From positions 32,001-96,000 of the forward strand of contig JAXHMY010000009.1 in NCBI GenBank assembly GCA_034520965.1: 64,000 nucleotides of DNA, written 5' to 3'. The notes below the pieces were generated by a model that had not been told where the DNA came from, ran no database searches, and saw only the letters and a program-made list of their open reading frames with translations. Source of the stretch: Spirochaetia bacterium. GTDB lineage: Bacteria > Spirochaetota > Spirochaetia > DSM-16054 > Sediminispirochaetaceae. How positions within the stretch are numbered: the first letter of the stretch is position 1; the number at the start of each line of letters is the position of its first letter. A program made the translations under genes and the position numbers. Below are positions 1 to 64,000 of this stretch, piece after piece.

Positions 1-145
1 TGATCCACTCCTCAATGACGACCTCAGCATTTCTCAATGCCTCTTCATAGGAGTTCCCATCAGCCATGCACCCGGAAAGCTCAGGTACTTCTGCAATATA
101 AGCATTATCTTCTTCACTCCAAAATAGAATTATTTCATATTTCAT
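1..145 (-). CDS. hicB: HicB-family antitoxin (runs off window edge)
   Basis: Manual translation from ATG at 145: MKYEIILFWSEEDNAYIAEVPELSGCMADGNSYEEALRNAEVVIEEWI, typical HicB N-terminus; overlaps hicA stop. Confidence 0.9.
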   Translation of the reverse strand, partial: MKYEIILFWSEEDNAYIAEVPELSGCMADGNSYEEALRNAEVVIEEWI

Positions 146-398
146 TTTTCTTTACCTCCAATTTATACTTGAGAACAATATTACGCACCTGCTTAACCTG
201 ATACGGTTTCGCCATATTGCCTTTTGGTTGGATATTGATAATTTCATCGATTCCTTCCTTAAAATAGATGTGATGGTCACCCTTTATCCGACATTCAAAT
301 CCCAAAATATTAAGCACTGTACATAAATCAGAAAATTTTACATTCGAGTCTGAGGTACCGCGTAAAATTACTTGAAGAATCTTTTCATGCCTACTCAT
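135..398 (-). CDS. hicA: HicA-family toxin
   Basis: 87 aa, KGDHHIY motif and AKPYQVKQ C-terminus; directly upstream of hicB. Confidence 0.85.
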   Translation of the reverse strand: MSRHEKILQVILRGTSDSNVKFSDLCTVLNILGFECRIKGDHHIYFKEGIDEIINIQPKGNMAKPYQVKQVRNIVLKYKLEVKKNEI

Positions 399-634
399 AA
401 TTCTGCTACTTATAATAAATCATTTTTGGCTTATAATCTACAATAAGTAAAGATTAAGTATTGTACCTCAAAGGAGTCATCTGTCTCAATAAACAGCCTA
501 GCAGCATTAAATGCAGTAAATGAAATCCCCGATAGCTTCAGATTGATAAGTGATAGGTGTGGTGAAAAACCACCGTGTCGGTTATCAATTACTTGTCGAT
601 TGACATAGTTTTATTATGCAACTACAATAAAACT

Positions 635-922
635 ATGGCAAATCTCACTATTAGAAACATTCCCGATGGAGTGCTTGAGAAGATCCGGCATTTGGCACAC
701 AGAGAAAGAAGAAGCGTAAACAGTGAGCTGCTCATGATAATCGAACGCGGTACGGAGGAAGAGCTCATCGAGGCTGCCGGCCACAGGAAGGGGATCACTC
801 CATCGAGACAGGTCCGCCTCTGGAAGAACCTCTCCGCAAGGTGGGAGGATGATCGAAGCATCGAAGAAGTAATAGATGAGGTGTATCGTACCCGTACACT
901 CGGACGGGAATTTGATCTATGA
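635..922 (+). CDS. FitA-like ribbon-helix-helix antitoxin
   Basis: MANLTIRNIPD...RRSVNSE RHH pattern; ATGA overlap with PIN gene. Confidence 0.8.
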   Translation: MANLTIRNIPDGVLEKIRHLAHRERRSVNSELLMIIERGTEEELIEAAGHRKGITPSRQVRLWKNLSARWEDDRSIEEVIDEVYRTRTLGREFDL

Positions 923-1311
923 TCATTCTCGACACCGATGTGTGCATAGAAATTCTAAGGGGCAGCGAGAAAGTCTTGGAAAAGCGGGCATTATACAAGG
1001 GAGAAGCCGCTGTATCGTTTCTCACTGTCGGCGAGCTCTACTATGGCGCGCGTAAATCTTCTCGGGTCAAATCCAACACTCATCTAGTAGAGGAGTTTCT
1101 CGGCACTATTGATGTCATACAGTCCTCGGATTCAATAATGGAACGGTTCGGCATCTTAAAGGCCGAATTAAGCACCCGGCACCAACTCCTGCCCGATGCA
1201 GACATCATCATCGCCGCATGTGCGTTTGAATATGGAGGAAAGCTTGCAAGCGGCAATACCCGGCATTTCGAACGGTTTTCCAGCCTGAGGCTATTTAACT
1301 GGATGCAATAG
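919..1311 (+). CDS. vapC: VapC-family PIN toxin
   Basis: ILDTD, ELYYG, DADIIIAA, N-x-x-HF PIN motifs. Confidence 0.9.
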   Translation: MIILDTDVCIEILRGSEKVLEKRALYKGEAAVSFLTVGELYYGARKSSRVKSNTHLVEEFLGTIDVIQSSDSIMERFGILKAELSTRHQLLPDADIIIAACAFEYGGKLASGNTRHFERFSSLRLFNWMQ

Positions 1312-1498
1312 GTTGCAATCTCTAATGGGTGTACACTGAATTAATGGACAGTAGCTGAAGGGCACGCGTGTACATATCTACCATGATGAGTCGTCTATAG
1401 GTAAAAAAACAGGCATTCCGTAGCAAGATAGATTTGTGATATTCACATATTATGTGATACACTTAATATGTGTAATGAGAATTAAAGGAGGTATTTTT

Positions 1499-1732
1499 AT
1501 GGCAAACATCACCATGACCCTCGATGACGAACTTATTAAAAAGGTGAAAAAGATCGCGGTCGAAAAAAATACAACCCTTACCGGTTTGGTACGGAACTAC
1601 CTCAAACAAACAGCCCGGAGAGAGGAGCAGCGTACGGAAGAGATAGTGGCCGAGCTTTACAGGATTATGAATGATAACTCCTTTCATATCGGCTCCGCTA
1701 CATGGACAAGAGAAGAGCTGCATGAGCGCTAA
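1499..1732 (+). CDS. RHH antitoxin (DUF6364-like)
   Basis: MANITMTLDDELIKKVK... ending WTREELHER; strong RBS AAGGAGG; overlaps PIN gene. Confidence 0.8.
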   Translation: MANITMTLDDELIKKVKKIAVEKNTTLTGLVRNYLKQTARREEQRTEEIVAELYRIMNDNSFHIGSATWTREELHER

Positions 1733-2144
1733 ATATTTTCTTGACACCAATATTCTCGTCTATGCCCATGACGCGGCAGATCCCGAGAAACAACAGCGCG
1801 CGCAAAACCTCATTTTCGAAGGTATGCGTGAAACTACCGGGGTCATATCGGCACAGGTACTAAATGAATTCTTTGTAACGGCCACAAAAAAAATTGAGCA
1901 GCCCCTTTCAATTCCCTACATCCGGCACATTCTCCTACTGCTCTCGCATTTAGAAGTGGTGGATTTAGACTACGACATGGTTATTCGGGCGGTAGGCATT
2001 CAGCAGGAGTATCGCATAAACCACTGGGATGCAATGATTCTTTCCGCCGCCGAACGAGCCGAATGCGGCATCCTCTATTCCGAAGCCCTTTCACACCGGC
2101 AGAAATATTGCGGAATTGAGTGCATCAATCCATTCATTGACTGA
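1722..2144 (+). CDS. PIN-domain toxin
   Basis: FLDTNILVYA, QVLNEF, WDAMI, INPF motifs. Confidence 0.88.
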   Translation: MSAKYFLDTNILVYAHDAADPEKQQRAQNLIFEGMRETTGVISAQVLNEFFVTATKKIEQPLSIPYIRHILLLLSHLEVVDLDYDMVIRAVGIQQEYRINHWDAMILSAAERAECGILYSEALSHRQKYCGIECINPFID

Positions 2145-2162
2145 TGCACATGATAGATCCGG

Positions 2163-2280
2163 TCCTCGGCTAAGGAAGTCGTAGATGCCCACATTCGCCG
2201 TATCGAGAAGGTCAACTCCGCCCTCAATGCCGTGGTGATCCCGCTTTTCGAGCAGGTTCGCAGGGACGCTTATGGAGTAA
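2163..2280 (+). pseudogene. Amidase N-terminal fragment
   Basis: Manual translation SSAKEVVDAHIRRIEKVNSALNAVVIPLFEQ resembles the amidase-signature family N-terminus; rest of gene absent. Confidence 0.6.
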
Positions 2281-2289
2281 ATGCAGTGC

Positions 2290-2403
2290 TACCGGGAGCG
2301 TGAGCGGGCGGAAGGGCGCCGGAGGCGGTGCGGCGCGGGACGCGCCGCACGGAACCCCTGGAGCACGCGACCCCGGGCCGAAGGCGCGGGGGCACGCCCG
2401 GTA
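2290..2403. repeat. GC-rich multi-stem palindromic (REP-like) element
   Basis: Outer arms TACCGGGAGCGTG/CACGCCCGGTA; perfect 10 bp stem 2328-2337/2341-2350; second stem 2371-2391. Confidence 0.55.
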
Positions 2404-2503
2404 CCCGTCAGTTCCTTTGTCCAATGGGAAAAAGATGGAAAAAGAGTTACGACTTTTTTGCTGAGTGCATACTTTTCTCTTTTGTGGTAATATAATTACA
2501 GAT

Positions 2504-2701
2504 ATGAGTAGGAGAGTTAACCGTAGCACAACAACACTCAAAAGAAAGTCCACCGAACGGGAAGATTCTTTTGTGCCGGGCACGCCGGCCGAACGTGTCT
2601 CCTGGGTGTGGGAACTGACTGCAGAGGCGTGGTCGCTGGAAGGTTCGGAATATGTTGAACGAAGACTACCAAGAGATGTTACACATCTTGTTAGAAAATG
2701 A
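2504..2701 (+). CDS. Small hypothetical protein paired with nucleotidyltransferase
   Basis: 65 aa with TPAER-x-x-x-x-WEL motif, overlapping downstream NTase gene. Confidence 0.6.
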   Translation: MSRRVNRSTTTLKRKSTEREDSFVPGTPAERVSWVWELTAEAWSLEGSEYVERRLPRDVTHLVRK

Positions 2702-3110
2702 GGTCAAATTTCTTATAGTAAACGCGTATGCATTGTCCGCTTACGGGTACCCACGAGCTACCGGGGATATTGATATTTGGGTCGAAGCTACGCCGGAAAA
2801 TTCTCGCAAGCTCTACAGAACACTTAAAACTTTTGGTGCTCCATTACACGATATCAATCCTGAGACCTTCGAGAACCCCAATCTCATTTTCCAAATCGGA
2901 GTTGCTCCGAGGCGTATCGACATCATTACCGGTATTGATGGAGTAGATTTCGAAAAAGCCTACAACAAAAAAAAACTCGTCAAAATAGATTCCGAAACAT
3001 TACCTTTTATTTCCATGGAAGACCTAATTCGAAACAAACGCTCAACCGGACGCGAGCGGGATCGTATAGACGCCGACTTTCTTGACGATTTGCAGAATCC
3101 TGCACAATGA
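2652..3110 (+). CDS. Nucleotidyltransferase (DUF6036-like, TA-associated)
   Basis: YGYPRATGDIDIW and NKRSTGRERDRID motifs. Confidence 0.8.
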   Translation: MLNEDYQEMLHILLENEVKFLIVNAYALSAYGYPRATGDIDIWVEATPENSRKLYRTLKTFGAPLHDINPETFENPNLIFQIGVAPRRIDIITGIDGVDFEKAYNKKKLVKIDSETLPFISMEDLIRNKRSTGRERDRIDADFLDDLQNPAQ

Positions 3111-3271
3111 AGTGCCGCCGCCTACCAAGAGGAGTCCGGGGTAATGCTTCCCCTCCTGTTAGTAGTTTTCTTAGTAACTAAATGACAGCCAGCATTTGTC
3201 TCAAATAATCATGTTCCTACTAAGAGTACAGATGAAAGTAAATAAGTTGGTATTATCTATTTTCATAGCAG

Positions 3272-3397
3272 GGCTGGGTGGTGCTCGACCAAATTCGAAC
3301 CGTTGACAAAGAAAGGCTTTTCAGGAAGCTGGGTAAGCTGGGGACGAGCGAGATCGACCACATAAAAACGGTTCTCCAGGAGATGCTGGTTGATTAA
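3272..3397 (+). pseudogene. PemK/MazF toxin C-terminal fragment
   Basis: Manual translation GWVVLDQIRTVDKERLFRKLGKL...EMLVD*; N-terminal half missing. Confidence 0.75.
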
Positions 3398-3494
3398 ACA
3401 TTTCTCTGTATTTTTGGCACTTACCCCTCAAAGTCCCTTTTAGCGCGGTTGACAGCTCAAATTGGTTCTGGGACCATGCACTGCACTCATCGGT

Positions 3495-3638
3495 TCAGCG
3501 GGCCGGCTCGTCGAGGTCGTTGGCGTAGATAGCGCTGTTGGTATCCTGGTCTTCGATTTTTTCCTCGAAGCCGACGGGCAGCTCGATGGAGACCCGTGTC
3601 GCCCAGCTGAAAAAATGAATGTATTTTGTCGCTTCCAT
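3495..3638 (-). CDS. 47 aa hypothetical ORF or gene fragment
   Basis: Manual translation MEATKYIHFFSWATRVSIELPVGFEEKIEDQDTNSAIYANDLDEPAR; no family recognised. Confidence 0.3.
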   Translation of the reverse strand: MEATKYIHFFSWATRVSIELPVGFEEKIEDQDTNSAIYANDLDEPAR

Positions 3639-3732
3639 TTCGTTCTTACCTATGAAACTTCACATATGGACCTCTAATTTTAATGGGAGTATAGCACGGA
3701 CAGGGGTTTTTGTCTTTCTATTGCAGCAATTC

Positions 3733-3767
3733 GCAATTTGAAAATTTTCCAAAAATTTTCAAATTGC
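3733..3767. repeat. Perfect 16 bp inverted repeat (3 nt spacer)
   Basis: GCAATTTGAAAATTTT-CCA-AAAATTTTCAAATTGC; same core recurs at 20033-20075. Confidence 0.9.
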
Positions 3768-3820
3768 TGTTGCCGTGAGGCTATGCTGGAAAATTTGGCT
3801 TGTTTGTTTTATTATAGGAT

Positions 3821-3955
3821 ATGCCTGTTCTCAGCCGGTTTTATGGGATTGTAATTTTCATGAACTTTCGTGACCATGAACCGCCCCACTTCGTGCGGGA
3901 TTGGGAAAAGGCCAGAGCAAAGAAGAGCCTGGATAGTATCGATCCTCTTGTCTGA
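3821..3955 (+). pseudogene. DUF4160-family protein with internal deletion
   Basis: MPVLSRFYGIVIFMNFRDHEPPHF joined directly to C-terminal ...SIDPLV; 44 aa, about half the usual length. Confidence 0.75.
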
Positions 3956-3967
3956 GGAGGTGAGGAA

Positions 3968-4225
3968 ATGATGTTGCATGTGGATAGTCTCGAATTAAGC
4001 GGTAGCTACAAAATGAGTATATGGTTTAACAACGGTGAAACTGTAGAAGTGGATTTGGAAAACGAACTGGAGGGAGAAATCTTTGAACCGCTCAAGGATT
4101 CGGAGTATTTCAAGAGAGTTTATCTAAATGAAGAAATCGGCACAGCCCAGTGGCCGAACGGTGCGGATTTTGCTCCTGAATTTCTTCTTGAGTTAGGGAG
4201 AAAACAGGCGAAGAGAAGTGCGTGA
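3968..4225 (+). CDS. DUF2442-family protein (putative antitoxin)
   Basis: GEIFEPLKD...WPNGADFAPEFL motif; follows DUF4160 remnant. Confidence 0.88.
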   Translation: MMLHVDSLELSGSYKMSIWFNNGETVEVDLENELEGEIFEPLKDSEYFKRVYLNEEIGTAQWPNGADFAPEFLLELGRKQAKRSA

Positions 4226-4334
4226 ATCCCTGTCTGTCTTCCTCTTGGGTCATTTAGTCCGGTAGAAGTGCTATTTCCTTGATTTCCAGTAATCAGGTTC
4301 TTTGTGTAGATGCATGACCGCAAGAATGTATATT

Positions 4335-4649
4335 TTATGACGCTTTCGGATGAATCTTTTCATACTCATCATTATTCTTTTCCATAGCGACATCCAGGTC
4401 ATATAAAGACTGAAGATTAATCCAGTATTCAGCAGAAGTACCAAAATACCTGGATAATCTTATAGCAGTATCCGCGGTAATTTTTCTTGTACCTTTAATA
4501 ATTCTTGAGATTCTCATAGGATCAACTCCAATACTTTTTGATAACTCATATGCGGTTAATCCCATTGGATCAAGAAAATCTTCTTTAAGTACTTCTCCCG
4601 GAGTAGTTAGCTCAATCAACTCTTCACTATATTCTACATTCTCTTCCAT
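4335..4649 (-). CDS. higA: HigA antitoxin
   Basis: PGEVLKEDFL...ITADTAIRLSRYFGTSAEYWINLQ. Confidence 0.93.
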   Translation of the reverse strand: MEENVEYSEELIELTTPGEVLKEDFLDPMGLTAYELSKSIGVDPMRISRIIKGTRKITADTAIRLSRYFGTSAEYWINLQSLYDLDVAMEKNNDEYEKIHPKAS

Positions 4650-4660
4650 ATCTTACCTCC

Positions 4661-4942
4661 CTAATGATAATCACAAAACTCAACATCGTACGCATTTCCA
4701 TCATCCCATCGAAAGCATATGCGCCATTGATCATTTACCCGTATAGAATATTGGCCTTTTCTATCTCCTTTCAAAGCCTCCAGGTTATTTCCCGGAGGGA
4801 TTTTCAAATCATCAAGAACTATCGAACTTTCGATAGACCTCAACCCTTTAAGAGCTTTCTTTGCTGTTAAAGGATGCATTCCTTTTTTCATTTTCCTGTT
4901 AAATATTGCTTCGGTATTCTTATCAGCAAAACTCTTAATCAT
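4661..4942 (-). CDS. higB: HigB (RelE/ParE-type) toxin
   Basis: MIKSF...PPGNNLEALKGDRKGQYSIRVNDQWRICF...DYH. Confidence 0.93.
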   Translation of the reverse strand: MIKSFADKNTEAIFNRKMKKGMHPLTAKKALKGLRSIESSIVLDDLKIPPGNNLEALKGDRKGQYSIRVNDQWRICFRWDDGNAYDVEFCDYH

Positions 4943-5210
4943 AAATTATTATAGCGTGCCAGGCTATTAGCGTAAAGAGCTTGTATCATAACTTTTCCCC
5001 ATGGGCCTTAATAATGATGAAATATTTTCACCTTTATCGTAGCACTCCGCGGTAAGCTCTCGGTAAAATTCGCCCTGTTGTTTTCGAGTTCGTTATTCTG
5101 AGCGGTATAACCGCTACCCCTAATCCCAATTCAAAACTGAAATGAGGCCCTTCATTTAATCACACAGCTGCTGTCAATAGTTTTCGTACAGGAGCAGGCG
5201 GTTTTCCGGA

Positions 5211-5300
5211 AGGGTGTGGTAGAGAAAGGAGAACTGATTGTCGATTATCTCGGATATTCGGCTCCTGTTCTTACCGTCGGAGGAGGAGAGGTCGTTGATG
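5211..5300 (-). pseudogene. Remnant of an S41 peptidase paralogue
   Basis: Near-identical DNA to 7411-7500; encodes SSDGKNRSRISEIIDNQFSFLYHTL vs SSDGENTTRISKIIDNQFSFLYHTL. Confidence 0.7.
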
Positions 5301-5350
5301 ATCAGGAACTCCGCGTTCATCGCCGAAGTCCTTGAAGGACTCCGAGATTC

Positions 5351-6558
5351 TCACCTCTTCACAAAACGCGGCAGCAGCAGTGCCATAGGAATAGTTCCCA
5401 TCGCGATAAAGACGCTTGCGATATAGGTCTTCTCGAGGCCTATCAGATCTCCCATGAGGCCGAGGAGGAAGACTGCTACCGAACCGCCCCCGAAGCTCAC
5501 CGCCATGTACATGCTGTTCATGAAGGTCGGCATAGGGGAGTCGGTCTCTTGTACCATTGCCAGGAGAACTGGTCCGGTGGAGAAGAGGAAAAGCCCTGTC
5601 AGGGCGAGAAAAGCCACATGGTGTGTGGCAAGGAAGAGCCCCATCGCCCCAATCGATCCGACCGAGGCGGTCAAGAGTGTTCGCGTCCTCCCGAAGCGGT
5701 CGGAGAGGGTCCCGGAGGCAAAGGTGCCTGCGACTCCGAAGAACTGAAGGATAGAGAGGGAAGCTCCGGCGAGCCAGAGTCCGGCGCCGCGTTCGGTGAG
5801 GTAGAGGGGGAGATAGAGGGTCAAGGCGCTCTTCATCACCGACTGGAAGAGGAGGAAGGCGCTCAGTACCACGAAGAATGGTGCATAGCGCTTCAGTATT
5901 GCACGGGTATCCCCCCTCTCCTTGGTACCGGAGACGTTTCGTTGTACGTCTAGGTCCCGCAGCTTGAACCAGAGCACCACCGATGCCGCAACTCCTATGG
6001 GGATGAGGCGAAAGATCCCCTCGAGGCTCCAAAGCGAGACGGCGGTGGTAACGAGAAGGGGGCCTAGGGTCCTGGCGAGCTCTCCGCCCACCATAAAGAG
6101 GCTCATCCCCGTACCCACCTTATCGCCGGAGGACTCGCGCACGAGTACGGGAGAGGGGACGTGAAAGAGGGCTGCAGAGACCCCTGCAACGAATATGAGC
6201 ACGAAGAGTACGGGAATGGTAGGTGCCACAATCCCGTCAGGCTCATGGCGGTGGAGGTAACCGCGGGGGTGAGGATGACCAGGAGCTTTATTCCCCGGTA
6301 CTCGGCGATCATGCCGAATATGGGATTGAAGAGGGTGGGAACCCTGCGGGTAATGTCGAGGAAGGCGCTGACCGAGAGGGACATGCCGAGTTTTGCCGTT
6401 AGAAGGGGGAGAAGCGGGGCGAGAAAGGAGCCAAAGGTGTCGTGAAGGAGGTGAGCCACCGAGAGGGTTATAACCTTCGAGCCGCTGAATCTTTCGGCCT
6501 CGCCCGTCGTGCCCTCCTCTTCGGGACTGTCTGTTTCCGCCATTTTCGTCTCAGCCAT
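5351..6558 (-). pseudogene. MFS transporter (Fsr-like), frameshifted near 6228
   Basis: Two overlapping ORFs (6103-6558, 5351-6229) form one MFS: HLLHD, FHVP, LSDRFGR motifs. Confidence 0.8.
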
Positions 6559-6620
6559 GTAGCTTGCCCCTCCTCCAACCAGCTATCATAGCCGAGAGGA
6601 GGAGCTTGGGCAAGTACGCA

Positions 6621-8036
6621 TTATTTTTTTGCAGCGAACTCTGCCACGGGGTCCCGGCCTGCGGCAATGTCATCCACAGTGGGTTTGATTTTGTAATCCG
6701 GTTCTATCCCCCTTCCCGGGCTAAAGCCCTCTACCGCGGTGGTAAAAACCCGGGTGGAGTAGTAGACCCTCAGGCCGGTGTTCGGCAGGACGATTCTCCT
6801 CTTGCCGTCGCTGCAGGAGGCCGAACCGCCCGTCTCTTCTCCTATAAGAGTTGCAATGTCATGGTGCTTCAAGAGGGAAATGAAGTGTGCGGTGGTCGAA
6901 AATCCGCTGCCGCCCATCAGAACGTAGACCGTGCCGGCAAAGGCGTGCTCCTTTGGCTTTCGAAGTCTTTTGTAACCCCACATGTAGAAGGGCGCGTCGC
7001 TGTCGAAATACCGCACAGGCTCCGGGCTGAGATAGGACAAAAGGAGGGCCGCCGGCTTCGGGGTTCCTCCCCAGTTCCCCCTCAGGTCGATGACGAGCTT
7101 CTCTACGCGCTTCTCCTCGAGCTCGAGAAAGAAGTCTTCGAGAAAGGAGGCAAAATCTTTCTGTTCGAGTATAAAGGATCCTACCGAGAGGACCGCATAG
7201 TCGTCGAGCACCCTTGCAGCGTAGTCGGTCTTTATCTCCTCCATATTGAGGAGCACACCGATCGATACAATACCGGGCTTCTCCCCCCACAGCTCGGAGA
7301 AGCTCACACCCTGCAGCGTGGTGCTTCTGATTTCCGCCGGATCGTCATCCGGCTCATCTGATGTATTCGGCAGCCGATACTGTACGGCGAAGGTCTCACT
7401 CTCGTCTATGAGGGTGTGATAGAGAAAGGAGAACTGATTGTCGATTATCTTGGATATTCGGGTCGTGTTTTCCCCGTCGGAGGAGACCGAGCTGTAGATG
7501 GTCTCTATCATCTCGGGGGAGGATATGCCGTTGATGCTCAGAAGCTCCGCTCCGGGAGGAATACGCTTAGAGCCCTTCGACTCCACTACGTAGAGTCCCT
7601 GCTCCAGGACAGTGACCTCGAGGGGCAGGAGGGATACCTCCTGTTTTATGTAGCTCTCGTAAGCCCGTGAGAGGAGTACATTGGAGTGGCCGCATTTGAG
7701 GGCGGCTACTGCAGGGCTGAGCACGCGATAGAAATCGAGATCGCTCATTCCATCTTTGAGAAGGGCGTACTGGCGGTCGAAGATTTTATCGATATCCTCC
7801 TTGTCCGCAAAGAACATGGAATACTTCCTCTCTATCACCGATCGCAGGCGCCCGAAGTCCCCCTGCAGTTCTACGAGGGAGTAGGTTTTCTCGTTGGCCG
7901 CCGATGTTTTGTGGGTCTTTTCCGGCTTTTGTCCCCGGGCCTCGAGGAATCCCCCGCCGGCGGTGAGAAAGAGCACGAGGATCATCAGAATTACCGCTAC
8001 GGCGGATACAATAGGCAAAGTTATTTTGTTCTTCAC
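6621..8036 (-). CDS. Secreted S41-family peptidase
   Basis: Signal peptide; LVIDLRGNWGG, GFST, LIGEETGG, GIEPD motifs. Confidence 0.9.
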   Translation of the reverse strand: MKNKITLPIVSAVAVILMILVLFLTAGGGFLEARGQKPEKTHKTSAANEKTYSLVELQGDFGRLRSVIERKYSMFFADKEDIDKIFDRQYALLKDGMSDLDFYRVLSPAVAALKCGHSNVLLSRAYESYIKQEVSLLPLEVTVLEQGLYVVESKGSKRIPPGAELLSINGISSPEMIETIYSSVSSDGENTTRISKIIDNQFSFLYHTLIDESETFAVQYRLPNTSDEPDDDPAEIRSTTLQGVSFSELWGEKPGIVSIGVLLNMEEIKTDYAARVLDDYAVLSVGSFILEQKDFASFLEDFFLELEEKRVEKLVIDLRGNWGGTPKPAALLLSYLSPEPVRYFDSDAPFYMWGYKRLRKPKEHAFAGTVYVLMGGSGFSTTAHFISLLKHHDIATLIGEETGGSASCSDGKRRIVLPNTGLRVYYSTRVFTTAVEGFSPGRGIEPDYKIKPTVDDIAAGRDPVAEFAAKK

Positions 8037-8051
8037 TTGTATTTCCTCCTT

Positions 8052-8636
8052 TTAGAATGCCACCGAGTAGCCGAGACGTCCCCAGAAGCCGTTGAGCTCG
8101 CCGCTTTCTGCCAAATCTGTGCGTATCGGTCCGGTGGCAAGATAGCCGCCGGCCAGGGTGAGCGCAGAGCGTTCGCCGAAGAAGAGCTTTGGCTCGATAC
8201 CGGCGGAGTAGACCGAGTGGTTCACCTGGTCGAGTATCTCCTCGGTCCAGCGCAGCTCCTCCCGGTACTCTCCGAGATAACGGTACTGCAGCATTCCGTT
8301 GCCGCTCTCGAGGGGAAAGCCGATTTCCCATCTCTTGCCGAGGGTGAGTTTCGGTTTGATAACGAGGGTGCCGTAGCCGGAGCTCATGTGGTACTCCCGC
8401 CCCTGGGCATCCTCATAGTCATTCGAAACCTCCGCCTGGGCGTAGGCGCGAAATCCGATCTCGAGGTTCTCTCCGAACTCCCGCATGATCTCCGCTCCGA
8501 GGCCTCCCATGTTGTCGCCGCCGCTCACCGAGCCGCCGAGGGTCAGAGAGGCATTCCAGCGATACTCCTCCTGCGCTGCAAGAGTTCCTGCGATGCTCAC
8601 CAGTACGATAAGCGCCATTACAATTTTTTGTTTCAT
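8052..8636 (-). CDS. Exported hypothetical protein, probable outer-membrane beta-barrel
   Basis: Signal peptide, alternating beta-strand pattern, C-terminal GYSVAF; RBS GGAGG. Confidence 0.6.
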   Translation of the reverse strand: MKQKIVMALIVLVSIAGTLAAQEEYRWNASLTLGGSVSGGDNMGGLGAEIMREFGENLEIGFRAYAQAEVSNDYEDAQGREYHMSSGYGTLVIKPKLTLGKRWEIGFPLESGNGMLQYRYLGEYREELRWTEEILDQVNHSVYSAGIEPKLFFGERSALTLAGGYLATGPIRTDLAESGELNGFWGRLGYSVAF

Positions 8637-8760
8637 TCTTCTTTCCTCCATTGTTGTGTTCTTGGCGCCAATATGCACGGAGGAGTTCAAGCGAACAATC
8701 GGACATGAGTATGATTTGGTCGTTTCATATGAAAGTATGAGAGCCTGTCGCGAGTTTTTG

Positions 8761-9684
8761 CTACTGCCGGTAGCCGCTCACCATCCTCAGAAGATGGACC
8801 CGGCTGGTTGCCCCTGTTTTTTGGAAGATGTTGTAGATGTGGGTTCGAACCGTGGTGAGGGAGACGTACATTTTATCGGCGATCTGCTGATTGCTGAGGC
8901 CGAGGCTGATGAGCTCGACCACCTCGGCTTCCCGCTTGGTGATCTTGTAGGCGGAGATGAATGCCTCGCTGACCTTGCCCTCGTTGATCAAAGCAGTGGG
9001 ATTGGAGAGATAGCGCAGAAAGACGGTGATGACAATGAGGCTCCAGAGGGAGAAGTAGATGTAGTCGAGGGAGATATGCAGCCTTTCTATGGCGGGAAAC
9101 CGGTAGGAGATAATGTAGAAGAGGGTGGAGGAGGGGGCGAAGATGAGAGTGAGTATACCGACGCGCTTCAAGAGAATGGCCATGAGCTCGTGCGCTTCGA
9201 GAGCTGCGGCGCGGTAGAGCATCCAGCCGAGAAAGAGCAGGTAGAGCGATATAAGTGCGACTGCGGGTGCGCGGAAGGAGGCGGCTGCCTCCGGAGAGGC
9301 GAGGAGCAGCACGAGTACACGGCCGGCCTGAACCGCAAGGACGAAGGCCGTCATGAGCAGGGCGGCTAACTTAGGCACTCCGGGGGCTCGCAGCATAAGC
9401 AGAAAGAGCCCCCCGTAGAGGGCAAAAGCAATTGAAATGCCAAGGCCGTACCGTAATGGGGCATAGCCGAGAACCGACTCCGAGCTCGAGAGAAAGTAGT
9501 ACTGCACCATGGTCAGGAAGACCGAGGCGAGAAGGCAGCTCATCGCCCAGAGCATCGGCCCGCTTATCGCGTGGCGTATTCGGGAGTGGAGCATGGCCAT
9601 GGAGGCCACGCCGGCGACACCGAAGGAGAGATGTGCAATGTACATAAAGAGAATGAAGTGGTTCACGGGTGGAAATAGTATCAC
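8761..9684 (-). CDS. Membrane-anchored LuxR-family regulator
   Basis: About 7 hydrophobic segments then ITKREAEV...GLSNQQIAD...TVRTHIYNIFQK HTH. Confidence 0.88.
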   Translation of the reverse strand: MILFPPVNHFILFMYIAHLSFGVAGVASMAMLHSRIRHAISGPMLWAMSCLLASVFLTMVQYYFLSSSESVLGYAPLRYGLGISIAFALYGGLFLLMLRAPGVPKLAALLMTAFVLAVQAGRVLVLLLASPEAAASFRAPAVALISLYLLFLGWMLYRAAALEAHELMAILLKRVGILTLIFAPSSTLFYIISYRFPAIERLHISLDYIYFSLWSLIVITVFLRYLSNPTALINEGKVSEAFISAYKITKREAEVVELISLGLSNQQIADKMYVSLTTVRTHIYNIFQKTGATSRVHLLRMVSGYRQ

Positions 9685-9732
9685 GGCACATTATACCTCC
9701 ACAAGGAGAAAATTCCGGTATATACTCATAAC

Positions 9733-12420
9733 ATGTCTTCTCCGGTACTGGCTACAAAGCTCTTTATCCCGCCTCTGCCGCCGAAAGTACTGAAACGACC
9801 CCGTCTTATGGAGCGGATGAATGAAGGGTTACACAGAAAAGTGACTCTCGTCTCCGCGGCCGCGGGCTTCGGTAAAACTACACTTATCAGTGAATGGGTA
9901 GCGGAGACCGAACTGCCGGTAGCCTGGGTCTCTTTGGATGAAGAACATAACGATCCCTCCCGCTTTCTTGTATATCTCATTTCCGCGGTACAAAAGCTTG
10001 CCCCGGATACATGCACGGGGGTACTTCACTCTCTTATGTCTCCTCAGCCGCCGCCGGCAGACACGGCGGTGACCGTGGTAATAAATGAGCTATCCCAGCT
10101 TTCCCTCCGGTTTGTACTTGTGCTTGATGATTACCATGTGCTGAACGCTTTGCCGGTAGATAGAGTGCTTACCTTTCTTGTGGAGAACCTTCCTCCCCGT
10201 CTTCATCTGGTGATTGCCAGCCGGGAAGATCCGCCGCTTCCTCTGCCGCGGCTTCGGGCTAAAGGTCAGCTGGCTGAGATACGGGCTGCGGAGCTCCGCT
10301 TTCTTCCGGGGGAAGCAGTAGAGCTCTTTACTACACTGATGGGGCTGAGGATAAGCGAGAACGGAATGAAAGCTCTCTCTGCGCGCACCGAGGGATGGAT
10401 CGCAGGGCTGCAATTGGCCGCGATTTCCCTGCAAGGGTCGCAAGATCCTGACCAATTTGTCCGGGCCTTTACGGGGAGCAACCGCTATATTCTTGATTAC
10501 CTCGTGGAGGAGGTTCTGCTGCAGCAGTCTGAAGAGATACAGGAGTTTCTCCTTCAGACCTCCATCCTTGACCGGTTGTGCGGGCCTTTGTGTGATGCGG
10601 TATATGGCAATGCGAACATAAAGGGGAGGGACACCCTTTTATACCTGGAACGTTCTAACCTCTTCATTGTCCCCCTGGATGATCAGCGTCTTTGGTTCCG
10701 GTACCATCATCTCTTTGCCGAGTTTCTGCAGCAACGGCTGTTGAACAAAGCCGGCTCCATCTCTTTAGAAGAAAAAGGAATTGTGAAAACACTTCATGTC
10801 AGGGCCTCCGAATGGTTTGAACAAAACAACTATGATCTGGAGGCCTTCCAGCATGCTGCGGCGGCAATGGACATAGACCGGGCCGCGGGGCTTATAGAGG
10901 GAAAGGGCATGCCTCTGCATCTGCGCGGGGCGGTGTATCCGGTACTCAATTGGCTTGAATCACTTTCCGGAAAGATTCTTAAGAACCGGCCTGTTCTGAA
11001 TATTATGCACGCTTCCGCCCTGCTCTATGTGGGTAAAACCGGCGGGGTGGAAGAGAAGCTGAGAATGGCCGAGGAGGTACTTCGTCAGGAAGAGCAGAGT
11101 GAGCGGAACCGCGATCTTATCGGGCATATTGCCACAATCCGGGCGTCTTTGGCCCTGAGCCGCCACGACAGTGAAGGTATCTTCCTGCAGACCCGGCGGG
11201 CCCTGGAGTATCTGCACCAGGAAAACATTCCCGTAAGAACAGCTACCACATGGCTGCTCGGCTACGCCTATCATCTCAGCCAGGATTATGACAAAGCCCT
11301 TGAACACTACAACCAGGCAGTCTTGGTGAGTGAAAAAATTGGTCATTTTATTGTCACCATTTCCTGTTATCTTGGTATCGGAGAAATCCAGGAACTAAAG
11401 GGGCGGCTGCGCAAAGCAAAAGGAACATACGTAAAAATATTAGACATAGCCGGGGAATACCCCATGCCCGTGGCCGCAGAAGCCTACATGGGGCTTGCCC
11501 GTATCTCGTATGAATGGAATGACCTATCTGCAGCAGAAGAGTATGCTACGGCAGGTACAGAGCTGGCGCAACAATTGGAAAATACCGACAGACCTGTCGC
11601 CTGCGATGTTTTTTGGGCCAGGTTGATGTGTGCAAAAGGCGATTCGACTGCAGCCTTGTCGCTATTAAGAGAAGCCCGGGAAACCGCACGGGAAAAGGGT
11701 TTTTCACGCATTCTCCCCGAAATAGTCCAGGCCCGGATAGAACTCCTTGTACGGGAGAAGCAGATTTCCCGTGCCGCCACCCTTTTCGATGAAGCTCTTG
11801 CCGATGAAGGCCTTGCCACTGAAGCGCATCTTCTGCTGTGTTCAACCAGGCTGCTTTTGGCCCAGAGACAGTTTTCCCAGGCCCTGGAAAAGGTAAACCA
11901 CTACTGCAGTGTAATGGAAAAGAGCTTCCTGTCTAAGGAAGAGCTGCAAGGGGCGCTTCTTCTCTCAGCGGCTCTTTACGCTTCGGGTAAGCCCGAGGAG
12001 GCCCAGGATCTGTTCAATCACCTGCTGATACACTGTGAAGCAGAGGGCTTCATCCGGAGTTTTGTAGACCAGGGGCAGCCGGCGGATGCACTGCTCTCTA
12101 AAGCAATCGCCCAGGGAATTACTCCCCAATACGCGGAAAAAGTGCTGCTGGCATTTCATGAAGTATGGCAGACTGACGGGGCGGTTGATTCTGTTACCGA
12201 AGAATCAATGAAAACACTAGACCAATTAAGCCCCCGGGAATTAGAAGTACTTGCATTAGTTGCGCGGGGACTTTCTAATACCGAGATTAGCGAAAAGCTT
12301 TTCATTTCCTTAAGCACAGTGAAAGGACATAACCGGCAAATCTTTGAGAAACTGCAGGTAAACCGTCGGACTGAGGCCGTTGCAAAAGCCCGGGAGCTGG
12401 GGCTTCTGTACACAGAATAA
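9733..12420 (+). CDS. MalT-like STAND ATPase/LuxR regulator
   Basis: AAAGFGKTT, LVLDDYH, TEGWIAGL, FRYHHLF, C-terminal LSPRELEV HTH; 895 aa. Confidence 0.93.
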   Translation: MSSPVLATKLFIPPLPPKVLKRPRLMERMNEGLHRKVTLVSAAAGFGKTTLISEWVAETELPVAWVSLDEEHNDPSRFLVYLISAVQKLAPDTCTGVLHSLMSPQPPPADTAVTVVINELSQLSLRFVLVLDDYHVLNALPVDRVLTFLVENLPPRLHLVIASREDPPLPLPRLRAKGQLAEIRAAELRFLPGEAVELFTTLMGLRISENGMKALSARTEGWIAGLQLAAISLQGSQDPDQFVRAFTGSNRYILDYLVEEVLLQQSEEIQEFLLQTSILDRLCGPLCDAVYGNANIKGRDTLLYLERSNLFIVPLDDQRLWFRYHHLFAEFLQQRLLNKAGSISLEEKGIVKTLHVRASEWFEQNNYDLEAFQHAAAAMDIDRAAGLIEGKGMPLHLRGAVYPVLNWLESLSGKILKNRPVLNIMHASALLYVGKTGGVEEKLRMAEEVLRQEEQSERNRDLIGHIATIRASLALSRHDSEGIFLQTRRALEYLHQENIPVRTATTWLLGYAYHLSQDYDKALEHYNQAVLVSEKIGHFIVTISCYLGIGEIQELKGRLRKAKGTYVKILDIAGEYPMPVAAEAYMGLARISYEWNDLSAAEEYATAGTELAQQLENTDRPVACDVFWARLMCAKGDSTAALSLLREARETAREKGFSRILPEIVQARIELLVREKQISRAATLFDEALADEGLATEAHLLLCSTRLLLAQRQFSQALEKVNHYCSVMEKSFLSKEELQGALLLSAALYASGKPEEAQDLFNHLLIHCEAEGFIRSFVDQGQPADALLSKAIAQGITPQYAEKVLLAFHEVWQTDGAVDSVTEESMKTLDQLSPRELEVLALVARGLSNTEISEKLFISLSTVKGHNRQIFEKLQVNRRTEAVAKARELGLLYTE

Positions 12421-12485
12421 GAACAGTACCAAAAACAGTACTTAAGTAGCATTACAAGCCTCCTTTACACCCTCTAAAATACCGT

Positions 12486-12683
12486 ATGGACAGGAGCAAT
12501 TACATAATCAGGGTGCGCGGCCACCTGGATGAACAGTGGAGCGGCTGGTTCCAAGGTATGCGCATAAGTCTGGAAGACGACGGAACCACTGTACTCTCCG
12601 GGTATCTGGAGGATCAGGCGGCACTATTTGGGGTGCTGAAAAAAATCCGTGATCTGGGACTACCCTTGTTATCCATTGATTAG
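12486..12683 (+). CDS. Small conserved protein typically next to MalT-like regulators
   Basis: YIIRVRGHLDEQWSGWF...DQAALFGVL...DLGLPLLS pattern. Confidence 0.75.
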   Translation: MDRSNYIIRVRGHLDEQWSGWFQGMRISLEDDGTTVLSGYLEDQAALFGVLKKIRDLGLPLLSID

Positions 12684-12737
12684 GGGGTATGTGAAATGCT
12701 TGGAAATAAAATGATAGAATACAAAGGGGAGATCATT

Positions 12738-13658
12738 ATGAAAGCAGTAATATTTGATAAAAAAAGCTCTACAGAAAGATTAACCTACTGTGATGTTGAG
12801 GAGCCTGTCCCAACTGACAATGAACTTTTAATAGAAATCCACGCAGCATCTATAAACGCTGCAGATTATCGAATGATGCAAATGGGTTTTCCTCCAAAAA
12901 AGAACATATTTGGAGCTGATGTTTCTGGCATTGTTGAGTCGGTTGGTAAAAATGTCAATGCATTTAAACCAGGTGACCATGTAATAGGTGAGCTTTCCGG
13001 TTGTGGATTTGGGGGCTTGGCTGAATATGTTGCTGCCCCGGAGAAGGCTTTCATAATAAAACCTGATGAAATTTCATTTGAAGATGCAGCATCATTTCCT
13101 CTTGCAGCAACAACGGCCTTGCAGGCATTACGTAATAAAGGCGAAGTCAAAAAAGGCTGGCAGGTACTAATAATAGGTAGCAGTGGCGGAGTTGGGACAT
13201 ATGCACTTCAAATCGCCAAATATTATGATGCGATCGTGACTGGAGTATGCAGTTCAAAAAATGAAGAACAAAATCGTTTATTAGGTGCAGATTATGTAAT
13301 TGATTATAACAAGGTAAATCTATCCCAATTAGAAAGCCGCTATGACCTTGTATTAGGAATTAATGGTAATTATTCACTGATCCTATGTAAAAAACTTTTA
13401 AAGAGACGTGGCAGGTACATTATGGTTGGTGGATCTTTACAACAGATATTCAAGTCGATTTTATTTGGATGGATGATGTCTTTTGACTCCAAAAAGATGA
13501 GTTCTCTTGCCGCTAAATCAAGCGCTGAAGATATGAAGTTTGTAATTAACCTTGTTTTAGAAGGGAAAATCCGACCTGTGATTGATAGAAGCTTCAGACT
13601 CAGTGAAACTGCAGATGCGGTTCGATATATTAAAGAACAGCATGCAAAGGAAAAGTAA
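12738..13658 (+). CDS. NAD(P)-dependent alcohol dehydrogenase/quinone oxidoreductase (MDR family)
   Basis: GSSGGVGTYALQIAK, LGADYVIDY; AT-rich; probable single-base frameshift near 13646 changes HAKGKVII to HAKEK*. Confidence 0.88.
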   Translation: MKAVIFDKKSSTERLTYCDVEEPVPTDNELLIEIHAASINAADYRMMQMGFPPKKNIFGADVSGIVESVGKNVNAFKPGDHVIGELSGCGFGGLAEYVAAPEKAFIIKPDEISFEDAASFPLAATTALQALRNKGEVKKGWQVLIIGSSGGVGTYALQIAKYYDAIVTGVCSSKNEEQNRLLGADYVIDYNKVNLSQLESRYDLVLGINGNYSLILCKKLLKRRGRYIMVGGSLQQIFKSILFGWMMSFDSKKMSSLAAKSSAEDMKFVINLVLEGKIRPVIDRSFRLSETADAVRYIKEQHAKEK

Positions 13659-13707
13659 TTATAAAAGGCAGATGAGAATCATAATGATTGTATATTTCCA
13701 AGCACAT

Positions 13708-13795
13708 CACATAAAAGCGAGTACCCGCTTGCGCTACGCTCCGCCCAGATTGTCTCCCGTTGGTCGCCAACATCAGGTACTCGCAGAAAGGTATG
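13708..13795 (+). mobile_element. Degenerate integron attC-like site
   Basis: R'' CACATAAAA, paired arms GCGAGTACC (13717-13725)/GGTACTCGC (13776-13784), R'-like GGTATG; internal TCCCGTTGGTCG. Confidence 0.6.
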
Positions 13796-14320
13796 AACAT
13801 GAACGCAGTTGTGTATAAAAAATACGGTGGCCCCGAGGTGCTCCACACAGCAGAGATAGAGAAGCCGGAGCCGGAAAAAAACGAGGTGAGAGTAAAAGTA
13901 TATGCCGCAGGGGTAAACTTCGGAGACCTCACCGCACGCAATTTCAGGAGTATTTCTCCAGGAGCTTTTACCATGCCCTTCCTTTTCTGGGTCTTAGCCC
14001 GTTTTGCCTTCGGTCTCACAAAACCCAAACAGCCCATTTTAGGCAATGAGTTTGCCGGTGTGGTGGATACCACAGGTGCGGACATAAAGAAGTTTAGAAA
14101 GGGACAGCACGTATTCGGGTATACCGGGGAGAAGATGGGTGCGTACGCTCAGTATCTCTGTATCGGTGAAGACAGTTTTCTGCGACAAGCCTGAGGGGAT
14201 GAGTTTCGAAGAAGGCGCAGTTTTCCCATGGAAGAAGCTTCCGGGGCCCACCGGTATGTGGAACAGGGGGAGAGAAAAGGGCCTGTGGTTATTGTGATGA
14301 AAAGAGAAGGAGGATCAGAT
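13793..14320 (+). pseudogene. MDR-family dehydrogenase, frameshifted and internally deleted
   Basis: N-terminal about 130 aa (YGGPEVL, ILGNEFAGVV) then C-terminal FPMEEASGAHRYVEQGERKGPVVI; NAD-binding middle absent. Confidence 0.8.
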
Positions 14321-15008
14321 GGAAAATAGAAGAAAGATATCAGCCATAGTAGGTGTGCTGTACATTTTGGGTACGGTGTTCGGAATTGCCAGTGTGGCAC
14401 TGATGAATCCACTTTCAAACGCGGAGAACTATTTAATAGAGATAGCCGGAAATAATGTTAGGTATATTAGCGGAGCCATTGCGGTGCTGCTGATGGGAGT
14501 ATCCCTCACCTTTATACCTATAGTCTTATTCCCTATCCTGAAACGGAACTATGAGAAGTCAGCTCTTGTGTGTCTTGTGTTTAGGAGCGGATTGGAGATG
14601 GTAAATTACATCTTTGCAGCGCTCCTTGCCCTGGCTCTCTTAGCCTTGGCTGAGAATAGTGTGCAGCTCACTTCAGACGCTGGAATAGCCTACCTTATAG
14701 GGGACACTCTAAAAGAGCTCTACGGAAACCCTGTACTGGTAATTGTCTTCAGCATCTATGCGGCTACCTTATATGCGGTTTTCTACCGGAGTAAACTTAT
14801 TCCCCGCTGGATCTCCCTGTTTGGTCTTGTTGCCATTGCCCTCCATTTCTCTGCCGGGCTCCTGCTGCTCTTTGGTTTGCAGGAAGATTTCTCGTCATCA
14901 AATCTGATCATGAATTTCCCCATCTTTCTTCAGGAAATGGTGATGGCCTTCTATCTGATTTACAAAGGATTTAGCAAAGAGGCCCTGCTTGGGGAGGCGG
15001 TTAGTTAG
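14319..15008 (+). CDS. DUF4386-family membrane protein
   Basis: Multi-TM; SKLIPRWIS, EMVMAFYLIYKGF motifs. Confidence 0.8.
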   Translation: MENRRKISAIVGVLYILGTVFGIASVALMNPLSNAENYLIEIAGNNVRYISGAIAVLLMGVSLTFIPIVLFPILKRNYEKSALVCLVFRSGLEMVNYIFAALLALALLALAENSVQLTSDAGIAYLIGDTLKELYGNPVLVIVFSIYAATLYAVFYRSKLIPRWISLFGLVAIALHFSAGLLLLFGLQEDFSSSNLIMNFPIFLQEMVMAFYLIYKGFSKEALLGEAVS

Positions 15009-15014
15009 GAATTG

Positions 15015-15097
15015 AGGCTGTCCCACAACCTTTTTTGAGTATCAGACACATATAGTGGTGATTGTAATAGCACCATATATGATGGTTTGGACAGCCT
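15015..15097. repeat. 83 bp element with terminal inverted repeats between convergent genes
   Basis: AGGCTGTCC...GGACAGCCT ends plus internal imperfect stem. Confidence 0.5.
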
Positions 15098-15100
15098 GAA

Positions 15101-16702
15101 TTAGCGTTTCAGGCAGCGCTTGGCGGCGATCCTGCCGGTCATGATGGCGGTAGGGCCGCCGGCCGGGCTATAGACCCACTTGCCTGCGGCGTACACGTCG
15201 GGCAGGGCGGTCTTCACCGAATTGGCCATGTGGAACATACTCGTCACGACAGGGATCTCCTCCTCAAAGGACCAGCCCACGATGGACCCTTCTGAACTTC
15301 CTGCTTGGTTGAAAATTGTCACAGGGGAGGCGGAAAAGCTGAACAGTATCCTCTCTTGGAGTCCAGGAAAGAGACTCGACGAAATTACCTCGATAAACTC
15401 CTCCTCAACACGCTTTTTGAACTCCTCGTACCATCCGCCGGCAGCTATTCTCACCGTAAGCTCGTAGTCGAACAGGGCGCTGATGATGAGGCCTGTCTTG
15501 CCTGCAGGTGCCGCATCAGGGTCGCGTAAAGCCGGGATTGATATCTCAAAGGTGTTGAAGCGGCAGAAGCGGCGCAACCATTTGTACACCTCATCTTTCC
15601 TCACTGTATCCCAACGGTCCAGCAGCTTTTTTAGCTCCAGAGTATGAACCTGACCAAGCCCTCTCCGGTTGGGTGTGTAGAACACATGCCCGCTTGCACG
15701 CTTCCCGAAGCTCTCGGGCGGCAGATCCGCCGCTGCGAACACCGTGAATACCGACTCGGCGCCCTTGCCCGCCAGTGTATTCTTCCTGCGCCGGGCGAAC
15801 AGCGTCTGATCCTTCTTCCCGAAGCCATCGACCGTGCTCGAGGCATACAACGCCTTCAAGTCGCCTGCCCAGATCATCTTGTTATAACGGTATACCCCGC
15901 CGGCCGAATCGATGATCTTTTTATCATGGCCCTCCACCCGGACTATCTCGGTTTCGTACCGGATCTCGCCGTCGTGCTTCCGTATCGCCTCGACCAGGGT
16001 TTCGATGAATGCGCCTACGCCTCCCCTGGGGTAGATATAGTCATTATAGAGTGCGAAGTAGCTCAAGGCGAAGAACACCGGTGTATTCCTGAAAAAGTGC
16101 TGGCCGATGATATCCTTGAGGGATTGGTTGGACGAGATCGCATCCAGGTACTCCTCGAAGGGCGTATCCATCTTAGAGATGCGGTACAGGGTTCTGAAAA
16201 ATTTGAGGGTCCAGGCGATCACCGAAGGAGCAATCGTGAGGATGTTTCTTTTCTTTTTCGTGAACAGAGGATTATCGACTCCGTAGAGAACCTTCATATC
16301 TTCGATGATTTTGTGAATGGCGGGGATGATCCTGTCGACATCGGCCCCGCTCTCGGGATATAGCTCCTTGAGCAGCCCGGCGTAGGCGTTCAGACTTTCT
16401 TCACCGTCGATAACAAGTGTTTTATCCTCTATGCCGAGGGTGATAGGATTCGGCAGCACCTGGATATCGAGGTTGAACTCCTTGATGAGAGGCTTCACAA
16501 GGCCGGCGTTGACCAGAGCTCTGGCGCCGCCTTCGAAACGGAAGCCCTTGCGCATAAAGGAGTTCATAAGACCCCCGCAATGCTCATTCTTCTCGATAAG
16601 GAGCACATCCTTACCTTTGTGCGCCAGCGTAAGGGCCGCAGTGAGCCCCGCAATGCCGCCGCCGACCACTATTATATCTTTATCTATTATATTTTTATCC
16701 AT
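15101..16702 (-). CDS. Phytoene-desaturase-family FAD oxidoreductase
   Basis: VVGGGIAGL, EKNEHCGG, YPRGG, APAGK, GSIVGW motifs. Confidence 0.88.
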   Translation of the reverse strand: MDKNIIDKDIIVVGGGIAGLTAALTLAHKGKDVLLIEKNEHCGGLMNSFMRKGFRFEGGARALVNAGLVKPLIKEFNLDIQVLPNPITLGIEDKTLVIDGEESLNAYAGLLKELYPESGADVDRIIPAIHKIIEDMKVLYGVDNPLFTKKKRNILTIAPSVIAWTLKFFRTLYRISKMDTPFEEYLDAISSNQSLKDIIGQHFFRNTPVFFALSYFALYNDYIYPRGGVGAFIETLVEAIRKHDGEIRYETEIVRVEGHDKKIIDSAGGVYRYNKMIWAGDLKALYASSTVDGFGKKDQTLFARRRKNTLAGKGAESVFTVFAAADLPPESFGKRASGHVFYTPNRRGLGQVHTLELKKLLDRWDTVRKDEVYKWLRRFCRFNTFEISIPALRDPDAAPAGKTGLIISALFDYELTVRIAAGGWYEEFKKRVEEEFIEVISSSLFPGLQERILFSFSASPVTIFNQAGSSEGSIVGWSFEEEIPVVTSMFHMANSVKTALPDVYAAGKWVYSPAGGPTAIMTGRIAAKRCLKR

Positions 16703-17667
16703 CACAGCGCTACCCCTTTTCCGTGCAGGAGCTCCATCGTCCACATCCAGAGAGCCTCGGCTGCCTCCCGGTCCAGGGCCGGCGGGGCCATCTCCTCCTC
16801 CTTCGTCAGGTGGAAAAACCTATCGCTTATCCCATCCACCTCGTCTGAAGCACCCAGGTAATAGAGTGCCTCGGCCGAGATTTCGGGGGATGCCGAATTC
16901 TTATCGATGATATTCTTTTTATACCATTGATAGAATCTGCCGTTGTCCTTACCCGTCTCTGTCCGCACCATGCCCGGGTGCATGGCGTTTACTGTCACAT
17001 TATACGACTTCAGCTCTTCAGCGAAAGGATGCATCGAAAGAAGCTGAGCAAGCTTCCCCGCCCCGTAAGCCTTGATCCCGGAATACCTTCGGCGTTCCCA
17101 CTGAAGATCATCAAGATCCAGGCCCCAGACCGCAAAGCGGTAAGCTTCCGATCCCACAAAGATGATCCTTCCCCTCCTGTCCCGGGACAGTTTCGGTATG
17201 AGCTTATTCGTGATAACGAAAGGGGCCAGATAATGCAGTGCAAAATTCACTTCTATCCCGTCGGAAGTCACTGTGCGCCTGGCCAGATGCAGTCCGGCAT
17301 TGTGGATAAGGACCTCTATAGGCCTCTCAAGAGCCTCAAGGTAAGCCGCAGCCCCCTCAATATCCTCCAATATGGAGAGATCTGCCAGAAAATACTCGAT
17401 AGAGGTACCAAAGTCCTCGCCTATTACCTTACAGACCCGAGCTGATTTCTCTTTGCTCCTGTTGATCATGATGATATCTGCACCCATGGAGGCATACTTC
17501 CGCGCTGTGTGGTAACCAACACCCGAACTTGCCCCCGTTATGACCACCAGCCTGTCGTGGAACGGCTTCTCGCATCGCTTCGGCTCTACCTTCATGTTTT
17601 TTATCATGGCAAAAACGTTCGACCATTTATACTGCGGCCAATACCGCCGCATCGCCCCCTGTGTCAT
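16702..17667 (-). CDS. Short-chain dehydrogenase/reductase
   Basis: TGASSGVG, HNAG, YGAGK, HPGMVRT; TGATG coupling to next gene. Confidence 0.92.
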   Translation of the reverse strand: MTQGAMRRYWPQYKWSNVFAMIKNMKVEPKRCEKPFHDRLVVITGASSGVGYHTARKYASMGADIIMINRSKEKSARVCKVIGEDFGTSIEYFLADLSILEDIEGAAAYLEALERPIEVLIHNAGLHLARRTVTSDGIEVNFALHYLAPFVITNKLIPKLSRDRRGRIIFVGSEAYRFAVWGLDLDDLQWERRRYSGIKAYGAGKLAQLLSMHPFAEELKSYNVTVNAMHPGMVRTETGKDNGRFYQWYKKNIIDKNSASPEISAEALYYLGASDEVDGISDRFFHLTKEEEMAPPALDREAAEALWMWTMELLHGKGVAL

Positions 17668-17800
17668 GCAAAGCCCCTCACCTGTTGTACCATAATAGTA
17701 AGCGTTCAGCCATTTCCGGGCAATACCGGAATAGCATCTATCCTATATTCTGGCCTTCTATACTTGCCTTCCCCAATGAAATGTGGTCCAATAGAAAGCT

Positions 17801-18400
17801 ATGAAGACAAAGTACATCCTATTCGTCTCCCTGACCATCATGGCGGGGCTGATTGCCTTTGCTCTTTTCTTCCGGGAAGAGTTTATTGCAGTGCTCAACC
17901 AACCTACCTTGTACAGTCATGCCCTCTTCGTCCATGTTACTGCGGCCAGCTTCTTCTTTGCCAACGCCGTCATAGGTATGCTCTGGGAAATGCGAAGCCT
18001 CGCCAGCGGCCGCAAAGAGGTGATTCTCCATACCTATGCTACTGTAGCCTGGCTGGATGCCCGCTTCTCGTCGCCCCTCATTGTCCTGTCCCTCGTCGCG
18101 GGCCTTTCACTCAGCTTCATGATGGGAGAGCTCTGGGAGATCGGTTGGCTTTCACTGGGCTTTGTTCTCTTCCTGCTCTCCGGTCTCATCTGGATAGTAA
18201 GCGATATCCCCACCCAGTACAGGGTGAAAAGGCTCATGGCCAACCTCGACCCCGGCGACCCCTCCCTGCCGGAAGAGCTGCTCCGGCTCTTCAAGCTGCG
18301 CTGGCGGATAGGGCTGGCGGGCGTCGCGCCTCTGGTGGTCGTCTTTATCCTTATGGTCTACAAGCCCGATATACCCACCCTGGCCTCGTGGTTCCGCTGA
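17801..18400 (+). CDS. DUF2269-like membrane protein
   Basis: Multi-TM, C-terminal LMVYKP motif. Confidence 0.7.
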   Translation: MKTKYILFVSLTIMAGLIAFALFFREEFIAVLNQPTLYSHALFVHVTAASFFFANAVIGMLWEMRSLASGRKEVILHTYATVAWLDARFSSPLIVLSLVAGLSLSFMMGELWEIGWLSLGFVLFLLSGLIWIVSDIPTQYRVKRLMANLDPGDPSLPEELLRLFKLRWRIGLAGVAPLVVVFILMVYKPDIPTLASWFR

Positions 18401-18557
18401 TAGATAGAGAAAGGGAGCATGTGTTCAAATCGCGTCTGAGGCAATATAAATACTTCAATCATATAGATTTAAGGATCACTAAAAATTATGGTGGTCTTGA
18501 CCCATGGGTCTACCCAATAGTATACTGAGGAAGTTAAGAATGATTTAGAGTATTAAA

Positions 18558-19997
18558 ATGGACGACACGGACAAAAATCGATACCAGTTGCTCTTTCAAG
18601 ACACCTCTTTTGCTGAGGCGCTCTCCAGCATTGGTTTCTTCGCCACCTACTACCCTACCGGCGAGAGCATCGTCAGCGATCTGTGGCCGGCCCAGGGGTT
18701 TAAGCAGGAAGAGTTCGGCAAGGACCTCCGGTGGATCCGGAAAGTCCACCCCGATGATCGGGATCGCATCCAAGCCGCCGCGGGCGCGGTGTATCGCGGA
18801 GATAAGCTCTCCTATGAGGAAGAGTTTCGTATTCTCCACGAGGATGGATCGTACCGGAGGGTGTTTGCTCGGGGGAAGACGATCGCAACTAACTCCGAGG
18901 GGTGGCCGAAACTCTTTGTGGGGGTCGATACCGACGTGAGTCGCTTCAAGACCGTGGAGGCTCACCTGCAGCAACAAAATGCAAACCTGGAAACACTGCA
19001 GGAGGTGGCTGCAGTTATCGGTTCGTCCTTGGACCTCCAGGAGACGGTTCGCCGCATTCTCAAGCATACCCAGCGAATCATTCCGTATGACACCGCCACC
19101 GTCCAGCTTCTGCAGAACGGAGAACTCAAGGTCATAGGCGGGTTCGGTTTCGAGGATCTCAACGAAATCATGAAGCTCCGCTTTTCATACCCGGAGGCGG
19201 GTAACTTGACCACCGAAGTAATTGATGGACAAACGCCCCGTATGTCCCCGGACGTGACTCGTGAATTCCCGACCTTCGTGCAACCCAAGCGGGGCCAATC
19301 GATTCGTTCCTGGATAGGAATCCCCCTGATCCACCGCGACGAAGTCATTGGACTCATGACGGTAGACAGCCTCTACTGCGACGCTTACAACCAATCCCAT
19401 GTGAAGCTGGCCGCGACGATCGGCAATCATATCGCGATCGCTCTGGAAAACGCTCGGCTCCATGACCAGACCTATCACATGGCGATGACCGATGGCCTCA
19501 CCAACACCGGCAGCCGCCGTCGCTTTGAAGTAGAAGGGCGCCTGCTCTACGAAAACGCCCAGCGCACCGGTCATTCAGTGGCGGCTCTCATGGTGGATAT
19601 CGATCATTTCAAGTTGGTAAACGACCGCTATGGTCATGACGCCGGCGATCAGATCCTCCGACGTGTTGCAAAAGCCTGCGGTAGCGACCTCCGCGGCAGC
19701 GACCTGCTGGCCCGCTACGGCGGCGAGGAGTTTGTGGTGCTGCTGCCGAAAACCGGTGAACAGGAAGCCTCTGCCGCCGCCGAGCGCATGCGATCCCGGG
19801 TGGAAGCGGTGACCCATCCCAAAATCGACGGTCCGGTAACGGTAAGTATCGGAGCGGCGGCTGAAGTCCCGCAAAACGCATCGGGCTTCGAGCAGTTGAT
19901 TAAACGTGCGGACCACGCGTTATACCAAGCCAAAGACTCCGGCCGCAACCGGGTGGTCGTGTCCGATTCGGCTGCGCCGCTTTCAGAATCCGATTGA
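18558..19997 (+). CDS. PAS-GAF diguanylate cyclase
   Basis: VHPDD PAS, GAF, DIDHFKLVND, RYGGEEF. Confidence 0.95.
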   Translation: MDDTDKNRYQLLFQDTSFAEALSSIGFFATYYPTGESIVSDLWPAQGFKQEEFGKDLRWIRKVHPDDRDRIQAAAGAVYRGDKLSYEEEFRILHEDGSYRRVFARGKTIATNSEGWPKLFVGVDTDVSRFKTVEAHLQQQNANLETLQEVAAVIGSSLDLQETVRRILKHTQRIIPYDTATVQLLQNGELKVIGGFGFEDLNEIMKLRFSYPEAGNLTTEVIDGQTPRMSPDVTREFPTFVQPKRGQSIRSWIGIPLIHRDEVIGLMTVDSLYCDAYNQSHVKLAATIGNHIAIALENARLHDQTYHMAMTDGLTNTGSRRRFEVEGRLLYENAQRTGHSVAALMVDIDHFKLVNDRYGHDAGDQILRRVAKACGSDLRGSDLLARYGGEEFVVLLPKTGEQEASAAAERMRSRVEAVTHPKIDGPVTVSIGAAAEVPQNASGFEQLIKRADHALYQAKDSGRNRVVVSDSAAPLSESD

Positions 19998-20032
19998 AGG
20001 CGGCGGCTGCGCAAAAGGCTCATGCCGCAGGA

Positions 20033-20075
20033 ATTCTAAATTTGAAAATTTTAATAAAATTTTCAAATTTAGAAT
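20033..20075. repeat. Perfect 20 bp inverted repeat (3 nt spacer)
   Basis: ATTCTAAATTTGAAAATTTT-AAT-AAAATTTTCAAATTTAGAAT. Confidence 0.9.
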
Positions 20076-20108
20076 GCTCACATTGTTGCTAATTGTATTG
20101 CGCATTTA

Positions 20109-20435
20109 AACGAACGGATAGAAAGTCAGGCCTCAGCGATCAACGAGTCACCGGTCTCAATTGAGGAGATGTCCGGAAACATTAACAGCATCGCCCGGGT
20201 CAGCGAAGAGAAGTTCAAGATGGCCCGGGAACTTGAAAAAACAAGTGAGCAGGGTGAGCAGGATATGGTGAACACCCGGGCACTGATGAAAAAGGTTGCC
20301 GAATCTGCCAACGTGATGATGAACATGATCGGAATGATCGATGACATCGCCGCACAAACAAATCTTCTTGCGATGAATGCAGCCATTGAGGCTGCCCACG
20401 CTGGAGACGCCGGTCGTGGTTTTGCTGTTGTTGTT
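20109..20435 (+). pseudogene. Methyl-accepting chemotaxis protein internal fragment
   Basis: [29 protein letters not shown] then abrupt end; no N-terminus. Confidence 0.88.
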
Positions 20436-20452
20436 AGAAATCTTCTTTTTCT

Positions 20453-20869
20453 TCATTGAAATAATTTGATAAATTCTTCCGGTAATACAACTGTAATTTT
20501 CGAGTTTTTGTAATCTTCTATATTTCTTGTAATTATATATTCACATTGATTCTCGATAGCGGAATAATATTGCAATGCATCTTCAAAATCTGAGAATTTT
20601 GATCTTAATGCTTCTAATACATTCTGATGATCGATTGTTATTATTGCTATATACTTAACGATATTTTTGATGAATTTTCGTGCATTAGCATCTCCCCCAG
20701 ATTTCCTCAAAATATAGTAGATATTCGCAATGCAATTTGATGACAAATTTCCAATAATAATATTATTCTCTGCCATTGCCAGGATCATTTTGCTGGAAGC
20801 AAAGAATGGATCGCGTGCTAATGCTACATCCAATATTACATCGGTATCGATAAAAGCCTTTTTTATCAT
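20453..20869 (-). CDS. PIN-domain toxin
   Basis: [22 protein letters not shown]; very AT-rich. Confidence 0.9.
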
Positions 20870-21120
20870 AAGTATTTTTCCTGTAATGCTTCTTCGAGCA
20901 TATCTTTATATGATTTTCCATTATCAGTAAACATTCCAGAAATACTATCGGTTATTGGTGATTTTATCGATGATAAAGAACTTTCAGACTCATAGCTAAA
21001 AGTTAAATTTTTAAGATACTCTTCTACAATTCGCGAAACGCTTCTATTCTTCTTTTGAGCATATTCCTTCGCCTGTTCCACTACTGATTGATCGATTGTT
21101 AGAGTAAGCTTTGTTAACAT
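20866..21120 (-). CDS. DUF6364-family antitoxin
   Basis: TKLTLTIDQSVVEQAKEYA...SVSRIVEEYL; overlaps PIN gene. Confidence 0.85.
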   Translation of the reverse strand: MLTKLTLTIDQSVVEQAKEYAQKKNRSVSRIVEEYLKNLTFSYESESSLSSIKSPITDSISGMFTDNGKSYKDMLEEALQEKYL

Positions 21121-21398
21121 ATATCACCTCACACGTATAATATAATACACAAACACGTGTTATTCAATAGGCACATATATAATTTTTATAAAAAAATCCA
21201 ACGTAACTATTCAGCACAATCCAGAAAAAGTCGCCTAAAGGTCTGAAATCCCACGTGATAATAGACTACACTGTGGTTTATGGAAGTGAGTCGAACGCCG
21301 GGCTGGACTTACCCGGATTGACTTCTTAAATGTCTATTGTACCGGTATTATTTAATTAGAGGGAAACTAATGTTACAATTTCTAGAAGGAGGTTGAGT

Positions 21399-21935
21399 AT
21401 GAGTAGTTATGAGATTCACGGTATTCAAATCGAAATAGTTGTGGGAGATATCGCCGCCCAGGACGGAATAGATGCGGTAGTAAATGCTGCCAACGCGCAG
21501 CTGCTTATCGGCGGCGGAGTTGCGGGGGCGCTGCACCGCGCCGCCGGCCCCGGTTTGGCGGAAGAGTGTCGCCCCTACGCGCCAATAAGCCCCGGACAGG
21601 CGGTAATTACAGGGGCACACCAGCTACCCAATAGCCACGTCATTCATTGTCTCGGTCCGATTTATGGAGTAGATGAACCCGCCCAGCAGTACCTGGAAGA
21701 GTGTTACCGAAATGCCGTCAAACTGGCCGAAGAGAATGCCCTCGGTTCAATTGCCTTTCCGGCAATCTCAACCGGAGCCTTTGGTTACCCCTTTGAATCG
21801 GCCACCCGAACCGCGCTGAAGACGGTGTGCTCGCTGCTTCCACAACTTCAACACCTAAAGAGAATTCGATTCGTACTGTTCACTCGGGCGGATAAAGAGG
21901 AATACGAGCGGCTGCTGCCGGAGCTGTGTAAATAG
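21399..21935 (+). CDS. Macro domain protein (O-acetyl-ADP-ribose deacetylase-like)
   Basis: GDI, VNAAN, GGGVAGA, AISTGAFGYP. Confidence 0.93.
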   Translation: MSSYEIHGIQIEIVVGDIAAQDGIDAVVNAANAQLLIGGGVAGALHRAAGPGLAEECRPYAPISPGQAVITGAHQLPNSHVIHCLGPIYGVDEPAQQYLEECYRNAVKLAEENALGSIAFPAISTGAFGYPFESATRTALKTVCSLLPQLQHLKRIRFVLFTRADKEEYERLLPELCK

Positions 21936-21937
21936 CT

Positions 21938-21955
21938 CCCCGCTTCAACGCGGGG
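21938..21955. terminator. Hairpin between convergent genes
   Basis: CCCCGC-TTCAAC-GCGGGG right after macro-domain stop. Confidence 0.5.
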
Positions 21956-21975
21956 AAAGCTGAACACCGCCGCCT

Positions 21976-22581
21976 TTACCCCTGCTTTTTTTCGGCCAGT
22001 TGCTGTTTGGCCAATGTGAGAACCCCTCTTTTCTTTATGATGTCTTTGATGGAGTTCGGGTTGGGAAAACTAATCGCATCATAGATGCACCACACCTGAC
22101 ATGAGGTGCATCCGACCATGCATTGCAGGGGCCGTGCGACCACCGAAACCCCGTTCTCTGCATCAAAATCGAATACACTACGCCCGCAGCTGGTGACGCA
22201 CATTCCGCAGCCGACACATTTATCGGTATCGACGCTAGGATACCATTCGATTTCCTCGCGGGGAATGCCTTTCCATTTTGCAAATTGTTCGGGAAGTCCC
22301 GACGAGCTCTTTGGCTGAGCATCTGCACGCTTGCGGCAATGAGATGTGATAAAGCTTTTAATGTGATTCTTTGACCAGTTGTGACCCTGGGTGAGGATTT
22401 TATCGTCGATCACCAGTGCCGGGGTAAGGAATATCTGTTTTTCCTCCAGCTCCAGAATCTCCTGTATGTTGTGGACCACATCCAACTGGCACTCCAGCTG
22501 TTCTTCGTGAATGATGTCCTCGACATGGCTTTTTAGCTCATTTTGTAATGAGCCCTCAGTACCGATAATTTGAATCTTCAT
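21976..22581 (-). CDS. Fusion of Cys-less small thioredoxin-like domain and 2x[4Fe-4S] ferredoxin
   Basis: MKIQIIG...TPALVIDDKI (MTH895-like fold, no CxxC) plus CVGCGMC...C and CMVGCTSC...C. Confidence 0.8.
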   Translation of the reverse strand: MKIQIIGTEGSLQNELKSHVEDIIHEEQLECQLDVVHNIQEILELEEKQIFLTPALVIDDKILTQGHNWSKNHIKSFITSHCRKRADAQPKSSSGLPEQFAKWKGIPREEIEWYPSVDTDKCVGCGMCVTSCGRSVFDFDAENGVSVVARPLQCMVGCTSCQVWCIYDAISFPNPNSIKDIIKKRGVLTLAKQQLAEKKQG

Positions 22582-22591
22582 ACTTTCCTCC

Positions 22592-23359
22592 CTATTTGGA
22601 ATGGTTTTGAAATATGTCCTTGCGCAAAAGTTCTTTCGCCTTCGCGCTCTTGAGCATGGTGTAGGCGTTTTTCTCTCTCGAATTCGGCATTGCCTTCTCT
22701 GAGAGCGCCTCAATATGCTCTTTCACTTTGCCTATATCTTTGTAGGGAAACCCCAGTACGGCCTCGCCGGTGTGTATGTCCGTTGCGTCTCTGCACCCGT
22801 AGCAGCCGTAGCTGAGATTCAGTTTTTGCTGTTGATAAGGAATCAGGGTTGCATCCACACAGGTTGCCTGTAAAACGGCCGTAGAGCTCTCGATTCGCCT
22901 GCCTCCGGTGAGGTTTACATATGCCAACGCGATCCACATGAGGTTTTCCACCGTGTCCTCCACAACAACCACATCGGGGCTTATTGCGGAGTCCTCGAGC
23001 GGGAACAGATATAGTTCTTTGAGTGTATTCGGCTCGAGAGTTGTCATGCCCCGAAACATCTCCGCACCGGTTTCATCTTCCTTGGTAATGCCGAAGCCGG
23101 ACAGGCCTTTACCGCTCTTGAGCCCGGCGGGCAGGTCTTTAAAGCCGAAGGCGGCCGCGGCGGCCGGACAGGAGATACCTTCGCCGTCGAGAACAACGTG
23201 TTCACCCCTGCGTGCGCGCATCAGGGCCTGACAGTAGCGATGATTCCTTACATGCACGGTATCGGCTGGAATTTCTTCTGTGCCATCGAAGTAGAACTTC
23301 ACCCCAACCGGGTATGAAGACAAACCGATGAGTTCTTTTAAAGTTTGTGTAGTATCCAA
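22592..23359 (-). CDS. DUF169-family protein
   Basis: PVGVK, RYCQ, SCPAA, PDVVVV, ATC, GCYGCR motifs. Confidence 0.8.
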   Translation of the reverse strand: MDTTQTLKELIGLSSYPVGVKFYFDGTEEIPADTVHVRNHRYCQALMRARRGEHVVLDGEGISCPAAAAAFGFKDLPAGLKSGKGLSGFGITKEDETGAEMFRGMTTLEPNTLKELYLFPLEDSAISPDVVVVEDTVENLMWIALAYVNLTGGRRIESSTAVLQATCVDATLIPYQQQKLNLSYGCYGCRDATDIHTGEAVLGFPYKDIGKVKEHIEALSEKAMPNSREKNAYTMLKSAKAKELLRKDIFQNHSK

Positions 23360-23373
23360 TTATGTATCCTCCT

Positions 23374-23409
23374 ATTTGGCAAAATAACCAAAAATACGTT
23401 ATTTGTCAA
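23374..23409 (-). promoter_or_regulatory. Promoter (-35 TTGACA) with ArsR-type operator TTGG-N8-CCAA
   Basis: ATTTGG-CAAAATAA-CCAAAA 23374-23393; TGTCAA 23404-23409. Confidence 0.6.
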
Positions 23410-23445
23410 GGTTATATCAGTAGGTAGAACCCCGGATATGCTCTG

Positions 23446-24810
23446 TCAAACTCCCCCTCGAGCGTTTTGGTTTAGCCACGCCGCGGCGGCCATCTGCAGC
23501 GGATCCCAGGGGCTGCTCAGGGGCGGGGTATAACTCAGATCCAGCATAATAAACTCCGCCACGCTGAGACCTCGATGGAGGGAAACAGCCACAATGTCTA
23601 TTCGTTTGGAAATCTCCGCCTGTATCGCTCCGATAATCTGGCATCCGAGGACCTTATGGGTCTTTTGATCGGCGGTAAATCGTATTTTTACATTATACGC
23701 AGGACGATAGTAGCCCTTATGATCGGTGGTCTCGAAACTGCAGGTGTAAGGCTGGTATCCGGCCTCCAGGGCTTCCCGGTCGTTCAGGCCGGTTCTGGCA
23801 ACTACCATATCGAAGAGTTTTAGCGATTGGGTCCCGAGAGTACCGGGGTATTCGCTTTTTAGCCCGCAGATATTCTCGCCGATAATTCTGCCGTGCTTGT
23901 GCGCCGAGGTCCCCAGTGCTATATACGCCGCTTGTCCGGTAATCGCATGGATAGATTCGGCGCAGTCTCCTCCGGCATACACGTCTTTGACGCTGGTCTC
24001 CATTTTCCGATTCACCTTCACCGCGCCCTTTATTCCGGTTTCGACACCTATGCTGCGGGCAAGGGAGGTCTCCGGGAGGGCGCCTACCGCGACAAGCACC
24101 ATGTCCGCCGTAAAATTGTGCTCGGCTCCCGCCGACACCTCCAGCCTGCCGCCCTTTTCTCCGATGTGCTCAACTTTTTTGCCGACGAAGATCTGTGCGC
24201 CCTGTTCCTCAAGGTAATTTTTTACCACCTCACCGAATTCACTATCTACGGTCGTGAGAATATGGTCGAAGAACTCAACGAGTTTTACCTTTATCCCCCT
24301 TCTGATGAGGGCTTCCGTCATCTCAAGGCCGATATATCCGCCGCCGATTATCACCGCTTCACGGGGCTGTTTCTCTTTTATAAATTGGTCGATTCGCCGT
24401 GCCTCATCGATCCATCGGAGGGTAAACACCCCGGGAAGGTCTATCCCGGGTATATTCGGGGTGACGGACTTTCCCCCCGTCCCCAGCACCAGCTTATCGT
24501 AGCGAAGCTCCACTTCCCTTCCCTCGGAGTCGGTAAAGACAATTCTTTTTTCTCTCGGGTCGATAGAGTGAACTTCAGACCCGATGTATAAGTCCAGGCC
24601 GGTAGACCGAATCTCCTCCGCCGTCCGGTGGGCCAAACTCATGTACTCTTCGATCTCTCCCCCCAAGAAAAAGGGGATCCCGCAGATGCTGAAGTTCGGA
24701 AAGTTATTTCCTGAGATTACCGTAACTTCAGATTCAGGGTCGATCTGTCTTATCCTCAAGGCGGCGGTGATACCCACATCGCTGCCGCCTATTACCACAA
24801 CCTTTCTCAT
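23446..24810 (-). CDS. CoA-disulfide reductase/NADH oxidase-family flavoprotein
   Basis: SICGIP single-Cys site, GGGYIGLE, AGGDC, DLSYTPP. Confidence 0.9.
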   Translation of the reverse strand: MRKVVVIGGSDVGITAALRIRQIDPESEVTVISGNNFPNFSICGIPFFLGGEIEEYMSLAHRTAEEIRSTGLDLYIGSEVHSIDPREKRIVFTDSEGREVELRYDKLVLGTGGKSVTPNIPGIDLPGVFTLRWIDEARRIDQFIKEKQPREAVIIGGGYIGLEMTEALIRRGIKVKLVEFFDHILTTVDSEFGEVVKNYLEEQGAQIFVGKKVEHIGEKGGRLEVSAGAEHNFTADMVLVAVGALPETSLARSIGVETGIKGAVKVNRKMETSVKDVYAGGDCAESIHAITGQAAYIALGTSAHKHGRIIGENICGLKSEYPGTLGTQSLKLFDMVVARTGLNDREALEAGYQPYTCSFETTDHKGYYRPAYNVKIRFTADQKTHKVLGCQIIGAIQAEISKRIDIVAVSLHRGLSVAEFIMLDLSYTPPLSSPWDPLQMAAAAWLNQNARGGV

Positions 24811-24861
24811 GTGCGATACTCCTTGGAAAACTGTCGCCGTCGAAGTGGATGCCCTTGCTGC

Positions 24862-25275
24862 TCATTGTGTATGGGCACTACTCTTTTGCGTGTGGGTATT
24901 AAATCCCTCAAAAGGTACCCATTGTCCGATGGTTTTGCAGGTAAATCCCCTCCGCCGGTAGTCCTTTAACCTTTCGATATCACCGGCGAATATCTCCCTG
25001 GATCGACTGGCCTGCTCTATCACCCGGTGCAGAAGGCTGCCGTCGGAGCGATGCTCCGGTGCAATGAGAAAATGGATCCACTGGGCTTGTTTGTAGCTGC
25101 TGAGAAATCCGGAGGTGCGAAGACGTTCCAGTTGTCTCGATGTATTTGACTGTCTCATATCCAGTATGTTTTCGAACTCGCAGCCGCACAGGTCCTCGGC
25201 CTCCCACAGAAGCGAGAGGATCCGCAGTCGATTCAGGTCGGACATGGCCTTTAACTCGTCGATTATATCCCGCAT
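24862..25275 (-). CDS. arsR: ArsR/SmtB regulator
   Basis: KAMSDLNRLRIL, LCGCE, QSNTSRQL; directly after acr3. Confidence 0.88.
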   Translation of the reverse strand: MRDIIDELKAMSDLNRLRILSLLWEAEDLCGCEFENILDMRQSNTSRQLERLRTSGFLSSYKQAQWIHFLIAPEHRSDGSLLHRVIEQASRSREIFAGDIERLKDYRRRGFTCKTIGQWVPFEGFNTHTQKSSAHTQ

Positions 25276-25300
25276 TGTTTTCTATCCCTGCCTCTTTTTT

Positions 25301-26353
25301 TTAAGTGTAGGCTTGAAAGGAGCCGCGGGTAGCTACGGCTATCTTTACCAGGGTCAGCATAACCGGCACTTCCACCAATACTCCGACCACTGTAGCTAAA
25401 GCCGCCCCCGATTGTAAGCCGAACAAGCTTACCGCAACAGCCACTGAAAGCTCGAAGAAGTTGCTGGCCCCGATCATCGCGCCGGGACCTGCTATACCAT
25501 GGGGAACTTTCCATAGCTTGGCCCATCCGTAGGCGATACCGAAGATCAAAAATGTCTGAATGACCAGGGGCACCGCGATAAGCAGAATGTGAATGGGATT
25601 ATTCAGAATCGTCTCTCCCTGGAAAGAGAAGAGAATAATAAGGGTGAGCAGCAGTCCGCCGATGGTGGTGTTATCGAATTTTTTCAAAAACACATTTTCA
25701 AAATAGTCGGAGCCGCGACGCTTGATAATAGTGCGCCGAGAGATGTATCCACCGGCCAGGGGAATGACTACAAACAGGACTACCGACAGGAACAGGGTGT
25801 CGTAGGGAACCTGAATATTGCTCACTCCCAGGAGGAAGGCGACGATCGGGGTGAAGGCCACCAGGATGATCAGGTCGTTGACCGCCACCTGGACAACCGT
25901 GTAGGCGGGGTCGCCGTCGGAGAGGTAGCTCCAGACAAATACCATGGCGGTACAGGGGGCGGCTCCCAGGAGCACCGCTCCGGCCAGGTACTCGGTGGCC
26001 AGGCCGGATTCAATGAAAGGAGCAAACACAATTTTAAGAAAGAAATAGGCGATAAGGTACATGGTGAAGGGCTTGATCAGCCAGTTTGTGACGGTGGTGA
26101 TGGTAAGCCCCTTCGGCTTTTTGGTGGCATTCACGATACTGGTGAAATCGACCTTCAGCATCATTGGGTAGATCATCAGCCATATAAGAATTGCGACCGG
26201 TATTGAAACCCGGGCGTATTCTAGGGTACTGAGAAAATCCGGTATCGCCGGGATAAAACGGCCGATAAGGGTCCCTACCACGATGCAGAGGGCGACCCAG
26301 AGGGTAAGATATCTTTCGAATAAACTGATTTGTTTGGTTTGAGCTTGACTCAT
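25301..26353 (-). CDS. acr3: ACR3-family arsenite efflux transporter
   Basis: FERYLTLWV, MIYPMM, NWLIKPF, APCTAMV, ASNFFEL, GVLVEVP. Confidence 0.97.
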   Translation of the reverse strand: MSQAQTKQISLFERYLTLWVALCIVVGTLIGRFIPAIPDFLSTLEYARVSIPVAILIWLMIYPMMLKVDFTSIVNATKKPKGLTITTVTNWLIKPFTMYLIAYFFLKIVFAPFIESGLATEYLAGAVLLGAAPCTAMVFVWSYLSDGDPAYTVVQVAVNDLIILVAFTPIVAFLLGVSNIQVPYDTLFLSVVLFVVIPLAGGYISRRTIIKRRGSDYFENVFLKKFDNTTIGGLLLTLIILFSFQGETILNNPIHILLIAVPLVIQTFLIFGIAYGWAKLWKVPHGIAGPGAMIGASNFFELSVAVAVSLFGLQSGAALATVVGVLVEVPVMLTLVKIAVATRGSFQAYT

Positions 26354-26452
26354 GTATTCCGATCCTCCATAAGTATGAATAATTAATCATATAGCAATAT
26401 ACATATAGAAGCACTGCCTGTCAACACAATCTATATGGGGCGTACCGTTTAT

Positions 26453-27337
26453 CTATTCTGTTTTCCAAAAGGGAACAAGAAGAACCGACACAGGGGAATG
26501 ATGGGCGACTTTCTCGCTCACTCCTCCCAGAAGGATCTCCTCTATGTATCCTCTTCCCTGTTTACCCATGACTATGAAGGTTGCACCTTTTTCTGCAACC
26601 GTGGTGAGTATTTCCTGGGATGGATTACCGTACGAGAGAACTGTATCAATTTGCAGAGAGGAGTCTACTTTGTTTAGGTGTTCTTTTAGCTTGTTAAGCC
26701 GCTCGGTATCAATACTGTTAAATTCGTCAAGCTTGTGATTCAGGTGGGGATCTATTTTTTCTTTGTTCTGTACATGTAACAGGGTAAGCCGATGTATTCC
26801 TTTGGAGACAAGGAACTCTAAAACTTGAAACGCGTGGTCGGCATTCTCTGAAAAATCCGTTGGATAGAGAATATGGTCTCCAAATCCGCAGGCGCCTTCT
26901 ACACATTCCTCCCCTTTCTCGTTTTCCCCTTTTTGAAGTCGGAGAAGAAGCGTGGGGCGTGTGCTGTGGATGAGCAGGTTGGTAGCTATATCTCCAAGTA
27001 AAATATCTTCGGCAAAACTGTGCTGGTGTGAACCGACGACAATTAGATCGGCCTGGTTTTTATCTGCAAGTTTATTGATTTTTTTGTGGACCGAACCTGT
27101 AAGAACTTCGGTGTTTACTTGAAACCCCTGTGCTTCAAGACTTTCTTTTTCGGCCTCGAGACTGTGCTTCAAAGTTGTTCCTTGATACGAATATGCCATG
27201 GACGCGGCGGTCCCCATGGACATACATTGCGTAAGTAGTGCTTTTTCGGTTCCAATAAATTTCAGAGCACCCAGACAATCCACGACTTCCTTGGATGCCG
27301 ATGAGACATCGGTTGCTACTATCATTGTATTAAACAT
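26453..27337 (-). CDS. Universal stress protein (tandem USP domains)
   Basis: VATDVS / YPTDFS, IVMGKQGRG...LLGGVSEKV. Confidence 0.92.
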   Translation of the reverse strand: MFNTMIVATDVSSASKEVVDCLGALKFIGTEKALLTQCMSMGTAASMAYSYQGTTLKHSLEAEKESLEAQGFQVNTEVLTGSVHKKINKLADKNQADLIVVGSHQHSFAEDILLGDIATNLLIHSTRPTLLLRLQKGENEKGEECVEGACGFGDHILYPTDFSENADHAFQVLEFLVSKGIHRLTLLHVQNKEKIDPHLNHKLDEFNSIDTERLNKLKEHLNKVDSSLQIDTVLSYGNPSQEILTTVAEKGATFIVMGKQGRGYIEEILLGGVSEKVAHHSPVSVLLVPFWKTE

Positions 27338-27482
27338 AGACTCCTCCTGTTTCTATCGTATATGATAATATTAACATATAGTGGTAAGCTGTGAGTGTCA
27401 AGTGCTGTCTCAGGAATATCACTAATCTTGATGTTAATGTAACGTTCACTCCCGTTTTGTAAAAAAATTTTCTTGTTCAGTC

Positions 27483-27538
27483 TTGACAGTGTAAAATATA
27501 ATTACCATATTTCATGCATATGTGCGCATGTATGCATG
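27483..27538 (+). promoter_or_regulatory. Promoter and palindromic ArsR operator
   Basis: TTGACA-17-CATATT then CATGCATATGTGCGCATGTATGCATG; counterpart at 40348-40407. Confidence 0.65.
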
Positions 27539-27599
27539 TAATAATAGGTAAAGGAGAGTTGAGAACGTCGTGGGAGGCGTTACATCCAAGGAGAAGCAG

Positions 27600-28040
27600 A
27601 TGAACGAAATGATCGAGGTGTTCAAGGTCCTCTCTGATGAGACACGCCTACGTATTGTCCGTCTCTTTCTGCATGCAGAGGTCTCCCTCTGTGTGTGTGA
27701 GATTGTGGATGCATTAGGTCTGCCGCAGTACAAAGTCTCGCGGCATCTATCGGCCCTCAAAAACGCCGGATTGATGGATGCCACGAAAAAGGGGACCTGG
27801 GCCTATCACCAGTTAAAAGTCGATTCACCGCTCCTTTCAAAGCTATGGGAGTTCATCGGCTCTACCTCCTTGGATGAGGATGGCGAGCTGTTGCTGGAGC
27901 GTGACCGTGAGGTATTAGATTGGCGGCTGTCTCTGCGAGATAACGACATGTGTGTGGTTGGGCTCTCTCCCGGCACAGGGAAGGACGAAGCTGGGATGAC
28001 CGAAAATGATGAAAATAGAACGAAACAAAATGATAGATGA
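27600..28040 (+). CDS. arsR: ArsR regulator
   Basis: FKVLSDETRLRI, LCVCE, QYKVSRHL. Confidence 0.92.
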   Translation: MNEMIEVFKVLSDETRLRIVRLFLHAEVSLCVCEIVDALGLPQYKVSRHLSALKNAGLMDATKKGTWAYHQLKVDSPLLSKLWEFIGSTSLDEDGELLLERDREVLDWRLSLRDNDMCVVGLSPGTGKDEAGMTENDENRTKQNDR

Positions 28041-28117
28041 GCGACACGAAACAAAACGACTCCGCCGTCAAAATAGAGATTTTCGACCCGCCTATGTGTT
28101 GCCTTGGCGTAATATAA
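28037..28117 (+). pseudogene. arsD: ArsD N-terminal fragment
   Basis: MSDTKQNDSAVKIEIFDPPMCCLGVI*. Confidence 0.85.
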
Positions 28118-28520
28118 GGAGCGAATTCTTGCCGATGCCCGAGAGAAATACTCCGAAGACATGCTGATTGCGGTAAAAGAGGAGCTCGAGACACCCTGTA
28201 CGGAAGAGATGGCGGCGTTTGACAAGTTTATGTGGTACGTGGAAAGGGAGGCGTACCGGGCTATGGAAGATCTGCGGGCAGCGGGAATCGACACACAATT
28301 TGTGGTAGCAAACCAGGTGCTTGAAGAGGAGTATTGCAGCAACGACTTCTTCCGCAAGCGGCGTGCGATGCAGGAGAAATATCTATCTGAGATAAACCGA
28401 CTCTTTCAGCTGCCGGTAACGGTTATGCCGCTTTTTGAGACTGAGATCACCGGACTGGAGATGGTCGAGTGGGCTGCTGAGGCTCTCTTTGCGGGAGCCA
28501 TGGAAAAGACTTCACTATAG
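28113..28520 (+). pseudogene. arsA: ArsA C-terminal remnant with further 234 bp deletion
   Basis: Matches about 42372-42511 and 42742-42990 of the intact arsA; no P-loop or DTAP motif left. Confidence 0.92.
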
Positions 28521-28569
28521 TTTCGGCTGTTGCCGACTCTATGTGTATAAAAGCGAGGAGGGAGATACG

Positions 28570-28869
28570 ATGGAGCATGTAGTTAGAGTGTTCGTGCCTC
28601 CCCTGGGGGAGTGCGCGGGAAAAAATACCTGGGAAAAAGCCTTAGGGGTGGTGGAATCACGCTTACGCGAAAAACTGGAGTTCGAAGTGCGGTTCGAGAT
28701 AGTCACTCTTTTCAGTAAGGAATTCTTTGCCTACCCCGAGGTGGCATCACTCGTGCAGTCCGGAGAGGGAGAGCCGCCGATTGTGACTCTGGACGACCGA
28801 GTCATTCAGAGAGGAGGAAAACTGCGCGAACGGACTATCCGGGAGGCCCTGGAAGAGAATTTTATATAA
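28570..28869 (+). CDS. Thioredoxin/ArsD-like fold hypothetical protein
   Basis: RBS GAGGGAG; VRVFVPPLGEC...PPIVTLDDRVIQRGG. Confidence 0.6.
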   Translation: MEHVVRVFVPPLGECAGKNTWEKALGVVESRLREKLEFEVRFEIVTLFSKEFFAYPEVASLVQSGEGEPPIVTLDDRVIQRGGKLRERTIREALEENFI

Positions 28870-28881
28870 GGTGAAGAAACT

Positions 28882-29247
28882 GTGTCCAATCTTGACGCAC
28901 GAGAGAAAGAGTTTGCAGAAGGAGTCGCCCAAACAGCGGAATACCACGAGTTTCAAACCGCTGTCGATGCGTATCACAAAGACGAAGAGGCTCTGGAGCT
29001 CTTGCAAAAGTTCCAAACGGCTCAAGAGCAAGCACAAAAGTTTGAGCCCTGGGGAGGGGGCTCAACTGGAGACGAAGAAGATCTGGAGACGCTTCAGGCG
29101 AAAGTGTTGGCACAACCGATGCTTGCCCGATACTTCAGGTCTCAAGAGACGCTTCTCCAGGCGCTCCAGGAGACCAACAGATATATGGCCGACAAGTTGG
29201 GGTTTGATTTTGCCGGGCTCACCAGACCAGCCGGTGGCTGTTGTTAA
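28882..29247 (+). CDS. YlbF-family Cys-Cys-terminal protein, chimeric start from deleted CMD gene
   Basis: First 10 aa equal CMD gene 43061, remainder nearly identical to 43338-43724; ends PAGGCC. Confidence 0.8.
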   Translation: MSNLDAREKEFAEGVAQTAEYHEFQTAVDAYHKDEEALELLQKFQTAQEQAQKFEPWGGGSTGDEEDLETLQAKVLAQPMLARYFRSQETLLQALQETNRYMADKLGFDFAGLTRPAGGCC

Positions 29248-29271
29248 AGCTTCGAATAAAGAGGATGCAGT

Positions 29272-29643
29272 ATGATTAGTAGAGAATTACAGAACACAGC
29301 GGACGCCTTGGTGACCGCATTAGAAAAAAACGAGAGCATTTCAGCTTATCAGGCGGCAAAACATCGGTCTGAGAAAAACGAGGAGCTCAAGCAGTTTCGG
29401 TCGAACTATTCCGAACTTCTGCCCGAACTCCAGCAAAAGCAAGCGGACGGAAGCCTCACGCAGGAGGACATTGGAAGCTTACGCTCCCTTCAGGAAAAAA
29501 TCAATCAACACCCGGCCTCTGTCGAATTACTTCGCACCTTGCAGGAGGCAACCCCGATACTGAAAGAGTGCAACAGTACGATAAGCCGGATCCTGGGATT
29601 CGACTTCTCTGCACACGCAGCTCCGCCTTCCGGGTGTTGTTAA
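29272..29643 (+). CDS. YlbF-family Cys-Cys-terminal protein
   Basis: Helical, LGFDF motif, ends PPSGCC; near-identical to 43749-44120. Confidence 0.8.
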   Translation: MISRELQNTADALVTALEKNESISAYQAAKHRSEKNEELKQFRSNYSELLPELQQKQADGSLTQEDIGSLRSLQEKINQHPASVELLRTLQEATPILKECNSTISRILGFDFSAHAAPPSGCC

Positions 29644-29721
29644 AATTTACACAACGCTTAGCATAAATATCAGCAATTACGTAAGAGCGGGAATTTCCAC
29701 AGGCGGCGGGATAGCCGAAAC

Positions 29722-30111
29722 TCAATCGACCGATTTGTCAGCTTTATCGAAGTGGGGTTCATCGAAGCTTTGCAAGCCGTCGCCGCGCTTCTGCATCGCG
29801 TGGATACACCGAACTATAGAGCGCGTGCAGCCGGGAACTGCGCTGTAGTAACGAAAGGTACCATCCTCCCGGCAGTGTAGTAGCCCGGCATCGACAAGAA
29901 CGTGTAGATGCCGGGAGAGGGTTGAGGGATCGTCACCCACCATTTCGGCTAAATGCATGACACTTTCCGGCTGATGGCTGACTCGATCGAAGACAAACAG
30001 CCGGGTTGGGTGGCCCAAGGCCCTGAAAATCCGTGCCCACTGTGCGTAACTCGTTCCTGGACTCTTGGGACCTAACGATTTGACTGTGGTACGTCTTTTC
30101 ATGCTCGCCAT
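29722..30111 (-). CDS. ArsR/SmtB regulator
   Basis: IFRALGHPTRL, DPSTLSRHL, C-terminal Cys residues. Confidence 0.88.
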   Translation of the reverse strand: MASMKRRTTVKSLGPKSPGTSYAQWARIFRALGHPTRLFVFDRVSHQPESVMHLAEMVGDDPSTLSRHLHVLVDAGLLHCREDGTFRYYSAVPGCTRSIVRCIHAMQKRGDGLQSFDEPHFDKADKSVD

Positions 30112-30123
30112 AACCGGGTCCTG

Positions 30124-30405
30124 CTATCCCGCGTCGCGTTCGGCGCGTAACTTCTTGAGTTGGGCGACCAGGTCTTTTTGATCCGGGAAGGAAATTGCGT
30201 CGGCAGGACATATCTTCCCACAGGAAGTACAGCCGACAACGCAGTTGTATGGATTCACAACCACGCTTACGGAATCTTCCATGGAGAAAACCTCGTGGTC
30301 GCAGAAATCGACGCACTCACCGCAGCCGGTACATGCGTCGCTGTCAATTGTAGGATACCAGTCTATTTTTTCCCGAGGGATTCCCATATAGCTGTTGTCC
30401 GACAT
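30124..30405 (-). CDS. 2x[4Fe-4S] ferredoxin
   Basis: CTGCGECVDFC and CVVGCTSCGKICP. Confidence 0.93.
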   Translation of the reverse strand: MSDNSYMGIPREKIDWYPTIDSDACTGCGECVDFCDHEVFSMEDSVSVVVNPYNCVVGCTSCGKICPADAISFPDQKDLVAQLKKLRAERDAG

Positions 30406-30407
30406 AT

Positions 30408-30770
30408 CTATATCTCCTCCAATACCGTCTTGATGTCCTGGAAAGCCTGTTCTGTGGTTTTGAACTGGATCGAGACCGGTCTCCAGTTCTCTCCCTGCTT
30501 CATTGGTACACCCGCCTTCTCAAAACCGTCGCGGAGCAGTTTGACTTGCTTTTCGACCTTGCAGGCAGGGGTGACATAGACTACATCATCGCTCTTTAGT
30601 AAATCTTCCATAAGCGCTTCCCCGTTGGATTCACACAAACGCGTGTGCATCAGCATATAGTCATGGGGGAGCTCCATGCGGACCCGTTCCGCGAGTTCGG
30701 GAATGTTCAGATCCTTCATACTCGGGCAGGCAAAACTACAAGTGCACATAAGGATTGTTTTCTTAGGCAT
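30408..30770 (-). CDS. Cys-rich protein resembling stand-alone HdrA N-terminal domain
   Basis: CTCSFAC...LCESNG...TPAC-x4-Q spacing; RBS AAGGAG. Confidence 0.55.
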   Translation of the reverse strand: MPKKTILMCTCSFACPSMKDLNIPELAERVRMELPHDYMLMHTRLCESNGEALMEDLLKSDDVVYVTPACKVEKQVKLLRDGFEKAGVPMKQGENWRPVSIQFKTTEQAFQDIKTVLEEI

Positions 30771-30898
30771 ATATTACTCCTTTGCTAAAAGTTTACCGTA
30801 AGCTTACGCTCCGGGTTATGCGACCTTTGCGGCCACTCACTCAGCAGCTGTTATGTCCAGCTGCTTTTTGTTCACCGATTCATCTCGGCTTACATTCC

Positions 30899-30935
30899 TT
30901 ATTGGTAATATAACCAAATTACCAATAATTGTCAA
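30899..30935 (-). promoter_or_regulatory. Promoter with palindromic operator
   Basis: TTATTGGTAAT-N8-ATTACCAATAA containing TTGG-N8-CCAAA; TGTCAA 30930-30935. Confidence 0.65.
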
Positions 30936-31013
30936 GGCAATATTATCGGTTTTTCTTGGAATTAAAACCTCCACACTGATTGTCCCTGGGCTCCAAGGGA
31001 GACTATAGACAGT

Positions 31014-33344
31014 TCACCTATTCGCCTTCCGGATGGCCGCCAAGACCCTGGACGGGGTGAAGGGGAGCTCCCTGATACGGGCGCCGGTGGCGTTGTAAAT
31101 CGCGTTGGCGATGGCCGCCGGAGGAGTGTCGATACCTATTTCCGCTATCGATTTCGCACCGAAGGGTCCGCTGGGCTCGTAGCTATCGGCCAGTTCTGCG
31201 GTGAGTTTCTTTACATCCTCCCGGTTGGGAATCTTGTAGTGCATCAGGTTGTTGGTGCGCATACCCCCCTTGGCGTTGTACTGTACATCTTCGTAGCGGG
31301 TCATACCGATACCTTGCAAAAGCCCCCCTTCGACTTGAATTCGCGCCAGGTTTGGGTTGATTGGAGTGCCGCAGTCTACCACCGCCACGTAGTTCAATAC
31401 ATCTACCTCACCGGTTTCGGTATCCACCTCCACCTCGACAAAACCGGCCAGGTATGGGGGAGGAGCTTTTTCACCGGAGTAGGAGCCTGAGGCGGAGAGG
31501 GTCTTCATGTTGGCCCCCTCGTGGTAGAGGGTGTCGTAGCTGAACTCTTTTAGGCTTACCTTTTTTGCTCCATCCTTTGTGCGCAGTTCCCGGCGGTCGA
31601 ACTCTACCTGTTCCGGATCGACGCCAAACTTCACCGCCGCCGCTTCGCGGAGAACCTGCTTCATGTTTTGGGCGGCTCGAACGACGGCGTTGCCGGAGAC
31701 GTAGGTGGTGCTCGAGGCGTAGGCTCCCACGTCGTAGGGGGTCAGATCGGTGTCGGAGGCGTAGACGACGATGTCGTCGCTGGAGACTCCCAGCTCTTCG
31801 GCGGCTATTTGGGCCAGAATCGTATCGCTGCCGGTTCCCAGATCGGTCGCACCGATGTGCAGCTTGAAGAACCCGTCGTCCTGCAGTTCCAGATAGGCCG
31901 AGCCCATGTCGATGAGGGGAATGCCAGAACCCTGCATGGCCAGGGCCACTCCTTTGGCCCGCACCTTTCCCGGTGCTGTTTCTTGGACGAGCTGTCCCGG
32001 CTTCCAGTTGATCAACTCGCGGCCCCGTTTTACACAGTAGTCGAGTTTGCAGCTTTCGACGATCATTTCGACCCCTTCAGTCCCTTCGCCCATGATCCTG
32101 AATATCTCGCTGGTCTCACCTTCGGCGATCATGTTTTTTTCCCGGAGTTCCACCGGGTCCATCCCCAATTTATGGGCCAGCTCGTCCATGGCCGACTCCA
32201 GGGCGAAGTTACCCTGAACGGCCCCGTAGCCGCGGTAAGCGCCGGCGGGGATTTTGTTGGTGTATACGATTTTGCCGCCGAACTTCACCGCCTTCACTTT
32301 ATTGTAGAGGGGCAGGGATTTAGATCCGCTTACCATAAAGACGGTCAGGGCGTGCTCGCCGTAGGCGCCGGTGTTGGAGAGGACGTGCATGTCGATGGCG
32401 TTGATTTTTCCTTCCCCGGTCGCGCCGATGCGCACATCGAGGCGCATCTGATGGCTGGTGAAGCTGGCCTCGAAAACCTCGCGGCGGCTCATGACCACCT
32501 TGGCCGGTTTCCCCGTCTTGAGGGTTATCAGGGCGGCGTAAGGTTCCACGTGCACATGCTGTTTTCCTCCGAAGCCTCCGCCGATGCGTGGCTTTTGCAC
32601 CCGGATTTTACGCAGCGGCATGTCCAGGGCTTGCCCCATCAGGCGCCGAGTGTGAAAGGGGTTCTGGGTGGAGGTGACGACATTGAGACGTCCGTGCAGA
32701 TCCAGGTAGGTGAAGGCGGCGTGGGGTTCCAGGGCGACATGGGCCTGGGCCTGGGTGTAGTAGGAAGAGGCGACCTGTACCTCGCTCTCCCGGAGCTCTT
32801 CTTCCACATCGCCGATCTCCATCGCGTAGGCGGCGGCGATATTACGTTTCGGTTCAAACCCAGTGGGAAACATATCGTGGATCTCCGGTTCCGGGTGAAT
32901 GATTGTTTCGTTGTCCGCTGCTTTTTCAAAATCCAAAACCGCTTCCAAAACCTCGTATTCCACCTTGATAAGTTCAGTGGCTTTGCGGGCCGTTTCTTCG
33001 TCTACCGCGGCCACCGCAACGACTTCGTCACCCACATACCGCACGTATTCGTCGAAAATAAACTTATCGTGGGGGCTGGGCTCAGGGTGTCCCTGTCCGG
33101 CCCGGGTATAGGGTATACGCTTTACGTCTTTGTGGCTTATTACACACTCCACTCCGGGCAGTTTCAAAGCCTCGGAGGCGTCGATGGATACTATTCTGGC
33201 GTGGGCGTGGGGGCTGCGGATCAGCTTGACGATTAGCGCGTCCCCGGGGGCGAGGTCGTCGGTGTAGGCCGGCCGTCCCTGCACCAGCCCCTTGCCGTCT
33301 ATTTTTTGTCGATCTTTTTTTACTTCCTGAAACTCCTTATGCAT
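31014..33344 (-). CDS. Xanthine dehydrogenase-family molybdopterin-binding subunit
   Basis: RSPHAHA, GGGFGGK, AYRGYG, DLGTG, GPFGAK. Confidence 0.95.
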   Translation of the reverse strand: MHKEFQEVKKDRQKIDGKGLVQGRPAYTDDLAPGDALIVKLIRSPHAHARIVSIDASEALKLPGVECVISHKDVKRIPYTRAGQGHPEPSPHDKFIFDEYVRYVGDEVVAVAAVDEETARKATELIKVEYEVLEAVLDFEKAADNETIIHPEPEIHDMFPTGFEPKRNIAAAYAMEIGDVEEELRESEVQVASSYYTQAQAHVALEPHAAFTYLDLHGRLNVVTSTQNPFHTRRLMGQALDMPLRKIRVQKPRIGGGFGGKQHVHVEPYAALITLKTGKPAKVVMSRREVFEASFTSHQMRLDVRIGATGEGKINAIDMHVLSNTGAYGEHALTVFMVSGSKSLPLYNKVKAVKFGGKIVYTNKIPAGAYRGYGAVQGNFALESAMDELAHKLGMDPVELREKNMIAEGETSEIFRIMGEGTEGVEMIVESCKLDYCVKRGRELINWKPGQLVQETAPGKVRAKGVALAMQGSGIPLIDMGSAYLELQDDGFFKLHIGATDLGTGSDTILAQIAAEELGVSSDDIVVYASDTDLTPYDVGAYASSTTYVSGNAVVRAAQNMKQVLREAAAVKFGVDPEQVEFDRRELRTKDGAKKVSLKEFSYDTLYHEGANMKTLSASGSYSGEKAPPPYLAGFVEVEVDTETGEVDVLNYVAVVDCGTPINPNLARIQVEGGLLQGIGMTRYEDVQYNAKGGMRTNNLMHYKIPNREDVKKLTAELADSYEPSGPFGAKSIAEIGIDTPPAAIANAIYNATGARIRELPFTPSRVLAAIRKANR

Positions 33345-33792
33345 AGCCGGCCTCCAGATATTTTTTGATAGCCCTCAGCTGCCCCTCGTAGCCGCTGCAG
33401 CGGCAGAGGTTGCCCGCAAGGTAATGTTTTATCTCTTCTTCACTCGGTGCGTTGAGCTCTTTTTTCATCGCCAGCACGGTCAGAGCAAAACCGGGGGCAC
33501 AGAAACCGCACTGATCGGCCCCTTCGTTGACCAGGTATTCGGAAAACTCTTCGACCTCTTCCCGAAGCCCTTTGATGGTGGTGACCTTCCTGCCGTCGGC
33601 CATCGCGGCCAGGAAGGAGCAGGACAGGATAGGTGACTCGTCCAGCAGCACCGAACACACTCCGCAGCTGCCGGTGTCGCAGCCTTTTTTTACCTCGGTG
33701 TAGCCGGCCGCCCGGAGGCTGTCAGCCAGTATCTCCCCGGGTTTAATATCTAATGATTTTTCTTCGCTGTTTATTTCTAGTGTGATTTTCAT
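33337..33792 (-). CDS. Xanthine dehydrogenase-family [2Fe-2S] subunit
   Basis: GCDTGSCGVC, QCGFC, NLCRCSGY. Confidence 0.95.
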   Translation of the reverse strand: MKITLEINSEEKSLDIKPGEILADSLRAAGYTEVKKGCDTGSCGVCSVLLDESPILSCSFLAAMADGRKVTTIKGLREEVEEFSEYLVNEGADQCGFCAPGFALTVLAMKKELNAPSEEEIKHYLAGNLCRCSGYEGQLRAIKKYLEAGYA

Positions 33793-34577
33793 TCCGCAAC
33801 CTCCATGACCGCTCTTTTTACCAAAACCCGGCAGATTTCCCGCCTGTATTCGGCCTCTCCCCGGATATCGCTGCCGAAACTCAGCTCCTCCGCCGCGGCG
33901 CTGCCGGCTTGTTCGGCGCGCTTTGGGTCCGCCGCCTTATCCGCGCCAAGCACGCCTCCAGCGGTTGCGGCCAGCCGGGCTCGGCCCGGCCGCGCCCCGA
34001 CGGCGATCCGCCATCCCTTCGGACCGAACGCCGCGGCGGCGTTGAGAGCGGCAAAATCCCCGGCGCTGTTCCGGACCGATTGAAAGGCCGCATTGGTGCC
34101 GGTGTCGAGGAGAATTTTTTCTACCAGTACCGGTTCCGACGACCTGTTATTGAGAAAATCCTCGAAGTCTACTGTTCCGTCCCGGTACAGTACGACCCTT
34201 GCGGCCATTGCCAGCAGCGTGGTGTTGAGATCAGAAAAACCGTAGCGTCCGGCGACGGTACCACCGACTGTCACGATGTTTCTCATCTGTACTCCCACAA
34301 TATTTCCCAGGGTACGTGGAAAGAGTCCTCCGAAAACTTCTTTTAATTCCGGGGAGGTTTCGAGATCTCGGGCAGTACTCATCGCGCCGATCTCGATAGC
34401 TGTATCGATACGCCGTATAAAACGAAGATCGAGACGAGTAAGATCCATTGCCGTATCGATCTTCCGGGAATTTAGACGCGACCACGTACCGCCGCCCAAG
34501 GGGTAGGCCTGTCTTTCTTTGAGAAGCGTATACGCTTCATCCAGCGAAGCAGGACGCGTATAGTTAATTATTTCCAT
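33789..34577 (-). CDS. Xanthine dehydrogenase-family FAD subunit
   Basis: PLGGGT, QMRNIVTVGG, DIRGEAEYR. Confidence 0.92.
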   Translation of the reverse strand: MEIINYTRPASLDEAYTLLKERQAYPLGGGTWSRLNSRKIDTAMDLTRLDLRFIRRIDTAIEIGAMSTARDLETSPELKEVFGGLFPRTLGNIVGVQMRNIVTVGGTVAGRYGFSDLNTTLLAMAARVVLYRDGTVDFEDFLNNRSSEPVLVEKILLDTGTNAAFQSVRNSAGDFAALNAAAAFGPKGWRIAVGARPGRARLAATAGGVLGADKAADPKRAEQAGSAAAEELSFGSDIRGEAEYRREICRVLVKRAVMEVAE

Positions 34578-34720
34578 GACTCTTCCTCCCCGTTTCAGTG
34601 TATCACTAATTTTATCACATAGTTTTTCAATATGCAAATATGTTCATACAAGAATGTTGACAAATATTCGGAGAAACACTACAATTTTATGAAAGGGTAA
34701 AAATGGCCGAAGGAGGCTGT

Positions 34721-36862
34721 ATGACAAATGAAATAAGTACTCCAGTTGAAAGGGTCGATGCGCGGGCCAAGACCGACGGTACTGCGCGTTATCTTGCCGA
34801 CATGACTTTTGAGGGGATGCTCTACGCCAAAGCGGTGAGATCCGAGCGCGCCCGGGCAAAAATCATCAATGTGGAAGTTCCCAGGCTTCCGAAGGGATAC
34901 TATTATATTGATGCCTCCGACATACCCTCGGAAGGGAAAAATAAAATTGAAATAATCAAGGACGACTGGCCGGTATTTGCCGACAGGGAAGTGCGTTTCA
35001 TCGGTGACACCATCGCCCTTATCGTCGGACCCGACCGGGGGGAGTTAAACCGCCTCTGCCGGGAGGTGAAGGTGGAGTACGAAGATCTGTCTCCGGCACT
35101 CACCCTGGACGAGGCGGAAGAGTTGAAGGGCGGCCCGATTCACGGGCATGATAACGCTTTTGCCGACTATCACCTGAAGAAGGGGGAGCCCGAGGAAGCA
35201 TTCAAAAGGGCGGACCGTATAATTGAGGATGTGGTGAGTACCGGTTACCAGGAGCACATCTATATGGAGCCCCAGGCAGTCGTTGTCCAGCCGCAGAAGG
35301 GGGGAAAGCTGAATGTATATTTTTCGGGACAGTGCCCATTTTATGTCCGGCACGCGGTGGCTGCAACACTGGGCGTAGAGGAAGGTGAAGTCCGGGTACA
35401 ACAGGCGGTTACCGGCGGTGCTTTCGGCGGAAAGGAACACTACCCCGATGTTGTCTCTACCAGTCTGGCCGTGGCGGCACATAAAACAGGCCGTCCGGTG
35501 GGCTACTTTTTCGACCGTGTGGAGGACATTAGTTATACCGTGAAACGGCATCCGAGTCGAACCAGTTTTCGCACTGCCCTCGATGAACGGGGTAATGTCT
35601 TGGCTATGGATATAGATCTTAAACTCAACGCCGGGGCCTACGAGAGCTGCTCCATGGTAGTTCTGCAGCGTTCAATTTTTTCGGTAAACAGTGTCTATGA
35701 TATACCCAACGTGAAGGTCCGCGGCCGGGCTTTTGCTACCAACAATGTGCCCTCCGACGCCTTTCGGGGATTCGGCGCTCCCCAGGGGCTCTATGCCATG
35801 GAGGTGCATATGAGTCATCTGGCCCGGGCGTTGGGGCTCTCCGAATTGGATTTTAAGCGGCGCTATTTGCTAAAAAAGGGCGGGGTGACGATTTCCAACG
35901 GCCATGTTCATGAAGAGGTAAAGCTGCCGGAGATGATAGAGCGGATAGATCGGATGTCCGGGTATCGTCGCAAAATCGAGGAGTTCAAGCCCGGTGGGTG
36001 GCGGGGCATCGGTTTTTCCATGGTAAACCACGGCAGCGGCTTCACCGGCAGTGGTGAGCAGGATATTATCCGCGCGGTGGTAAAAATAAAAAAACGGGCC
36101 GACGGTTATGTGGAGCTTTTCGCTTCAAACGTCGAGATGGGGCAGGGGCCGCTCACCACTTTCCCTAAAATCGCCGCCGCGGTGCTCGGTATACCGGTAG
36201 ATAAAGTTATCTACAACAATCCCGACACCGACTTGGTCCCCGATTCCGGGCCCACTGTCGCCTCCCGCACTATCGCCATAGTCGGCTATTTGGTCCAAGA
36301 GGCGGCCAAGAAATTAAAAGCTCGCTGGAACGAGTCCGGAGAGCCTGTAGTGGAGCAGCACTACGCCCCTCCCTCGTATCTGCGATGGGATCAGGAAAAG
36401 CTCGAAGGCGACGCCTATCCCTCCTACGGATGGGGCATCAAAGTGATCGAGGTAGAGGTCGATCCTCTTACCTACGAGGTGGAGACCAAGGGAATTTGGG
36501 CGGTTCACGATGTGGGGGTGGCTATTGATGAACAGGTGGTGGAAGGACAGGTCGACGGCGGTATTATTCAAGGCCTCGGGTGGGGAAGCTTGGAGAAATT
36601 AGAGGTGAAGGATGGTCGTTTTCTGCAAAGGACCATGGCCGATTACACCATCCCCACCAGTATGGATTTTCCCAAAATAGAGAGCGCCCTGGTGGACAAT
36701 CCCTATGAATATGGCCCTTTTGGAGCAAAGGGGGCCGGCGAGCTGGTTTTTGAGGGCGCCGCGGAGGCCTTTACCTCGGCAGTGCAAATGGCAATAGACC
36801 GGGATATGCAGCGTATACCTGTTACCCCGGAATATATAATGGAGGTATACGAAAATGGCTGA
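34721..36862 (+). CDS. Xanthine dehydrogenase-family molybdopterin-binding subunit
   Basis: GGAFGGKE, AFRGFG, EMGQG, GAKGAGE. Confidence 0.95.
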   Translation: MTNEISTPVERVDARAKTDGTARYLADMTFEGMLYAKAVRSERARAKIINVEVPRLPKGYYYIDASDIPSEGKNKIEIIKDDWPVFADREVRFIGDTIALIVGPDRGELNRLCREVKVEYEDLSPALTLDEAEELKGGPIHGHDNAFADYHLKKGEPEEAFKRADRIIEDVVSTGYQEHIYMEPQAVVVQPQKGGKLNVYFSGQCPFYVRHAVAATLGVEEGEVRVQQAVTGGAFGGKEHYPDVVSTSLAVAAHKTGRPVGYFFDRVEDISYTVKRHPSRTSFRTALDERGNVLAMDIDLKLNAGAYESCSMVVLQRSIFSVNSVYDIPNVKVRGRAFATNNVPSDAFRGFGAPQGLYAMEVHMSHLARALGLSELDFKRRYLLKKGGVTISNGHVHEEVKLPEMIERIDRMSGYRRKIEEFKPGGWRGIGFSMVNHGSGFTGSGEQDIIRAVVKIKKRADGYVELFASNVEMGQGPLTTFPKIAAAVLGIPVDKVIYNNPDTDLVPDSGPTVASRTIAIVGYLVQEAAKKLKARWNESGEPVVEQHYAPPSYLRWDQEKLEGDAYPSYGWGIKVIEVEVDPLTYEVETKGIWAVHDVGVAIDEQVVEGQVDGGIIQGLGWGSLEKLEVKDGRFLQRTMADYTIPTSMDFPKIESALVDNPYEYGPFGAKGAGELVFEGAAEAFTSAVQMAIDRDMQRIPVTPEYIMEVYENG

Positions 36863-37328
36863 AATAACTTTTTCCGTCAATGGAAAAAGCAGAACGATAG
36901 ACACAAACCCCCTGCGAAGACTTCTCGATGTGTTGCGGGAGGACCTCGGGCTGACCGGGGTGAAGGAGGGATGTGCTGAAGGGGAGTGTGGGGCCTGTTC
37001 TGTTCTCAAAGACGGGCTTTTGGTAAACACCTGCATGGTTCCCATCGGTATCTGTGAAGGATCGGAGATATTAACCCCCGAGGGGCTGCGCGAAACTGAT
37101 CGGGGAAAGGCCATCATCGACGCTTATGCCGAAACGGGTGCGGTGCAGTGCGGTTTCTGCACCCCCGGTATGATGATGGCGAGCGAGGCTCTGTTGGATA
37201 AGAATCCTCAGCCTACGGAAGCAGAAGTGCGTGAAGCCTTGTCGGGTAACCTGTGTCGCTGCACAGGCTACGACATGATAATCGAAGGGGTGCTCAAGGC
37301 GGCGGAAGGGGGGAAGGGACTATGGTAG
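36855..37328 (+). CDS. Xanthine dehydrogenase-family [2Fe-2S] subunit
   Basis: GCAEGECGAC, QCGFCTPG, NLCRCTGY. Confidence 0.95.
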   Translation: MAEITFSVNGKSRTIDTNPLRRLLDVLREDLGLTGVKEGCAEGECGACSVLKDGLLVNTCMVPIGICEGSEILTPEGLRETDRGKAIIDAYAETGAVQCGFCTPGMMMASEALLDKNPQPTEAEVREALSGNLCRCTGYDMIIEGVLKAAEGGKGLW

Positions 37329-38170
37329 ATGCATATCGACCGCAGAGCCTTGAAGAAGCTTTACTGCTTCGAAGTGAAACAGGAGCTATTCCCTTCGCCG
37401 GGGGTACCGATTTGATGGTGAAGTACAGGTATGAATCCGGTGCGGTTCCCGAGTACCCCGGGCCGATTCTCTTTCTGCCGCAGCTGAAAGAGCTGCGCGG
37501 CATACGGGTGAGTGAGGAGGAGATACGCATAGGTGCGGGCAGCACCTTGTCGGAAATCCTCCACTCTCCGCAGGTACCGGAACTCTTAAAAGAAGCGGTA
37601 CGGACTATAGCGGCTCCGGGACTGCGAAACACAGCCACCTTGGGAGGGAATATATGTAACGCCTCCCCGGCGGCAGACGGGGTCTGTGCATTGTACGCTC
37701 TGAACGCGCGGGCCAGGGTTGCCTCGGCCGGTTCTGAGCGGGAATTGCCGCTTTACGATTTTATAACCGGGCCCGGCAAAACCATCCTGGGAGAGGATGA
37801 GTTACTTGTCGCGATTATCCTTCCCATGGAACAATTGTCGCTGCATCTTTTTCGAAAAGTAGGAACGAGAAGGGCGAACGCCCTGGCAAAACTCAATATC
37901 GCCGCAACTGCCAAACTGCGCGGAGATCGTGTGGATGAAGTACGGATCGCCCTGGGCGCGGTTGCTCCGGTAGTGCTCCGTTCTCTGGAGTTGGAAAAAC
38001 AGATGGCGGGTCTGACCAAAACTGAGCTGTCGAAAAAACTTGAGTACTTTGTTGAGGGCTACGAGGCGATGATTCGGCCTATTGATGACCAGCGATCGAC
38101 CGCTGAGTACCGTGGAAAAGTTTCGGTTAAGCTTCTGCGTCAGTTTTTATCCAGCCTGATCGATGCATAG
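37322..38170 (+). CDS. Xanthine dehydrogenase-family FAD subunit
   Basis: AGGTDL, RNTATLGGNICNASPAAD, PIDDQRSTAEYR. Confidence 0.95.
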   Translation: MVDAYRPQSLEEALLLRSETGAIPFAGGTDLMVKYRYESGAVPEYPGPILFLPQLKELRGIRVSEEEIRIGAGSTLSEILHSPQVPELLKEAVRTIAAPGLRNTATLGGNICNASPAADGVCALYALNARARVASAGSERELPLYDFITGPGKTILGEDELLVAIILPMEQLSLHLFRKVGTRRANALAKLNIAATAKLRGDRVDEVRIALGAVAPVVLRSLELEKQMAGLTKTELSKKLEYFVEGYEAMIRPIDDQRSTAEYRGKVSVKLLRQFLSSLIDA

Positions 38171-38195
38171 AAGTATAAAAAGCCGGTATATATAA

Positions 38196-38237
38196 TGGAG
38201 TTAGACGCAAGCGATGAATACATCAAACATCAATATA
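38196..38237 (+). repeat. 42 bp direct repeat, copy 1
   Basis: TGGAGTTAGACGCAAGCGATGAATACATCAAACATCAATATA identical to 45378-45419. Confidence 0.92.
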
Positions 38238-38250
38238 GCAGGTTATTGCA

Positions 38251-38829
38251 ATGAATGAGGAAAAAACTGAGTGTTGTGATTTAAGTATGATAGTTTCAAC
38301 CTTTTATCATCAATTAAAAAGATATCTAATAGGAAAAATCGGAGATATTCATTTGGCCGAAGATATAGTGCAGGAAGTTATGCTGAAAGTAGTTTCCGCC
38401 CATCGAAAGAGTATATACGTAAAAAATGTAAAGGCCTGGGTGTACCAGATTGCACGCAATACTTTGATAGATCATTACAGGAGAAAAAAGAATACAATAG
38501 AAAACTGCGAAGAATACATTGATGAAATACTGTCTACGCAAAAAGAGGACAATTTCAGCCTAGATGAATACTTGATTCCGATGATAAATTTGCTTCCTGA
38601 AAAATACAGTATGCCTTTATTACTTTTTGATATAAAAAACAAATCACAGAATGAAATTGCCCAAATAATTGATATTTCCCTTTCGGCAACCAAAATGAGG
38701 ATTCAAAGAGCCAGAAAAATGCTATATGGTTTGTTTGTTGAATGTTGTGATATCCAATATACCGAAAACGGATCTTTCTTACATTGTGAAGTAAAAGAAA
38801 CATGTATCCCATTAAGAAATTTGGAATAA
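38251..38829 (+). CDS. sigZ: ECF sigma factor, SigZ-like
   Basis: AEDIVQEV, WVYQIARNTLIDHYR, TKMRIQRAR, C-terminal ECC; AT-rich. Confidence 0.82.
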   Translation: MNEEKTECCDLSMIVSTFYHQLKRYLIGKIGDIHLAEDIVQEVMLKVVSAHRKSIYVKNVKAWVYQIARNTLIDHYRRKKNTIENCEEYIDEILSTQKEDNFSLDEYLIPMINLLPEKYSMPLLLFDIKNKSQNEIAQIIDISLSATKMRIQRARKMLYGLFVECCDIQYTENGSFLHCEVKETCIPLRNLE

Positions 38830-38909
38830 ATTTTTAGAAAAATGTGTCTTTTACGTGCTTCATCTCGTCTCCCTTATAAAGAAGCTGATTCTACTAATAG
38901 GAGCTATAG

Positions 38910-39806
38910 ATGAACACATTGATTGATACGCTTCAGTATTTTGTCGTAATTACCCTTGAGTTAATAGTCTTGTTTATTGGGATAACCGCAATTGTTGAAT
39001 TTATTCTAATGCATATATCGGAAGAAAAAATGAAAAAACTTCTTTCCGGTAAAGGTTTATGGGGCAATATCATTGGATCCGGACTTGGAAGCGTGACTCC
39101 ATTTTGTGCTTGTTCAACCATACCTATGACAGTTGGATTTCTAAATGCGAAAGTGCCTTTTGGTGCTACAATGTCATTTTTAATAGCTTCACCATTGGTG
39201 AACCCCATTATTATTGGGATGCTGGCGTTTTTCGTTGGTGTCAAAGCGGCAGCCATCTATTTTTTACTTGCTTTTATTCTATCGGTATTTTTTGGCTTCA
39301 TTCTTGAAAAAACTGGATTCAAAAAATATATAAAGAATGTTCGAGTTAAGGGCGACACAAAAATAAACGAACAAACTCCAAAGCAGTTATCATTTAAGTC
39401 AAAAATAAGAATATCATTATTTGCAGGTTGGTCAACATTAAAGCCGGTTCTAATATTTCTACTAATAGGCGTTGCCATAGGCGCAGTGATTTATGGGTAT
39501 ATGCCTGATGATTTTGTATTAAGAATTGCCGGTCCTGGTAATATTTTTGCCGTTCCTGTTGCCGCACTCGTTGGTGTACCGCTTTATATTAGAGCTGAAA
39601 CAGCAATTCCCATAGCGCTTTCTCTTGTAGAGAAAGGAATGGGTATAGGTACTGCCATCGCTTTAATAATAGGCGGTGCAGGTATGGCAATACCCGAGAT
39701 GAGTATGTTGGCAGGTATTTTTAAAATTAAACTTGTAGCTGCAATAGTTACTGTTATTTTTCTTACAGCCGTTATAAGCGGTTTTGTTTTCAATATTATT
39801 TTATAA
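38910..39806 (+). CDS. DUF318/ArsP-family permease
   Basis: TPFCACSTIP, FLIASPLVNP, GVPLY, GGAG-x-x-IPE. Confidence 0.9.
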   Translation: MNTLIDTLQYFVVITLELIVLFIGITAIVEFILMHISEEKMKKLLSGKGLWGNIIGSGLGSVTPFCACSTIPMTVGFLNAKVPFGATMSFLIASPLVNPIIIGMLAFFVGVKAAAIYFLLAFILSVFFGFILEKTGFKKYIKNVRVKGDTKINEQTPKQLSFKSKIRISLFAGWSTLKPVLIFLLIGVAIGAVIYGYMPDDFVLRIAGPGNIFAVPVAALVGVPLYIRAETAIPIALSLVEKGMGIGTAIALIIGGAGMAIPEMSMLAGIFKIKLVAAIVTVIFLTAVISGFVFNIIL

Positions 39807-39824
39807 CTTACAAAGGAGGCAGTT

Positions 39825-40013
39825 ATGACAGATAAAGATAAAAAGGGCTTATTCACCAGATTGTTTTCTGAAAGACCAAAGAAAGGAGGTTGTTGTAATA
39901 TCCAGTTTGAAGAGATTTCTGATGAAAATTACATATCAGAAAATCAAAAGAATAAGAACTCTGCGAAGATAGAAGATAAAGCAGACATTACAAACAAAAA
40001 AAAAGAGCAATGA
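39825..40013 (+). CDS. Small Cys-Cys protein
   Basis: 62 aa, KKGGCCNIQFEEI; RBS AAGGAGG. Confidence 0.7.
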   Translation: MTDKDKKGLFTRLFSERPKKGGCCNIQFEEISDENYISENQKNKNSAKIEDKADITNKKKEQ

Positions 40014-40347
40014 TTCTGTTGTGATTGGCGACAATTATGTGTGCGTGCGTGGTACGCTATGCCGATATCGGCATTTCCGTGAGGGGGTGGAGATCTTCGT
40101 TATTAATCCACTTTCAAGGGCAAAAACATCGGCTCCTGATTTCAAAACCCGTACATGAGTAACACCGGAAACGGAAAGATCCCGCTGAACTGCGCAGCTG
40201 AAGGCAACATGGAATTAGGAAATATATATTTACCTACCCAGGGATCGAACGTGACAGAAACGATTGAACACTGCAGAGCTGCTGATCTCAAAACAACCTT
40301 TCTCCCGCAATCTTACGCGTTTTCACTCATTTTTGCATTTGTATAAC

Positions 40348-40407
40348 TTGACTAATATGATCAAGCTTATTACTATATGTACATGCAAACATGCGCATGT
40401 ATACATA
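40348..40407 (+). promoter_or_regulatory. Promoter and ArsR operator of second ars operon copy
   Basis: TTGACT-17-TACTAT then CATGCAAACATGCGCATGTATACATA. Confidence 0.65.
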
Positions 40408-40426
40408 CATCTGATATGTCGGGAGA

Positions 40427-40743
40427 ATGAACCAACCATATGCTTTCAACAGCTGATACCCGACTGCGAATTGTACGGCTGCTCCTTGCAGTCGATAGTT
40501 CGGTATGTGTTTGCGAACTGGTTGATGCCCTGGGGCTATCACGGATTAGCGGGCACAGACTCGTTATTGTCTGCGCTCTGGACATTTCTGCGTACCGCGC
40601 CGATGGATACGAAAGAAGAGAAACAGCTCCGGCGAGATCAGAAGGCTTTGGAACTTCGATTGCAGCTGCGCAAGAACGGAATATGTGTTCTAGGACGGCA
40701 CTCTAGGCACCTTCAGAAGTCTGAAGGAAAGAGTAAAACCTGA
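40427..40743 (+). pseudogene. arsR: ArsR pseudogene (recognition helix deleted, frames broken)
   Basis: DTRLRIVRLL...CVCELVDALGL in one frame, LLSALWTFL...RLQLRKNGICVLG in another; both match ArsR 27600. Confidence 0.85.
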
Positions 40744-40765
40744 CAAGTAAGAAGGAGAGAGTAAT

Positions 40766-41125
40766 ATGAGTAGTGACAAAATTGTTGATTCAAAGGTGGG
40801 AGTCGAAATCTTCGATCCGCCGATGTGTTGTCCTGGAGGTCTTTGCGGACCAGCAATCGATCCGGCACTTCTGGATGTAAACGAAGCGGTGCTCCGGCTC
40901 AAGAAAGAGCATGGAATTGCCGTACAACGGTATCTGCTTCAGCAGCAGGGGCAGAAGTTCATGGAAAACCCGGAGGTTCTCGCGCTCCTCAAGGAGCACG
41001 GAACGGACATTCTGCCGTTGACTGTGGTCAATGGAATAGTTGTAAAGAAACAGGGTTTCCCTACCTACGAGGAGCTGCTCGCCTGGAGCGAAAGCGGCAA
41101 TTCGGCAGGGGTGGAACAGCAATAA
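40766..41125 (+). CDS. arsD: Arsenite metallochaperone ArsD
   Basis: FDPPMCCPGGLCGP, LPLTVVNG, FPTYEEL. Confidence 0.92.
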   Translation: MSSDKIVDSKVGVEIFDPPMCCPGGLCGPAIDPALLDVNEAVLRLKKEHGIAVQRYLLQQQGQKFMENPEVLALLKEHGTDILPLTVVNGIVVKKQGFPTYEELLAWSESGNSAGVEQQ

Positions 41126-41139
41126 CAGGAGTAGTTAAC

Positions 41140-43011
41140 ATGAGTTCATCACAGACACAGTATCTATTTTTCTCCGGCAAGGGGGGTGTTGGCAAAACGA
41201 CGATGGCCTGCGCCACCGCAGTTGAGAATGCCGAAGCGGGAAAGCGCACCCTCATCGTCACAACCGATCCGGCGTCAAACCTTTCAGACGTTTTTGAGAC
41301 CGAAATCGGCCATACTGTCAGGCCTTTGGGAGAGAGCCACGGAATAACCGGACTCTACGGTATGGAAATTGACCCGGATCTGGCTACAGAGGAGTACCGG
41401 GAGCGGATTCTCGCACCTATGAGGGCGGTAATGCCGGAGAGCGTGATCAAGGTAATGGAGGAGCAGTTTAACTCGCCATGCACCACGGAGATAGCCTCTT
41501 TCGACCGTTTCGTGGACTTCATGTCCGAAGGCGCCGACTGGGATGTGGTTATTTTTGATACGGCCCCAACAGGCCATACCCTTCGACTCCTGGAGCTTCC
41601 GGTAGACTGGAGCACGCACATCGAAGAGAGTGCCAAGGGGACCGGTAACACCTGCATAGGTCCGGTTGCCTCGATTCAGGAAAACAAGGTCAAATATGAT
41701 GAGGCAACCCGGCTCCTGGCCGATCCGGAACGAACGGAGTTTACCTTCGTGCTCCTGCCCGAGGAGACTTCCATTTACGAGACAAAGCGGTCATCAGCAG
41801 AGCTTGCGGAGATCGGCATAAAAAACACACGTCTTATTGTCAATGGTATTCTTCCGGAAGATGTTTGCGATCATCCGTTCTTTCGCAGTCGCTACGATAT
41901 GCAGCAGAGACACCTGATTCAAATTGGAGAAGAGTTCTCTTCTCCATTGAAGTACATGTACCAGCGAGACGGCGAAATAAAGGGCGTTGTGGGGCTTAAA
42001 CATATAGCTCGGGACCTCTTTGCCGGAAAAAACCACCACCCACAGTATTCACTCGGTTCCCCCGAAATCGGAGGAGAGGCGGAGTATGAGGTGCAGGACT
42101 CCCGCTCTCTCATGGATACGATTCGCCCGAGCACCGAAAAAACCAAGGCGATATTCTTTACCGGTAAGGGCGGCGTCGGCAAGACGGCAGTCTCCTGTGC
42201 TACCGCATTCGCCCTTGGGCGGGCCGGTTTCAAAACCCTCCTGCTGACCACCGATCCAGCCTCACATATCGGCCAGGTCCTGGAGCAGCCGGTGGGCGAT
42301 ACGATTACCGCTGTTAAGGATGCTCAGAATCTCGACGCAGTCATGATTGATCAGGAACAGGCGGTAATAGAGTACAAGGAGCGAATTCTTGAGGATGCAA
42401 AGAAGAAATACTCGGAAGATATGCTCCTGGCGGTTCGAGAGGAACTCGAATCTCCCTGTACCGAGGAGATGGCAGCCTTTGACAAGTTTATGTGGTACGT
42501 AGAAAAAGAGGAGTACGACATAGTTGTATTCGACACAGCTCCCACGGGGCATACATTACGGCTCCTTGAGCTCCCCTTCGACTACGCCGACCAGGTAGGA
42601 ATGATGGTCACCACCACCGGAGAAGGGAATACGGCTAAGAGCGAGACCCAGGCCCGGTTTGACCGAATTATTAAGCAAATGAAAGATCCCGAGCGCAGTG
42701 CCTTCGGTTTTGTTGTCTACCCGGAGTCGACACCCGTGGTTGAGGCGTACCGGGCTATGGAAGATCTGCGGGCAGCGGGAATCGACACACAATTTGTGGT
42801 AGCAAACCAGGTGCTTGAAGAGGAGTATTGCAGCAACGACTTCTTCCGCAAGCGGCGTGCGATGCAGGAGAAGTACCTGGGTGAAATCAATCGTCTGTTT
42901 AAGCTGCCGGTGACAATCATGCCGCTTTTTGAGACTGAGATCACCGGACTGGAGATGGTGGAACGGGGAGCCGATGCGCTTTTTGCCAACACAGCCGTAT
43001 CCTGCACTTAG
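41140..43011 (+). CDS. arsA: Arsenical pump-driving ATPase ArsA (tandem NBDs)
   Basis: Two GKGGVGKT, two DTAPTGHT, metal-site Cys in SPCTTE, TCIGP, SPCTEE. Confidence 0.96.
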   Translation: MSSSQTQYLFFSGKGGVGKTTMACATAVENAEAGKRTLIVTTDPASNLSDVFETEIGHTVRPLGESHGITGLYGMEIDPDLATEEYRERILAPMRAVMPESVIKVMEEQFNSPCTTEIASFDRFVDFMSEGADWDVVIFDTAPTGHTLRLLELPVDWSTHIEESAKGTGNTCIGPVASIQENKVKYDEATRLLADPERTEFTFVLLPEETSIYETKRSSAELAEIGIKNTRLIVNGILPEDVCDHPFFRSRYDMQQRHLIQIGEEFSSPLKYMYQRDGEIKGVVGLKHIARDLFAGKNHHPQYSLGSPEIGGEAEYEVQDSRSLMDTIRPSTEKTKAIFFTGKGGVGKTAVSCATAFALGRAGFKTLLLTTDPASHIGQVLEQPVGDTITAVKDAQNLDAVMIDQEQAVIEYKERILEDAKKKYSEDMLLAVREELESPCTEEMAAFDKFMWYVEKEEYDIVVFDTAPTGHTLRLLELPFDYADQVGMMVTTTGEGNTAKSETQARFDRIIKQMKDPERSAFGFVVYPESTPVVEAYRAMEDLRAAGIDTQFVVANQVLEEEYCSNDFFRKRRAMQEKYLGEINRLFKLPVTIMPLFETEITGLEMVERGADALFANTAVSCT

Positions 43012-43060
43012 AAGGGCCCGGATCGTGAAAATAATACATTTTATATGAGGAGAAGAAACT

Positions 43061-43297
43061 ATGTCGAATCTTGACGCACGAGAGAAAGAGTTAGTAGCTA
43101 TTGGTGCCGCCTATGCCGGCAACTGCATCCCATGCATGGAGTATCATATACCTGCAGCCCGAAAGGCCGGGTTGACGGATGAACAGATTCAGGAAGCTAT
43201 CGAGCTTGCTGAAAAAGTGAAGCAGGTTCCGGCTAAGAAGGTGCTCGATACAGCAAAGTTGCTTATCGCGGGAGTCGGCGGCGGCATTAAAGTATAA
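43061..43297 (+). CDS. Carboxymuconolactone decarboxylase/AhpD-family protein
   Basis: LDAREKELVAIG...CIPCMEYH...AGLTDEQI. Confidence 0.88.
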   Translation: MSNLDAREKELVAIGAAYAGNCIPCMEYHIPAARKAGLTDEQIQEAIELAEKVKQVPAKKVLDTAKLLIAGVGGGIKV

Positions 43298-43337
43298 TGC
43301 TGCCGTCACGAAGAATTCATAGAAACAGGAGGATTAA

Positions 43338-43724
43338 ATGGCTGAACAGACAAAAAATATAGATACACTTATCGCTGCGGCTCAGGAGTTTGCAGAAGGA
43401 GTCGCCCAAACAGCGGAATACCACGAGTTTCAAACCGCTGTCGATGCGTATCACAAAGACGAAGAGGCTCTGGAGCTCTTGCAAAAGTTCCAAACGGCTC
43501 AAGAGCAAGCACAAAAGTTTGAGCCCTGGGGAGGAGTTTCAACTGGAGGCGAAGAAGATCTGGAGACGCTTCAGGCGAAAGTGTTGGCACAACCGATGCT
43601 TGCCCGATACTTCAGCTCTCAAGAGACGCTTCTTCAGGCGCTCCAGGAGACAAACATCTATATGGCCGACAAGTTGGGGTTTGATTTTGCCGGGCTCACC
43701 AAACCAGCCGGTGGCTGTTGTTAA
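43338..43724 (+). CDS. YlbF-family Cys-Cys-terminal protein
   Basis: Helical YlbF-like pattern, LGFDFA, ends GGCC. Confidence 0.8.
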   Translation: MAEQTKNIDTLIAAAQEFAEGVAQTAEYHEFQTAVDAYHKDEEALELLQKFQTAQEQAQKFEPWGGVSTGGEEDLETLQAKVLAQPMLARYFSSQETLLQALQETNIYMADKLGFDFAGLTKPAGGCC

Positions 43725-43748
43725 AGCTTCGAATAAAGAGGATGCAGT

Positions 43749-44120
43749 ATGATTAGTAGAGAACTACAGAACACAGCGGACACCTTGGTGACCGCATTAG
43801 AAAAAAACGAGAGCATTTCAGCTTATCAGGCGGCAAAACGTCGCTCTGAGGAAAACGAGGAGCTCAAGCAGCTTCGGGCGACCTATTCCGAACTACTGCC
43901 CGAGCTCCAGCAAAAGCAAGCGGACGGGACCCTCACGCAGGAGGACATTGGAAGCTTACGCTCCCTCCAGGAACAAATCAATCAACACCCGGCCTCCGTC
44001 GAATTACTTCGCACCCTGCAGGAGGCAACTCCGATACTGAAAGAGTGCAACAGTACGATAAGCCGGATCCTGGGATTCGACTTCTCTGCACACGCAGCAC
44101 CGCCTTCCGGGTGTTGTTAA
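43749..44120 (+). CDS. YlbF-family Cys-Cys-terminal protein (paralogue)
   Basis: Helical YlbF-like pattern, LGFDFS, ends SGCC. Confidence 0.8.
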   Translation: MISRELQNTADTLVTALEKNESISAYQAAKRRSEENEELKQLRATYSELLPELQQKQADGTLTQEDIGSLRSLQEQINQHPASVELLRTLQEATPILKECNSTISRILGFDFSAHAAPPSGCC

Positions 44121-44145
44121 CCACCGGTTTGGACGATACGTGTCT

Positions 44146-45386
44146 ATGCCTGCAATAAAGCAGAATACCCGGGTGCGCAGATACGCGCGCCTTCTTGTAA
44201 AGGTGGCAGTGAACATTCAGCCGGGGCAGCGATTCACCATATGGAAGGCCCCGGTCGACGCTGCTCCCTTTGTGCGGATGCTTACCGAAGAAGCATATAT
44301 TGCCGGAGCCTCGTATGTAGATGTTTTCTGGCGGGACGATCACCTGGAATTGATCCGCCTCATGCGCACAGCTCCTTCGGTCTACACCGATCGCCCTGAT
44401 TGGGAAGTGACTGTTATGGAAAACTCGGCGAGACAGGGGGTGCATTTCTCTTTTTTGACTGCACCTGTGCGGGGGTCTTTGACAATACCCCAACGGCAAT
44501 GGTAGCCCGAGCGCTGGCATTGGAGAGCGAACATCTTCAACGGGTCTGGCAGTTTTTTGTGCGCAATACGGTCAACTGGTCAATTGCCACGGTTCCGACT
44601 CCAAGCTGGGCACACAAGGTGTTCCCGGAGCTCCCGGTCGAAGAGGGAATACAGGAGCTCTGGGAGACCATTTTTGTCACTTGTCGTATAGATACGGAGA
44701 ATTACGTTGAACGATGGGAGCGACACCGAAGCACCCTGGAGGATCGTAGTCGATTGCTCAATGATTTACGCCTTAGAGCACTCCACTTTGAAGGTCCCGG
44801 GACAGAGTTGAGAGTGGGGCTTCCCCGCGGTCACGTATGGCGCAATCCCGGTTTCGTGACGCAAGACGGAATACCCTTCATCGCGGATATCCCAATAGAA
44901 GAGGTGTTTACCCTGCCGCATCGAAATGAGGTGGAAGGCCATGTTCGTTCGACCAGGCCTTTTGTGGTGAACGGACGAACCGTCGATGATTTCACCCTGC
45001 GGTTTCAGAGAGGAAGGATCACCAGTATCGAGGGGTGCAGGCAGGATCAGGAGATGCTTCGCACGCTTATAAACAACAATGAAGGTGCGGATCGGCTCGG
45101 CGAGGTGGCTCTGGTTCCCGTAGACTCACTGGTGGCTAATCGCGACCGCCCCTATTACAACACCCTGTTCGATGAAAACTCCTCCTCTCACCTCGCCTTT
45201 GGTCGTGCGTACCGTTTCTGTCTCGATGGCGGCGAGGAGCTGTCAGAGGAGAAATTCCTCGCCGCCGGGGGCAATGTTAGCTCCGTTCATGTGGATTTCA
45301 TGGTTGGTTCGACGGAGGTACATGTTTTTGGTGAGACATGGGATGGGCTGCGGATACCGATTATGCAAAATGGAGTGTGGAGTTAG
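44146..45386 (+). pseudogene. M29 (AmpS/aminopeptidase T) peptidase, frameshift at G5 run 44436-44440
   Basis: YARLLVKVAVNIQPGQ N-terminus; IPIEEVFT, LGEVALV, TLFDEN, HLAFG, HVDFM in second frame. Confidence 0.85.
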
Positions 45387-45439
45387 ACGCAAGCGATGAA
45401 TACATCAAACATCAATATATAAAGAATGTTCGAGTTAAG
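45378..45439 (+). repeat. Collapsed remnant of second sigZ-permease copy
   Basis: 45378-45419 = 38196-38237 and 45414-45439 = 39325-39350, joined at AATATA. Confidence 0.88.
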
Positions 45440-45732
45440 CCTGAGTAAAGCTGCTTTAGCTTTCCGGTCAGGATTGTTTGCATCTGAGCCGGGGATATGC
45501 CCTCAAAATCATCCAGGCCTTTGGTGTTTTTCTCTTCCATGAAGCTGTTCATGAAGGATTGGGCTTCCGAAAGGTTGGAGAACTCCCGGCCTTTCATTTC
45601 GGCAGCGATGCTTTTCTGGGTCTCTGTAGCCATGTTGGGTTTTCCTAGAAACTCCCTGAAGGTGGCGGGATAGGCATCATCGGGCAGACTCTCGCAGTAA
45701 GCCTCGTAGCGGCCCATCGCGTAGGACGCCAA
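45440..45732 (-). pseudogene. Truncated hypothetical protein
   Basis: Protein-like ...EFSNLSEAQSFM...LDDFEGISPAQM cut off at the 45439 junction. Confidence 0.45.
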
Positions 45733-46176
45733 GCCGAGCAGTGAGCGTAGCGAACGACCGGGCCCTGCAACCCGAGCTATGTATGATTATTTTGGTAATG
45801 AAAAAAGAGTCGTGTGTTACCTGACATAAGTGAAATAGCCGCCAATTTAAATTATAAATTTCATAATGTAGTTATCCTGAGCACAATAATTGTCTGATGC
45901 TGCTTTTTATTGTAAAGGTACGATCAAATTAAGTAGAAATATGTTGAAAATAGCACTTTCAAGTAATCTATTGTTGACAGGAAGAATAAGCTATTTTATC
46001 ATGCAGTCAGTATTGCTTAGAATTTATGTAATGCTTGCGACATATAGGACTTTTTTAACCTAACACCGCGTTCGGCGCCATTTGGCAAGCGTAACGCTTG
46101 GGAAGACTTGTGTAAAACCACCAGATGTCCAGGTGCTTGGCAAGATAAAGGTATTCAATTTTTAGGAGGAATATGT

Positions 46177-47994
46177 ATGAATCCAACTACGGTTAAAGAT
46201 ATGCTAACCGTTGTCGAGAGTTGCATGGGTGATGCACCCCCGTATTGTCATACGGCATGCCCAATGCATACCGACGTAAAAGGTTACGTCAACCTGATCG
46301 CGGATGGTAAACACAAAGAAGCGATTCAGACAATCCGGGAAAAGCTGTTTCTTCCCAAAACCCTTGGACGGGTTTGCGCCCATCCCTGCGAGGAGCAGTG
46401 TAAACGAAACGAGGTGGGTAATGCGATGTCGATTGCGGCGCTCAAACGCTTTGTCGCAGACAACTACGACGATGAGAATGATTGGGACCTCACCTGCGAA
46501 GCGGAGCGACCAGAAAAAATTGCGGTTATTGGAGCAGGACCTGCCGGAGCGCAGGCAGCTCTCGATTTGCGTCGCAACGGATACCAGGTAACGATTTACG
46601 AGAAACATCCGGTTGTGGGCGGTATGTTGTATGTTGGAATACCTTCATACCGGCTGCCGCGGGAAATTATCAATGCTGAATACAGTCTCCTGAACCGTCT
46701 TGGTGTTCGCTTTGAGCTGTCAACTGAAGTTGGCAAGGACATTCCCTTTGATGATCTTGTAGAACAGTATGATGGCGTGGTTATAGCGATTGGTGCACAC
46801 AAGGGATTCAAGCTCCCCGTAAAGGGTGCGGAACTGCCTGGTGCGGTGCAGGCGGTCGATTTTCTGCGTGAGGTGAGTCTGACGGGAAAGTACGAAGGCT
46901 TCGGTAAACGTGTTACCATTATTGGCGGTGGTAACGTTGCCCTTGACTCTGCTCGTACGGCGATACGTCTTGGTGCCGAGAAAGTCCACCTGGTTTGTCT
47001 TGAGCGTGATATCAAGGAAATGTTCGCCCACGACTGGGAAGTTGAGGAAGCCGTTGAAGAAGGCGTCATTCTGCACAACTCCTGGGGTACCGATACGATT
47101 GAGGGTAACGGAAAGGTCGAACGAATCAACCTGAAGAAGTGTATCCAGGTATTCGACCCGAAAGGCCGCTTCAACCCCGCTTATGACGAACAGAACAAGG
47201 ATACGATCGAGACGGACATGGTGATCTTTGCAATCGGCCAGGGTGTGGACAGCGAATTTGCAACGTCGGTGGAAGTTGGTCGGGGCGGTCGCTTTGTCGT
47301 CGACGCGAAAACACTCCAGACCACCAATCGTAAAGTATTTGCCTGCGGCGACGGCACCGGCATCTCGCTTATGGCTGTCGAGGCGATGTCGGAGGGAAGG
47401 ATTGCGGCAGAATCGCTGCATCGGTACCTGAACGGTCGGGATATGCGTTCCAACCGGGATCACGAAAGAGCGTACCGCACCAGCCTTGAGACGACGATTC
47501 CGGCAGATGACACAAATCCTGTTCGGGTCGAGACCCGGAAGATGGATATCGCGACGCGCAAACAAACGTTTAGCGAGGTGGACCTCGGTTTCTCTGAAGA
47601 AGAGGCTCTTAACGAGGCTTCCCGATGTCTTAAATGCGAGTGCCGTCTCTGTGTCAAAGAGTGCCTCATGCTTCAGGAGTATTCGCCGGACAGTCCCAAG
47701 ACCTATTTCAAGGAGGTACTGATCAACGGCAAACTGGATGCTATCACCCCCTTCTCCTGTAATATGTGCGGTACCTGCACACTGGTCTGTCCGAGGGATT
47801 TTAGACTTCAGGAAATTTTCATGAATATGCGGAAAGAACTGGTTGCGGCCAATCACGGCAAGTCGCCGATGAAGGGTCACAAAGCGATCGAAATGCATCA
47901 GCTGTTGGGCTTCTCCCGCATCTTCAATACAACACAAGCGGCCAAAACTTCTGGTAGCAACGGCAAGGAAAAGTCCGCAGGAGGTAGCAAATGA
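46177..47994 (+). CDS. GltD/SudA-like flavo-iron-sulfur oxidoreductase with C-terminal 4Fe-4S dicluster
   Basis: CHTACP, GRVCAHPCE, GAGPAG, GGGNVA, EASRCLKC, CxxCxxEC, CNMCGTCTLVCP. Confidence 0.92.
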   Translation: MNPTTVKDMLTVVESCMGDAPPYCHTACPMHTDVKGYVNLIADGKHKEAIQTIREKLFLPKTLGRVCAHPCEEQCKRNEVGNAMSIAALKRFVADNYDDENDWDLTCEAERPEKIAVIGAGPAGAQAALDLRRNGYQVTIYEKHPVVGGMLYVGIPSYRLPREIINAEYSLLNRLGVRFELSTEVGKDIPFDDLVEQYDGVVIAIGAHKGFKLPVKGAELPGAVQAVDFLREVSLTGKYEGFGKRVTIIGGGNVALDSARTAIRLGAEKVHLVCLERDIKEMFAHDWEVEEAVEEGVILHNSWGTDTIEGNGKVERINLKKCIQVFDPKGRFNPAYDEQNKDTIETDMVIFAIGQGVDSEFATSVEVGRGGRFVVDAKTLQTTNRKVFACGDGTGISLMAVEAMSEGRIAAESLHRYLNGRDMRSNRDHERAYRTSLETTIPADDTNPVRVETRKMDIATRKQTFSEVDLGFSEEEALNEASRCLKCECRLCVKECLMLQEYSPDSPKTYFKEVLINGKLDAITPFSCNMCGTCTLVCPRDFRLQEIFMNMRKELVAANHGKSPMKGHKAIEMHQLLGFSRIFNTTQAAKTSGSNGKEKSAGGSK

Positions 47995-48758
47995 CACCGA
48001 CAAAACGTATCTTTTTCCCAGGATGCAGCCTTCCTTCGTATAACCCGGAGGCGGTTGAAAAAATGATGGAACACCTGAAGGAGCGCCTTCCTGGAACAGG
48101 AGCGATTCTCAAGTGCTGCGGTAAGCCCACCAAGGCCCTTGGCCAGGTGGATAAATTCAAGAAGCGGTACGCCGGTGTACAGAAAGAGTTTGACCGGCTC
48201 GGGGCCGAAGAGATTATCGTCGCCTGCCAGTCCTGTTTTCTGACCCTTTCGGAGTACAGCCCGAAGCAAAAAATACGCTCGCTCTGGACGTTGCTGCCGG
48301 AAATCGGACTGCCCGAGGCCTCCCGCGGTATCGGCAAGGATAGCGACATCACCTTTGCGATTCATGATTCCTGTTCAACCCGGTACCGGTCGGATATCCA
48401 CGAAGGTGTTCGCTGGATCATGGACGAACTCGGATATAAGTATGAGGAACCGCCACATACCAAGGGGTCGACCCTCTGCTGCGGTTTTGGCGGAATGATT
48501 CTGCCGGCCAACCCGGAGCTTGCGCAGCGGATCATGGAGAACCGCACCTCCGAGGTGGAGTCTGAGTACATGGTCACGTACTGTGCGGCGTGCCGCGGGT
48601 CGATGATGATGGGTGGCAAAACTGCTCTTCATATACTTGACCTAATATTCGGCGGTCCCTGGAACTCGAAGTCTACATTTCCCGGTTCCGGCACCACGAT
48701 TGAATCGTGGAAGAACCGGCGGAAGGCAAAAAAGGGACTTGAAACCGTGCTTTCTTAA
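47991..48758 (+). CDS. CCG-domain (HdrB/HdrD-type) Fe-S protein
   Basis: FPGC, CCG, ACQSC, HDSC, CCGFGG, YCAAC. Confidence 0.9.
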   Translation: MTPTKRIFFPGCSLPSYNPEAVEKMMEHLKERLPGTGAILKCCGKPTKALGQVDKFKKRYAGVQKEFDRLGAEEIIVACQSCFLTLSEYSPKQKIRSLWTLLPEIGLPEASRGIGKDSDITFAIHDSCSTRYRSDIHEGVRWIMDELGYKYEEPPHTKGSTLCCGFGGMILPANPELAQRIMENRTSEVESEYMVTYCAACRGSMMMGGKTALHILDLIFGGPWNSKSTFPGSGTTIESWKNRRKAKKGLETVLS

Positions 48759-48859
48759 GGTTTTACCCACCCGGATCTGGCTGCTTAAGGCCCCTCCGGG
48801 TGTATTTTTTATCCTGCGTTTTTTCGCAGGAAAGATTTATCATTACAGGAGTTTGAACA

Positions 48860-49969
48860 ATGAAAAGGATTCTCTTTTTCGGACTGGTTCTCCTGGCAGT
48901 TATTTCGGCAACTTCCCTCTTTGGGGTGGATATTGAGCCGAAATACCAGGAGTACGCTCGCTCTGAGATCTTGATCAGCCCGGAACGGGCGCAGTACCTG
49001 ATGCAGAACGAGGATAATATAGTCGTTGTGGATGTGCGTGATGAGGGAGACTACGAGGCGGGACATCTTCCCGGTGCAGTCAATACATTTCGTAAAGATT
49101 ACGGCGCCCGCGGCGGCGAGTACAACTTAATGTGTATGCGAGTGGATTCTGCAAAGATTCACGAGCTTCTTGGCACCCTTGGAATCGACGGTAACAGCCG
49201 CATCATTGTCTATTCGGCTGGTTCCGGCTTCGATTCGTTTCGTTTCGCGTGGCTCGTCACTATGTACGGACACGACCGGGAGAAGGTGCATATCATCGAC
49301 GGTTTCTTTCCTGCCTGGAAAGCTGCAGGACTGCCTACTACCACCGATAAACCTTCAGTAAGCCCGGTACGCTACCAGCCCCCGGGCACGGTGGACGAGT
49401 CACGGCTTGCACTCATTGAGGATGTGGACCGGGCGCTCAAAGACCCGAATGTGATTATCCTTGATACCCGGACCCCTGCAGAGTGGTGGGGTATTGCGCA
49501 GTACGAGGGTGCGTCCCGCAAGGGCCACATTCCCGGAGCAATCCACATCAACTATGCCGAGAACTTTACCGATGAAGGCATCAAGTCCGCTGCAGAACTG
49601 CGGGCCCTCTATGAGGCGGCCGGCGTCACTCCCGACAAGGAGATTATCGCCTACTGTCAGTCCGGCATACGTTCTTCTCTGACAACCACCATTCTTGCCG
49701 ATGTACTTGGTTATCCCAACGTCAAAAACTACGACGGCTCGTGGGTAGAGTGGAGCTATGATCGCGATCGCCCTGTCACCGCGTATTTTCTTTACATTGT
49801 ATCAGCAGTATTTATCCTTGGTATAGTTGTTATCGGAGCGGCATACATTGTGAAGAGACGAAAAGGCAAGAGCAGCAAACTCCTGAAAATCGATCTGCTT
49901 GTTCTTATTATCTATGCGATTTTTCTGATGTGGTATTTTAACCTCTTCAGCTTAATCAGCGGATCATGA
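48860..49969 (+). CDS. Exported tandem-rhodanese sulfurtransferase, truncated duplicate lacking DedA domain
   Basis: GHLPGA, GHIPGA, YCQSGIR, YDGSWVEW; ends at duplication junction. Confidence 0.85.
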   Translation: MKRILFFGLVLLAVISATSLFGVDIEPKYQEYARSEILISPERAQYLMQNEDNIVVVDVRDEGDYEAGHLPGAVNTFRKDYGARGGEYNLMCMRVDSAKIHELLGTLGIDGNSRIIVYSAGSGFDSFRFAWLVTMYGHDREKVHIIDGFFPAWKAAGLPTTTDKPSVSPVRYQPPGTVDESRLALIEDVDRALKDPNVIILDTRTPAEWWGIAQYEGASRKGHIPGAIHINYAENFTDEGIKSAAELRALYEAAGVTPDKEIIAYCQSGIRSSLTTTILADVLGYPNVKNYDGSWVEWSYDRDRPVTAYFLYIVSAVFILGIVVIGAAYIVKRRKGKSSKLLKIDLLVLIIYAIFLMWYFNLFSLISGS

Positions 49970-50190
49970 AGAACCGTACCTCTGAGGTGGAGTCTGAGCA
50001 CATGGTCACTTACTGTGTGGCGTGCCGCGGGTCGATTATGATGGGCGGCAAAACTGCTCTTCATATACTTGACCTTATATTTGGCGGTCCCTGGAATTCG
50101 CAGTCTACATTTCCCGGTTCCGGCACCACGATTGAATCGTGGAAGAACCGGCGGAAGGCAAAAAAGGGACTTGAATCCGTGCTTGCTTAA
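49957..50190 (+). pseudogene. Duplicated 3' end of CCG-domain gene
   Basis: Repeats last about 75 codons of 47991-48758 with substitutions. Confidence 0.9.
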
Positions 50191-50291
50191 GGCTTTACCT
50201 ACCCGGATCTGGCTGCTTTGGGCCCCTCCGGGTGTATTTTTTATCCTGCGTTTTTTCGCAGGAAAGATTTATCATTACAGGAGTTTGAACA

Positions 50292-51980
50292 ATGAAAAGG
50301 ATTCTCTTTTTCGGACTGGTTCTCTTGGCAGTTATTTCGGCAACTTCCTTGTTTGGGGTGGATATTGAGCCGAAATACCAGGAGTACGCTCGCTCTGAGA
50401 TCTTGATCAGCCCGGAACGGGCGCAGTACCTGATGCAGAACGAGGATAATATAGTCGTTGTGGATGTGCGTGAAGAGGGAGACTACGAGGCGGGACATCT
50501 TCCCGGTGCAGTCAATACATTTCGTAAAGATTACGGCGCCCGCGGCGGCGAGTACAACTTAATGTGTATGCGAGTGGATTCTGCAAAGATTCACGAGCTT
50601 CTTGGCACCCTCGGAATCGACGGTAACAGTCGCATCATTGTCTATTCGGCTGGTTCCGGCTTCGATTCGTTTCGTTTCGCGTGGCTTGTCACCATGTACG
50701 GACACGACCGGGAGAAGGTGCATATCATCGACGGTTTCTTTCCTGCCTGGAAAGCTGCAGGACTGCCTACTACCACCGATAAACCTTCAGTAAGCCCGGT
50801 ACGCTACCAGCCCCCGGGCACGGTGGACGAGTCACGGCTTGCACTCATTGAGGATGTGGACCGGGCGCTCAAAGACCCGAACGTGATAATTCTCGACACC
50901 CGGACCCCTGCAGAGTGGTGGGGTATTGCGCAGTACGAGGGTGCGTCCCGCAAGGGCCACATTCCCGGAGCAATCCACATCAACTATGCCGAGAACTTTA
51001 CCGATGAAGGCATCAAGTCCGCTGCAGAACTGCGGGCCCTCTATGAGGCGGCCGGCGTCACTCCCGACAAGGAGATTATCGCCTACTGTCAGTCCGGCAT
51101 ACGTTCTTCTCTGACAACCACCATTCTTGCCGATGTACTTGGTTATCCCAACGTCAAAAACTACGACGGCTCGTGGGTAGAGTGGAGCTATGATCGCGAT
51201 CGCCCTGTCACCGCGTATTTTCTTTACATTGTATCAGCAGTATTTATCCTTGGTATAGTTGTTATCGGAGCGGCATACATTGTGAAGAGACGAAAAGGCA
51301 AGAGCAGCAAACTCCTGAAAATCGATCTGCTTGTTCTTATTATCTATGCGATTTTTCTGATGTGGTATTTTAACCTCTTCAGCTTGATCAGTATGGACCG
51401 TATCAATGAACTTCAGATGTGGATTGAGAGTTTCGGTTTGTTAGGCCCGGTCGTTTTTATGCTGCTCTTTATTGCGGCGTGTGTTTTCTTCCTACCCGGA
51501 GGTCCGTTTGGCATCATCGCGGGCATCATTTTCGGTCCCATTTTCGGGACAATCTGGGCTATTTTGGGAGCGACAATCGGTGCATCACTGGCTTTCCTTC
51601 TGGGACGATATGCGTTACGAGGTTTTGCGGAAAACCTGGTTGCCAAGAATCCCAAGCTCAAGAAGATAGACGACGGTGTAGAAAAAAACGGGTGGCGCAT
51701 GCTTATGATTACCCGCTTTATACCGATTTTTCCGTTTAATGTACAGAATTATGTATACGGGCTGACCAAGATCAAGTTTGTAACCTATGCCGGCCTCTCC
51801 TTCCTGTTTATGCTGCCGGGTACAATGGCGTACGTCTTTATAGCCGGCGCAGCCGTTTCCGGAGCGAATATGTCAACAATCCTGATCTACTTCGCTATCG
51901 GTGCCATCATCCTGGTTGGCCTGTCCCTGCTTCCTAAATTACTGAAAAAGAAGAGTAATGTTGAAGACATAATCGAGTAA
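50292..51980 (+). CDS. Tandem-rhodanese sulfurtransferase fused to TVP38/TMEM64 (DedA/VTT) membrane domain
   Basis: Signal peptide, YCQSGIR active loop, then GATIGASLAFLLGRY and RFIPIFPFNVQNY. Confidence 0.92.
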   Translation: MKRILFFGLVLLAVISATSLFGVDIEPKYQEYARSEILISPERAQYLMQNEDNIVVVDVREEGDYEAGHLPGAVNTFRKDYGARGGEYNLMCMRVDSAKIHELLGTLGIDGNSRIIVYSAGSGFDSFRFAWLVTMYGHDREKVHIIDGFFPAWKAAGLPTTTDKPSVSPVRYQPPGTVDESRLALIEDVDRALKDPNVIILDTRTPAEWWGIAQYEGASRKGHIPGAIHINYAENFTDEGIKSAAELRALYEAAGVTPDKEIIAYCQSGIRSSLTTTILADVLGYPNVKNYDGSWVEWSYDRDRPVTAYFLYIVSAVFILGIVVIGAAYIVKRRKGKSSKLLKIDLLVLIIYAIFLMWYFNLFSLISMDRINELQMWIESFGLLGPVVFMLLFIAACVFFLPGGPFGIIAGIIFGPIFGTIWAILGATIGASLAFLLGRYALRGFAENLVAKNPKLKKIDDGVEKNGWRMLMITRFIPIFPFNVQNYVYGLTKIKFVTYAGLSFLFMLPGTMAYVFIAGAAVSGANMSTILIYFAIGAIILVGLSLLPKLLKKKSNVEDIIE

Positions 51981-51987
51981 TTAGTTA

Positions 51988-52599
51988 TTAATTCGTTGAA
52001 TTGCCAGGGGCTTCGTTTTCGAAGCCCCTGATATTAAGGATGTAGGCGTACTGCCGGAAAAACAGTAGAAGCTTGCGCCCCCGTGCTTCCTCTAGAGAGA
52101 GCCCTATGTGCTTAAAGGTGCTTCTCCATTGAGCGTCTGTTTTGTTGGAGTGGGGGTGGCCGAAAAACTCCATGTTGAACAAACTGTCTATGAAGAACGT
52201 AAGGTATTTTTGCAAGCAATTACTATACACATCCTCTATGATGATAATTTTCCTGCACACCCGGGAAGTTTCTTTTAAGATGGCCTCAGGATCGGGGGTG
52301 TGGTGCAGGACGGTAAGCAGTAATCCGCAATCAAAATGCTTATCGGGAAAGGGAATCTGGATTCCATCATACAGTGTGGGGGCAAGACTCGGATCAAGAC
52401 TCTTGTCTTTGACATCGAGAGAAGTAACATGATATCTTTTTTCACGAAGAGCGAAGGATACCGCCCCTTTACCGGAGCCAATATCAAGGATAGTGCTTTT
52501 TTCCGGCAGGAAGCCTTCAATGTGATTGAGTTTACCCTGAGCCCATACTCTCGAGAGGTAACGGGAAAATGAGTTTAACGAAATGTTGCTGTGTTTCAT
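51988..52599 (-). CDS. Class I SAM-dependent methyltransferase
   Basis: ILDIGSGKG, IPFPDKHFD, VLHH. Confidence 0.9.
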   Translation of the reverse strand: MKHSNISLNSFSRYLSRVWAQGKLNHIEGFLPEKSTILDIGSGKGAVSFALREKRYHVTSLDVKDKSLDPSLAPTLYDGIQIPFPDKHFDCGLLLTVLHHTPDPEAILKETSRVCRKIIIIEDVYSNCLQKYLTFFIDSLFNMEFFGHPHSNKTDAQWRSTFKHIGLSLEEARGRKLLLFFRQYAYILNIRGFENEAPGNSTN

Positions 52600-52650
52600 T
52601 GCCGGTAGTATATACCAGCAGGCAGTGGATTGCATAGCGGAGGAGAGTAC

Positions 52651-53238
52651 ATGCTGGATACCTATGCCAGAAAACTGGTTCAGCCCTTATTTGAGCGCTT
52701 GGCAACGATTTGTATCCGCCTGCATCTTTCGCCTAATACTATCACCTTGATATCATTGCTGGTTGGAGTGTTTGCAGGTCTTTTTATTTACTTGAACATG
52801 CCCCTTGCAGCACTTGCATGTCTATGGTGTTCCGGGCTCCTGGATGTGCTTGATGGGACTGTTGCGCGTCGGACAGGGAAGGTTTCGGCCTTTGGAACGG
52901 TTATGGATATTACCTTTGACAGAATTGTCGAGTTATCCCTTGTGATAGGAATTGCCTGCAGGAATCCGGATATTACATTCTACCTCCTTATCCTTACTGC
53001 ATCAATCGTTATCTCAATGACCATTTTCCTTACTGTGGCTGCGGCGGCGGATAAAAGCGGAATAAAAAGTTTTTTCTATCAAGCCGGCATTGCGGAACGT
53101 TCAGAAGGGTTCATCATGTTCAGTTTGATGATCATCTTTTCACAATGGGCCGGGTTGATTACCTTAATATTCGCCGGTATGATTTTCTTTACAGCACTGC
53201 AGCGTTTTTTCGAGGCTAAAAGGCTGTTTGAAAAATGA
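52651..53238 (+). CDS. CDP-alcohol phosphatidyltransferase family (YnjF-like)
   Basis: SPNTIT, DVLDGTVAR...FGTVMDITFDR, KSFFYQAGIAERSEG. Confidence 0.92.
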   Translation: MLDTYARKLVQPLFERLATICIRLHLSPNTITLISLLVGVFAGLFIYLNMPLAALACLWCSGLLDVLDGTVARRTGKVSAFGTVMDITFDRIVELSLVIGIACRNPDITFYLLILTASIVISMTIFLTVAAAADKSGIKSFFYQAGIAERSEGFIMFSLMIIFSQWAGLITLIFAGMIFFTALQRFFEAKRLFEK

Positions 53239-54263
53239 ATCCGCAGGCCATTGTCCGGGTGAATCAGGTATACAAACAATACAATACTACTCAGGCTGTA
53301 TGCGGAGTTGATTTTGACCTGCACAGGGGAGAGCTGTTATGCATTGTCGGACCATCGGGAGCGGGAAAAACAACCTTGCTTCGTTTGTTGGCCGATCTTG
53401 AAGATGTGGATGGCGGCTACATTGTTTTTTCACAGCCGCCCTGCCGGGAACACCCTGTTGTCCTTGTGTTTCAGGATTTTTTGCTGTTTCCAAGCATGAC
53501 TGTAGAGGCAAACATTGGATTCGGATTAAAAGCACGTAAGCTTCCAAAGGCAGAAATCAAAGAACGGGTGGAACATCTCCTGGGATCCTTTGGCATTCAG
53601 GATAAAGCCATGCAGTATCCTGGACAGCTTTCCGCGGGTCAACAACAGCGGGTCGCTTTGGCCCGGGCCTTAGCGATCCGGCCGCGGATTCTCCTGTTAG
53701 ATGAGCCCTTTGCCCATCTGGATAAAACATTAAAAATGGAAACAGCACTTTTCCTTCGAAGGATGATCAGAGAGTTTCATATCACCGCCATGGCGGTAAC
53801 TCATGACCTGCAGGAGGCCTTTGCCATGAGTGATCGTATCGGTATTATGATCGATGGAAGAATGGAACAGATTGGTCCGGTAGATGAGGTATATGCGGCA
53901 CCTGCATCTTTGGAAGCAGCGAAGTTCCTTGGGCCTGTCAATCGCTTTCCCGCAGGCCTGCTCCAATCTATGGAGATAAGCAAACAACTGCAGCAAGAAA
54001 TCGATCAGGGTATCTATGGCATACCCTTTGAGCCGGAAACACCACTCTTTTGCCGAGCCGAAAGCATAACTGTATCGCCTCATTCGCAGGGCGGCGGTGT
54101 GGTAGAAGATGTTACCTTTGTCGGAATGATGGTGATGTATCATATTCGCAGCTTTTACTCCAACAAACCATACGTATTAAATGTTTTCAGTCTGGACACT
54201 ACTATCAAACCCGGTACCCGGGTTATGATACATATAACTCATATAACAGTAGAGGAGGGCTAA
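53235..54263 (+). CDS. ABC transporter ATP-binding protein (YnjD-like position)
   Basis: GPSGAGKT, LSAGQQQR, LLLDEPF, VTHD. Confidence 0.95.
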   Translation: MNPQAIVRVNQVYKQYNTTQAVCGVDFDLHRGELLCIVGPSGAGKTTLLRLLADLEDVDGGYIVFSQPPCREHPVVLVFQDFLLFPSMTVEANIGFGLKARKLPKAEIKERVEHLLGSFGIQDKAMQYPGQLSAGQQQRVALARALAIRPRILLLDEPFAHLDKTLKMETALFLRRMIREFHITAMAVTHDLQEAFAMSDRIGIMIDGRMEQIGPVDEVYAAPASLEAAKFLGPVNRFPAGLLQSMEISKQLQQEIDQGIYGIPFEPETPLFCRAESITVSPHSQGGGVVEDVTFVGMMVMYHIRSFYSNKPYVLNVFSLDTTIKPGTRVMIHITHITVEEG

Positions 54264-54265
54264 GG

Positions 54266-55492
54266 ATGATAAAACGATTTCTTACAGTCATCATGATGAT
54301 AATGGCTTCACATCTTTTTGCACTCGGTACAGCCGAGACAGCAGATTTTAACTGGCAGGATGCAAGCTGGGAAGAAATACTCGAAGAGGCAGACGGTACT
54401 GAGGTATCGTTTCACATGTGGGGCGGTGACTCAGCAATCAATGAATGGATTGAAGGCTATGTGGCTGAGGAACTTAAAAAACGTTACAACGTAACCCTCA
54501 ATATGGTGCCCATGAACGCTCTCCTCTTTGTAGACCGCTTGTTGGCCGAGAAAGAGGCTGGACGTACTGGGGGCAGCATCGATCTAATGTGGATAAATGG
54601 AGAGAACTTTAAACGAACAAAAGAAGCTGAGGCACTGCTGGGGCCATTTGCACATAAACTTCCAAATTTTAATAATTATGTCGACCCGGAAACAGCTAAA
54701 TACGACTCCGGATATCCGACCAACGGCTATGAGGTGCCTTATGGGCAGGCTCAGTTTGTGTTTGAATACGACTCTGCGGCCGACCATGGCTGGCTGCCGG
54801 AAAGCTTTGCAAGCTTGCCGCAATGGGTTCGTGAAAATCCGGGTATGTTTACCTATCCGGAGCCGAGCGATTTTACCGGTTCTGCCTTTATTCGGCAGGT
54901 ATTTATTGCAATAACTGGCGGCTCCCAGCAATATCTTGAGGGATGGGATCCTGAACTCTACGAAAAAAATGCACCGCTTCTATGGGAATATTTGAATGAT
55001 ATTGCACCCTATCTCTGGCAACGTGGAAGGAGTTATCCCCGTGAGTTGTCCGTCCTGGATTCGATGTTTGAGCGTGGTGAGGTTGCGATTAATATGAACT
55101 TCACTCAGGCGAATGCACAGTCACGTATTATTGAAGGTCGTTACCCAGAGACGGTCCGCACCTTTGTTATGGAGGAGGGTACAATTTCCAACTCCCATTT
55201 TACTGCAATTGCCTTTAATGCACCTAATCCTGCGGGAGCTCTCGTTTTGTCCAACTTACTGCTGGATCCGGCTGTGCAAGCCTCGAAGAACGATCCTGCA
55301 AACTGGGGCGATTTTACTGTATTAGATATGGAAAAGCTTAGTCCCCAGGACCGGGCCCGTTTTGATGCCATAGATTTAGGGGAAGCGACGTTGAGCCCGG
55401 ATGAATTAAAGGCCGCAGCTGTCCAGGAAATCCCTTCAGAATATCTGGAAGCGCTTCAGAATGATTGGTTCATCCACGTTCTTGAAAAATAG
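54266..55492 (+). CDS. ABC substrate-binding protein (YnjB-like)
   Basis: WGGD, IDLMWINGENF, FTYPEPSDFTGSAF motifs. Confidence 0.88.
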   Translation: MIKRFLTVIMMIMASHLFALGTAETADFNWQDASWEEILEEADGTEVSFHMWGGDSAINEWIEGYVAEELKKRYNVTLNMVPMNALLFVDRLLAEKEAGRTGGSIDLMWINGENFKRTKEAEALLGPFAHKLPNFNNYVDPETAKYDSGYPTNGYEVPYGQAQFVFEYDSAADHGWLPESFASLPQWVRENPGMFTYPEPSDFTGSAFIRQVFIAITGGSQQYLEGWDPELYEKNAPLLWEYLNDIAPYLWQRGRSYPRELSVLDSMFERGEVAINMNFTQANAQSRIIEGRYPETVRTFVMEEGTISNSHFTAIAFNAPNPAGALVLSNLLLDPAVQASKNDPANWGDFTVLDMEKLSPQDRARFDAIDLGEATLSPDELKAAAVQEIPSEYLEALQNDWFIHVLEK

Positions 55493-56357
55493 AAATTCTT
55501 TCTCCGGGAAGCGCAGCTTCTTTAAAGGGGAACTGTATAAGCTCACTCCTCTTCTTATCCCCGGGCTGATGCTTGCTGCTGGAATCCTCTATACACTGCA
55601 GCTGTCACTGCAGCCAGCAGATTTATCAGCCTATCAGGCTGCGCTTGCCCAGCCGGGATTAGTAAGAAACATCTTTTTCTCACTCTATGTCGCAGCGATA
55701 TCGACTGTGGTATCTATCGCTGCCGGGACTGCTTTGGCCTATCTCGTCTGGCGTCTGCCTTCAGCTTATGGGCGTTGGGGACAAGCCTTTCTGGTTCCGC
55801 TGGTTCTCCCGCATATTGCAGTGGGCTTTCTGGTCCTGCTGTGGTTCAGCCAAACGGGGATTCTGGCTTCGATGTTTGAACGCTTATCTGGGGTTTTCCC
55901 TCTTGCGAGTTCTTTCCAGTCTCCTCTTTTTAAAGGCAATGGCGCTGGAATCATCCTTGGGTATGTTTACAAGTCCACCCCCTTTGCCCTTCTGCTCATT
56001 ATGCCTGTACTGCGCCGAATTCCAAAAAACTATCTTCAAACCGGGCTAATGCTTGGTGCCAGTGAATTCCGCTGCTTTTATAAGATAATCCTTCCACGGT
56101 TGGTTCCAGGAATATCTGCTGCTGCCATCATTATATTTGTCTACAGTTTTGGCGCCTACGATCTTCCTTTCATTGTTGGGGAAAGTAGACCCCGTATGAT
56201 TAGCCTCTATCTGTATCGTCTCTATTTTACTCGGCCAATAGCTGAGCGCCCGACTGCTGCGGCGCTGCTGCTGCTTGTATTCTTGTGCGGGATTGCAATG
56301 GTTATGCTTTACGCCCGGGCGGTTCGTCCTGCAGAGGAGAGGGAGCGTAAACTATGA
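55461..56357 (+). CDS. ABC transporter permease
   Basis: Multi-TM with EAA-loop-like LGASEFRCFYKIILP; start uncertain. Confidence 0.88.
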   Translation: MIGSSTFLKNRNSFSGKRSFFKGELYKLTPLLIPGLMLAAGILYTLQLSLQPADLSAYQAALAQPGLVRNIFFSLYVAAISTVVSIAAGTALAYLVWRLPSAYGRWGQAFLVPLVLPHIAVGFLVLLWFSQTGILASMFERLSGVFPLASSFQSPLFKGNGAGIILGYVYKSTPFALLLIMPVLRRIPKNYLQTGLMLGASEFRCFYKIILPRLVPGISAAAIIIFVYSFGAYDLPFIVGESRPRMISLYLYRLYFTRPIAERPTAAALLLLVFLCGIAMVMLYARAVRPAEERERKL

Positions 56358-57196
56358 AACTCTCTCCTGCTACACTATTCTCCAGTAAGCAAAGAGGAAA
56401 CATAATCTTGTTTTGGCTTCTATTAATAGTAGTCATACTAGTTCCCCTCATTTTTCTGCTTATTGCATCCTTTGCTGGTACATGGCCCTTTCCCCGAATC
56501 CTGCCGGCAAGCTGGTCGTTGCGCTCATGGAAGTATGTAGCCTCCAATATGCAAGGCATTGCGCATGCCCTTGGCAGCTCTGCACTCTATTCCCTTGGAG
56601 CTGCTCTTATTACCGCACTCTTCTGTTGGCTCCCTGCCCAGTTTTTAGCCAGGCACACATTCCGTGGCCAGACGATTCTGGAGGCACTCTTGCTAACCCC
56701 CGCCTTGGTTCCCGCCATCACTTTCTCTATGGGATTGCAGGTATTATTCATCCGATTGCATCTTGCTGACTCAATAGTCGGGGTGGTTCTGATTCTCACC
56801 CTGGTTTCCTATCCCTATATGTTGCGCTCGATCAAAACCGGATACCTTGCCTATAAGGTATCCTACGATGAATGTGCCCGTAACCTCGGCATCGGTGAAC
56901 TGCAGCGCCTGTGGCATGTGGAATTGCCCCTGGTTCTACCCGCTTTTCTTTCCGGTGGAACCATAGTATTCCTTGTTGCCTTCTCCGAATATTTTCTGGT
57001 CTTTCTCATTGGGGGCGGAACCATTCCCTCCTTCCCGGGCTATCTTGTACCATTCCTGACTGGATCTGATCGTGCTGTTGCTTCTACTTTGACACTGCTT
57101 TTCCTGCTCGTTCCCTTTGCCCTTTTCCTCCTTCAGGAAATATTTTTAGAGCGCTTCTACCGCCGAAAGGGAATAACCATGACCGGAAAAAGCTGA
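56354..57196 (+). CDS. ABC transporter permease
   Basis: WPFPRILP, ECARNLG, FSEYFL. Confidence 0.9.
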   Translation: MKLSPATLFSSKQRGNIILFWLLLIVVILVPLIFLLIASFAGTWPFPRILPASWSLRSWKYVASNMQGIAHALGSSALYSLGAALITALFCWLPAQFLARHTFRGQTILEALLLTPALVPAITFSMGLQVLFIRLHLADSIVGVVLILTLVSYPYMLRSIKTGYLAYKVSYDECARNLGIGELQRLWHVELPLVLPAFLSGGTIVFLVAFSEYFLVFLIGGGTIPSFPGYLVPFLTGSDRAVASTLTLLFLLVPFALFLLQEIFLERFYRRKGITMTGKS

Positions 57197-57297
57197 ACTG
57201 AAACCGGACGGGAGGAAGCAGGTCCGCCACGATAGTAGCGGGCCTGATAGGCCGCCGCACCCCGGAGCAGCACGTTCCCGGGAGAGATGTGGAGTTA

Positions 57298-58659
57298 TCA
57301 CGATTTTCCTGAGTTCACATTCAACCATGCCGCGGCGGCCATCTGTACAGGGTCCCAGGGACTGCTCAGGGGCGGGGTGTAGCTCAAATCCAGCATAACA
57401 AACTCTGATACGCCAAGTCCCTGCTGCAGCGCTACAGCAATTATATCTATCCGCTTCGATACTTCTGCCTGCAGTGGACCGATTATCTGGCAGCCGAGAA
57501 GTCTTTGTGTATTCTTGTCAGCGGTGAAGCGGATATTCAGCTTGTGCGCCGGCGGGTAGTACTGTTTGTGATCCCAGGTCTCAAAGCTGTGCGTATACGG
57601 CTCGAATCCCGCCTCAGCCGCCTCCCTGTCATTGAGCCCGGTTCTGGCGATGACCATATCAAAAAGTTTCAACGACTGGGTTCCCAGTGTACCGGGATAT
57701 TTACTTTCCAGCCCGCAGATATTCTCCCCAATTATCCGGCCGTGTTTGTGGGCTGTGGTGCCAAGGGCTATGTAGACAGGCTGCTTTGTAATCGCATGGA
57801 GCGATTCGACGCAGTCACCGCCGGCATACACATCCTCGATATTGGTCTCCATCTTGCGGTTTACTTTTAGTGTGCCCTTGACCCCGATCTCAACGCCGAT
57901 GCTTTGACCCAGTGAGGACTCGGGGACAGCCCCGGTGGCGACCAGTATCATCTCCGCCGCAAAAGCCTTTCCGTTTCCCGTCAAGACCTCCAGACCATCG
58001 GCCTTTTCCGAAATCCTTTCTACTTTGTTTCTGGTAAAGATCTCCGCTCCGCGGTTTTCAAGGCCTGTTCGCACAATTTCAGCAAACTCTTTATCTACCG
58101 TCGGGAGTATCTGATCCAGAAACTCCAAAAGTTTCACCTTTATTCCCCGCCGTATGAGCGCTTCGGTCATCTCAAGCCCGATATACCCGCCACCGACTAT
58201 TACCGCCTCCCGGGGCGCCGTTTCTTTGATAAAACGGTCAATCCGGCGGGCCTCGTTGATCCAGCGAAGGGTAAAAACCCCCGGCAGATCCAGCCCAGGA
58301 ATGTTCGGCAGGGCTGACTTTCCTCCTGTTCCGATAACGAGTTTATCGTATCCAAGCGAGGTTTTTTCTCCTTCGGAATCGATAAAAACAACCTTTCTGG
58401 CTTTCGGGTCGATGGTTCGGACTTCAGCGCCAAGGTAGAGCTTCAATCCGGAAGCCCTGATTTCATCGGCCGTTCGGTGAGCCAGATCCTGGTAATCTGC
58501 TATCTCTCCTCCAAGAAAGAAGGGAATGCCGCAGATACTGAAATTCGGGTAGGTATTACCCGAGAGTACCGAAACATCGGCTTCGGAATCGAGTTCACAG
58601 ATCCTCAATCCTGCGGTAATACCAACATCGCTGCCGCCTATAATAAGCACTCTTTTCAT
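57298..58659 (-). CDS. CoA-disulfide reductase/NADH oxidase-family flavoprotein (paralogue of 23446-24810)
   Basis: SICGIP, GGGYIGLE, DLSYTPPLSSPWDP. Confidence 0.9.
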   Translation of the reverse strand: MKRVLIIGGSDVGITAGLRICELDSEADVSVLSGNTYPNFSICGIPFFLGGEIADYQDLAHRTADEIRASGLKLYLGAEVRTIDPKARKVVFIDSEGEKTSLGYDKLVIGTGGKSALPNIPGLDLPGVFTLRWINEARRIDRFIKETAPREAVIVGGGYIGLEMTEALIRRGIKVKLLEFLDQILPTVDKEFAEIVRTGLENRGAEIFTRNKVERISEKADGLEVLTGNGKAFAAEMILVATGAVPESSLGQSIGVEIGVKGTLKVNRKMETNIEDVYAGGDCVESLHAITKQPVYIALGTTAHKHGRIIGENICGLESKYPGTLGTQSLKLFDMVIARTGLNDREAAEAGFEPYTHSFETWDHKQYYPPAHKLNIRFTADKNTQRLLGCQIIGPLQAEVSKRIDIIAVALQQGLGVSEFVMLDLSYTPPLSSPWDPVQMAAAAWLNVNSGKS

Positions 58660-58802
58660 TTACCTATGCTCCATAATTGTAGTATATGACCCTTTGTAAA
58701 AGAAAACCTAGATAAGCGATCGAAAACCATTGAAGCAGCTACTTCCCGAGGGTTACTTCCATCTCCGCACTGGTATTCATACACCACAGCTATCTCCTCC
58801 GG

Positions 58803-59195
58803 TTATTCAAATTGGTTAAAAAAACTCTTACCTACATAATATGCTAAATTATGCATATCTTCAAATTCAATAAGACCTGCAGGTGCCTGTGAGTGTACCA
58901 AGCCAGGCTTCAGCCTGTTTTTTCTGATTATGGCGATAACAGCACGCAAAACGCTGTGACCTTTTGCAAGTTTATAGTAAACCCATAAACCTTTCTTCTC
59001 AGATTCTACAAATCCGGCATTTCTTAAAACGGCGAGCTGTCTGGATACCTTGTATTGAGGCAATAGAAGAGCGTCAGTGAGTTCACAAACACATAGACCG
59101 CTCTCATGAATAAAAATCAGCATTAAAACTCGAATCCGCTGCTCATCCGAAAGCGCTTTGAAAAACTCACCCCAATTTTGTTCGCTTTCGTTCAT
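58803..59195 (-). CDS. ArsR regulator
   Basis: FKALSDEQRIR, LCVCEL, QYKVSRQL; C-terminus may be a rearrangement. Confidence 0.85.
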   Translation of the reverse strand: MNESEQNWGEFFKALSDEQRIRVLMLIFIHESGLCVCELTDALLLPQYKVSRQLAVLRNAGFVESEKKGLWVYYKLAKGHSVLRAVIAIIRKNRLKPGLVHSQAPAGLIEFEDMHNLAYYVGKSFFNQFE

Positions 59196-59348
59196 AGTCA
59201 TAGTACATAACATAATACATGCCATTAATGTTATGCAAGATAGATAAAATGTGAGGCATTGTTAAACCCGCTTTTATCTATCAGTTTTTTGTATATTTAT
59301 CCCCCAGGGTCTTCAAGTTCTGAAGGCGCGGTTGCTCCAATGCATTCA

Positions 59349-59828
59349 TCATAGAAGCAGCAGAAATACTATCCCGACGAGACTGACAAGGACGAAGGTC
59401 AATACATTTCTCACGATGGTAAACTTCTTGCCGAAAGACAGAAGCTCGAGAGGGAGGGTCGATATTCCCATAAGAATCGCGATCATAACAAAACCGAAAA
59501 TGGCACCATAATTGGCTCCGTAGTCGCGCAAAAAACCAGCAAAGGGAAATACCGCTGCCGGTTGAATCAGTGCAAAGGACCCTATAAGCCCGCCAAGCAG
59601 AATAGAAAAAAATCCGTTCCCCGAACCAAGTAAATTCGCTATTAATTTCTGCGGGATAAATACCTGCATAAAGGACATCAATATAAAAATAAAAAAAAGC
59701 ACCGGAAGTATTGAGAGCGCAATGTGTCCGGTCGCGAGCAGTGCATTTTTAGTTTTAGTCCTATCTTTTACCAGAGATACAAGCAGAAGAATAGCTGCAA
59801 TTACCAGATAAATTGTTCCTGTATCCAT
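59349..59828 (-). CDS. Short permease subunit (DUF318-related)
   Basis: Hydrophobic, LPLE...FGKKFTIVRN; paralogous to 62683-63162. Confidence 0.75.
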   Translation of the reverse strand: MDTGTIYLVIAAILLLVSLVKDRTKTKNALLATGHIALSILPVLFFIFILMSFMQVFIPQKLIANLLGSGNGFFSILLGGLIGSFALIQPAAVFPFAGFLRDYGANYGAIFGFVMIAILMGISTLPLELLSFGKKFTIVRNVLTFVLVSLVGIVFLLLL

Positions 59829-59829
59829 T

Positions 59830-60357
59830 TTAATTCTCCCTTGCAGGGCTGAATGAGTTTCTTTCCCATTTTTCTATGAGAAATTCACCGAAGATCCCTA
59901 TCAGTAAGGCGGATGGAATGATTACTGCAATTCTCAAAACTGCAAATTGAACTCCGAGAAAACTGATCTCAAGGGGCAATAAAGGCGCTTTGCCTCCCCA
60001 CGCGGTGATAAAGGAGAGAATAGCTGCAATAGATGCGCCTTTTTCTCTCAGTATTCTTAAAAGAGGAAACATGGTAAAAAGAGAACCGCCAAGGATGATT
60101 GGAAATGTGGATGCAAAGAGCAATCCTTTAAAACCGGCCTCTTTTCCTAAAAACCTGGAGAGATGCTTGGGATGCACCCATACTTTTATCAGGCCAATAA
60201 TGATAAACACCGCTATCATTATTTTAATTACTCTCAAAAAAGTATCGTAGGTTATGGATCCCATCAGGAGTGCCTTGGGAACGGAAAAAACGGCCACTCC
60301 CCCCCAGAGCAAAAGTGCAATACCAATATAGATGAGGGAATTTTTATATCTGTTCAT
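59830..60357 (-). CDS. Short permease subunit (DUF318-related)
   Basis: KGAS...FITAW...K-x-PLLPLE...LG; paralogous to 62147-62686. Confidence 0.75.
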   Translation of the reverse strand: MNRYKNSLIYIGIALLLWGGVAVFSVPKALLMGSITYDTFLRVIKIMIAVFIIIGLIKVWVHPKHLSRFLGKEAGFKGLLFASTFPIILGGSLFTMFPLLRILREKGASIAAILSFITAWGGKAPLLPLEISFLGVQFAVLRIAVIIPSALLIGIFGEFLIEKWERNSFSPAREN

Positions 60358-60530
60358 CGAAAGCCTCCGGCAAAAAAAATCAATGATTAACATAATAATT
60401 ATATGGTAAATTGTCAATATAGCCAAATAACTGTTAAAGAATACCTAATACTTGTTGTAACGGCCTATCCACCATCTTGCCGCCGCGGCAAGGTTAAAGA
60501 CCTTTGCAACTTGTCTGTTCACGGGCTTGT

Positions 60531-61241
60531 CTATAAAAGGTTCAGGGTGTCATTCAGAATATAAAGACCGCCAAAAATTACGAGGATGCCGCAGGTTTTC
60601 TTCAACAGTTCTGTAGTCCTGTTCTTTTCATTCCAGCTCAGATAGGATTTGACCCAACCGGTCATCAATCCCCCCAGCACGATAACTGCACTGTGTCCCA
60701 ATGCGTACATCGCAAAGAGCGCTACCGACAAACCCGGTGTACTGCTGGAGGAGTAGAAGGTTACCCCCAAAAGAGGGGCCATAAAGGCAAAGGAGCAGGG
60801 TCCGAGAACGGTACCGAAGATCAAGCCCAAAATAAAAGCCTCTCCATACCACCCGGAAAATAATCCTAAAAAACGCGGGGACACTGCCAACTCAGGCAGC
60901 GGAAGGAAGCCTGTGAGTACCAGTCCGAAGCCGATAATAAAAACGCCTACGATAATTGAAACGGCCGGACCGGTGTCGCCGAACAGGCGCCCCAATCGAT
61001 AGGTAACAAATCCGATTATGAGAAGCGTCACCAGTATCCCGAGTGCGAACAGGAACGACATAAAACCGGCACTTCGCGTACCGTCGCCCTTGCGTACGAT
61101 ATGACCGATAATAAGCGGCATACCCGCCAGGTGGCACGGACTCAATACTACACTGAGCACTCCCCACACAAAAGCTGCCCAGACAGCGAGCCACGCCGAC
61201 GCCTGCAGCATCTGCGAAAGTGTCGAAAAAAGCCCGACCAC
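60531..61241 (-). CDS. ccdA: CcdA/DsbD-family thiol-disulfide transporter
   Basis: LSPCHL and GPCSFAF Cys pair in multi-TM protein. Confidence 0.88.
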   Translation of the reverse strand: MVGLFSTLSQMLQASAWLAVWAAFVWGVLSVVLSPCHLAGMPLIIGHIVRKGDGTRSAGFMSFLFALGILVTLLIIGFVTYRLGRLFGDTGPAVSIIVGVFIIGFGLVLTGFLPLPELAVSPRFLGLFSGWYGEAFILGLIFGTVLGPCSFAFMAPLLGVTFYSSSSTPGLSVALFAMYALGHSAVIVLGGLMTGWVKSYLSWNEKNRTTELLKKTCGILVIFGGLYILNDTLNLL

Positions 61242-61639
61242 TACCGTCCGACTCCCTTCTGTTTGAGAATCTCAAGCAGCTGCTCTTTGGGCAGGAAGCC
61301 TTCATGCCGAAAGTACTCGTTTCCCTGGGAGTCGAGGAAAACCTGTGTCGGGATAACGCGAATACCGTATTCGGCAGCGTACGGACGTTCTTCGGGAGTC
61401 CAGACATCATAGAAGATGACCTCAACCTGTTGTGGATACTCCTCGCGAATTTCATCCATAATCGGCTGCATCATTTTGCAGGGCACACAGTTAACCGATC
61501 CGAGTTCTATAAAGCTTACTTTGGCTGCGGTAGCTACGGCATCCTTGTTGGAAGGCGTATTCTTACTTGAATCGGCTTCGCATCCTGAAACAAAGAGTGC
61601 TAATAACAGTAAAAGGACAGCCCTGAATTTAAGTCTCAT
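61241..61639 (-). CDS. Thioredoxin-family lipoprotein
   Basis: Lipobox-like VSGC, CVPC, IPTQ, RHEGF. Confidence 0.9.
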   Translation of the reverse strand: MRLKFRAVLLLLLALFVSGCEADSSKNTPSNKDAVATAAKVSFIELGSVNCVPCKMMQPIMDEIREEYPQQVEVIFYDVWTPEERPYAAEYGIRVIPTQVFLDSQGNEYFRHEGFLPKEQLLEILKQKGVGR

Positions 61640-61769
61640 ATGTGCTCCATTGAATAAGCATTTTTTTTATTTTTATAGTAGATTAGTAAATAAGTCAATA
61701 AAATTAATTAATCTTAATTCCTTTTTTGGTGATATTGCCAAATATCTAATTGTAGGATAAAATAGAAGT

Positions 61770-62135
61770 ATGGATTGCTCAGTTACAAAATCTGAAATGT
61801 TGAACGAAATGCCGAATAAAGACTGTATTTGCGAGCTGGCCGAATTGTTAAAAACCCTTGGTCACTCATCACGCCTTATGATAGTGGAGGCTCTTGGAAA
61901 AAAATCTTATTGTGTATGCGATCTCACGGCAATGATCGGCGCTGACACGTCCACTGTCTCCAAGCACCTTTCGCTTCTCAAGGCAGCCGGTATTGTACGC
62001 CGCGAGAAACAGGGTACCCATGTCTATTATTCCCTTACCTGCCCCTGCGTTATCGACGCGGTAGCACAGTTGAAACCGCTTATTAAAGAGAAGTTGCAGC
62101 ATTACAGTCATATGATTGAAGTTTCGAATCCCTGA
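61770..62135 (+). CDS. ArsR regulator
   Basis: LKTLGHSSRL, CVCDL, DTSTVSKHL, CPC. Confidence 0.92.
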   Translation: MDCSVTKSEMLNEMPNKDCICELAELLKTLGHSSRLMIVEALGKKSYCVCDLTAMIGADTSTVSKHLSLLKAAGIVRREKQGTHVYYSLTCPCVIDAVAQLKPLIKEKLQHYSHMIEVSNP

Positions 62136-62146
62136 ACAAGTAATCA

Positions 62147-62686
62147 CTACTTTGTAAGTTTCTCCACCTTCCTGACTATATCCAGCCGGTCGGAATCATT
62201 AAGGGAGAGGCCCAGGAGCCAGGATATGACAATTATTCCTGGAATATCCACGAGGAGACGGGTCAATGCGAAGCGCGGACCAAGGGCTTCGTATTCAAAC
62301 AGCAGCATCGGTATCTTGGTAGTCGACCAGGCTCCGATAAAGATAAACACATTCCGGAAACTGGCCCCTTTTTTTAAAAAGACCGCCGCCACGGGAAAGG
62401 CCCCATAGAGGGGGCCGGCTGCGGCGGAACCGATAAGCACCGCCAGGAGAACTCCTTTCATACCTGATCCGTGGCCCATGAAGCGCACCATAGTGTGCCG
62501 GGGAACCCAGATATCCAGCAGCCCCAGTAGAACAAATATCGGGGGAATAACGAGCAGGACTTCCCTCAGGCTGTAAGCCGTAATGGAAAATGATTTTAGC
62601 GCGAGTCCTGTGTTTACCAGTGCGAGAACTACAAGCATGAGCAGGGTTATGAGAAAAAATCTATATCGAATAAAAAGCTTATTCAT
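62147..62686 (-). CDS. Short permease subunit (DUF318-related)
   Basis: GSAAAGPLYGAFP, GAWSTTKIPM. Confidence 0.82.
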   Translation of the reverse strand: MNKLFIRYRFFLITLLMLVVLALVNTGLALKSFSITAYSLREVLLVIPPIFVLLGLLDIWVPRHTMVRFMGHGSGMKGVLLAVLIGSAAAGPLYGAFPVAAVFLKKGASFRNVFIFIGAWSTTKIPMLLFEYEALGPRFALTRLLVDIPGIIVISWLLGLSLNDSDRLDIVRKVEKLTK

Positions 62687-63162
62687 ACGGTGTGTACCCA
62701 TCCTATAATAACCGCAACCAGGAAAGAAAAGAGAAACGCGAGTAGGTTCCTTATAACTGCTGTCTTGACGCCGAAATACTCAATCTCCACAGGAAAAGTA
62801 ATAACTCCCACCATCATGAGCGTTGAAACGAAGGCGGCGATTTGCATATAACCGGCCCCGTTCTGCAACAGTATGGAAGCGGTGGGAAAGGCGACAAAAC
62901 CCGGAATAAGAGTCACCGAACCGACAACGGCAGCTCCGATAGTACCCAGCCATCCGGATTCCACCCCCAGAATTCGGGAGATTGTTTCCGCGTTCATTAT
63001 GGAAAGTACTATTCCGGTAAGTACAAGCACCCCCAGAAACTGGGGCATAATATTCTCGAATGCTTTCCACGCCTTTTTTATCGCCTTTACTGTTTTCTGT
63101 TTGTCCTTATAAAGCGAAACCGCAAGCAGAATTACTGTGGCAGTATATAGAATTATTGTCAT
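62683..63162 (-). CDS. Short permease subunit (DUF318-related)
   Basis: GSVTLIPGFVAFP, STLMMVG...E...FG...RN. Confidence 0.82.
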   Translation of the reverse strand: MTIILYTATVILLAVSLYKDKQKTVKAIKKAWKAFENIMPQFLGVLVLTGIVLSIMNAETISRILGVESGWLGTIGAAVVGSVTLIPGFVAFPTASILLQNGAGYMQIAAFVSTLMMVGVITFPVEIEYFGVKTAVIRNLLAFLFSFLVAVIIGWVHTV

Positions 63163-63193
63163 TTTTTAGTCTTTACTAGTATCTTCTTCTATG

Positions 63194-63610
63194 TTATCTA
63201 TGCCATTCACCCTTCAGTTCCATAGTTTCCCGCAGGGTCGACAGGACGGTGCTGTTTCTCCGGGCGACTTTGAATATGGAATCTATTCTTCTGTCCGTAT
63301 CCGGTGAGTCGATAGTCAGCTCATAATGTACAGAAATGATTTTCGGCGGTGAGTCCTGCCGGACACCCGTTACCTTTACTTTTAGACCATCTATCTGTAC
63401 CCCGCTGTTCGAGGCCACTAAACCCATGGAACTCGTGATGCATCCCCCCGCCGCGGCAAGGAGGGTTTCCGCCGGATTAAAACCGGCGGAAGGGTCTCCA
63501 CTCTTTGCACCGAGTTCGAGGGAAAAAGAGCGAACCGAAGCGGTGGTGGTAGTACCATTTTCATTTCTCTTCAAATCTACATGGTATTCTTGGGTAGCCA
63601 TTTTGTACAC
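63194..63610 (-). CDS. OsmC-family protein
   Basis: GFNPAETLLAAAGGC; second Cys appears replaced (NSTV). Confidence 0.82.
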   Translation of the reverse strand: MYKMATQEYHVDLKRNENGTTTTASVRSFSLELGAKSGDPSAGFNPAETLLAAAGGCITSSMGLVASNSGVQIDGLKVKVTGVRQDSPPKIISVHYELTIDSPDTDRRIDSIFKVARRNSTVLSTLRETMELKGEWHR

Positions 63611-63625
63611 CTATCTATTTCAAAA

Positions 63626-64000
63626 TTATAAGACAATGTTTCCATACAGCATTCCCACAATGGTGGAAAAGACAACTACCAGGCCCGCGTAAGTAAGGGT
63701 CTTCTTCGCCCCCAGCTCGCTGCCGATTACCAGCAGGTTGGGCAGGCTCAAAGATGGGCCGGCCAGAAGCAGTGCCAGTGAGGGGCCGTTGCCCATACCG
63801 GCGCCAAGTAATCCCTGCATAATAGGTACTTCGGTCAGGGTGGCAAAGTACATCAAGGCGCCCACTACCGCGGCGGCCAGGTTTGCACCAAGAGAGTTTC
63901 CGCCTACAAAGGCGGCAATCCACGACTCGGGAATAATGGCCATATGGCCGGGTCTGCCTAACAGAAAGCCGGCTACCAGCACACCGCCAAAGAGCAGCGG
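63626..64000 (-). CDS. DUF318-family permease (5' part outside window)
   Basis: MYFATLTEVPI, LLLAGPSLSLP motifs. Confidence 0.88.
   Translation of the reverse strand, partial: PLLFGGVLVAGFLLGRPGHMAIIPESWIAAFVGGNSLGANLAAAVVGALMYFATLTEVPIMQGLLGAGMGNGPSLALLLAGPSLSLPNLLVIGSELGAKKTLTYAGLVVVFSTIVGMLYGNIVL

Follow-up and report, generated by a model that had tools for sequence, protein, structure and literature searches.

A spirochaetal arsD-arsA operon with paired Cys-Cys-tailed YlbF proteins resembles the haloarchaeal arsD-arsA-hcsL-hcsS unit

Introduction

In textbook accounts ArsA drives the arsenite pump ArsB, and canonical ArsD passes As(III) to the three-cysteine site of ArsA. In the canonical ArsRDABC and ArsA-Acr3 systems (ArsA of E. 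coli and Leptospirillum; PMC12415280), ArsD has three cysteines and the ArsA site comprises C113, C172 and C422 together with H148, S420 and H453. A different unit, arsD-arsA-hcsL-hcsS, is named in NCBIfam and RefSeq for haloarchaea (NF041417 ArsA_halo, NF041416 HcsL, NF041415 HcsS; pNRC100 VNG_RS12860-12845). It encodes a pair of Cys-tailed YlbF-type proteins, and a pump is optional and divergent when present; on pNRC100 the unit has no pump and arsR2-arsM lie directly behind hcsS. According to two reviews, the arsADRC deletion of Halobacterium NRC-1 is sensitive, whereas deleting arsB has no effect; a so far unknown ArsA partner has been proposed (PMC3600143, PMC1447603). The arsM deletion is arsenite-sensitive (PMC1447603).

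Bacillus RicA and RicF (YmcA and YlbF; PDB 6PRK, 6PRH) belong to the RicAFT complex. According to PMC6751060, the tails of these Com_YlbF-fold proteins ligate a [4Fe-4S] cluster, RicF C134/C146 and RicA C141 jointly ligating the metal centre with a third protein, while RicAF alone took up no cluster and its C termini leave on opposite faces. The same source describes YlbF-domain proteins as acting in RNA maturation. Our search of the open-licence PMC and bioRxiv literature found no paper on the YlbF pair of the arsD-arsA-hcsL-hcsS unit or testing that unit.

Gene content of the operon

We analysed a window of 64,000 nucleotides from a Spirochaetia bacterium (contig JAXHMY010000009.1, genome 86% complete), which contains an ars operon at 40766-44120 and the following features.

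40348..40405, + strand: sigma-70-like promoter TTGACT-17-TACTAT, then palindrome TACATGC-N8-GCATGTA, a likely ArsR operator
40440..40743, + strand: arsR pseudogene, frameshifted; two-frame match to the intact arsR of the second copy (copy 2, below), NF033788 only 23 bits
40766..41125, + strand: ArsD metallochaperone; NF033727 and PF06953 above cut-off; C21, C22, C27
41140..43011, + strand: arsA, 623 aa, haloarchaeal-type clade; best model NF041417
43061..43297, + strand: single-domain AhpD/CMD protein, CxxCxxxH; PF02627 and TIGR00778 above cut-off; accessory
43338..43724, + strand: YlbF-1, Cys-Cys tail, first of the pair (HcsL position); PF06133; clade 1
43749..44120, + strand: YlbF-2, Cys-Cys tail and C100, second of the pair (HcsS position); PF06133; clade 2

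The genes arsD, arsA, CMD and the two YlbF paralogues are real. ArsD scores 106.7 bits against NF033727 (cut-off 90), and its CC-x4-C site is intact, with three cysteines as in canonical ArsD. ArsA has the two P-loop halves and the metalloid-site residues of its family (PF02374, TIGR00345); C114, C172 and C440 and the equivalents of H148, S420 and H453 are all present, which bears out the first-pass annotation of an intact arsD and arsA with three metalloid-site cysteines. The CxxC protein was also correctly recognized as an AhpD/CMD member (PF02627 56.1 bits, TIGR00778 44.1 bits; C22xxC25). The two proteins described as YlbF-like paralogues ending in GCC before the stop codon both exceed the Com_YlbF gathering cut-off of 23.9 bits (PF06133; YlbF-1 52.1 bits, YlbF-2 56.1 bits). 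They are 28% identical to each other and terminate in LGFDFAGLTKPAGGCC (YlbF-1) and LGFDFSAHAAPPSGCC (YlbF-2). The tail motif occurs four times in the window versus none in 100 shuffles.

The promoter-like site at 40348 is weak evidence when taken alone, being one of 11 consensus sites versus 8.6 expected, and promoter and terminator scans of the DNA were at chance level. A similar palindrome is found 5' of arsR in copy 2 and in three other loci (L090, L108 and L191).

Comparison with described systems

Judged from gene order and sequence, the operon is the bacterial version of the arsD-arsA-hcsL-hcsS unit known from haloarchaea: both have the same gene order and an ArsA of the same clade, and both have a Cys-tailed YlbF-type pair behind arsA. 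Here the host is bacterial and a CMD gene lies between arsA and the pair; related loci also encode an FmdB zinc ribbon and an ArsD-like thioredoxin. The link drawn in the first-pass annotation to haloarchaeal HcsL/HcsS ("halo-CC-star") models with arsA/arsD context is borne out by the NCBIfam models and the plasmid annotation. All three haloarchaeal models nevertheless score below cut-off in this operon, and of the profile check suggested at first pass only the Com_YlbF part gave matches above threshold. On the HcsL model (NF041416, cut-off 140), YlbF-1 reaches 62.5 bits and YlbF-2 34.4 bits, and housekeeping haloarchaeal YlbFs score 60-72 bits, much like YlbF-1. The HcsS model (NF041415), a short form of 55 positions, has no match in the genome, nor does it match in the control. 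HcsS is a 62-aa, internally shortened homologue of the YlbF proteins described here, whereas YlbF-2 is full length at 123 aa. Both proteins have the Cys-Cys-stop tail and the position of HcsL and HcsS (a definition based on how the model is named and on RefSeq annotation), ending in GCC behind arsA after one CMD gene, and the C-N motif at C100 of YlbF-2 is common to HcsS tails.

The ArsA protein scores 494.8 bits against the canonical model TIGR04291 (cut-off 650) and 677.7 bits against ArsA_halo NF041417, which is its best model although the cut-off is 800. It groups with the haloarchaeal ArsAs, and the six canonical proteins, 33-38% identical to it, are set apart in a separate clade with a support of 1.0 (FastTree, 45 sequences). 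The two halves of ArsA are 38-47% identical in this clade versus 31-34% in canonical proteins. Independent duplication of the halves was rejected, as A1 and A2 group across clades. Extra cysteines at 243, 353 and 564 are found in 24, 29 and 18 of 38 clade members, respectively, and in none of six canonical ArsAs; none is universal in the clade, and the idea of a four-cysteine ArsA was dropped.

Unlike canonical ArsRDABC, the operon has no pump, and YlbF genes are absent at the six canonical arsA loci tested. By profile, YlbF-1 and YlbF-2 share the Com_YlbF fold with RicA and RicF; they also share the C-terminal tail cysteines and are, like them, a paralogue pair of about 20-28% identity (PMC6751060). 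Unlike RicA and RicF, they are encoded by adjacent genes in an ars operon and have a short GCC-stop tail. A single PSP1 gene of the RicT type was found in the genome, on a different contig and not linked to the YlbF pair.

Pumps and a decayed second copy near the operon

Three further regions of the window bear on the operon.

25301..26353, - strand: acr3 arsenite pump; TIGR00832 387 bits versus cut-off 283
27570..29643, + strand: decayed second copy (copy 2) with intact arsR, arsD stub, arsA fragments, ArsD-like gene, CMD/YlbF-1 chimera and YlbF-2
28570-28869, + strand: ArsD-like thioredoxin-fold gene of copy 2, monothiol
28882-29247, + strand: CMD/YlbF-1 chimera of copy 2
29272-29643, + strand: YlbF-2 of copy 2
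38251..40013, + strand: low-GC cassette of sigZ, ArsP permease and a 62-aa GGCC protein, from profile searches and GC

The operon had been described as lacking a membrane pump. It contains no acr3 or arsB, and acr3 is 14.4 kb away in a usp-acr3-arsR-CoA-disulfide-reductase unit divergent from copy 2; the description is incomplete, however, in that an ArsP-family permease (38910-39806; PF03773 178 bits) is encoded in the same orientation, 960 bases before the operon. The sigZ-ArsP cassette has a GC content of 32-39% versus 48-54% in the operon and stands before the operon's own promoter-like site. It is probably a separate unit, and its permease is a candidate membrane outlet. Neither ArsB nor ArsM was found in this genome (86% complete).

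Copy 2 is directly divergent from usp-acr3-arsR. Its arsD is cut after about 26 codons and its arsA consists of two fragments; the arsD/arsA deletion is bridged by a short-read contig from a run from which this DNA may itself derive. The CMD gene is deleted, its first codons being joined in frame to a YlbF-1 that has lost its first 16 residues. The pair is present in both copies, as first noted, but its retention in the decayed copy is no evidence of current selection, since the arsA fragment also has a low dN/dS (0.07, versus 0.25 for the YlbF genes).

Linkage of the YlbF pair to arsA

Among 151 Halobacteria genomes, 32 have an ArsA of this type, 33 have an hcsL-level match (124 bits or more) and 32 have both. 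All 37 ArsA matches have an hcsL match directly behind them, no more than 170 bases away. A GTDB scan with a DNA pattern for the YlbF-CC tail returned 119 of about 140 stretches, representing 118 loci. Among 79 flanked loci, the 47 without a YlbF profile match were dropped as chance, leaving 32 YlbF loci; 15 of 39 short loci were also YlbF. Among the matches listed, 21 of the 32 YlbF loci contain arsA; for the 19 whose upstream DNA extends 5 kb or more, the count is 15. The ArsA_halo model matches 40 of 46 YlbF-CC genomes at 1e-30 and 7 of 251 Chloroflexota at the different threshold of 1e-100. The reverse search found a YlbF gene at four of six Chloroflexota ArsA matches and at five of seven metagenome ArsAs with 68% identity or more; the other two metagenome contigs break off at arsA or immediately behind it. 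The neighbourhood survey supports the co-occurrence with arsA/arsD expected at first pass, across phyla of bacteria and in haloarchaea. These counts come from a pattern that picks one CC and a profile that favours Cys tails, from kin and mobile copies that are not independent, and from many incomplete genomes.

The linkage has exceptions in both directions. ArsAs of this clade lack the pair at two loci (L185, L186) and at 11 metagenome loci of the 51-59% group. Conversely, one genome without such an ArsA (G051) encodes a Cys-tailed YlbF, two Cys-tailed pairs (L074, L130) adjoin malic enzyme, some Cys-tailed YlbFs are fused to TSCPD, and haloarchaea have a single housekeeping YlbF ending in GGCCxx outside the ars context. 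Cys-tailed YlbFs without arsA show that the tail predates its use with arsenic. In its own phylum the pair is patchy (2 of 301 genomes), and the YlbF genes without a tail that occur elsewhere in the phylum stand singly and unlinked. Word-index homologue searches returned close relatives only (2 and 12 proteins), and tblastn of YlbF-1 against plasmids gave four matches, all HcsL, a search not sensitive enough for use as a negative control.

Pumps are variable at these loci. In the haloarchaea with this ArsA or an hcsL-level match, acr3 is present in 10 of 32 genomes, ArsP in 22 of 32 and ArsB in none of 33; eight of 32 have no match to acr3, ArsB or ArsP, which fits the proposed independence from a known pump. 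Two of these (G693, G688) have no match to ArsM, MIP or CitMHS either, and nothing beyond arsR, arsD, arsA and the pair was seen in them. Among the 15 well-covered loci with arsA and YlbF, acr3 or arsB is found in six and some pump in nine, and arsB is inside the operon in three loci (L070, L071, L109). Absence of a pump, which the first-pass annotation had taken as characteristic, is therefore not a defining trait.

ArsD is encoded at all 15 well-covered arsA loci. The CMD protein had been proposed to keep the pair reduced, but a dedicated role of this kind is not supported: its gene varies in position, occurs at 7 of 32 YlbF loci and is missing from the annotation of the three haloarchaeal plasmid regions examined. 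It is an accessory, not a defining part of the operon. An ArsD-like monothiol protein (22 of 32) and an FmdB zinc ribbon, a CC-tailed small protein (17 of 32), are more frequent. HesB-like genes, also encoding CC-tailed small proteins, are found in the sister group and, with ferredoxin genes, recur at loci; they were rejected as specific neighbours, as one is annotated in a Bacillus ars operon.

Pairing of the YlbF proteins and their possible role

YlbF-1 and YlbF-2 probably pair as a heterodimer of the RicAF kind; a heterodimer had been suggested at first pass. They are homologous to RicA/RicF (Com_YlbF profile, E 2e-12 to 4e-11), the trees of gene 1 and gene 2 form mirrored clades, nine natural tandem fusions exist, and a fusion model is confident, with a pLDDT of 90.6 and a pTM of 0.82. 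In HcsS only the first and last helices and the Cys tail are kept. The Cys tails are conserved, three or more cysteines being present in the two tails of 40 of 42 pairs, although in the second gene the terminal CC is often a single C. Given that the RicAF C termini are on opposite faces (PMC6751060), the short tails may be unable to converge on a single site.

The position of the pair behind a distinct ArsA, often in genomes without a detectable pump, suggests that it is a likely soluble partner of ArsA. We tentatively favour, at somewhat less than even chance, a reading in which the operon encodes ArsD, a haloarchaeal-type ArsA and a likely RicAF-like pair whose tail cysteines would accept As(III) from ArsA after ATP hydrolysis. 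The operator-like palindrome suggests ArsR-type control by As(III); the intact ArsR of copy 2 would act in trans for the broken local gene. ArsD would transfer As(III) to ArsA as in the canonical pair, all residues being present. YlbF-1 and YlbF-2 would then pair, and their tails, supplying three or more thiols, would take As(III) from ArsA, the pair occupying the place of ArsB in the textbook pathway. More speculatively, the loaded pair could buffer As(III) and hand it on to the cell's outlet (Acr3 or ArsP here, ArsB or ArsM elsewhere), with CMD and the ArsD-like thioredoxin as optional helpers for thiol upkeep.

Which way As(III) would move cannot be read from gene order, and sequestering it stoichiometrically confers little resistance by itself. 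The pair could act upstream of ArsA, as a high-capacity As(III) scavenger that loads ArsD or ArsA, with ArsA driving Acr3, ArsB, an ArsP-type or another outlet. We consider this a serious though rather unlikely alternative. The CC-plus-C pattern resembles the C-C-x4-C site of ArsD, and the FmdB, HesB-like and ArsD-like monothiol proteins share these operons; an ArsP-type outlet is possible, as ArsP is encoded 1 kb upstream here, 22 of the 32 haloarchaeal genomes have it, and some pump is found at 9 of 15 loci. However, ArsD already fills that role in 15 of 15 well-covered loci, and eight of 32 haloarchaeal genomes have no match to acr3, ArsB or ArsP. It is clearly unlikely that the tails instead hold zinc or an Fe-S cluster, in the manner of RicAF together with RicT, and that the pair repairs, protects or senses arsenite-damaged metal sites, ArsA stripping arsenite from the pair or its clients. 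The [4Fe-4S] ligation by RicA/RicF tails (PMC6751060), the four or more cysteines of the pair when C100 is counted, the second pair of one locus (L110) beside SufBD, ABC-ATPase and RseC genes, the recurrent HesB-like and ferredoxin genes, the unlinked PSP1/RicT-like gene and the non-ars CC-tailed YlbFs agree with such a role, but RicAF alone is described there as without cluster, the only PSP1 copy found is on another contig, and SufBD adjoins the pair in just 1 of 32 loci.

An improbable reading gives the pair a metal-free role as adaptor or regulator, like that of the Ric proteins with RNase Y, or makes it a passenger, with ArsA working without it. YlbF-domain proteins do act in RNA maturation (PMC6751060) and some ArsAs of this clade lack the pair; the 37 of 37 adjacency in haloarchaea, the loss of the middle helices of HcsS with its Cys tail kept, and the single, unlinked tail-less YlbFs of this phylum argue against it. 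Transfer of As(III) from the pair to ArsM, a pump-free methylation route, is very improbable: arsR2-arsM follows hcsS on pNRC100, the arsM deletion is arsenite-sensitive (PMC1447603) and methyltransferases match in 5 of 32 YlbF loci, yet ArsM has no match in this genome (86% complete) or in four of the five pump-less haloarchaea tested.

The preferred reading, with the pair as acceptor, could be extended to the whole ArsA clade, bacterial and archaeal, which would spend ATP loading arsenite onto a soluble YlbF heterodimer and not a membrane pump, ArsR-ArsD-ArsA-YlbF1-YlbF2 being a complete pump-free arsenite/antimonite resistance; from comparative sequence evidence we regard this extension as unlikely. 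If it were true, the "novel transporter" of Halobacterium NRC-1 would be HcsL/HcsS, whose genes are directly behind its arsA and which are linked to ArsA (37 of 37) far more closely than to any known pump. The Ric fold would then act quite generally as a metal-thiolate acceptor, ArsA would have a soluble acceptor, and the Com_YlbF family would have its first role outside the Ric complex. The full-length bacterial form found here should be easier to express than the halophilic proteins.

The operon and its haloarchaeal counterpart

The module in the window is a bacterial variant, with two full-length YlbF paralogues, of an arsD-arsA-hcsL-hcsS unit for which NCBIfam and RefSeq already have names in haloarchaea; no paper on this unit was found in a search of open-access main texts. 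The intact operon (40766..44120, forward strand) consists of:

40766-41125 (+), arsD, passes NF033727
41140-43011 (+), arsA, 623 aa, with C114, C172 and C440 present
after arsA (+), CMD protein gene of the intact operon, 78 aa, with C22xxC25
after the CMD gene (+), YlbF-1 and YlbF-2, both passing Pfam Com_YlbF and both ending GCC-stop

Gene calls agree with the positions of the five genes in the first-pass annotation, and its three metalloid-site Cys motifs in ArsA, CxxC motif in the CMD protein and GCC-stop tails were all recovered, the YlbF assignment by profile search. Four instances of the tail motif are present in the window, whereas 100 shuffles gave none.

The best model for the window ArsA is ArsA_halo (678 bits, cut-off 800), canonical TIGR04291 scoring 495 bits (cut-off 650), and its 25 best plasmid matches are all haloarchaeal. 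In a tree of 45 ArsAs, YlbF-linked bacterial and haloarchaeal proteins group together and six canonical ArsAs fall apart from them. The alignment shows the six metalloid-site residues (E. coli ArsA numbering) kept in all full-length ArsAs of this tree. The two halves of ArsA are 38-47% identical in the YlbF-linked/haloarchaeal clade, whereas they are 31-34% identical in canonical ArsA. The Halobacterium plasmid pNRC100 is annotated arsD-arsA-hcsL-hcsS-arsR-arsM, without a pump in 18 kb, which bears out the mention of HcsL/HcsS in an arsA/arsD context by the first-pass annotation. The window YlbFs are not classed as members of either family, since both are under the HcsL cut-off and the HcsS model has no match in the host genome. 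Haloarchaeal HcsS aligns to their first and last helices with the middle absent; it retains the tail and helices 1 and 5. The Bacillus RicAF dimer forms through helices 1, 2 and 5 (PMC6751060). An Alicyclobacillus plasmid (NZ_CP066340.1) carries ArsA as two genes and a CMD gene before arsD, with no YlbF; the first half of its ArsA takes a position in the tree between the canonical clade and the haloarchaeal-type one.

Surroundings and the decayed second copy

A frameshifted arsR lies upstream of the intact operon, as does a palindrome similar to ones that precede arsR in copy 2 and at three related loci. ArsB and ArsM have no match in the host genome (86% complete), and acr3, placed about 14 kb away by the first-pass annotation, is 14.4 kb from the operon. 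An ArsP-family permease gene, encoded on the operon's strand and 960 bases upstream of it, is a candidate outlet; it is probably a separate unit, because the sigZ cassette that holds it has a GC content of 32-39% vs 48-54% for the operon. Behind it, 39825-40013 encodes a 62-aa protein that contains a GGCC motif and matches no model of Pfam or NCBIfam. The 7.2-kb block of sigZ, arsP, ars operon and peptidase is flanked by a perfect 42-bp direct repeat (38196-38237 and 45378-45419), which includes the last codons of an M29 peptidase gene and possibly marks the edge of an integrated or duplicated segment. The M29 aminopeptidase gene (44140-45386) is divided between two overlapping frames; M29 genes also follow the YlbF pair in four surveyed loci (L077, L090, L108, L191). 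Further on, a 1.4-kb tandem duplication (48525-49959 and 49957-51391, 97.8% identity) spans a double-rhodanese gene, the second copy of which runs on into a VTT domain. In the region 57298-63162 there are a second CoA-disulfide-reductase-like gene (72% identical in DNA to 23446-24810), a thioredoxin, two further ArsR genes and two split gene pairs of the ArsP family, so that the window as a whole is a larger metalloid-stress island.

Copy 2 (27570-29643, forward strand) is a remnant, in which arsD ends after about 26 codons, arsA is left as two pieces and a deletion joins the first CMD codons to YlbF-1. The pair had been described as retained in both copies; YlbF genes are indeed present here, but in a decayed operon and with YlbF-1 fused to CMD codons. 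The arsD/arsA deletion is bridged by a short-read contig from a run that may be the source of the window DNA, and the other two junctions have fewer than 31 bases on one side in the short-read data. The dN/dS between copies is 0.25 for the YlbF genes; the broken piece of arsA, at 0.07, is low as well, so these values predate the decay. Copy 2 directly faces usp-acr3-arsR (acr3 at 25301..26353, reverse strand), a layout shared with two haloarchaeal plasmids. It also holds a thioredoxin-fold protein (28570-28869) absent from the intact operon, without a Pfam family and mostly with a single Cys; ArsD (hhalign probability 89) and YuzD/DUF1462 are relatives of it, and 22 of 32 related loci have it.

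Linkage of the YlbF pair to ArsA

Scanning GTDB genomes with a sequence pattern yielded 79 loci with flanks, of which 32 are real YlbF genes; going by record titles, these come from Chloroflexota, Spirochaetota, Ignavibacteria/Bacteroidota, Deltaproteobacteria and Halobacteria. The neighbourhood survey upholds the predicted co-occurrence with arsA and arsD: by BLAST against our own query set, arsA is present in 21 of the 32 (and in 15 of those 19 whose upstream DNA covers 5 kb or more), an ArsD-like thioredoxin in 22, arsR in 19, an FmdB zinc ribbon in 17, arsD in 15, ArsP in 9, acr3 in 8, CMD in 7 and arsB in 4. The ArsA_halo model at 1e-30 matches 40 of 46 pattern-derived genomes. Among 151 Halobacteria, ArsA is found in 32 genomes, hcsL-level matches in 33 and both in 32, and all 37 ArsA matches lie at most 170 bases from an hcsL-level match, in a sample centred on a genome from the pattern scan, with models built on such genomes and kin that are not independent. 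This ArsA occurs in 7 of 251 Chloroflexota genomes; in six (centre excluded), the pair is within 6 kb in four and not in two. Among 18 metagenome ArsAs, YlbF stands beside 5 of 7 at ≥68% identity and 0 of 11 at 51-59%, most of the latter having a CC-tailed HesB-like gene instead. In a sister ArsA group (L014-L020, L022-L024), arsD and arsA are separated by a CC-tailed HesB/IscA-like gene, and YlbF is absent. The usual gene beside the pair in bacteria encodes the FmdB zinc-ribbon protein, whose tail reads C-x6-CC (L007:3978-4199, L008, L010, L011 and L013, besides the GTDB loci); it has no match in the host genome.

The tailed type occurs in 2 of 301 genomes of the window's own phylum, and is thus patchy and probably mobile. 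Cys-tailed YlbFs without an ars locus (L006, L074, L130, a haloarchaeal housekeeping copy and TSCPD fusions) argue that the family was recruited to arsenic, not made for it. In many haloarchaea (L211-L216) the chromosome carries just one YlbF, which ends DFGxxAGGCCxx and has no ars genes near it. In P0043, P0124 and P0148, the YlbF domain is fused behind a TSCPD domain resembling the C-terminal part of B12-dependent ribonucleotide reductase. A second YlbF pair beside an ars operon (L110:5779-9114) has an ABC ATPase-SufBD gene pair on one side and an RseC/MucC gene on the other.

Anatomy and possible roles of the pair

First and second YlbF genes form two clades with mirrored branching (supports moderate), and natural tandem fusions place their N-halves with gene 1 and, one excepted, their C-halves with gene 2. 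The predicted fusion fold (pLDDT 90.6, pTM 0.82, a score that likeness to solved RicAF may raise) has disordered tails. Terminal cysteines are conserved: among the best 150 of 873 hits to a profile that favours Cys tails, 77 have CC and 143 a Cys in the last four residues. The two tails together hold at least three Cys in 40 of 42 pairs, most commonly 3+2 or 2+1, with near-identical copies counted and one CC preselected by the pattern.

In other systems, ArsD has been shown to pass As(III) to the three-Cys site of ArsA in its closed form, which hydrolysis then opens for hand-off; direct ArsA-ArsB contact has little biochemical support (PMC12415280). The YlbF pair would accept As(III) from this ArsA clade, and we tentatively regard it as the likeliest acceptor, because it is the closest follower of the clade and offers at least three thiols. 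A rather unlikely alternative is that the pair acts upstream as a scavenger and feeds ArsA together with a permease. Absence of a pump, suggested by the first-pass annotation, does not hold as a rule: acr3 or arsB is present in 6 and some pump in 9 of 15 well-covered loci, and in L071 and L109 arsB separates arsA from the pair. Pattern-derived genomes have acr3 in 19 of 46, strong ArsB in 5 of 47, and ArsP in 21 of 26 chosen for want of intact acr3. The 32 haloarchaeal genomes with ArsA and hcsL have acr3 in 10, ArsP in 22 and none of acr3, ArsB or ArsP in 8 (ArsB in 0 of 33 at 1e-10). Two of these 8 (G693, G688) have no ArsM, MIP or CitMHS match either, and their locus consists of arsR, arsD, arsA and the YlbF pair only. 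For Halobacterium NRC-1, two reviews report that arsADRC deletion causes sensitivity and that arsB deletion is silent, and that an unknown transporter had been suggested (PMC3600143, PMC1447603); judging from gene order, the arsADRC deletion could also cut hcsL/hcsS off from their promoter.

A metal-cluster carrier in repair or sensing is a weaker candidate still. In Bacillus, RicF and RicA contribute tail cysteines to a single cluster that they ligate jointly with RicT; RicAF without RicT takes up none, and the RicAF tails leave on opposite faces (PMC6751060). A role as non-metal adaptor or passenger we consider improbable. Delivery to ArsM, whose gene closes the pNRC100 unit, seems least probable of all; among five of the eight haloarchaeal genomes without acr3, ArsB or ArsP, ArsM is found in 1, MIP in 0 and CitMHS in 3. 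Returning to the pair as acceptor, the CMD protein had been cast as the partner keeping it reduced; present in just 7 of the 32 loci, CMD is an optional helper, and a dedicated role of this kind is not supported. CMD domains do recur in arsenic contexts, with weak matches to ArsM-AhpD and arsenosugar models.

Follow-up and report, generated by a model that had tools for sequence, protein, structure and literature searches.

A ynj-like importer cluster carrying a flavoprotein–dicluster–CCG reductase and an exported rhodanese–DedA protein in a Spirochaetia bacterium

Gene content and organization of the cluster

We analyzed positions 46177–57196 of the window, i.e., the whole 64,000-nucleotide stretch of DNA, by profile searches. 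All genes named in the original prediction were found on the strands given. This inventory was correct, but a diverged tandem duplication with a second rhodanese gene had been missed. The features are as follows.

45974..46002, + strand: predicted sigma-70 promoter of the reductase unit (TTGACA-17-TATCAT; 11/12 consensus match)
46177..47994, + strand: GltD/NfnB-like FAD/NAD(P)H oxidoreductase, 605 aa (Pfam Fer4_20, Pyr_redox_2, Fer4_17)
47991..48758, + strand: two-domain, HdrB-like CCG protein, 255 aa (Pfam CCG, twice)
48860..49969, + strand: duplicated exported rhodanese without DedA, 369 aa, with two membrane helices (its DNA is 99% identical to the full copy)
49957..50190, + strand: remnant of the CCG gene 3′ end without a start (~93% identical to 48525–48758)
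50292..51980, + strand: exported tandem rhodanese fused to a YdjX-type VTT/DedA domain, 562 aa (Pfam Rhodanese, twice; VTT_dom)
51988..52635, − strand: class I SAM methyltransferase, likely start 52599 (Pfam Methyltransf_11)
52651..53238, + strand: YnjF-like CDP-alcohol phosphotransferase, 195 aa (Pfam CDP-OH_P_transf)
53235..54263, + strand: YnjD-like ABC ATPase of the PotA/PhnT class (profile matches, YnjD homology)
54266..55492, + strand: YnjB-family substrate-binding protein, 408 aa (NF008633)
55461..56357, + strand: ABC permease 1, the N-terminal half of YnjC (profile match, YnjC homology)
56354..57196, + strand: ABC permease 2, the C-terminal half of YnjC (profile match, YnjC homology)

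The cluster probably forms three transcription units instead of one, because a convergent hairpin follows the DedA gene and the methyltransferase gene is divergent. GC3 also differed between the two halves of the cluster. The predicted promoter was the best of 21 predicted sites, with 12.5 expected. The methyltransferase was ruled out as ArsM, for which the genome showed no match. Atlas searches yielded only generic names for it, and its homologues (59–61% identity) stand beside the same genes in three other loci (L003, L074, and L125).

The tandem duplication spans 1,432 bp (about 48525–49956 and 49957–51380). Between the copies, 34 aligned positions are different, including 3 that lie upstream of the junction. 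Of the 12 rhodanese codons that changed, 11 are synonymous and one is non-synonymous; the duplication is therefore not a perfect assembly repeat. The junction itself creates the stop codon of the duplicated rhodanese gene, before the DedA domain.

Beyond a frameshifted aminopeptidase gene, arsP, arsD, and arsA lie 3 kb to the left, and the right flank holds ArsR, split ArsP/DUF318 permeases, a thioredoxin, and a CoA-disulfide-reductase-like gene; acr3 is likewise found in the surroundings. Of these, ArsR and DUF318 are not arsenic-specific. The island has a mosaic structure that includes repeats and a low-GC cassette.

The reductase and the exported rhodanese

The flavoprotein contains an N-terminal Fe-S domain and a C-terminal 2×[4Fe-4S] dicluster (Fer4_17), with no transmembrane helix. 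It scored below the cut-off of PRK12771 (427 versus 516 bits), and its nearest solved chains were 9bov, 8oh5, and NfnA 9n5u. The CCG protein has two complete CCG domains, whose 10 Cys residues were all invariant among 30 homologues. It is the predicted partner of the dicluster, and elsewhere it is fused to the dicluster or to the whole flavoprotein (L129, L130, L131, and L060). The modelled dicluster–CCG complex scored 0.86 against 0.00 for the best of three controls, using a mark that was reached by 51 of 78 solved pairs and 2 of 108 mismatched pairs; the runs shared at least 90% of contacts, with a partner pLDDT of at least 91. Since a single fused gene encodes both parts elsewhere, and both are HdrBC-like, this pass may reflect likeness. 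The HdrD-like architecture proposed originally was nevertheless borne out by the domains, the Cys conservation, and the complex model.

The full rhodanese carries an N-terminal hydrophobic signal and a catalytic Cys266 in the loop CQSGIR, and is joined to DedA by two transmembrane helices (peaks at 305 and 339–344). Among its homologues, the catalytic Cys gives way to Ser in one (L084) and to Sec in another (L131).

Next to YnjB, this reductase is uncommon (2/80 loci; 1/40 spirochaete loci) and not the usual partner. In the other direction the association is close: YnjB was present in all five Clostridia genomes that contain the nearest CCG relatives, compared with 8/300 overall, which supports the predicted co-occurrence for this reductase subfamily. 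Six loci (L034, L060, L084, L125, L128, and L130) combine the reductase and ynj genes in one operon. More often, in 22 of 122 YnjB loci, a MerA-like flavoprotein stands in place of the CCG reductase, and the two never occur together. CCG is accompanied by rhodanese in 6/8 cases, and the MerA-like flavoprotein by an exported CxxxxC DUF547 protein in 5/22; neither pairing occurs crosswise. New findings are the CCG–YnjB link, the interchangeable trio of reductase, DedA, and exported thiol protein, and the negative outcome of the controls for arsenic resistance and selenium (below).

The importer, the lipid module, and the arsenosugar genes

With 489.6 bits in NF008633 (cut-off 203), the binding protein is a genuine member of the YnjB family. 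Together with identities of 39% to YnjB, 28% to YnjF, 39% to YdjX, and 25% to YnjE, this confirmed the ynj identity of the cluster. Searching the genome (86% complete) by tblastn at E 1e-4 found no homologues of YnjA (AhpD-like) or YdjY. The original comparison with the E. coli component types is corrected accordingly for YnjA. The YnjB model (pLDDT 95) adopts the fold of the polyamine/phosphonate/sugar-phosphate/thiamine class at 12–18% identity; the fold search placed polyamine binders first and named no ligand. The putative pocket (W52-G-G, D106, W109, N111-G-E-N-F, D147, E156, D202, F203, and R210) is identical across all three downstream gene sets and includes no conserved Cys. The transferase motif DxxDGxxAR...GxxxDxxxD is complete, and its closest solved chains are the inositol-type synthases 4mnd and 6h53.

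Among the 122 YnjB loci, we counted the CDP transferase in 31, TIGR04282/04283 in 19, APH kinase in 21, and nucleoside hydrolases in 22. The CDP transferase overlapped none of the other three (0 each; Fisher p 0.001–0.003). With phylogenetic control, its exclusion of the glycosyltransferase-like and APH genes was not significant (5 changes on the tree; 9 independent pairs, 0 the same way and ~3 opposite, median p 0.25), and 48/121 tree loci carry none of the three downstream sets. The enzymes encoded near YnjB (hydrolase, phosphorylase, isomerase, kinase, aldolase, and aldehyde dehydrogenase) point to a putative riboside. DedA tracked a redox gene (28/37 versus 9/85 loci; independent pairs, median p 0.012), the lipid module (30/50 versus 7/72), and the CDP transferase (21/31 versus 16/91), and only 14 of the 37 DedA-bearing loci combine an inside with an outside redox gene.

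Similar helper genes were observed in 35 loci of the arsenosugar gene ArsS: DedA in 16, TIGR04283 in 15, TIGR04282 in 12, MerA-like in 10, TIGR04169 in 17, and CCG in 2. Neither YnjB, within 9 kb, nor the CDP transferase was found in these 35 loci. Two loci (L173 and L174) join an ArsS–ArsM fusion to an exported rhodanese, TIGR04283, a dicluster–CCG–DedA fusion, and TIGR04282. L127 places TIGR04283/04282/APH beside flavoprotein–CCG–rhodanese–DedA genes (59%, 72%, 45%, and 57% identity), and L130 combines these three with YnjBCD and CCG in one operon. The arsenic link rests on the context-based NCBI names of TIGR04282/04283/04169. None of these three families was found in the present genome (86% complete). 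It also has neither ArsS nor ArsM, which would make it a salvager, not a maker, of arsenosugar. The absence of ArsS supports this weakly, because YnjB-negative spirochaetes also lack ArsS (0/80) and one genome (G765) has both.

Proposed role, alternatives, and known systems

We tentatively propose that the cluster imports a glyceryl-arsenoriboside, attaches it to a lipid, and combines DedA scrambling with reduction inside and sulfur transfer outside; import of a head group and its attachment to lipid, as originally predicted, fit the comparative data. YnjBCD would import a 5-substituted riboside, most likely AsSug328, a glyceryl arsenoriboside, or the thio form of it. Gut anaerobes convert AsSug328 into thio-AsSug328 (PMC6656958). 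YnjF, with its intact motif, may then use CDP-diacylglycerol to place phosphatidyl on the glycerol hydroxyl, generating an arsenosugar phospholipid that the YdjX-type DedA, from the activity proposed for its subfamily, could scramble. By our own arithmetic, AsSug328 plus dipalmitoyl-phosphatidic acid minus water gives 958, which equals the mass of the known AsSugPL958. In the cytoplasm, electrons would pass from NAD(P)H through FAD and the dicluster (binding as modelled) to the two CCG clusters, reducing As(V)=O or As(V)=S of the head group. Outside, Cys266 of the rhodanese may exchange sulfane sulfur with the head group. No arsenolipid is known in E. coli, which has the ydj-ynj system; if the proposal is true, these unexplained orphan genes gain a testable job.

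A somewhat doubtful alternative is a sulfur or other non-arsenic 5-substituted riboside (methylthio, sulfo, or deoxy ribose) that becomes a thio-glycolipid, flipped and redox-cycled. YnjB neighbours do look like those of pathways for methylthioribose and sulfo-sugars (APH kinase, a sulfoquinovose-isomerase-like protein, and DeoC/LacD aldolase), rhodanese and CCG are sulfur enzymes, acr3 is untied to YnjB, and the E. coli system is FNR-activated (PMC3688515); however, the helper genes adjoin ArsS–ArsM fusions (L173 and L174) and are present in about half of the ArsS loci. It is unlikely that the cluster is a sulfur/selenium relay, a reading near to the original prediction, in which the outside rhodanese loads, DedA assists crossing, and the CCG reductase releases, with the importer and transferase serving a separate related need. 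The exported rhodanese is weakly ExtH-like, its active site holds Sec in L131, YeeE/YedE-type sulfur transport genes accompany YnjB and rhodanese in L167, SelD-N-terminus-like flavoproteins lie near 6/122 loci, and NF045663 is named 'near Sec'. Nevertheless, selD was not found here or in the genome of the closest full module (G295) and did not track YnjB (14/40 versus 14/40), the MerA-like variant dispenses with rhodanese in 22/22 loci, and a simple relay would not need the lipid module that DedA tracks.

Arsenic resistance, in which reduction, methylation, and lipid sequestration would detoxify thioarsenates or organoarsenicals, is improbable despite arsP, arsD, arsA, arsR, and acr3 around the cluster and ArsR/ArsP-like genes next to L090, L107, and L130. 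The predicted link to the ars island was not supported: ars-like genes lie near only 4/122 YnjB loci (a floor, from a query set without Acr3, ArsC, and ArsM), and acr3 did not track YnjB (22/40 versus 22/40). Resistance would also be an odd use for an ATP-driven importer, the island has a mosaic make-up, and the 20 kb read for the closest module (L125) contain no ars genes. The position among ars genes is probably incidental, and an arsenic link, if real, runs via the ArsS/TIGR04282/TIGR04283 arsenosugar set. We give little credence to a transferase that takes a soluble CDP-alcohol (CDP-glycerol) and makes a water-soluble phosphodiester such as AsSug482 or a compatible solute. Its best solved relative is indeed the di-myo-inositol phosphate synthase 4mnd, and the runs holding the stretch are salt-pan metagenomes only, but the cluster has no cytidylyltransferase and the CDP gene tracks DedA. 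Equally remote is a chance meeting of unrelated reductase and transporter cassettes in a mobile island, which the three probable transcription units, the unequal GC3, and the absence of the CCG gene from 9/9 congeners would favor; co-occurrence largely refutes it, as L125 has the same halves with another YnjB lineage and gene order (33% YnjB, 80–86% reductase module) and Bacillota have single operons (L034, L060, L128, and L130).

Compared with E. coli K-12 ydjX-ydjY-ydjZ-ynjA-ynjB-ynjC-ynjD, ynjE, and ynjF (b1750–b1758), the cluster shares YnjB, YnjC, YnjD, YnjF, YdjX, and an exported rhodanese. Here, however, YnjC is split in two, YdjY and YnjA are missing, one DedA replaces two, the two-domain rhodanese is DedA-fused, and the flavoprotein–dicluster–CCG reductase and methyltransferase are added. 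COG0398 DedA proteins (YdjX/YdjZ/TVP38-type) are proposed phospholipid scramblases, are most commonly fused to pyridine-nucleotide disulfide oxidoreductases, and form a subfamily linked to aerobic metabolism (bioRxiv 10.1101/2023.01.04.522824). The present protein resembles them in its VTT domain and redox partner, but is fused to an outside rhodanese and occurs in anaerobes. With the arsenosugar set (ArsM, radical SAM ArsS TIGR04167, TIGR04169, TIGR04282, and TIGR04283), the cluster shares DedA, dicluster–CCG, and the exported rhodanese, and other YnjB loci share the glycosyltransferase-like TIGR04282/04283; in contrast, this genome lacks ArsS, ArsM, and TIGR04282/04283, and all 35 ArsS loci lack YnjB and the CDP transferase. 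Like HdrD/HdrBC and relatives (TfrB, GlpC, and LdhH), our proteins combine a dicluster with two complete CCG domains, here as a modelled complex, but they fall far under every cut-off (TfrB, 51 of 385 bits), with one weak PDB match (9ojn, E 3e-5), GltD/NfnB-like flavoprotein input, and DedA and rhodanese as partners. Finally, NF045663 (pyridine nucleotide-disulfide oxidoreductase/dicluster-binding) is the best family of the CCG protein and has the same domain order, here across two genes; however, the flavoprotein (283 bits) and CCG protein (232 bits) fall below its cut-off of 530 each and summed, and in the CCG tree the CCG protein falls in a group apart from the 750–800 aa proteins, whose 11 other genomes all lack YnjB.

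Gene content and arrangement of the cluster

The binding protein of the cluster (46177-57196) was assigned to the YnjB family (NF008633/PRK11622) with an HMM score of 489.6 bits against a cut-off of 203, and its closest relatives are Spirochaetota. Homologues of YnjB, YnjC, YnjD, YnjF, the DedA protein, and the exported rhodanese all stand together in the cluster; blastp identities to the E. coli K-12 homologues were 39% for YnjB, 23-25% for YnjC, 33% for YnjD, 28% for YnjF, 39% for YdjX, and 25% for YnjE. The original prediction had called the importer ynj-like, and these results bear that identity out. The genome containing the window is 3.35 Mb and 86% complete.

Genes of the cluster
within 46177-57196, + strand: GltD/NfnB-like flavoprotein, 605 aa, with a C-terminal dicluster
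within 46177-57196, + strand: CCG protein, two domains, 255 aa
within 46177-57196, + strand: rhodanese, first copy, 369 aa
within 46177-57196, + strand: rhodanese fused to a VTT/DedA domain, 562 aa
within 46177-57196, - strand: SAM methyltransferase
within 46177-57196, + strand: CDP-alcohol phosphotransferase
within 46177-57196, + strand: ABC ATPase, binding protein (54266-55492), and two permeases

The two rhodanese genes are the product of a 1,432-bp tandem duplication, whose junction creates a stop ahead of the DedA domain in the first copy. The copies differ at 34 aligned positions, and 11 of the 12 changed rhodanese codons are silent; given this divergence, an assembly error is unlikely. 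Depth over the repeat, which is not copy number, was about double in the contigs of two runs (10.9 vs about 5-6, and 6.4 vs about 2-5); both runs come from one sample, possibly the source, and no contig spanned the junction. Only salt-pan metagenomes from that sample were found among sequencing runs to hold the stretch, and no RNA dataset holding it was listed. Predictions gave promoter-like sites at 45974 and at 52409. Together with a strong hairpin, also predicted, between the convergent DedA and methyltransferase genes, they suggest three transcription units.

The CDP-alcohol phosphotransferase reached 57 bits against 22 with the Pfam model, and its DxxDGxxAR...GxxxDxxxD motif is intact. 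The predicted pocket of the binding protein is alike in all YnjB neighbour groups and holds no conserved cysteine. A PDB sequence search with the single binding protein gave no match, a PDB profile search gave two weak matches to polyamine binders, and a fold search, which named no ligand, returned a fold class only. Homologue searches gave no informative name for the methyltransferase; as a candidate ArsM arsenite methyltransferase it was rejected, with no match to NF008823.

The reductase, the rhodanese, and their link to ynj genes

The dicluster and CCG genes had been read as an HdrD-type architecture, and this layout was confirmed: as HdrD/HdrBC require, a dicluster is accompanied by two complete CCG domains with five Cys each, and all ten CCG cysteines were invariant among 30 homologues. 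HdrB carries non-cubane clusters. The likeness is one of layout, whereas family-level sequence similarity to HdrD/HdrBC is missing; no Hdr model was reached by the flavoprotein or the CCG protein (TfrB 51 bits vs 385), and no HdrA/HdrE partner lies within the cluster. The NF045663 equivalog cut-off (530 bits, for one protein of 750-800 aa) was missed by the two proteins, with 283 and 232 bits, and the CCG protein falls in a separate tree group from that family. A literature search found no published account for the CCG motif. In complex prediction, the dicluster (residues 465-605) and the CCG protein scored 0.86 and the best of three controls 0.00, with contacts agreeing by at least 90% between runs and a partner pLDDT of at least 91; the mark used is attained by 51/78 solved and 2/108 mismatched pairs. 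Because the two parts are fused into one protein in other genomes (loci L129 and L130) and resemble HdrBC, the modelled complex is a likeness more than a new fact.

Ahead of its DedA core, the 562-aa rhodanese carries a signal peptide, Cys266, and a pair of membrane helices with a basic loop. These predicted topology signals place the rhodanese outside and the reductase inside the membrane. Cys266 aligns with the catalytic loop of YnjE, for which a Moco role has been proposed; the aligned rows hold Cys in 7/9, a Sec codon in 1/9, and Ser in 1/9. As aligned, the loop of the C-terminal rhodanese domain carries the catalytic Cys expected of an active sulfurtransferase. In genome G302, an exported rhodanese lipoprotein (locus L131:12022-13030) adjoining DedA and dicluster-CCG genes reads TGA in frame where the catalytic residue is expected, with a hairpin after it, and is a probable selenocysteine rhodanese. 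At another locus (L084:1266-2792), a complete CCG-ynj operon includes a rhodanese-DedA fusion with Ser for the catalytic Cys and no Cys anywhere in its rhodanese part.

The claim that this reductase belongs with the ynj genes stood from the CCG side but not from the YnjB side. The reductase was rare beside YnjB: it was found at 2/80 best loci of 364 matches, and at 1 of the 40 loci read in the window's class, where 52 of 301 genomes were YnjB-positive. Conversely, CCG matches occurred in 16/300 Clostridia genomes and YnjB in 8/300; YnjB was present in 5/5 of the best CCG genomes and 0/11 of the remaining ones, an association whose hypergeometric value of 3e-9 is overstated because kin genomes are not independent. 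DedA adjoins the CCG gene in four of these five genomes; the CCG gene of the fifth (L129) has no DedA or ynj genes as neighbours. The link from the CCG protein to YnjB is thus tight, though the reductase is rare as seen from YnjB.

In another spirochaete family (locus L125), the flavoprotein-CCG-rhodanese-DedA-methyltransferase block recurs at 80-86% identity (methyltransferase, 59%), joined in another gene order to a YnjB of a separate lineage (33%). On the tree, the CCG protein of the window groups within Bacillota sequences, and its gene is missing from 9/9 congeners; both points suggest horizontal acquisition. At least one congener (G199) has its ynj locus in a MerA-like version. A metagenome scan with the CCG protein returned three loci, two of them short.

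Arsenic genes and the neighbours of YnjB

We read 130 YnjB loci, of which 122 were distinct after eight duplicates were dropped; three had been chosen via the CCG gene. ArsR/ArsP-like genes lay within 9 kb at 4/122 loci (the window, L090, L107, and L130), a floor because the search used no Acr3, ArsC, or ArsM queries. Spirochaete genomes with and without YnjB (40 of 51, picked for completeness, and 40 of 245) matched equally often for acr3 (22/40 vs 22/40), selD (14/40 vs 14/40), and ArsS (0/40 vs 0/40). The original prediction had linked the cluster with the flanking ars genes; as a conserved feature, this link was rejected on the locus and acr3 counts, and the position in the ars island apparently carries no meaning for the cluster. 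The island itself is a mosaic.

Within the window (38196-38237, 39325-39350, and 45378-45439), the sigZ-arsP-arsD-arsA-ylbF-ylbF block lies between two identical 42-bp direct repeats. The right-hand repeat directly abuts a 26-bp copy of arsP-internal sequence, an arrangement resembling what a deletion of the low-GC (36%) sigZ-arsP cassette would leave behind. The repeat also interrupts the aminopeptidase gene at 44140-45386, which carries a frameshift. A second arsenic block and two divergent xanthine-dehydrogenase-type molybdoenzyme operons occupy 23446-29643 and 31014-38170; the block holds CoA-disulfide-reductase-like, arsR, acr3-like, and YlbF-like genes, with second-arsA fragments near 28100-28500, and the operons stand in a genome where selD was not found. 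The L090 ynj locus adjoins acr3-like, arsR, and thioredoxin genes and includes a 764-aa open frame (L090:14357-16648) with a DedA domain and two short-chain dehydrogenase domains.

Among the 122 loci, the CDP transferase was found at 31, TIGR04282/TIGR04283 at 19, and an APH kinase at 21, often with TIGR04282/TIGR04283; nucleoside hydrolases and sugar-catabolic enzymes were found at 22. CofC is a nucleotidyltransferase, and methylthioribose kinase an APH-family enzyme. The CDP gene shares no locus with TIGR04282/TIGR04283, APH, or nucleoside hydrolases, and the YnjB tree has at least five changes between CDP and GT/APH; under phylogenetic control, the exclusion of CDP and GT/APH had the right direction and was not significant, with too few independent pairs (median p 0.25). 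DedA accompanied a redox gene (28/37 vs 9/85; independent pairs, median p 0.012) and a lipid module (30/50 vs 7/72). The redox sets are interchangeable: dicluster-CCG with exported rhodanese; a MerA-like flavoprotein, sometimes with an exported CxxxxC DUF547; and, in E. coli, YnjA with YnjE and YdjY.

Twelve YnjB loci, mostly from Chloroflexota (L027, L029, L031, L033, L043, L046, L048, L049, L057, L062, L064, and L069), have nucleoside hydrolase, ADP-ribosylglycohydrolase, phosphorylase, isomerase, kinase, aldolase, and aldehyde dehydrogenase genes as neighbours, a candidate route degrading the same riboside as the cluster's. Arsenosugars are broken down anaerobically to dimethylarsinoyl-ethanol; if the riboside is an arsenosugar, this route would end in dimethylarsinoyl-acetate or -ethanol. 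At L167:5610-10593, split YeeE/YedE-type sulfur-transport genes lie between a rhodanese lipoprotein, a nucleoside hydrolase, and YnjB.

Around ArsS, the 35 Desulfobacterota loci read among 79 matches listed held TIGR04169 at 17, DedA at 16, TIGR04283 at 15, TIGR04282 at 12, MerA-like genes at 10, and CCG at 2, and YnjB and the CDP gene at none, so direct YnjB-ArsS adjacency was rejected. A recurring ORF cluster there, considered as ArsM, turned out to be antisense frames. Dicluster-CCG-DedA with exported rhodanese was found at 2/35; these operons (L173 and L174) combine an ArsS-ArsM fusion with a small exported rhodanese, TIGR04283, TIGR04282, and a dicluster-CCG-DedA fusion. The ArsS-ArsM fusions (L173:9556-15111 and L174:7158-12680) occur in both domain orders. 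Homologues of cluster genes in ArsS/ArsM operons are distant (25-27% identity). ArsS was not found in 10 other YnjB genomes tested; genome G765 has both, and of 201 Desulfobacterota genomes only two have YnjB, one of them with ArsS.

Proposed route, alternatives, and comparison with known systems

The reading we hold most likely, if tentatively, is that YnjBCD would import a glyceryl arsenoriboside, most likely AsSug328 or its thio form, YnjF would transfer a phosphatidyl group onto it, and DedA would scramble the resulting lipid, whose head group may be reduced with NAD(P)H on the cytoplasmic side and exchange sulfur with the rhodanese outside. We infer ligand, donor, product, and direction from gene identities, motifs, topology signals, and co-occurrence, and the arsenic link of the cluster is indirect. 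The masses agree: AsSug328 (328) plus the lipid part (648) minus 18 gives 958, which fits AsSugPL958. PMC11009773 describes AsSugPL958 as the 16:0/16:0 species and names AsSug328 as a possible precursor; PMC6656958 gives AsSug328 as C10H21AsO7 and its conversion by gut anaerobes to a thio form. Phospholipid scrambling has been proposed as the activity of COG0398 DedA proteins, which are fused most often to disulfide oxidoreductases (bioRxiv 10.1101/2023.01.04.522824).

That the imported riboside contains no arsenic is a serious but less probable possibility; the cluster would still point to an unknown head-group lipid. A sulfur or selenium relay is somewhat less probable again; against its selenium part, selD was not found in the window's genome and does not co-occur with YnjB, and selenium uptake was rejected. 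We regard arsenic resistance as improbable, given the few ars-adjacent loci and equal acr3 counts, and a soluble product of the transferase or a chance association as very improbable. An extension of the arsenosugar-lipid route, which we consider improbable, would make arsenic a cofactor, with the arsenosugar phospholipid acting as a shuttle, bound to the membrane, for two electrons and sulfur. In the cytoplasm, the As(V) head group would be reduced by an NAD(P)H reductase of the flavoprotein-CCG, MerA-like, or AhpD-like kind; COG0398 DedA would flip the lipid, and its re-oxidation or sulfuration would fall to an exported protein with a thiol (rhodanese, DUF547, or YdjY). The head group would be made by ArsM/ArsS or salvaged by YnjBCD-YnjF, and E. 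coli would have the salvage version.

If the arsenosugar-lipid route is true, heterotrophic anaerobes take up arsenosugars from algae and turn them into arsenolipids, which fills a gap in the arsenic cycle; if the shuttle is also true, arsenic has a positive biochemical role. The cluster makes three open questions testable: the YnjB ligand, the YnjF reaction, and the DedA lipid. A literature search, covering main texts and few subscription papers, found no published link of ynj genes with arsenosugars, and no assigned function for E. coli ydjX-ynjF, the COG0398 DedA subfamily, or an arsenosugar phosphatidyl-attaching enzyme.

In PMC12159101, ArsS is described as a radical SAM enzyme that acts in arsenosugar synthesis. 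The L173 and L174 arsenosugar operons contain distant counterparts of the window's reductase-rhodanese-DedA trio, and synthesis by ArsM/ArsS and import by YnjBCD look like alternative entry points. The makers ArsS and ArsM were not found in the window's genome (86% complete). According to PMC3688515, FNR activates ydjXYZ-ynjABCD and ynjE. The E. coli YdjY lipoprotein and YnjA AhpD-like protein have no counterpart in the window; tblastn at E 1e-4 found none in the genome, which is 86% complete. Compared with E. coli ydjX-ynjF, a parent operon already known without an explained role, the window's cluster is a variant that differs in its reductase and in having a rhodanese-DedA fusion, a rhodanese duplication, and a methyltransferase gene.
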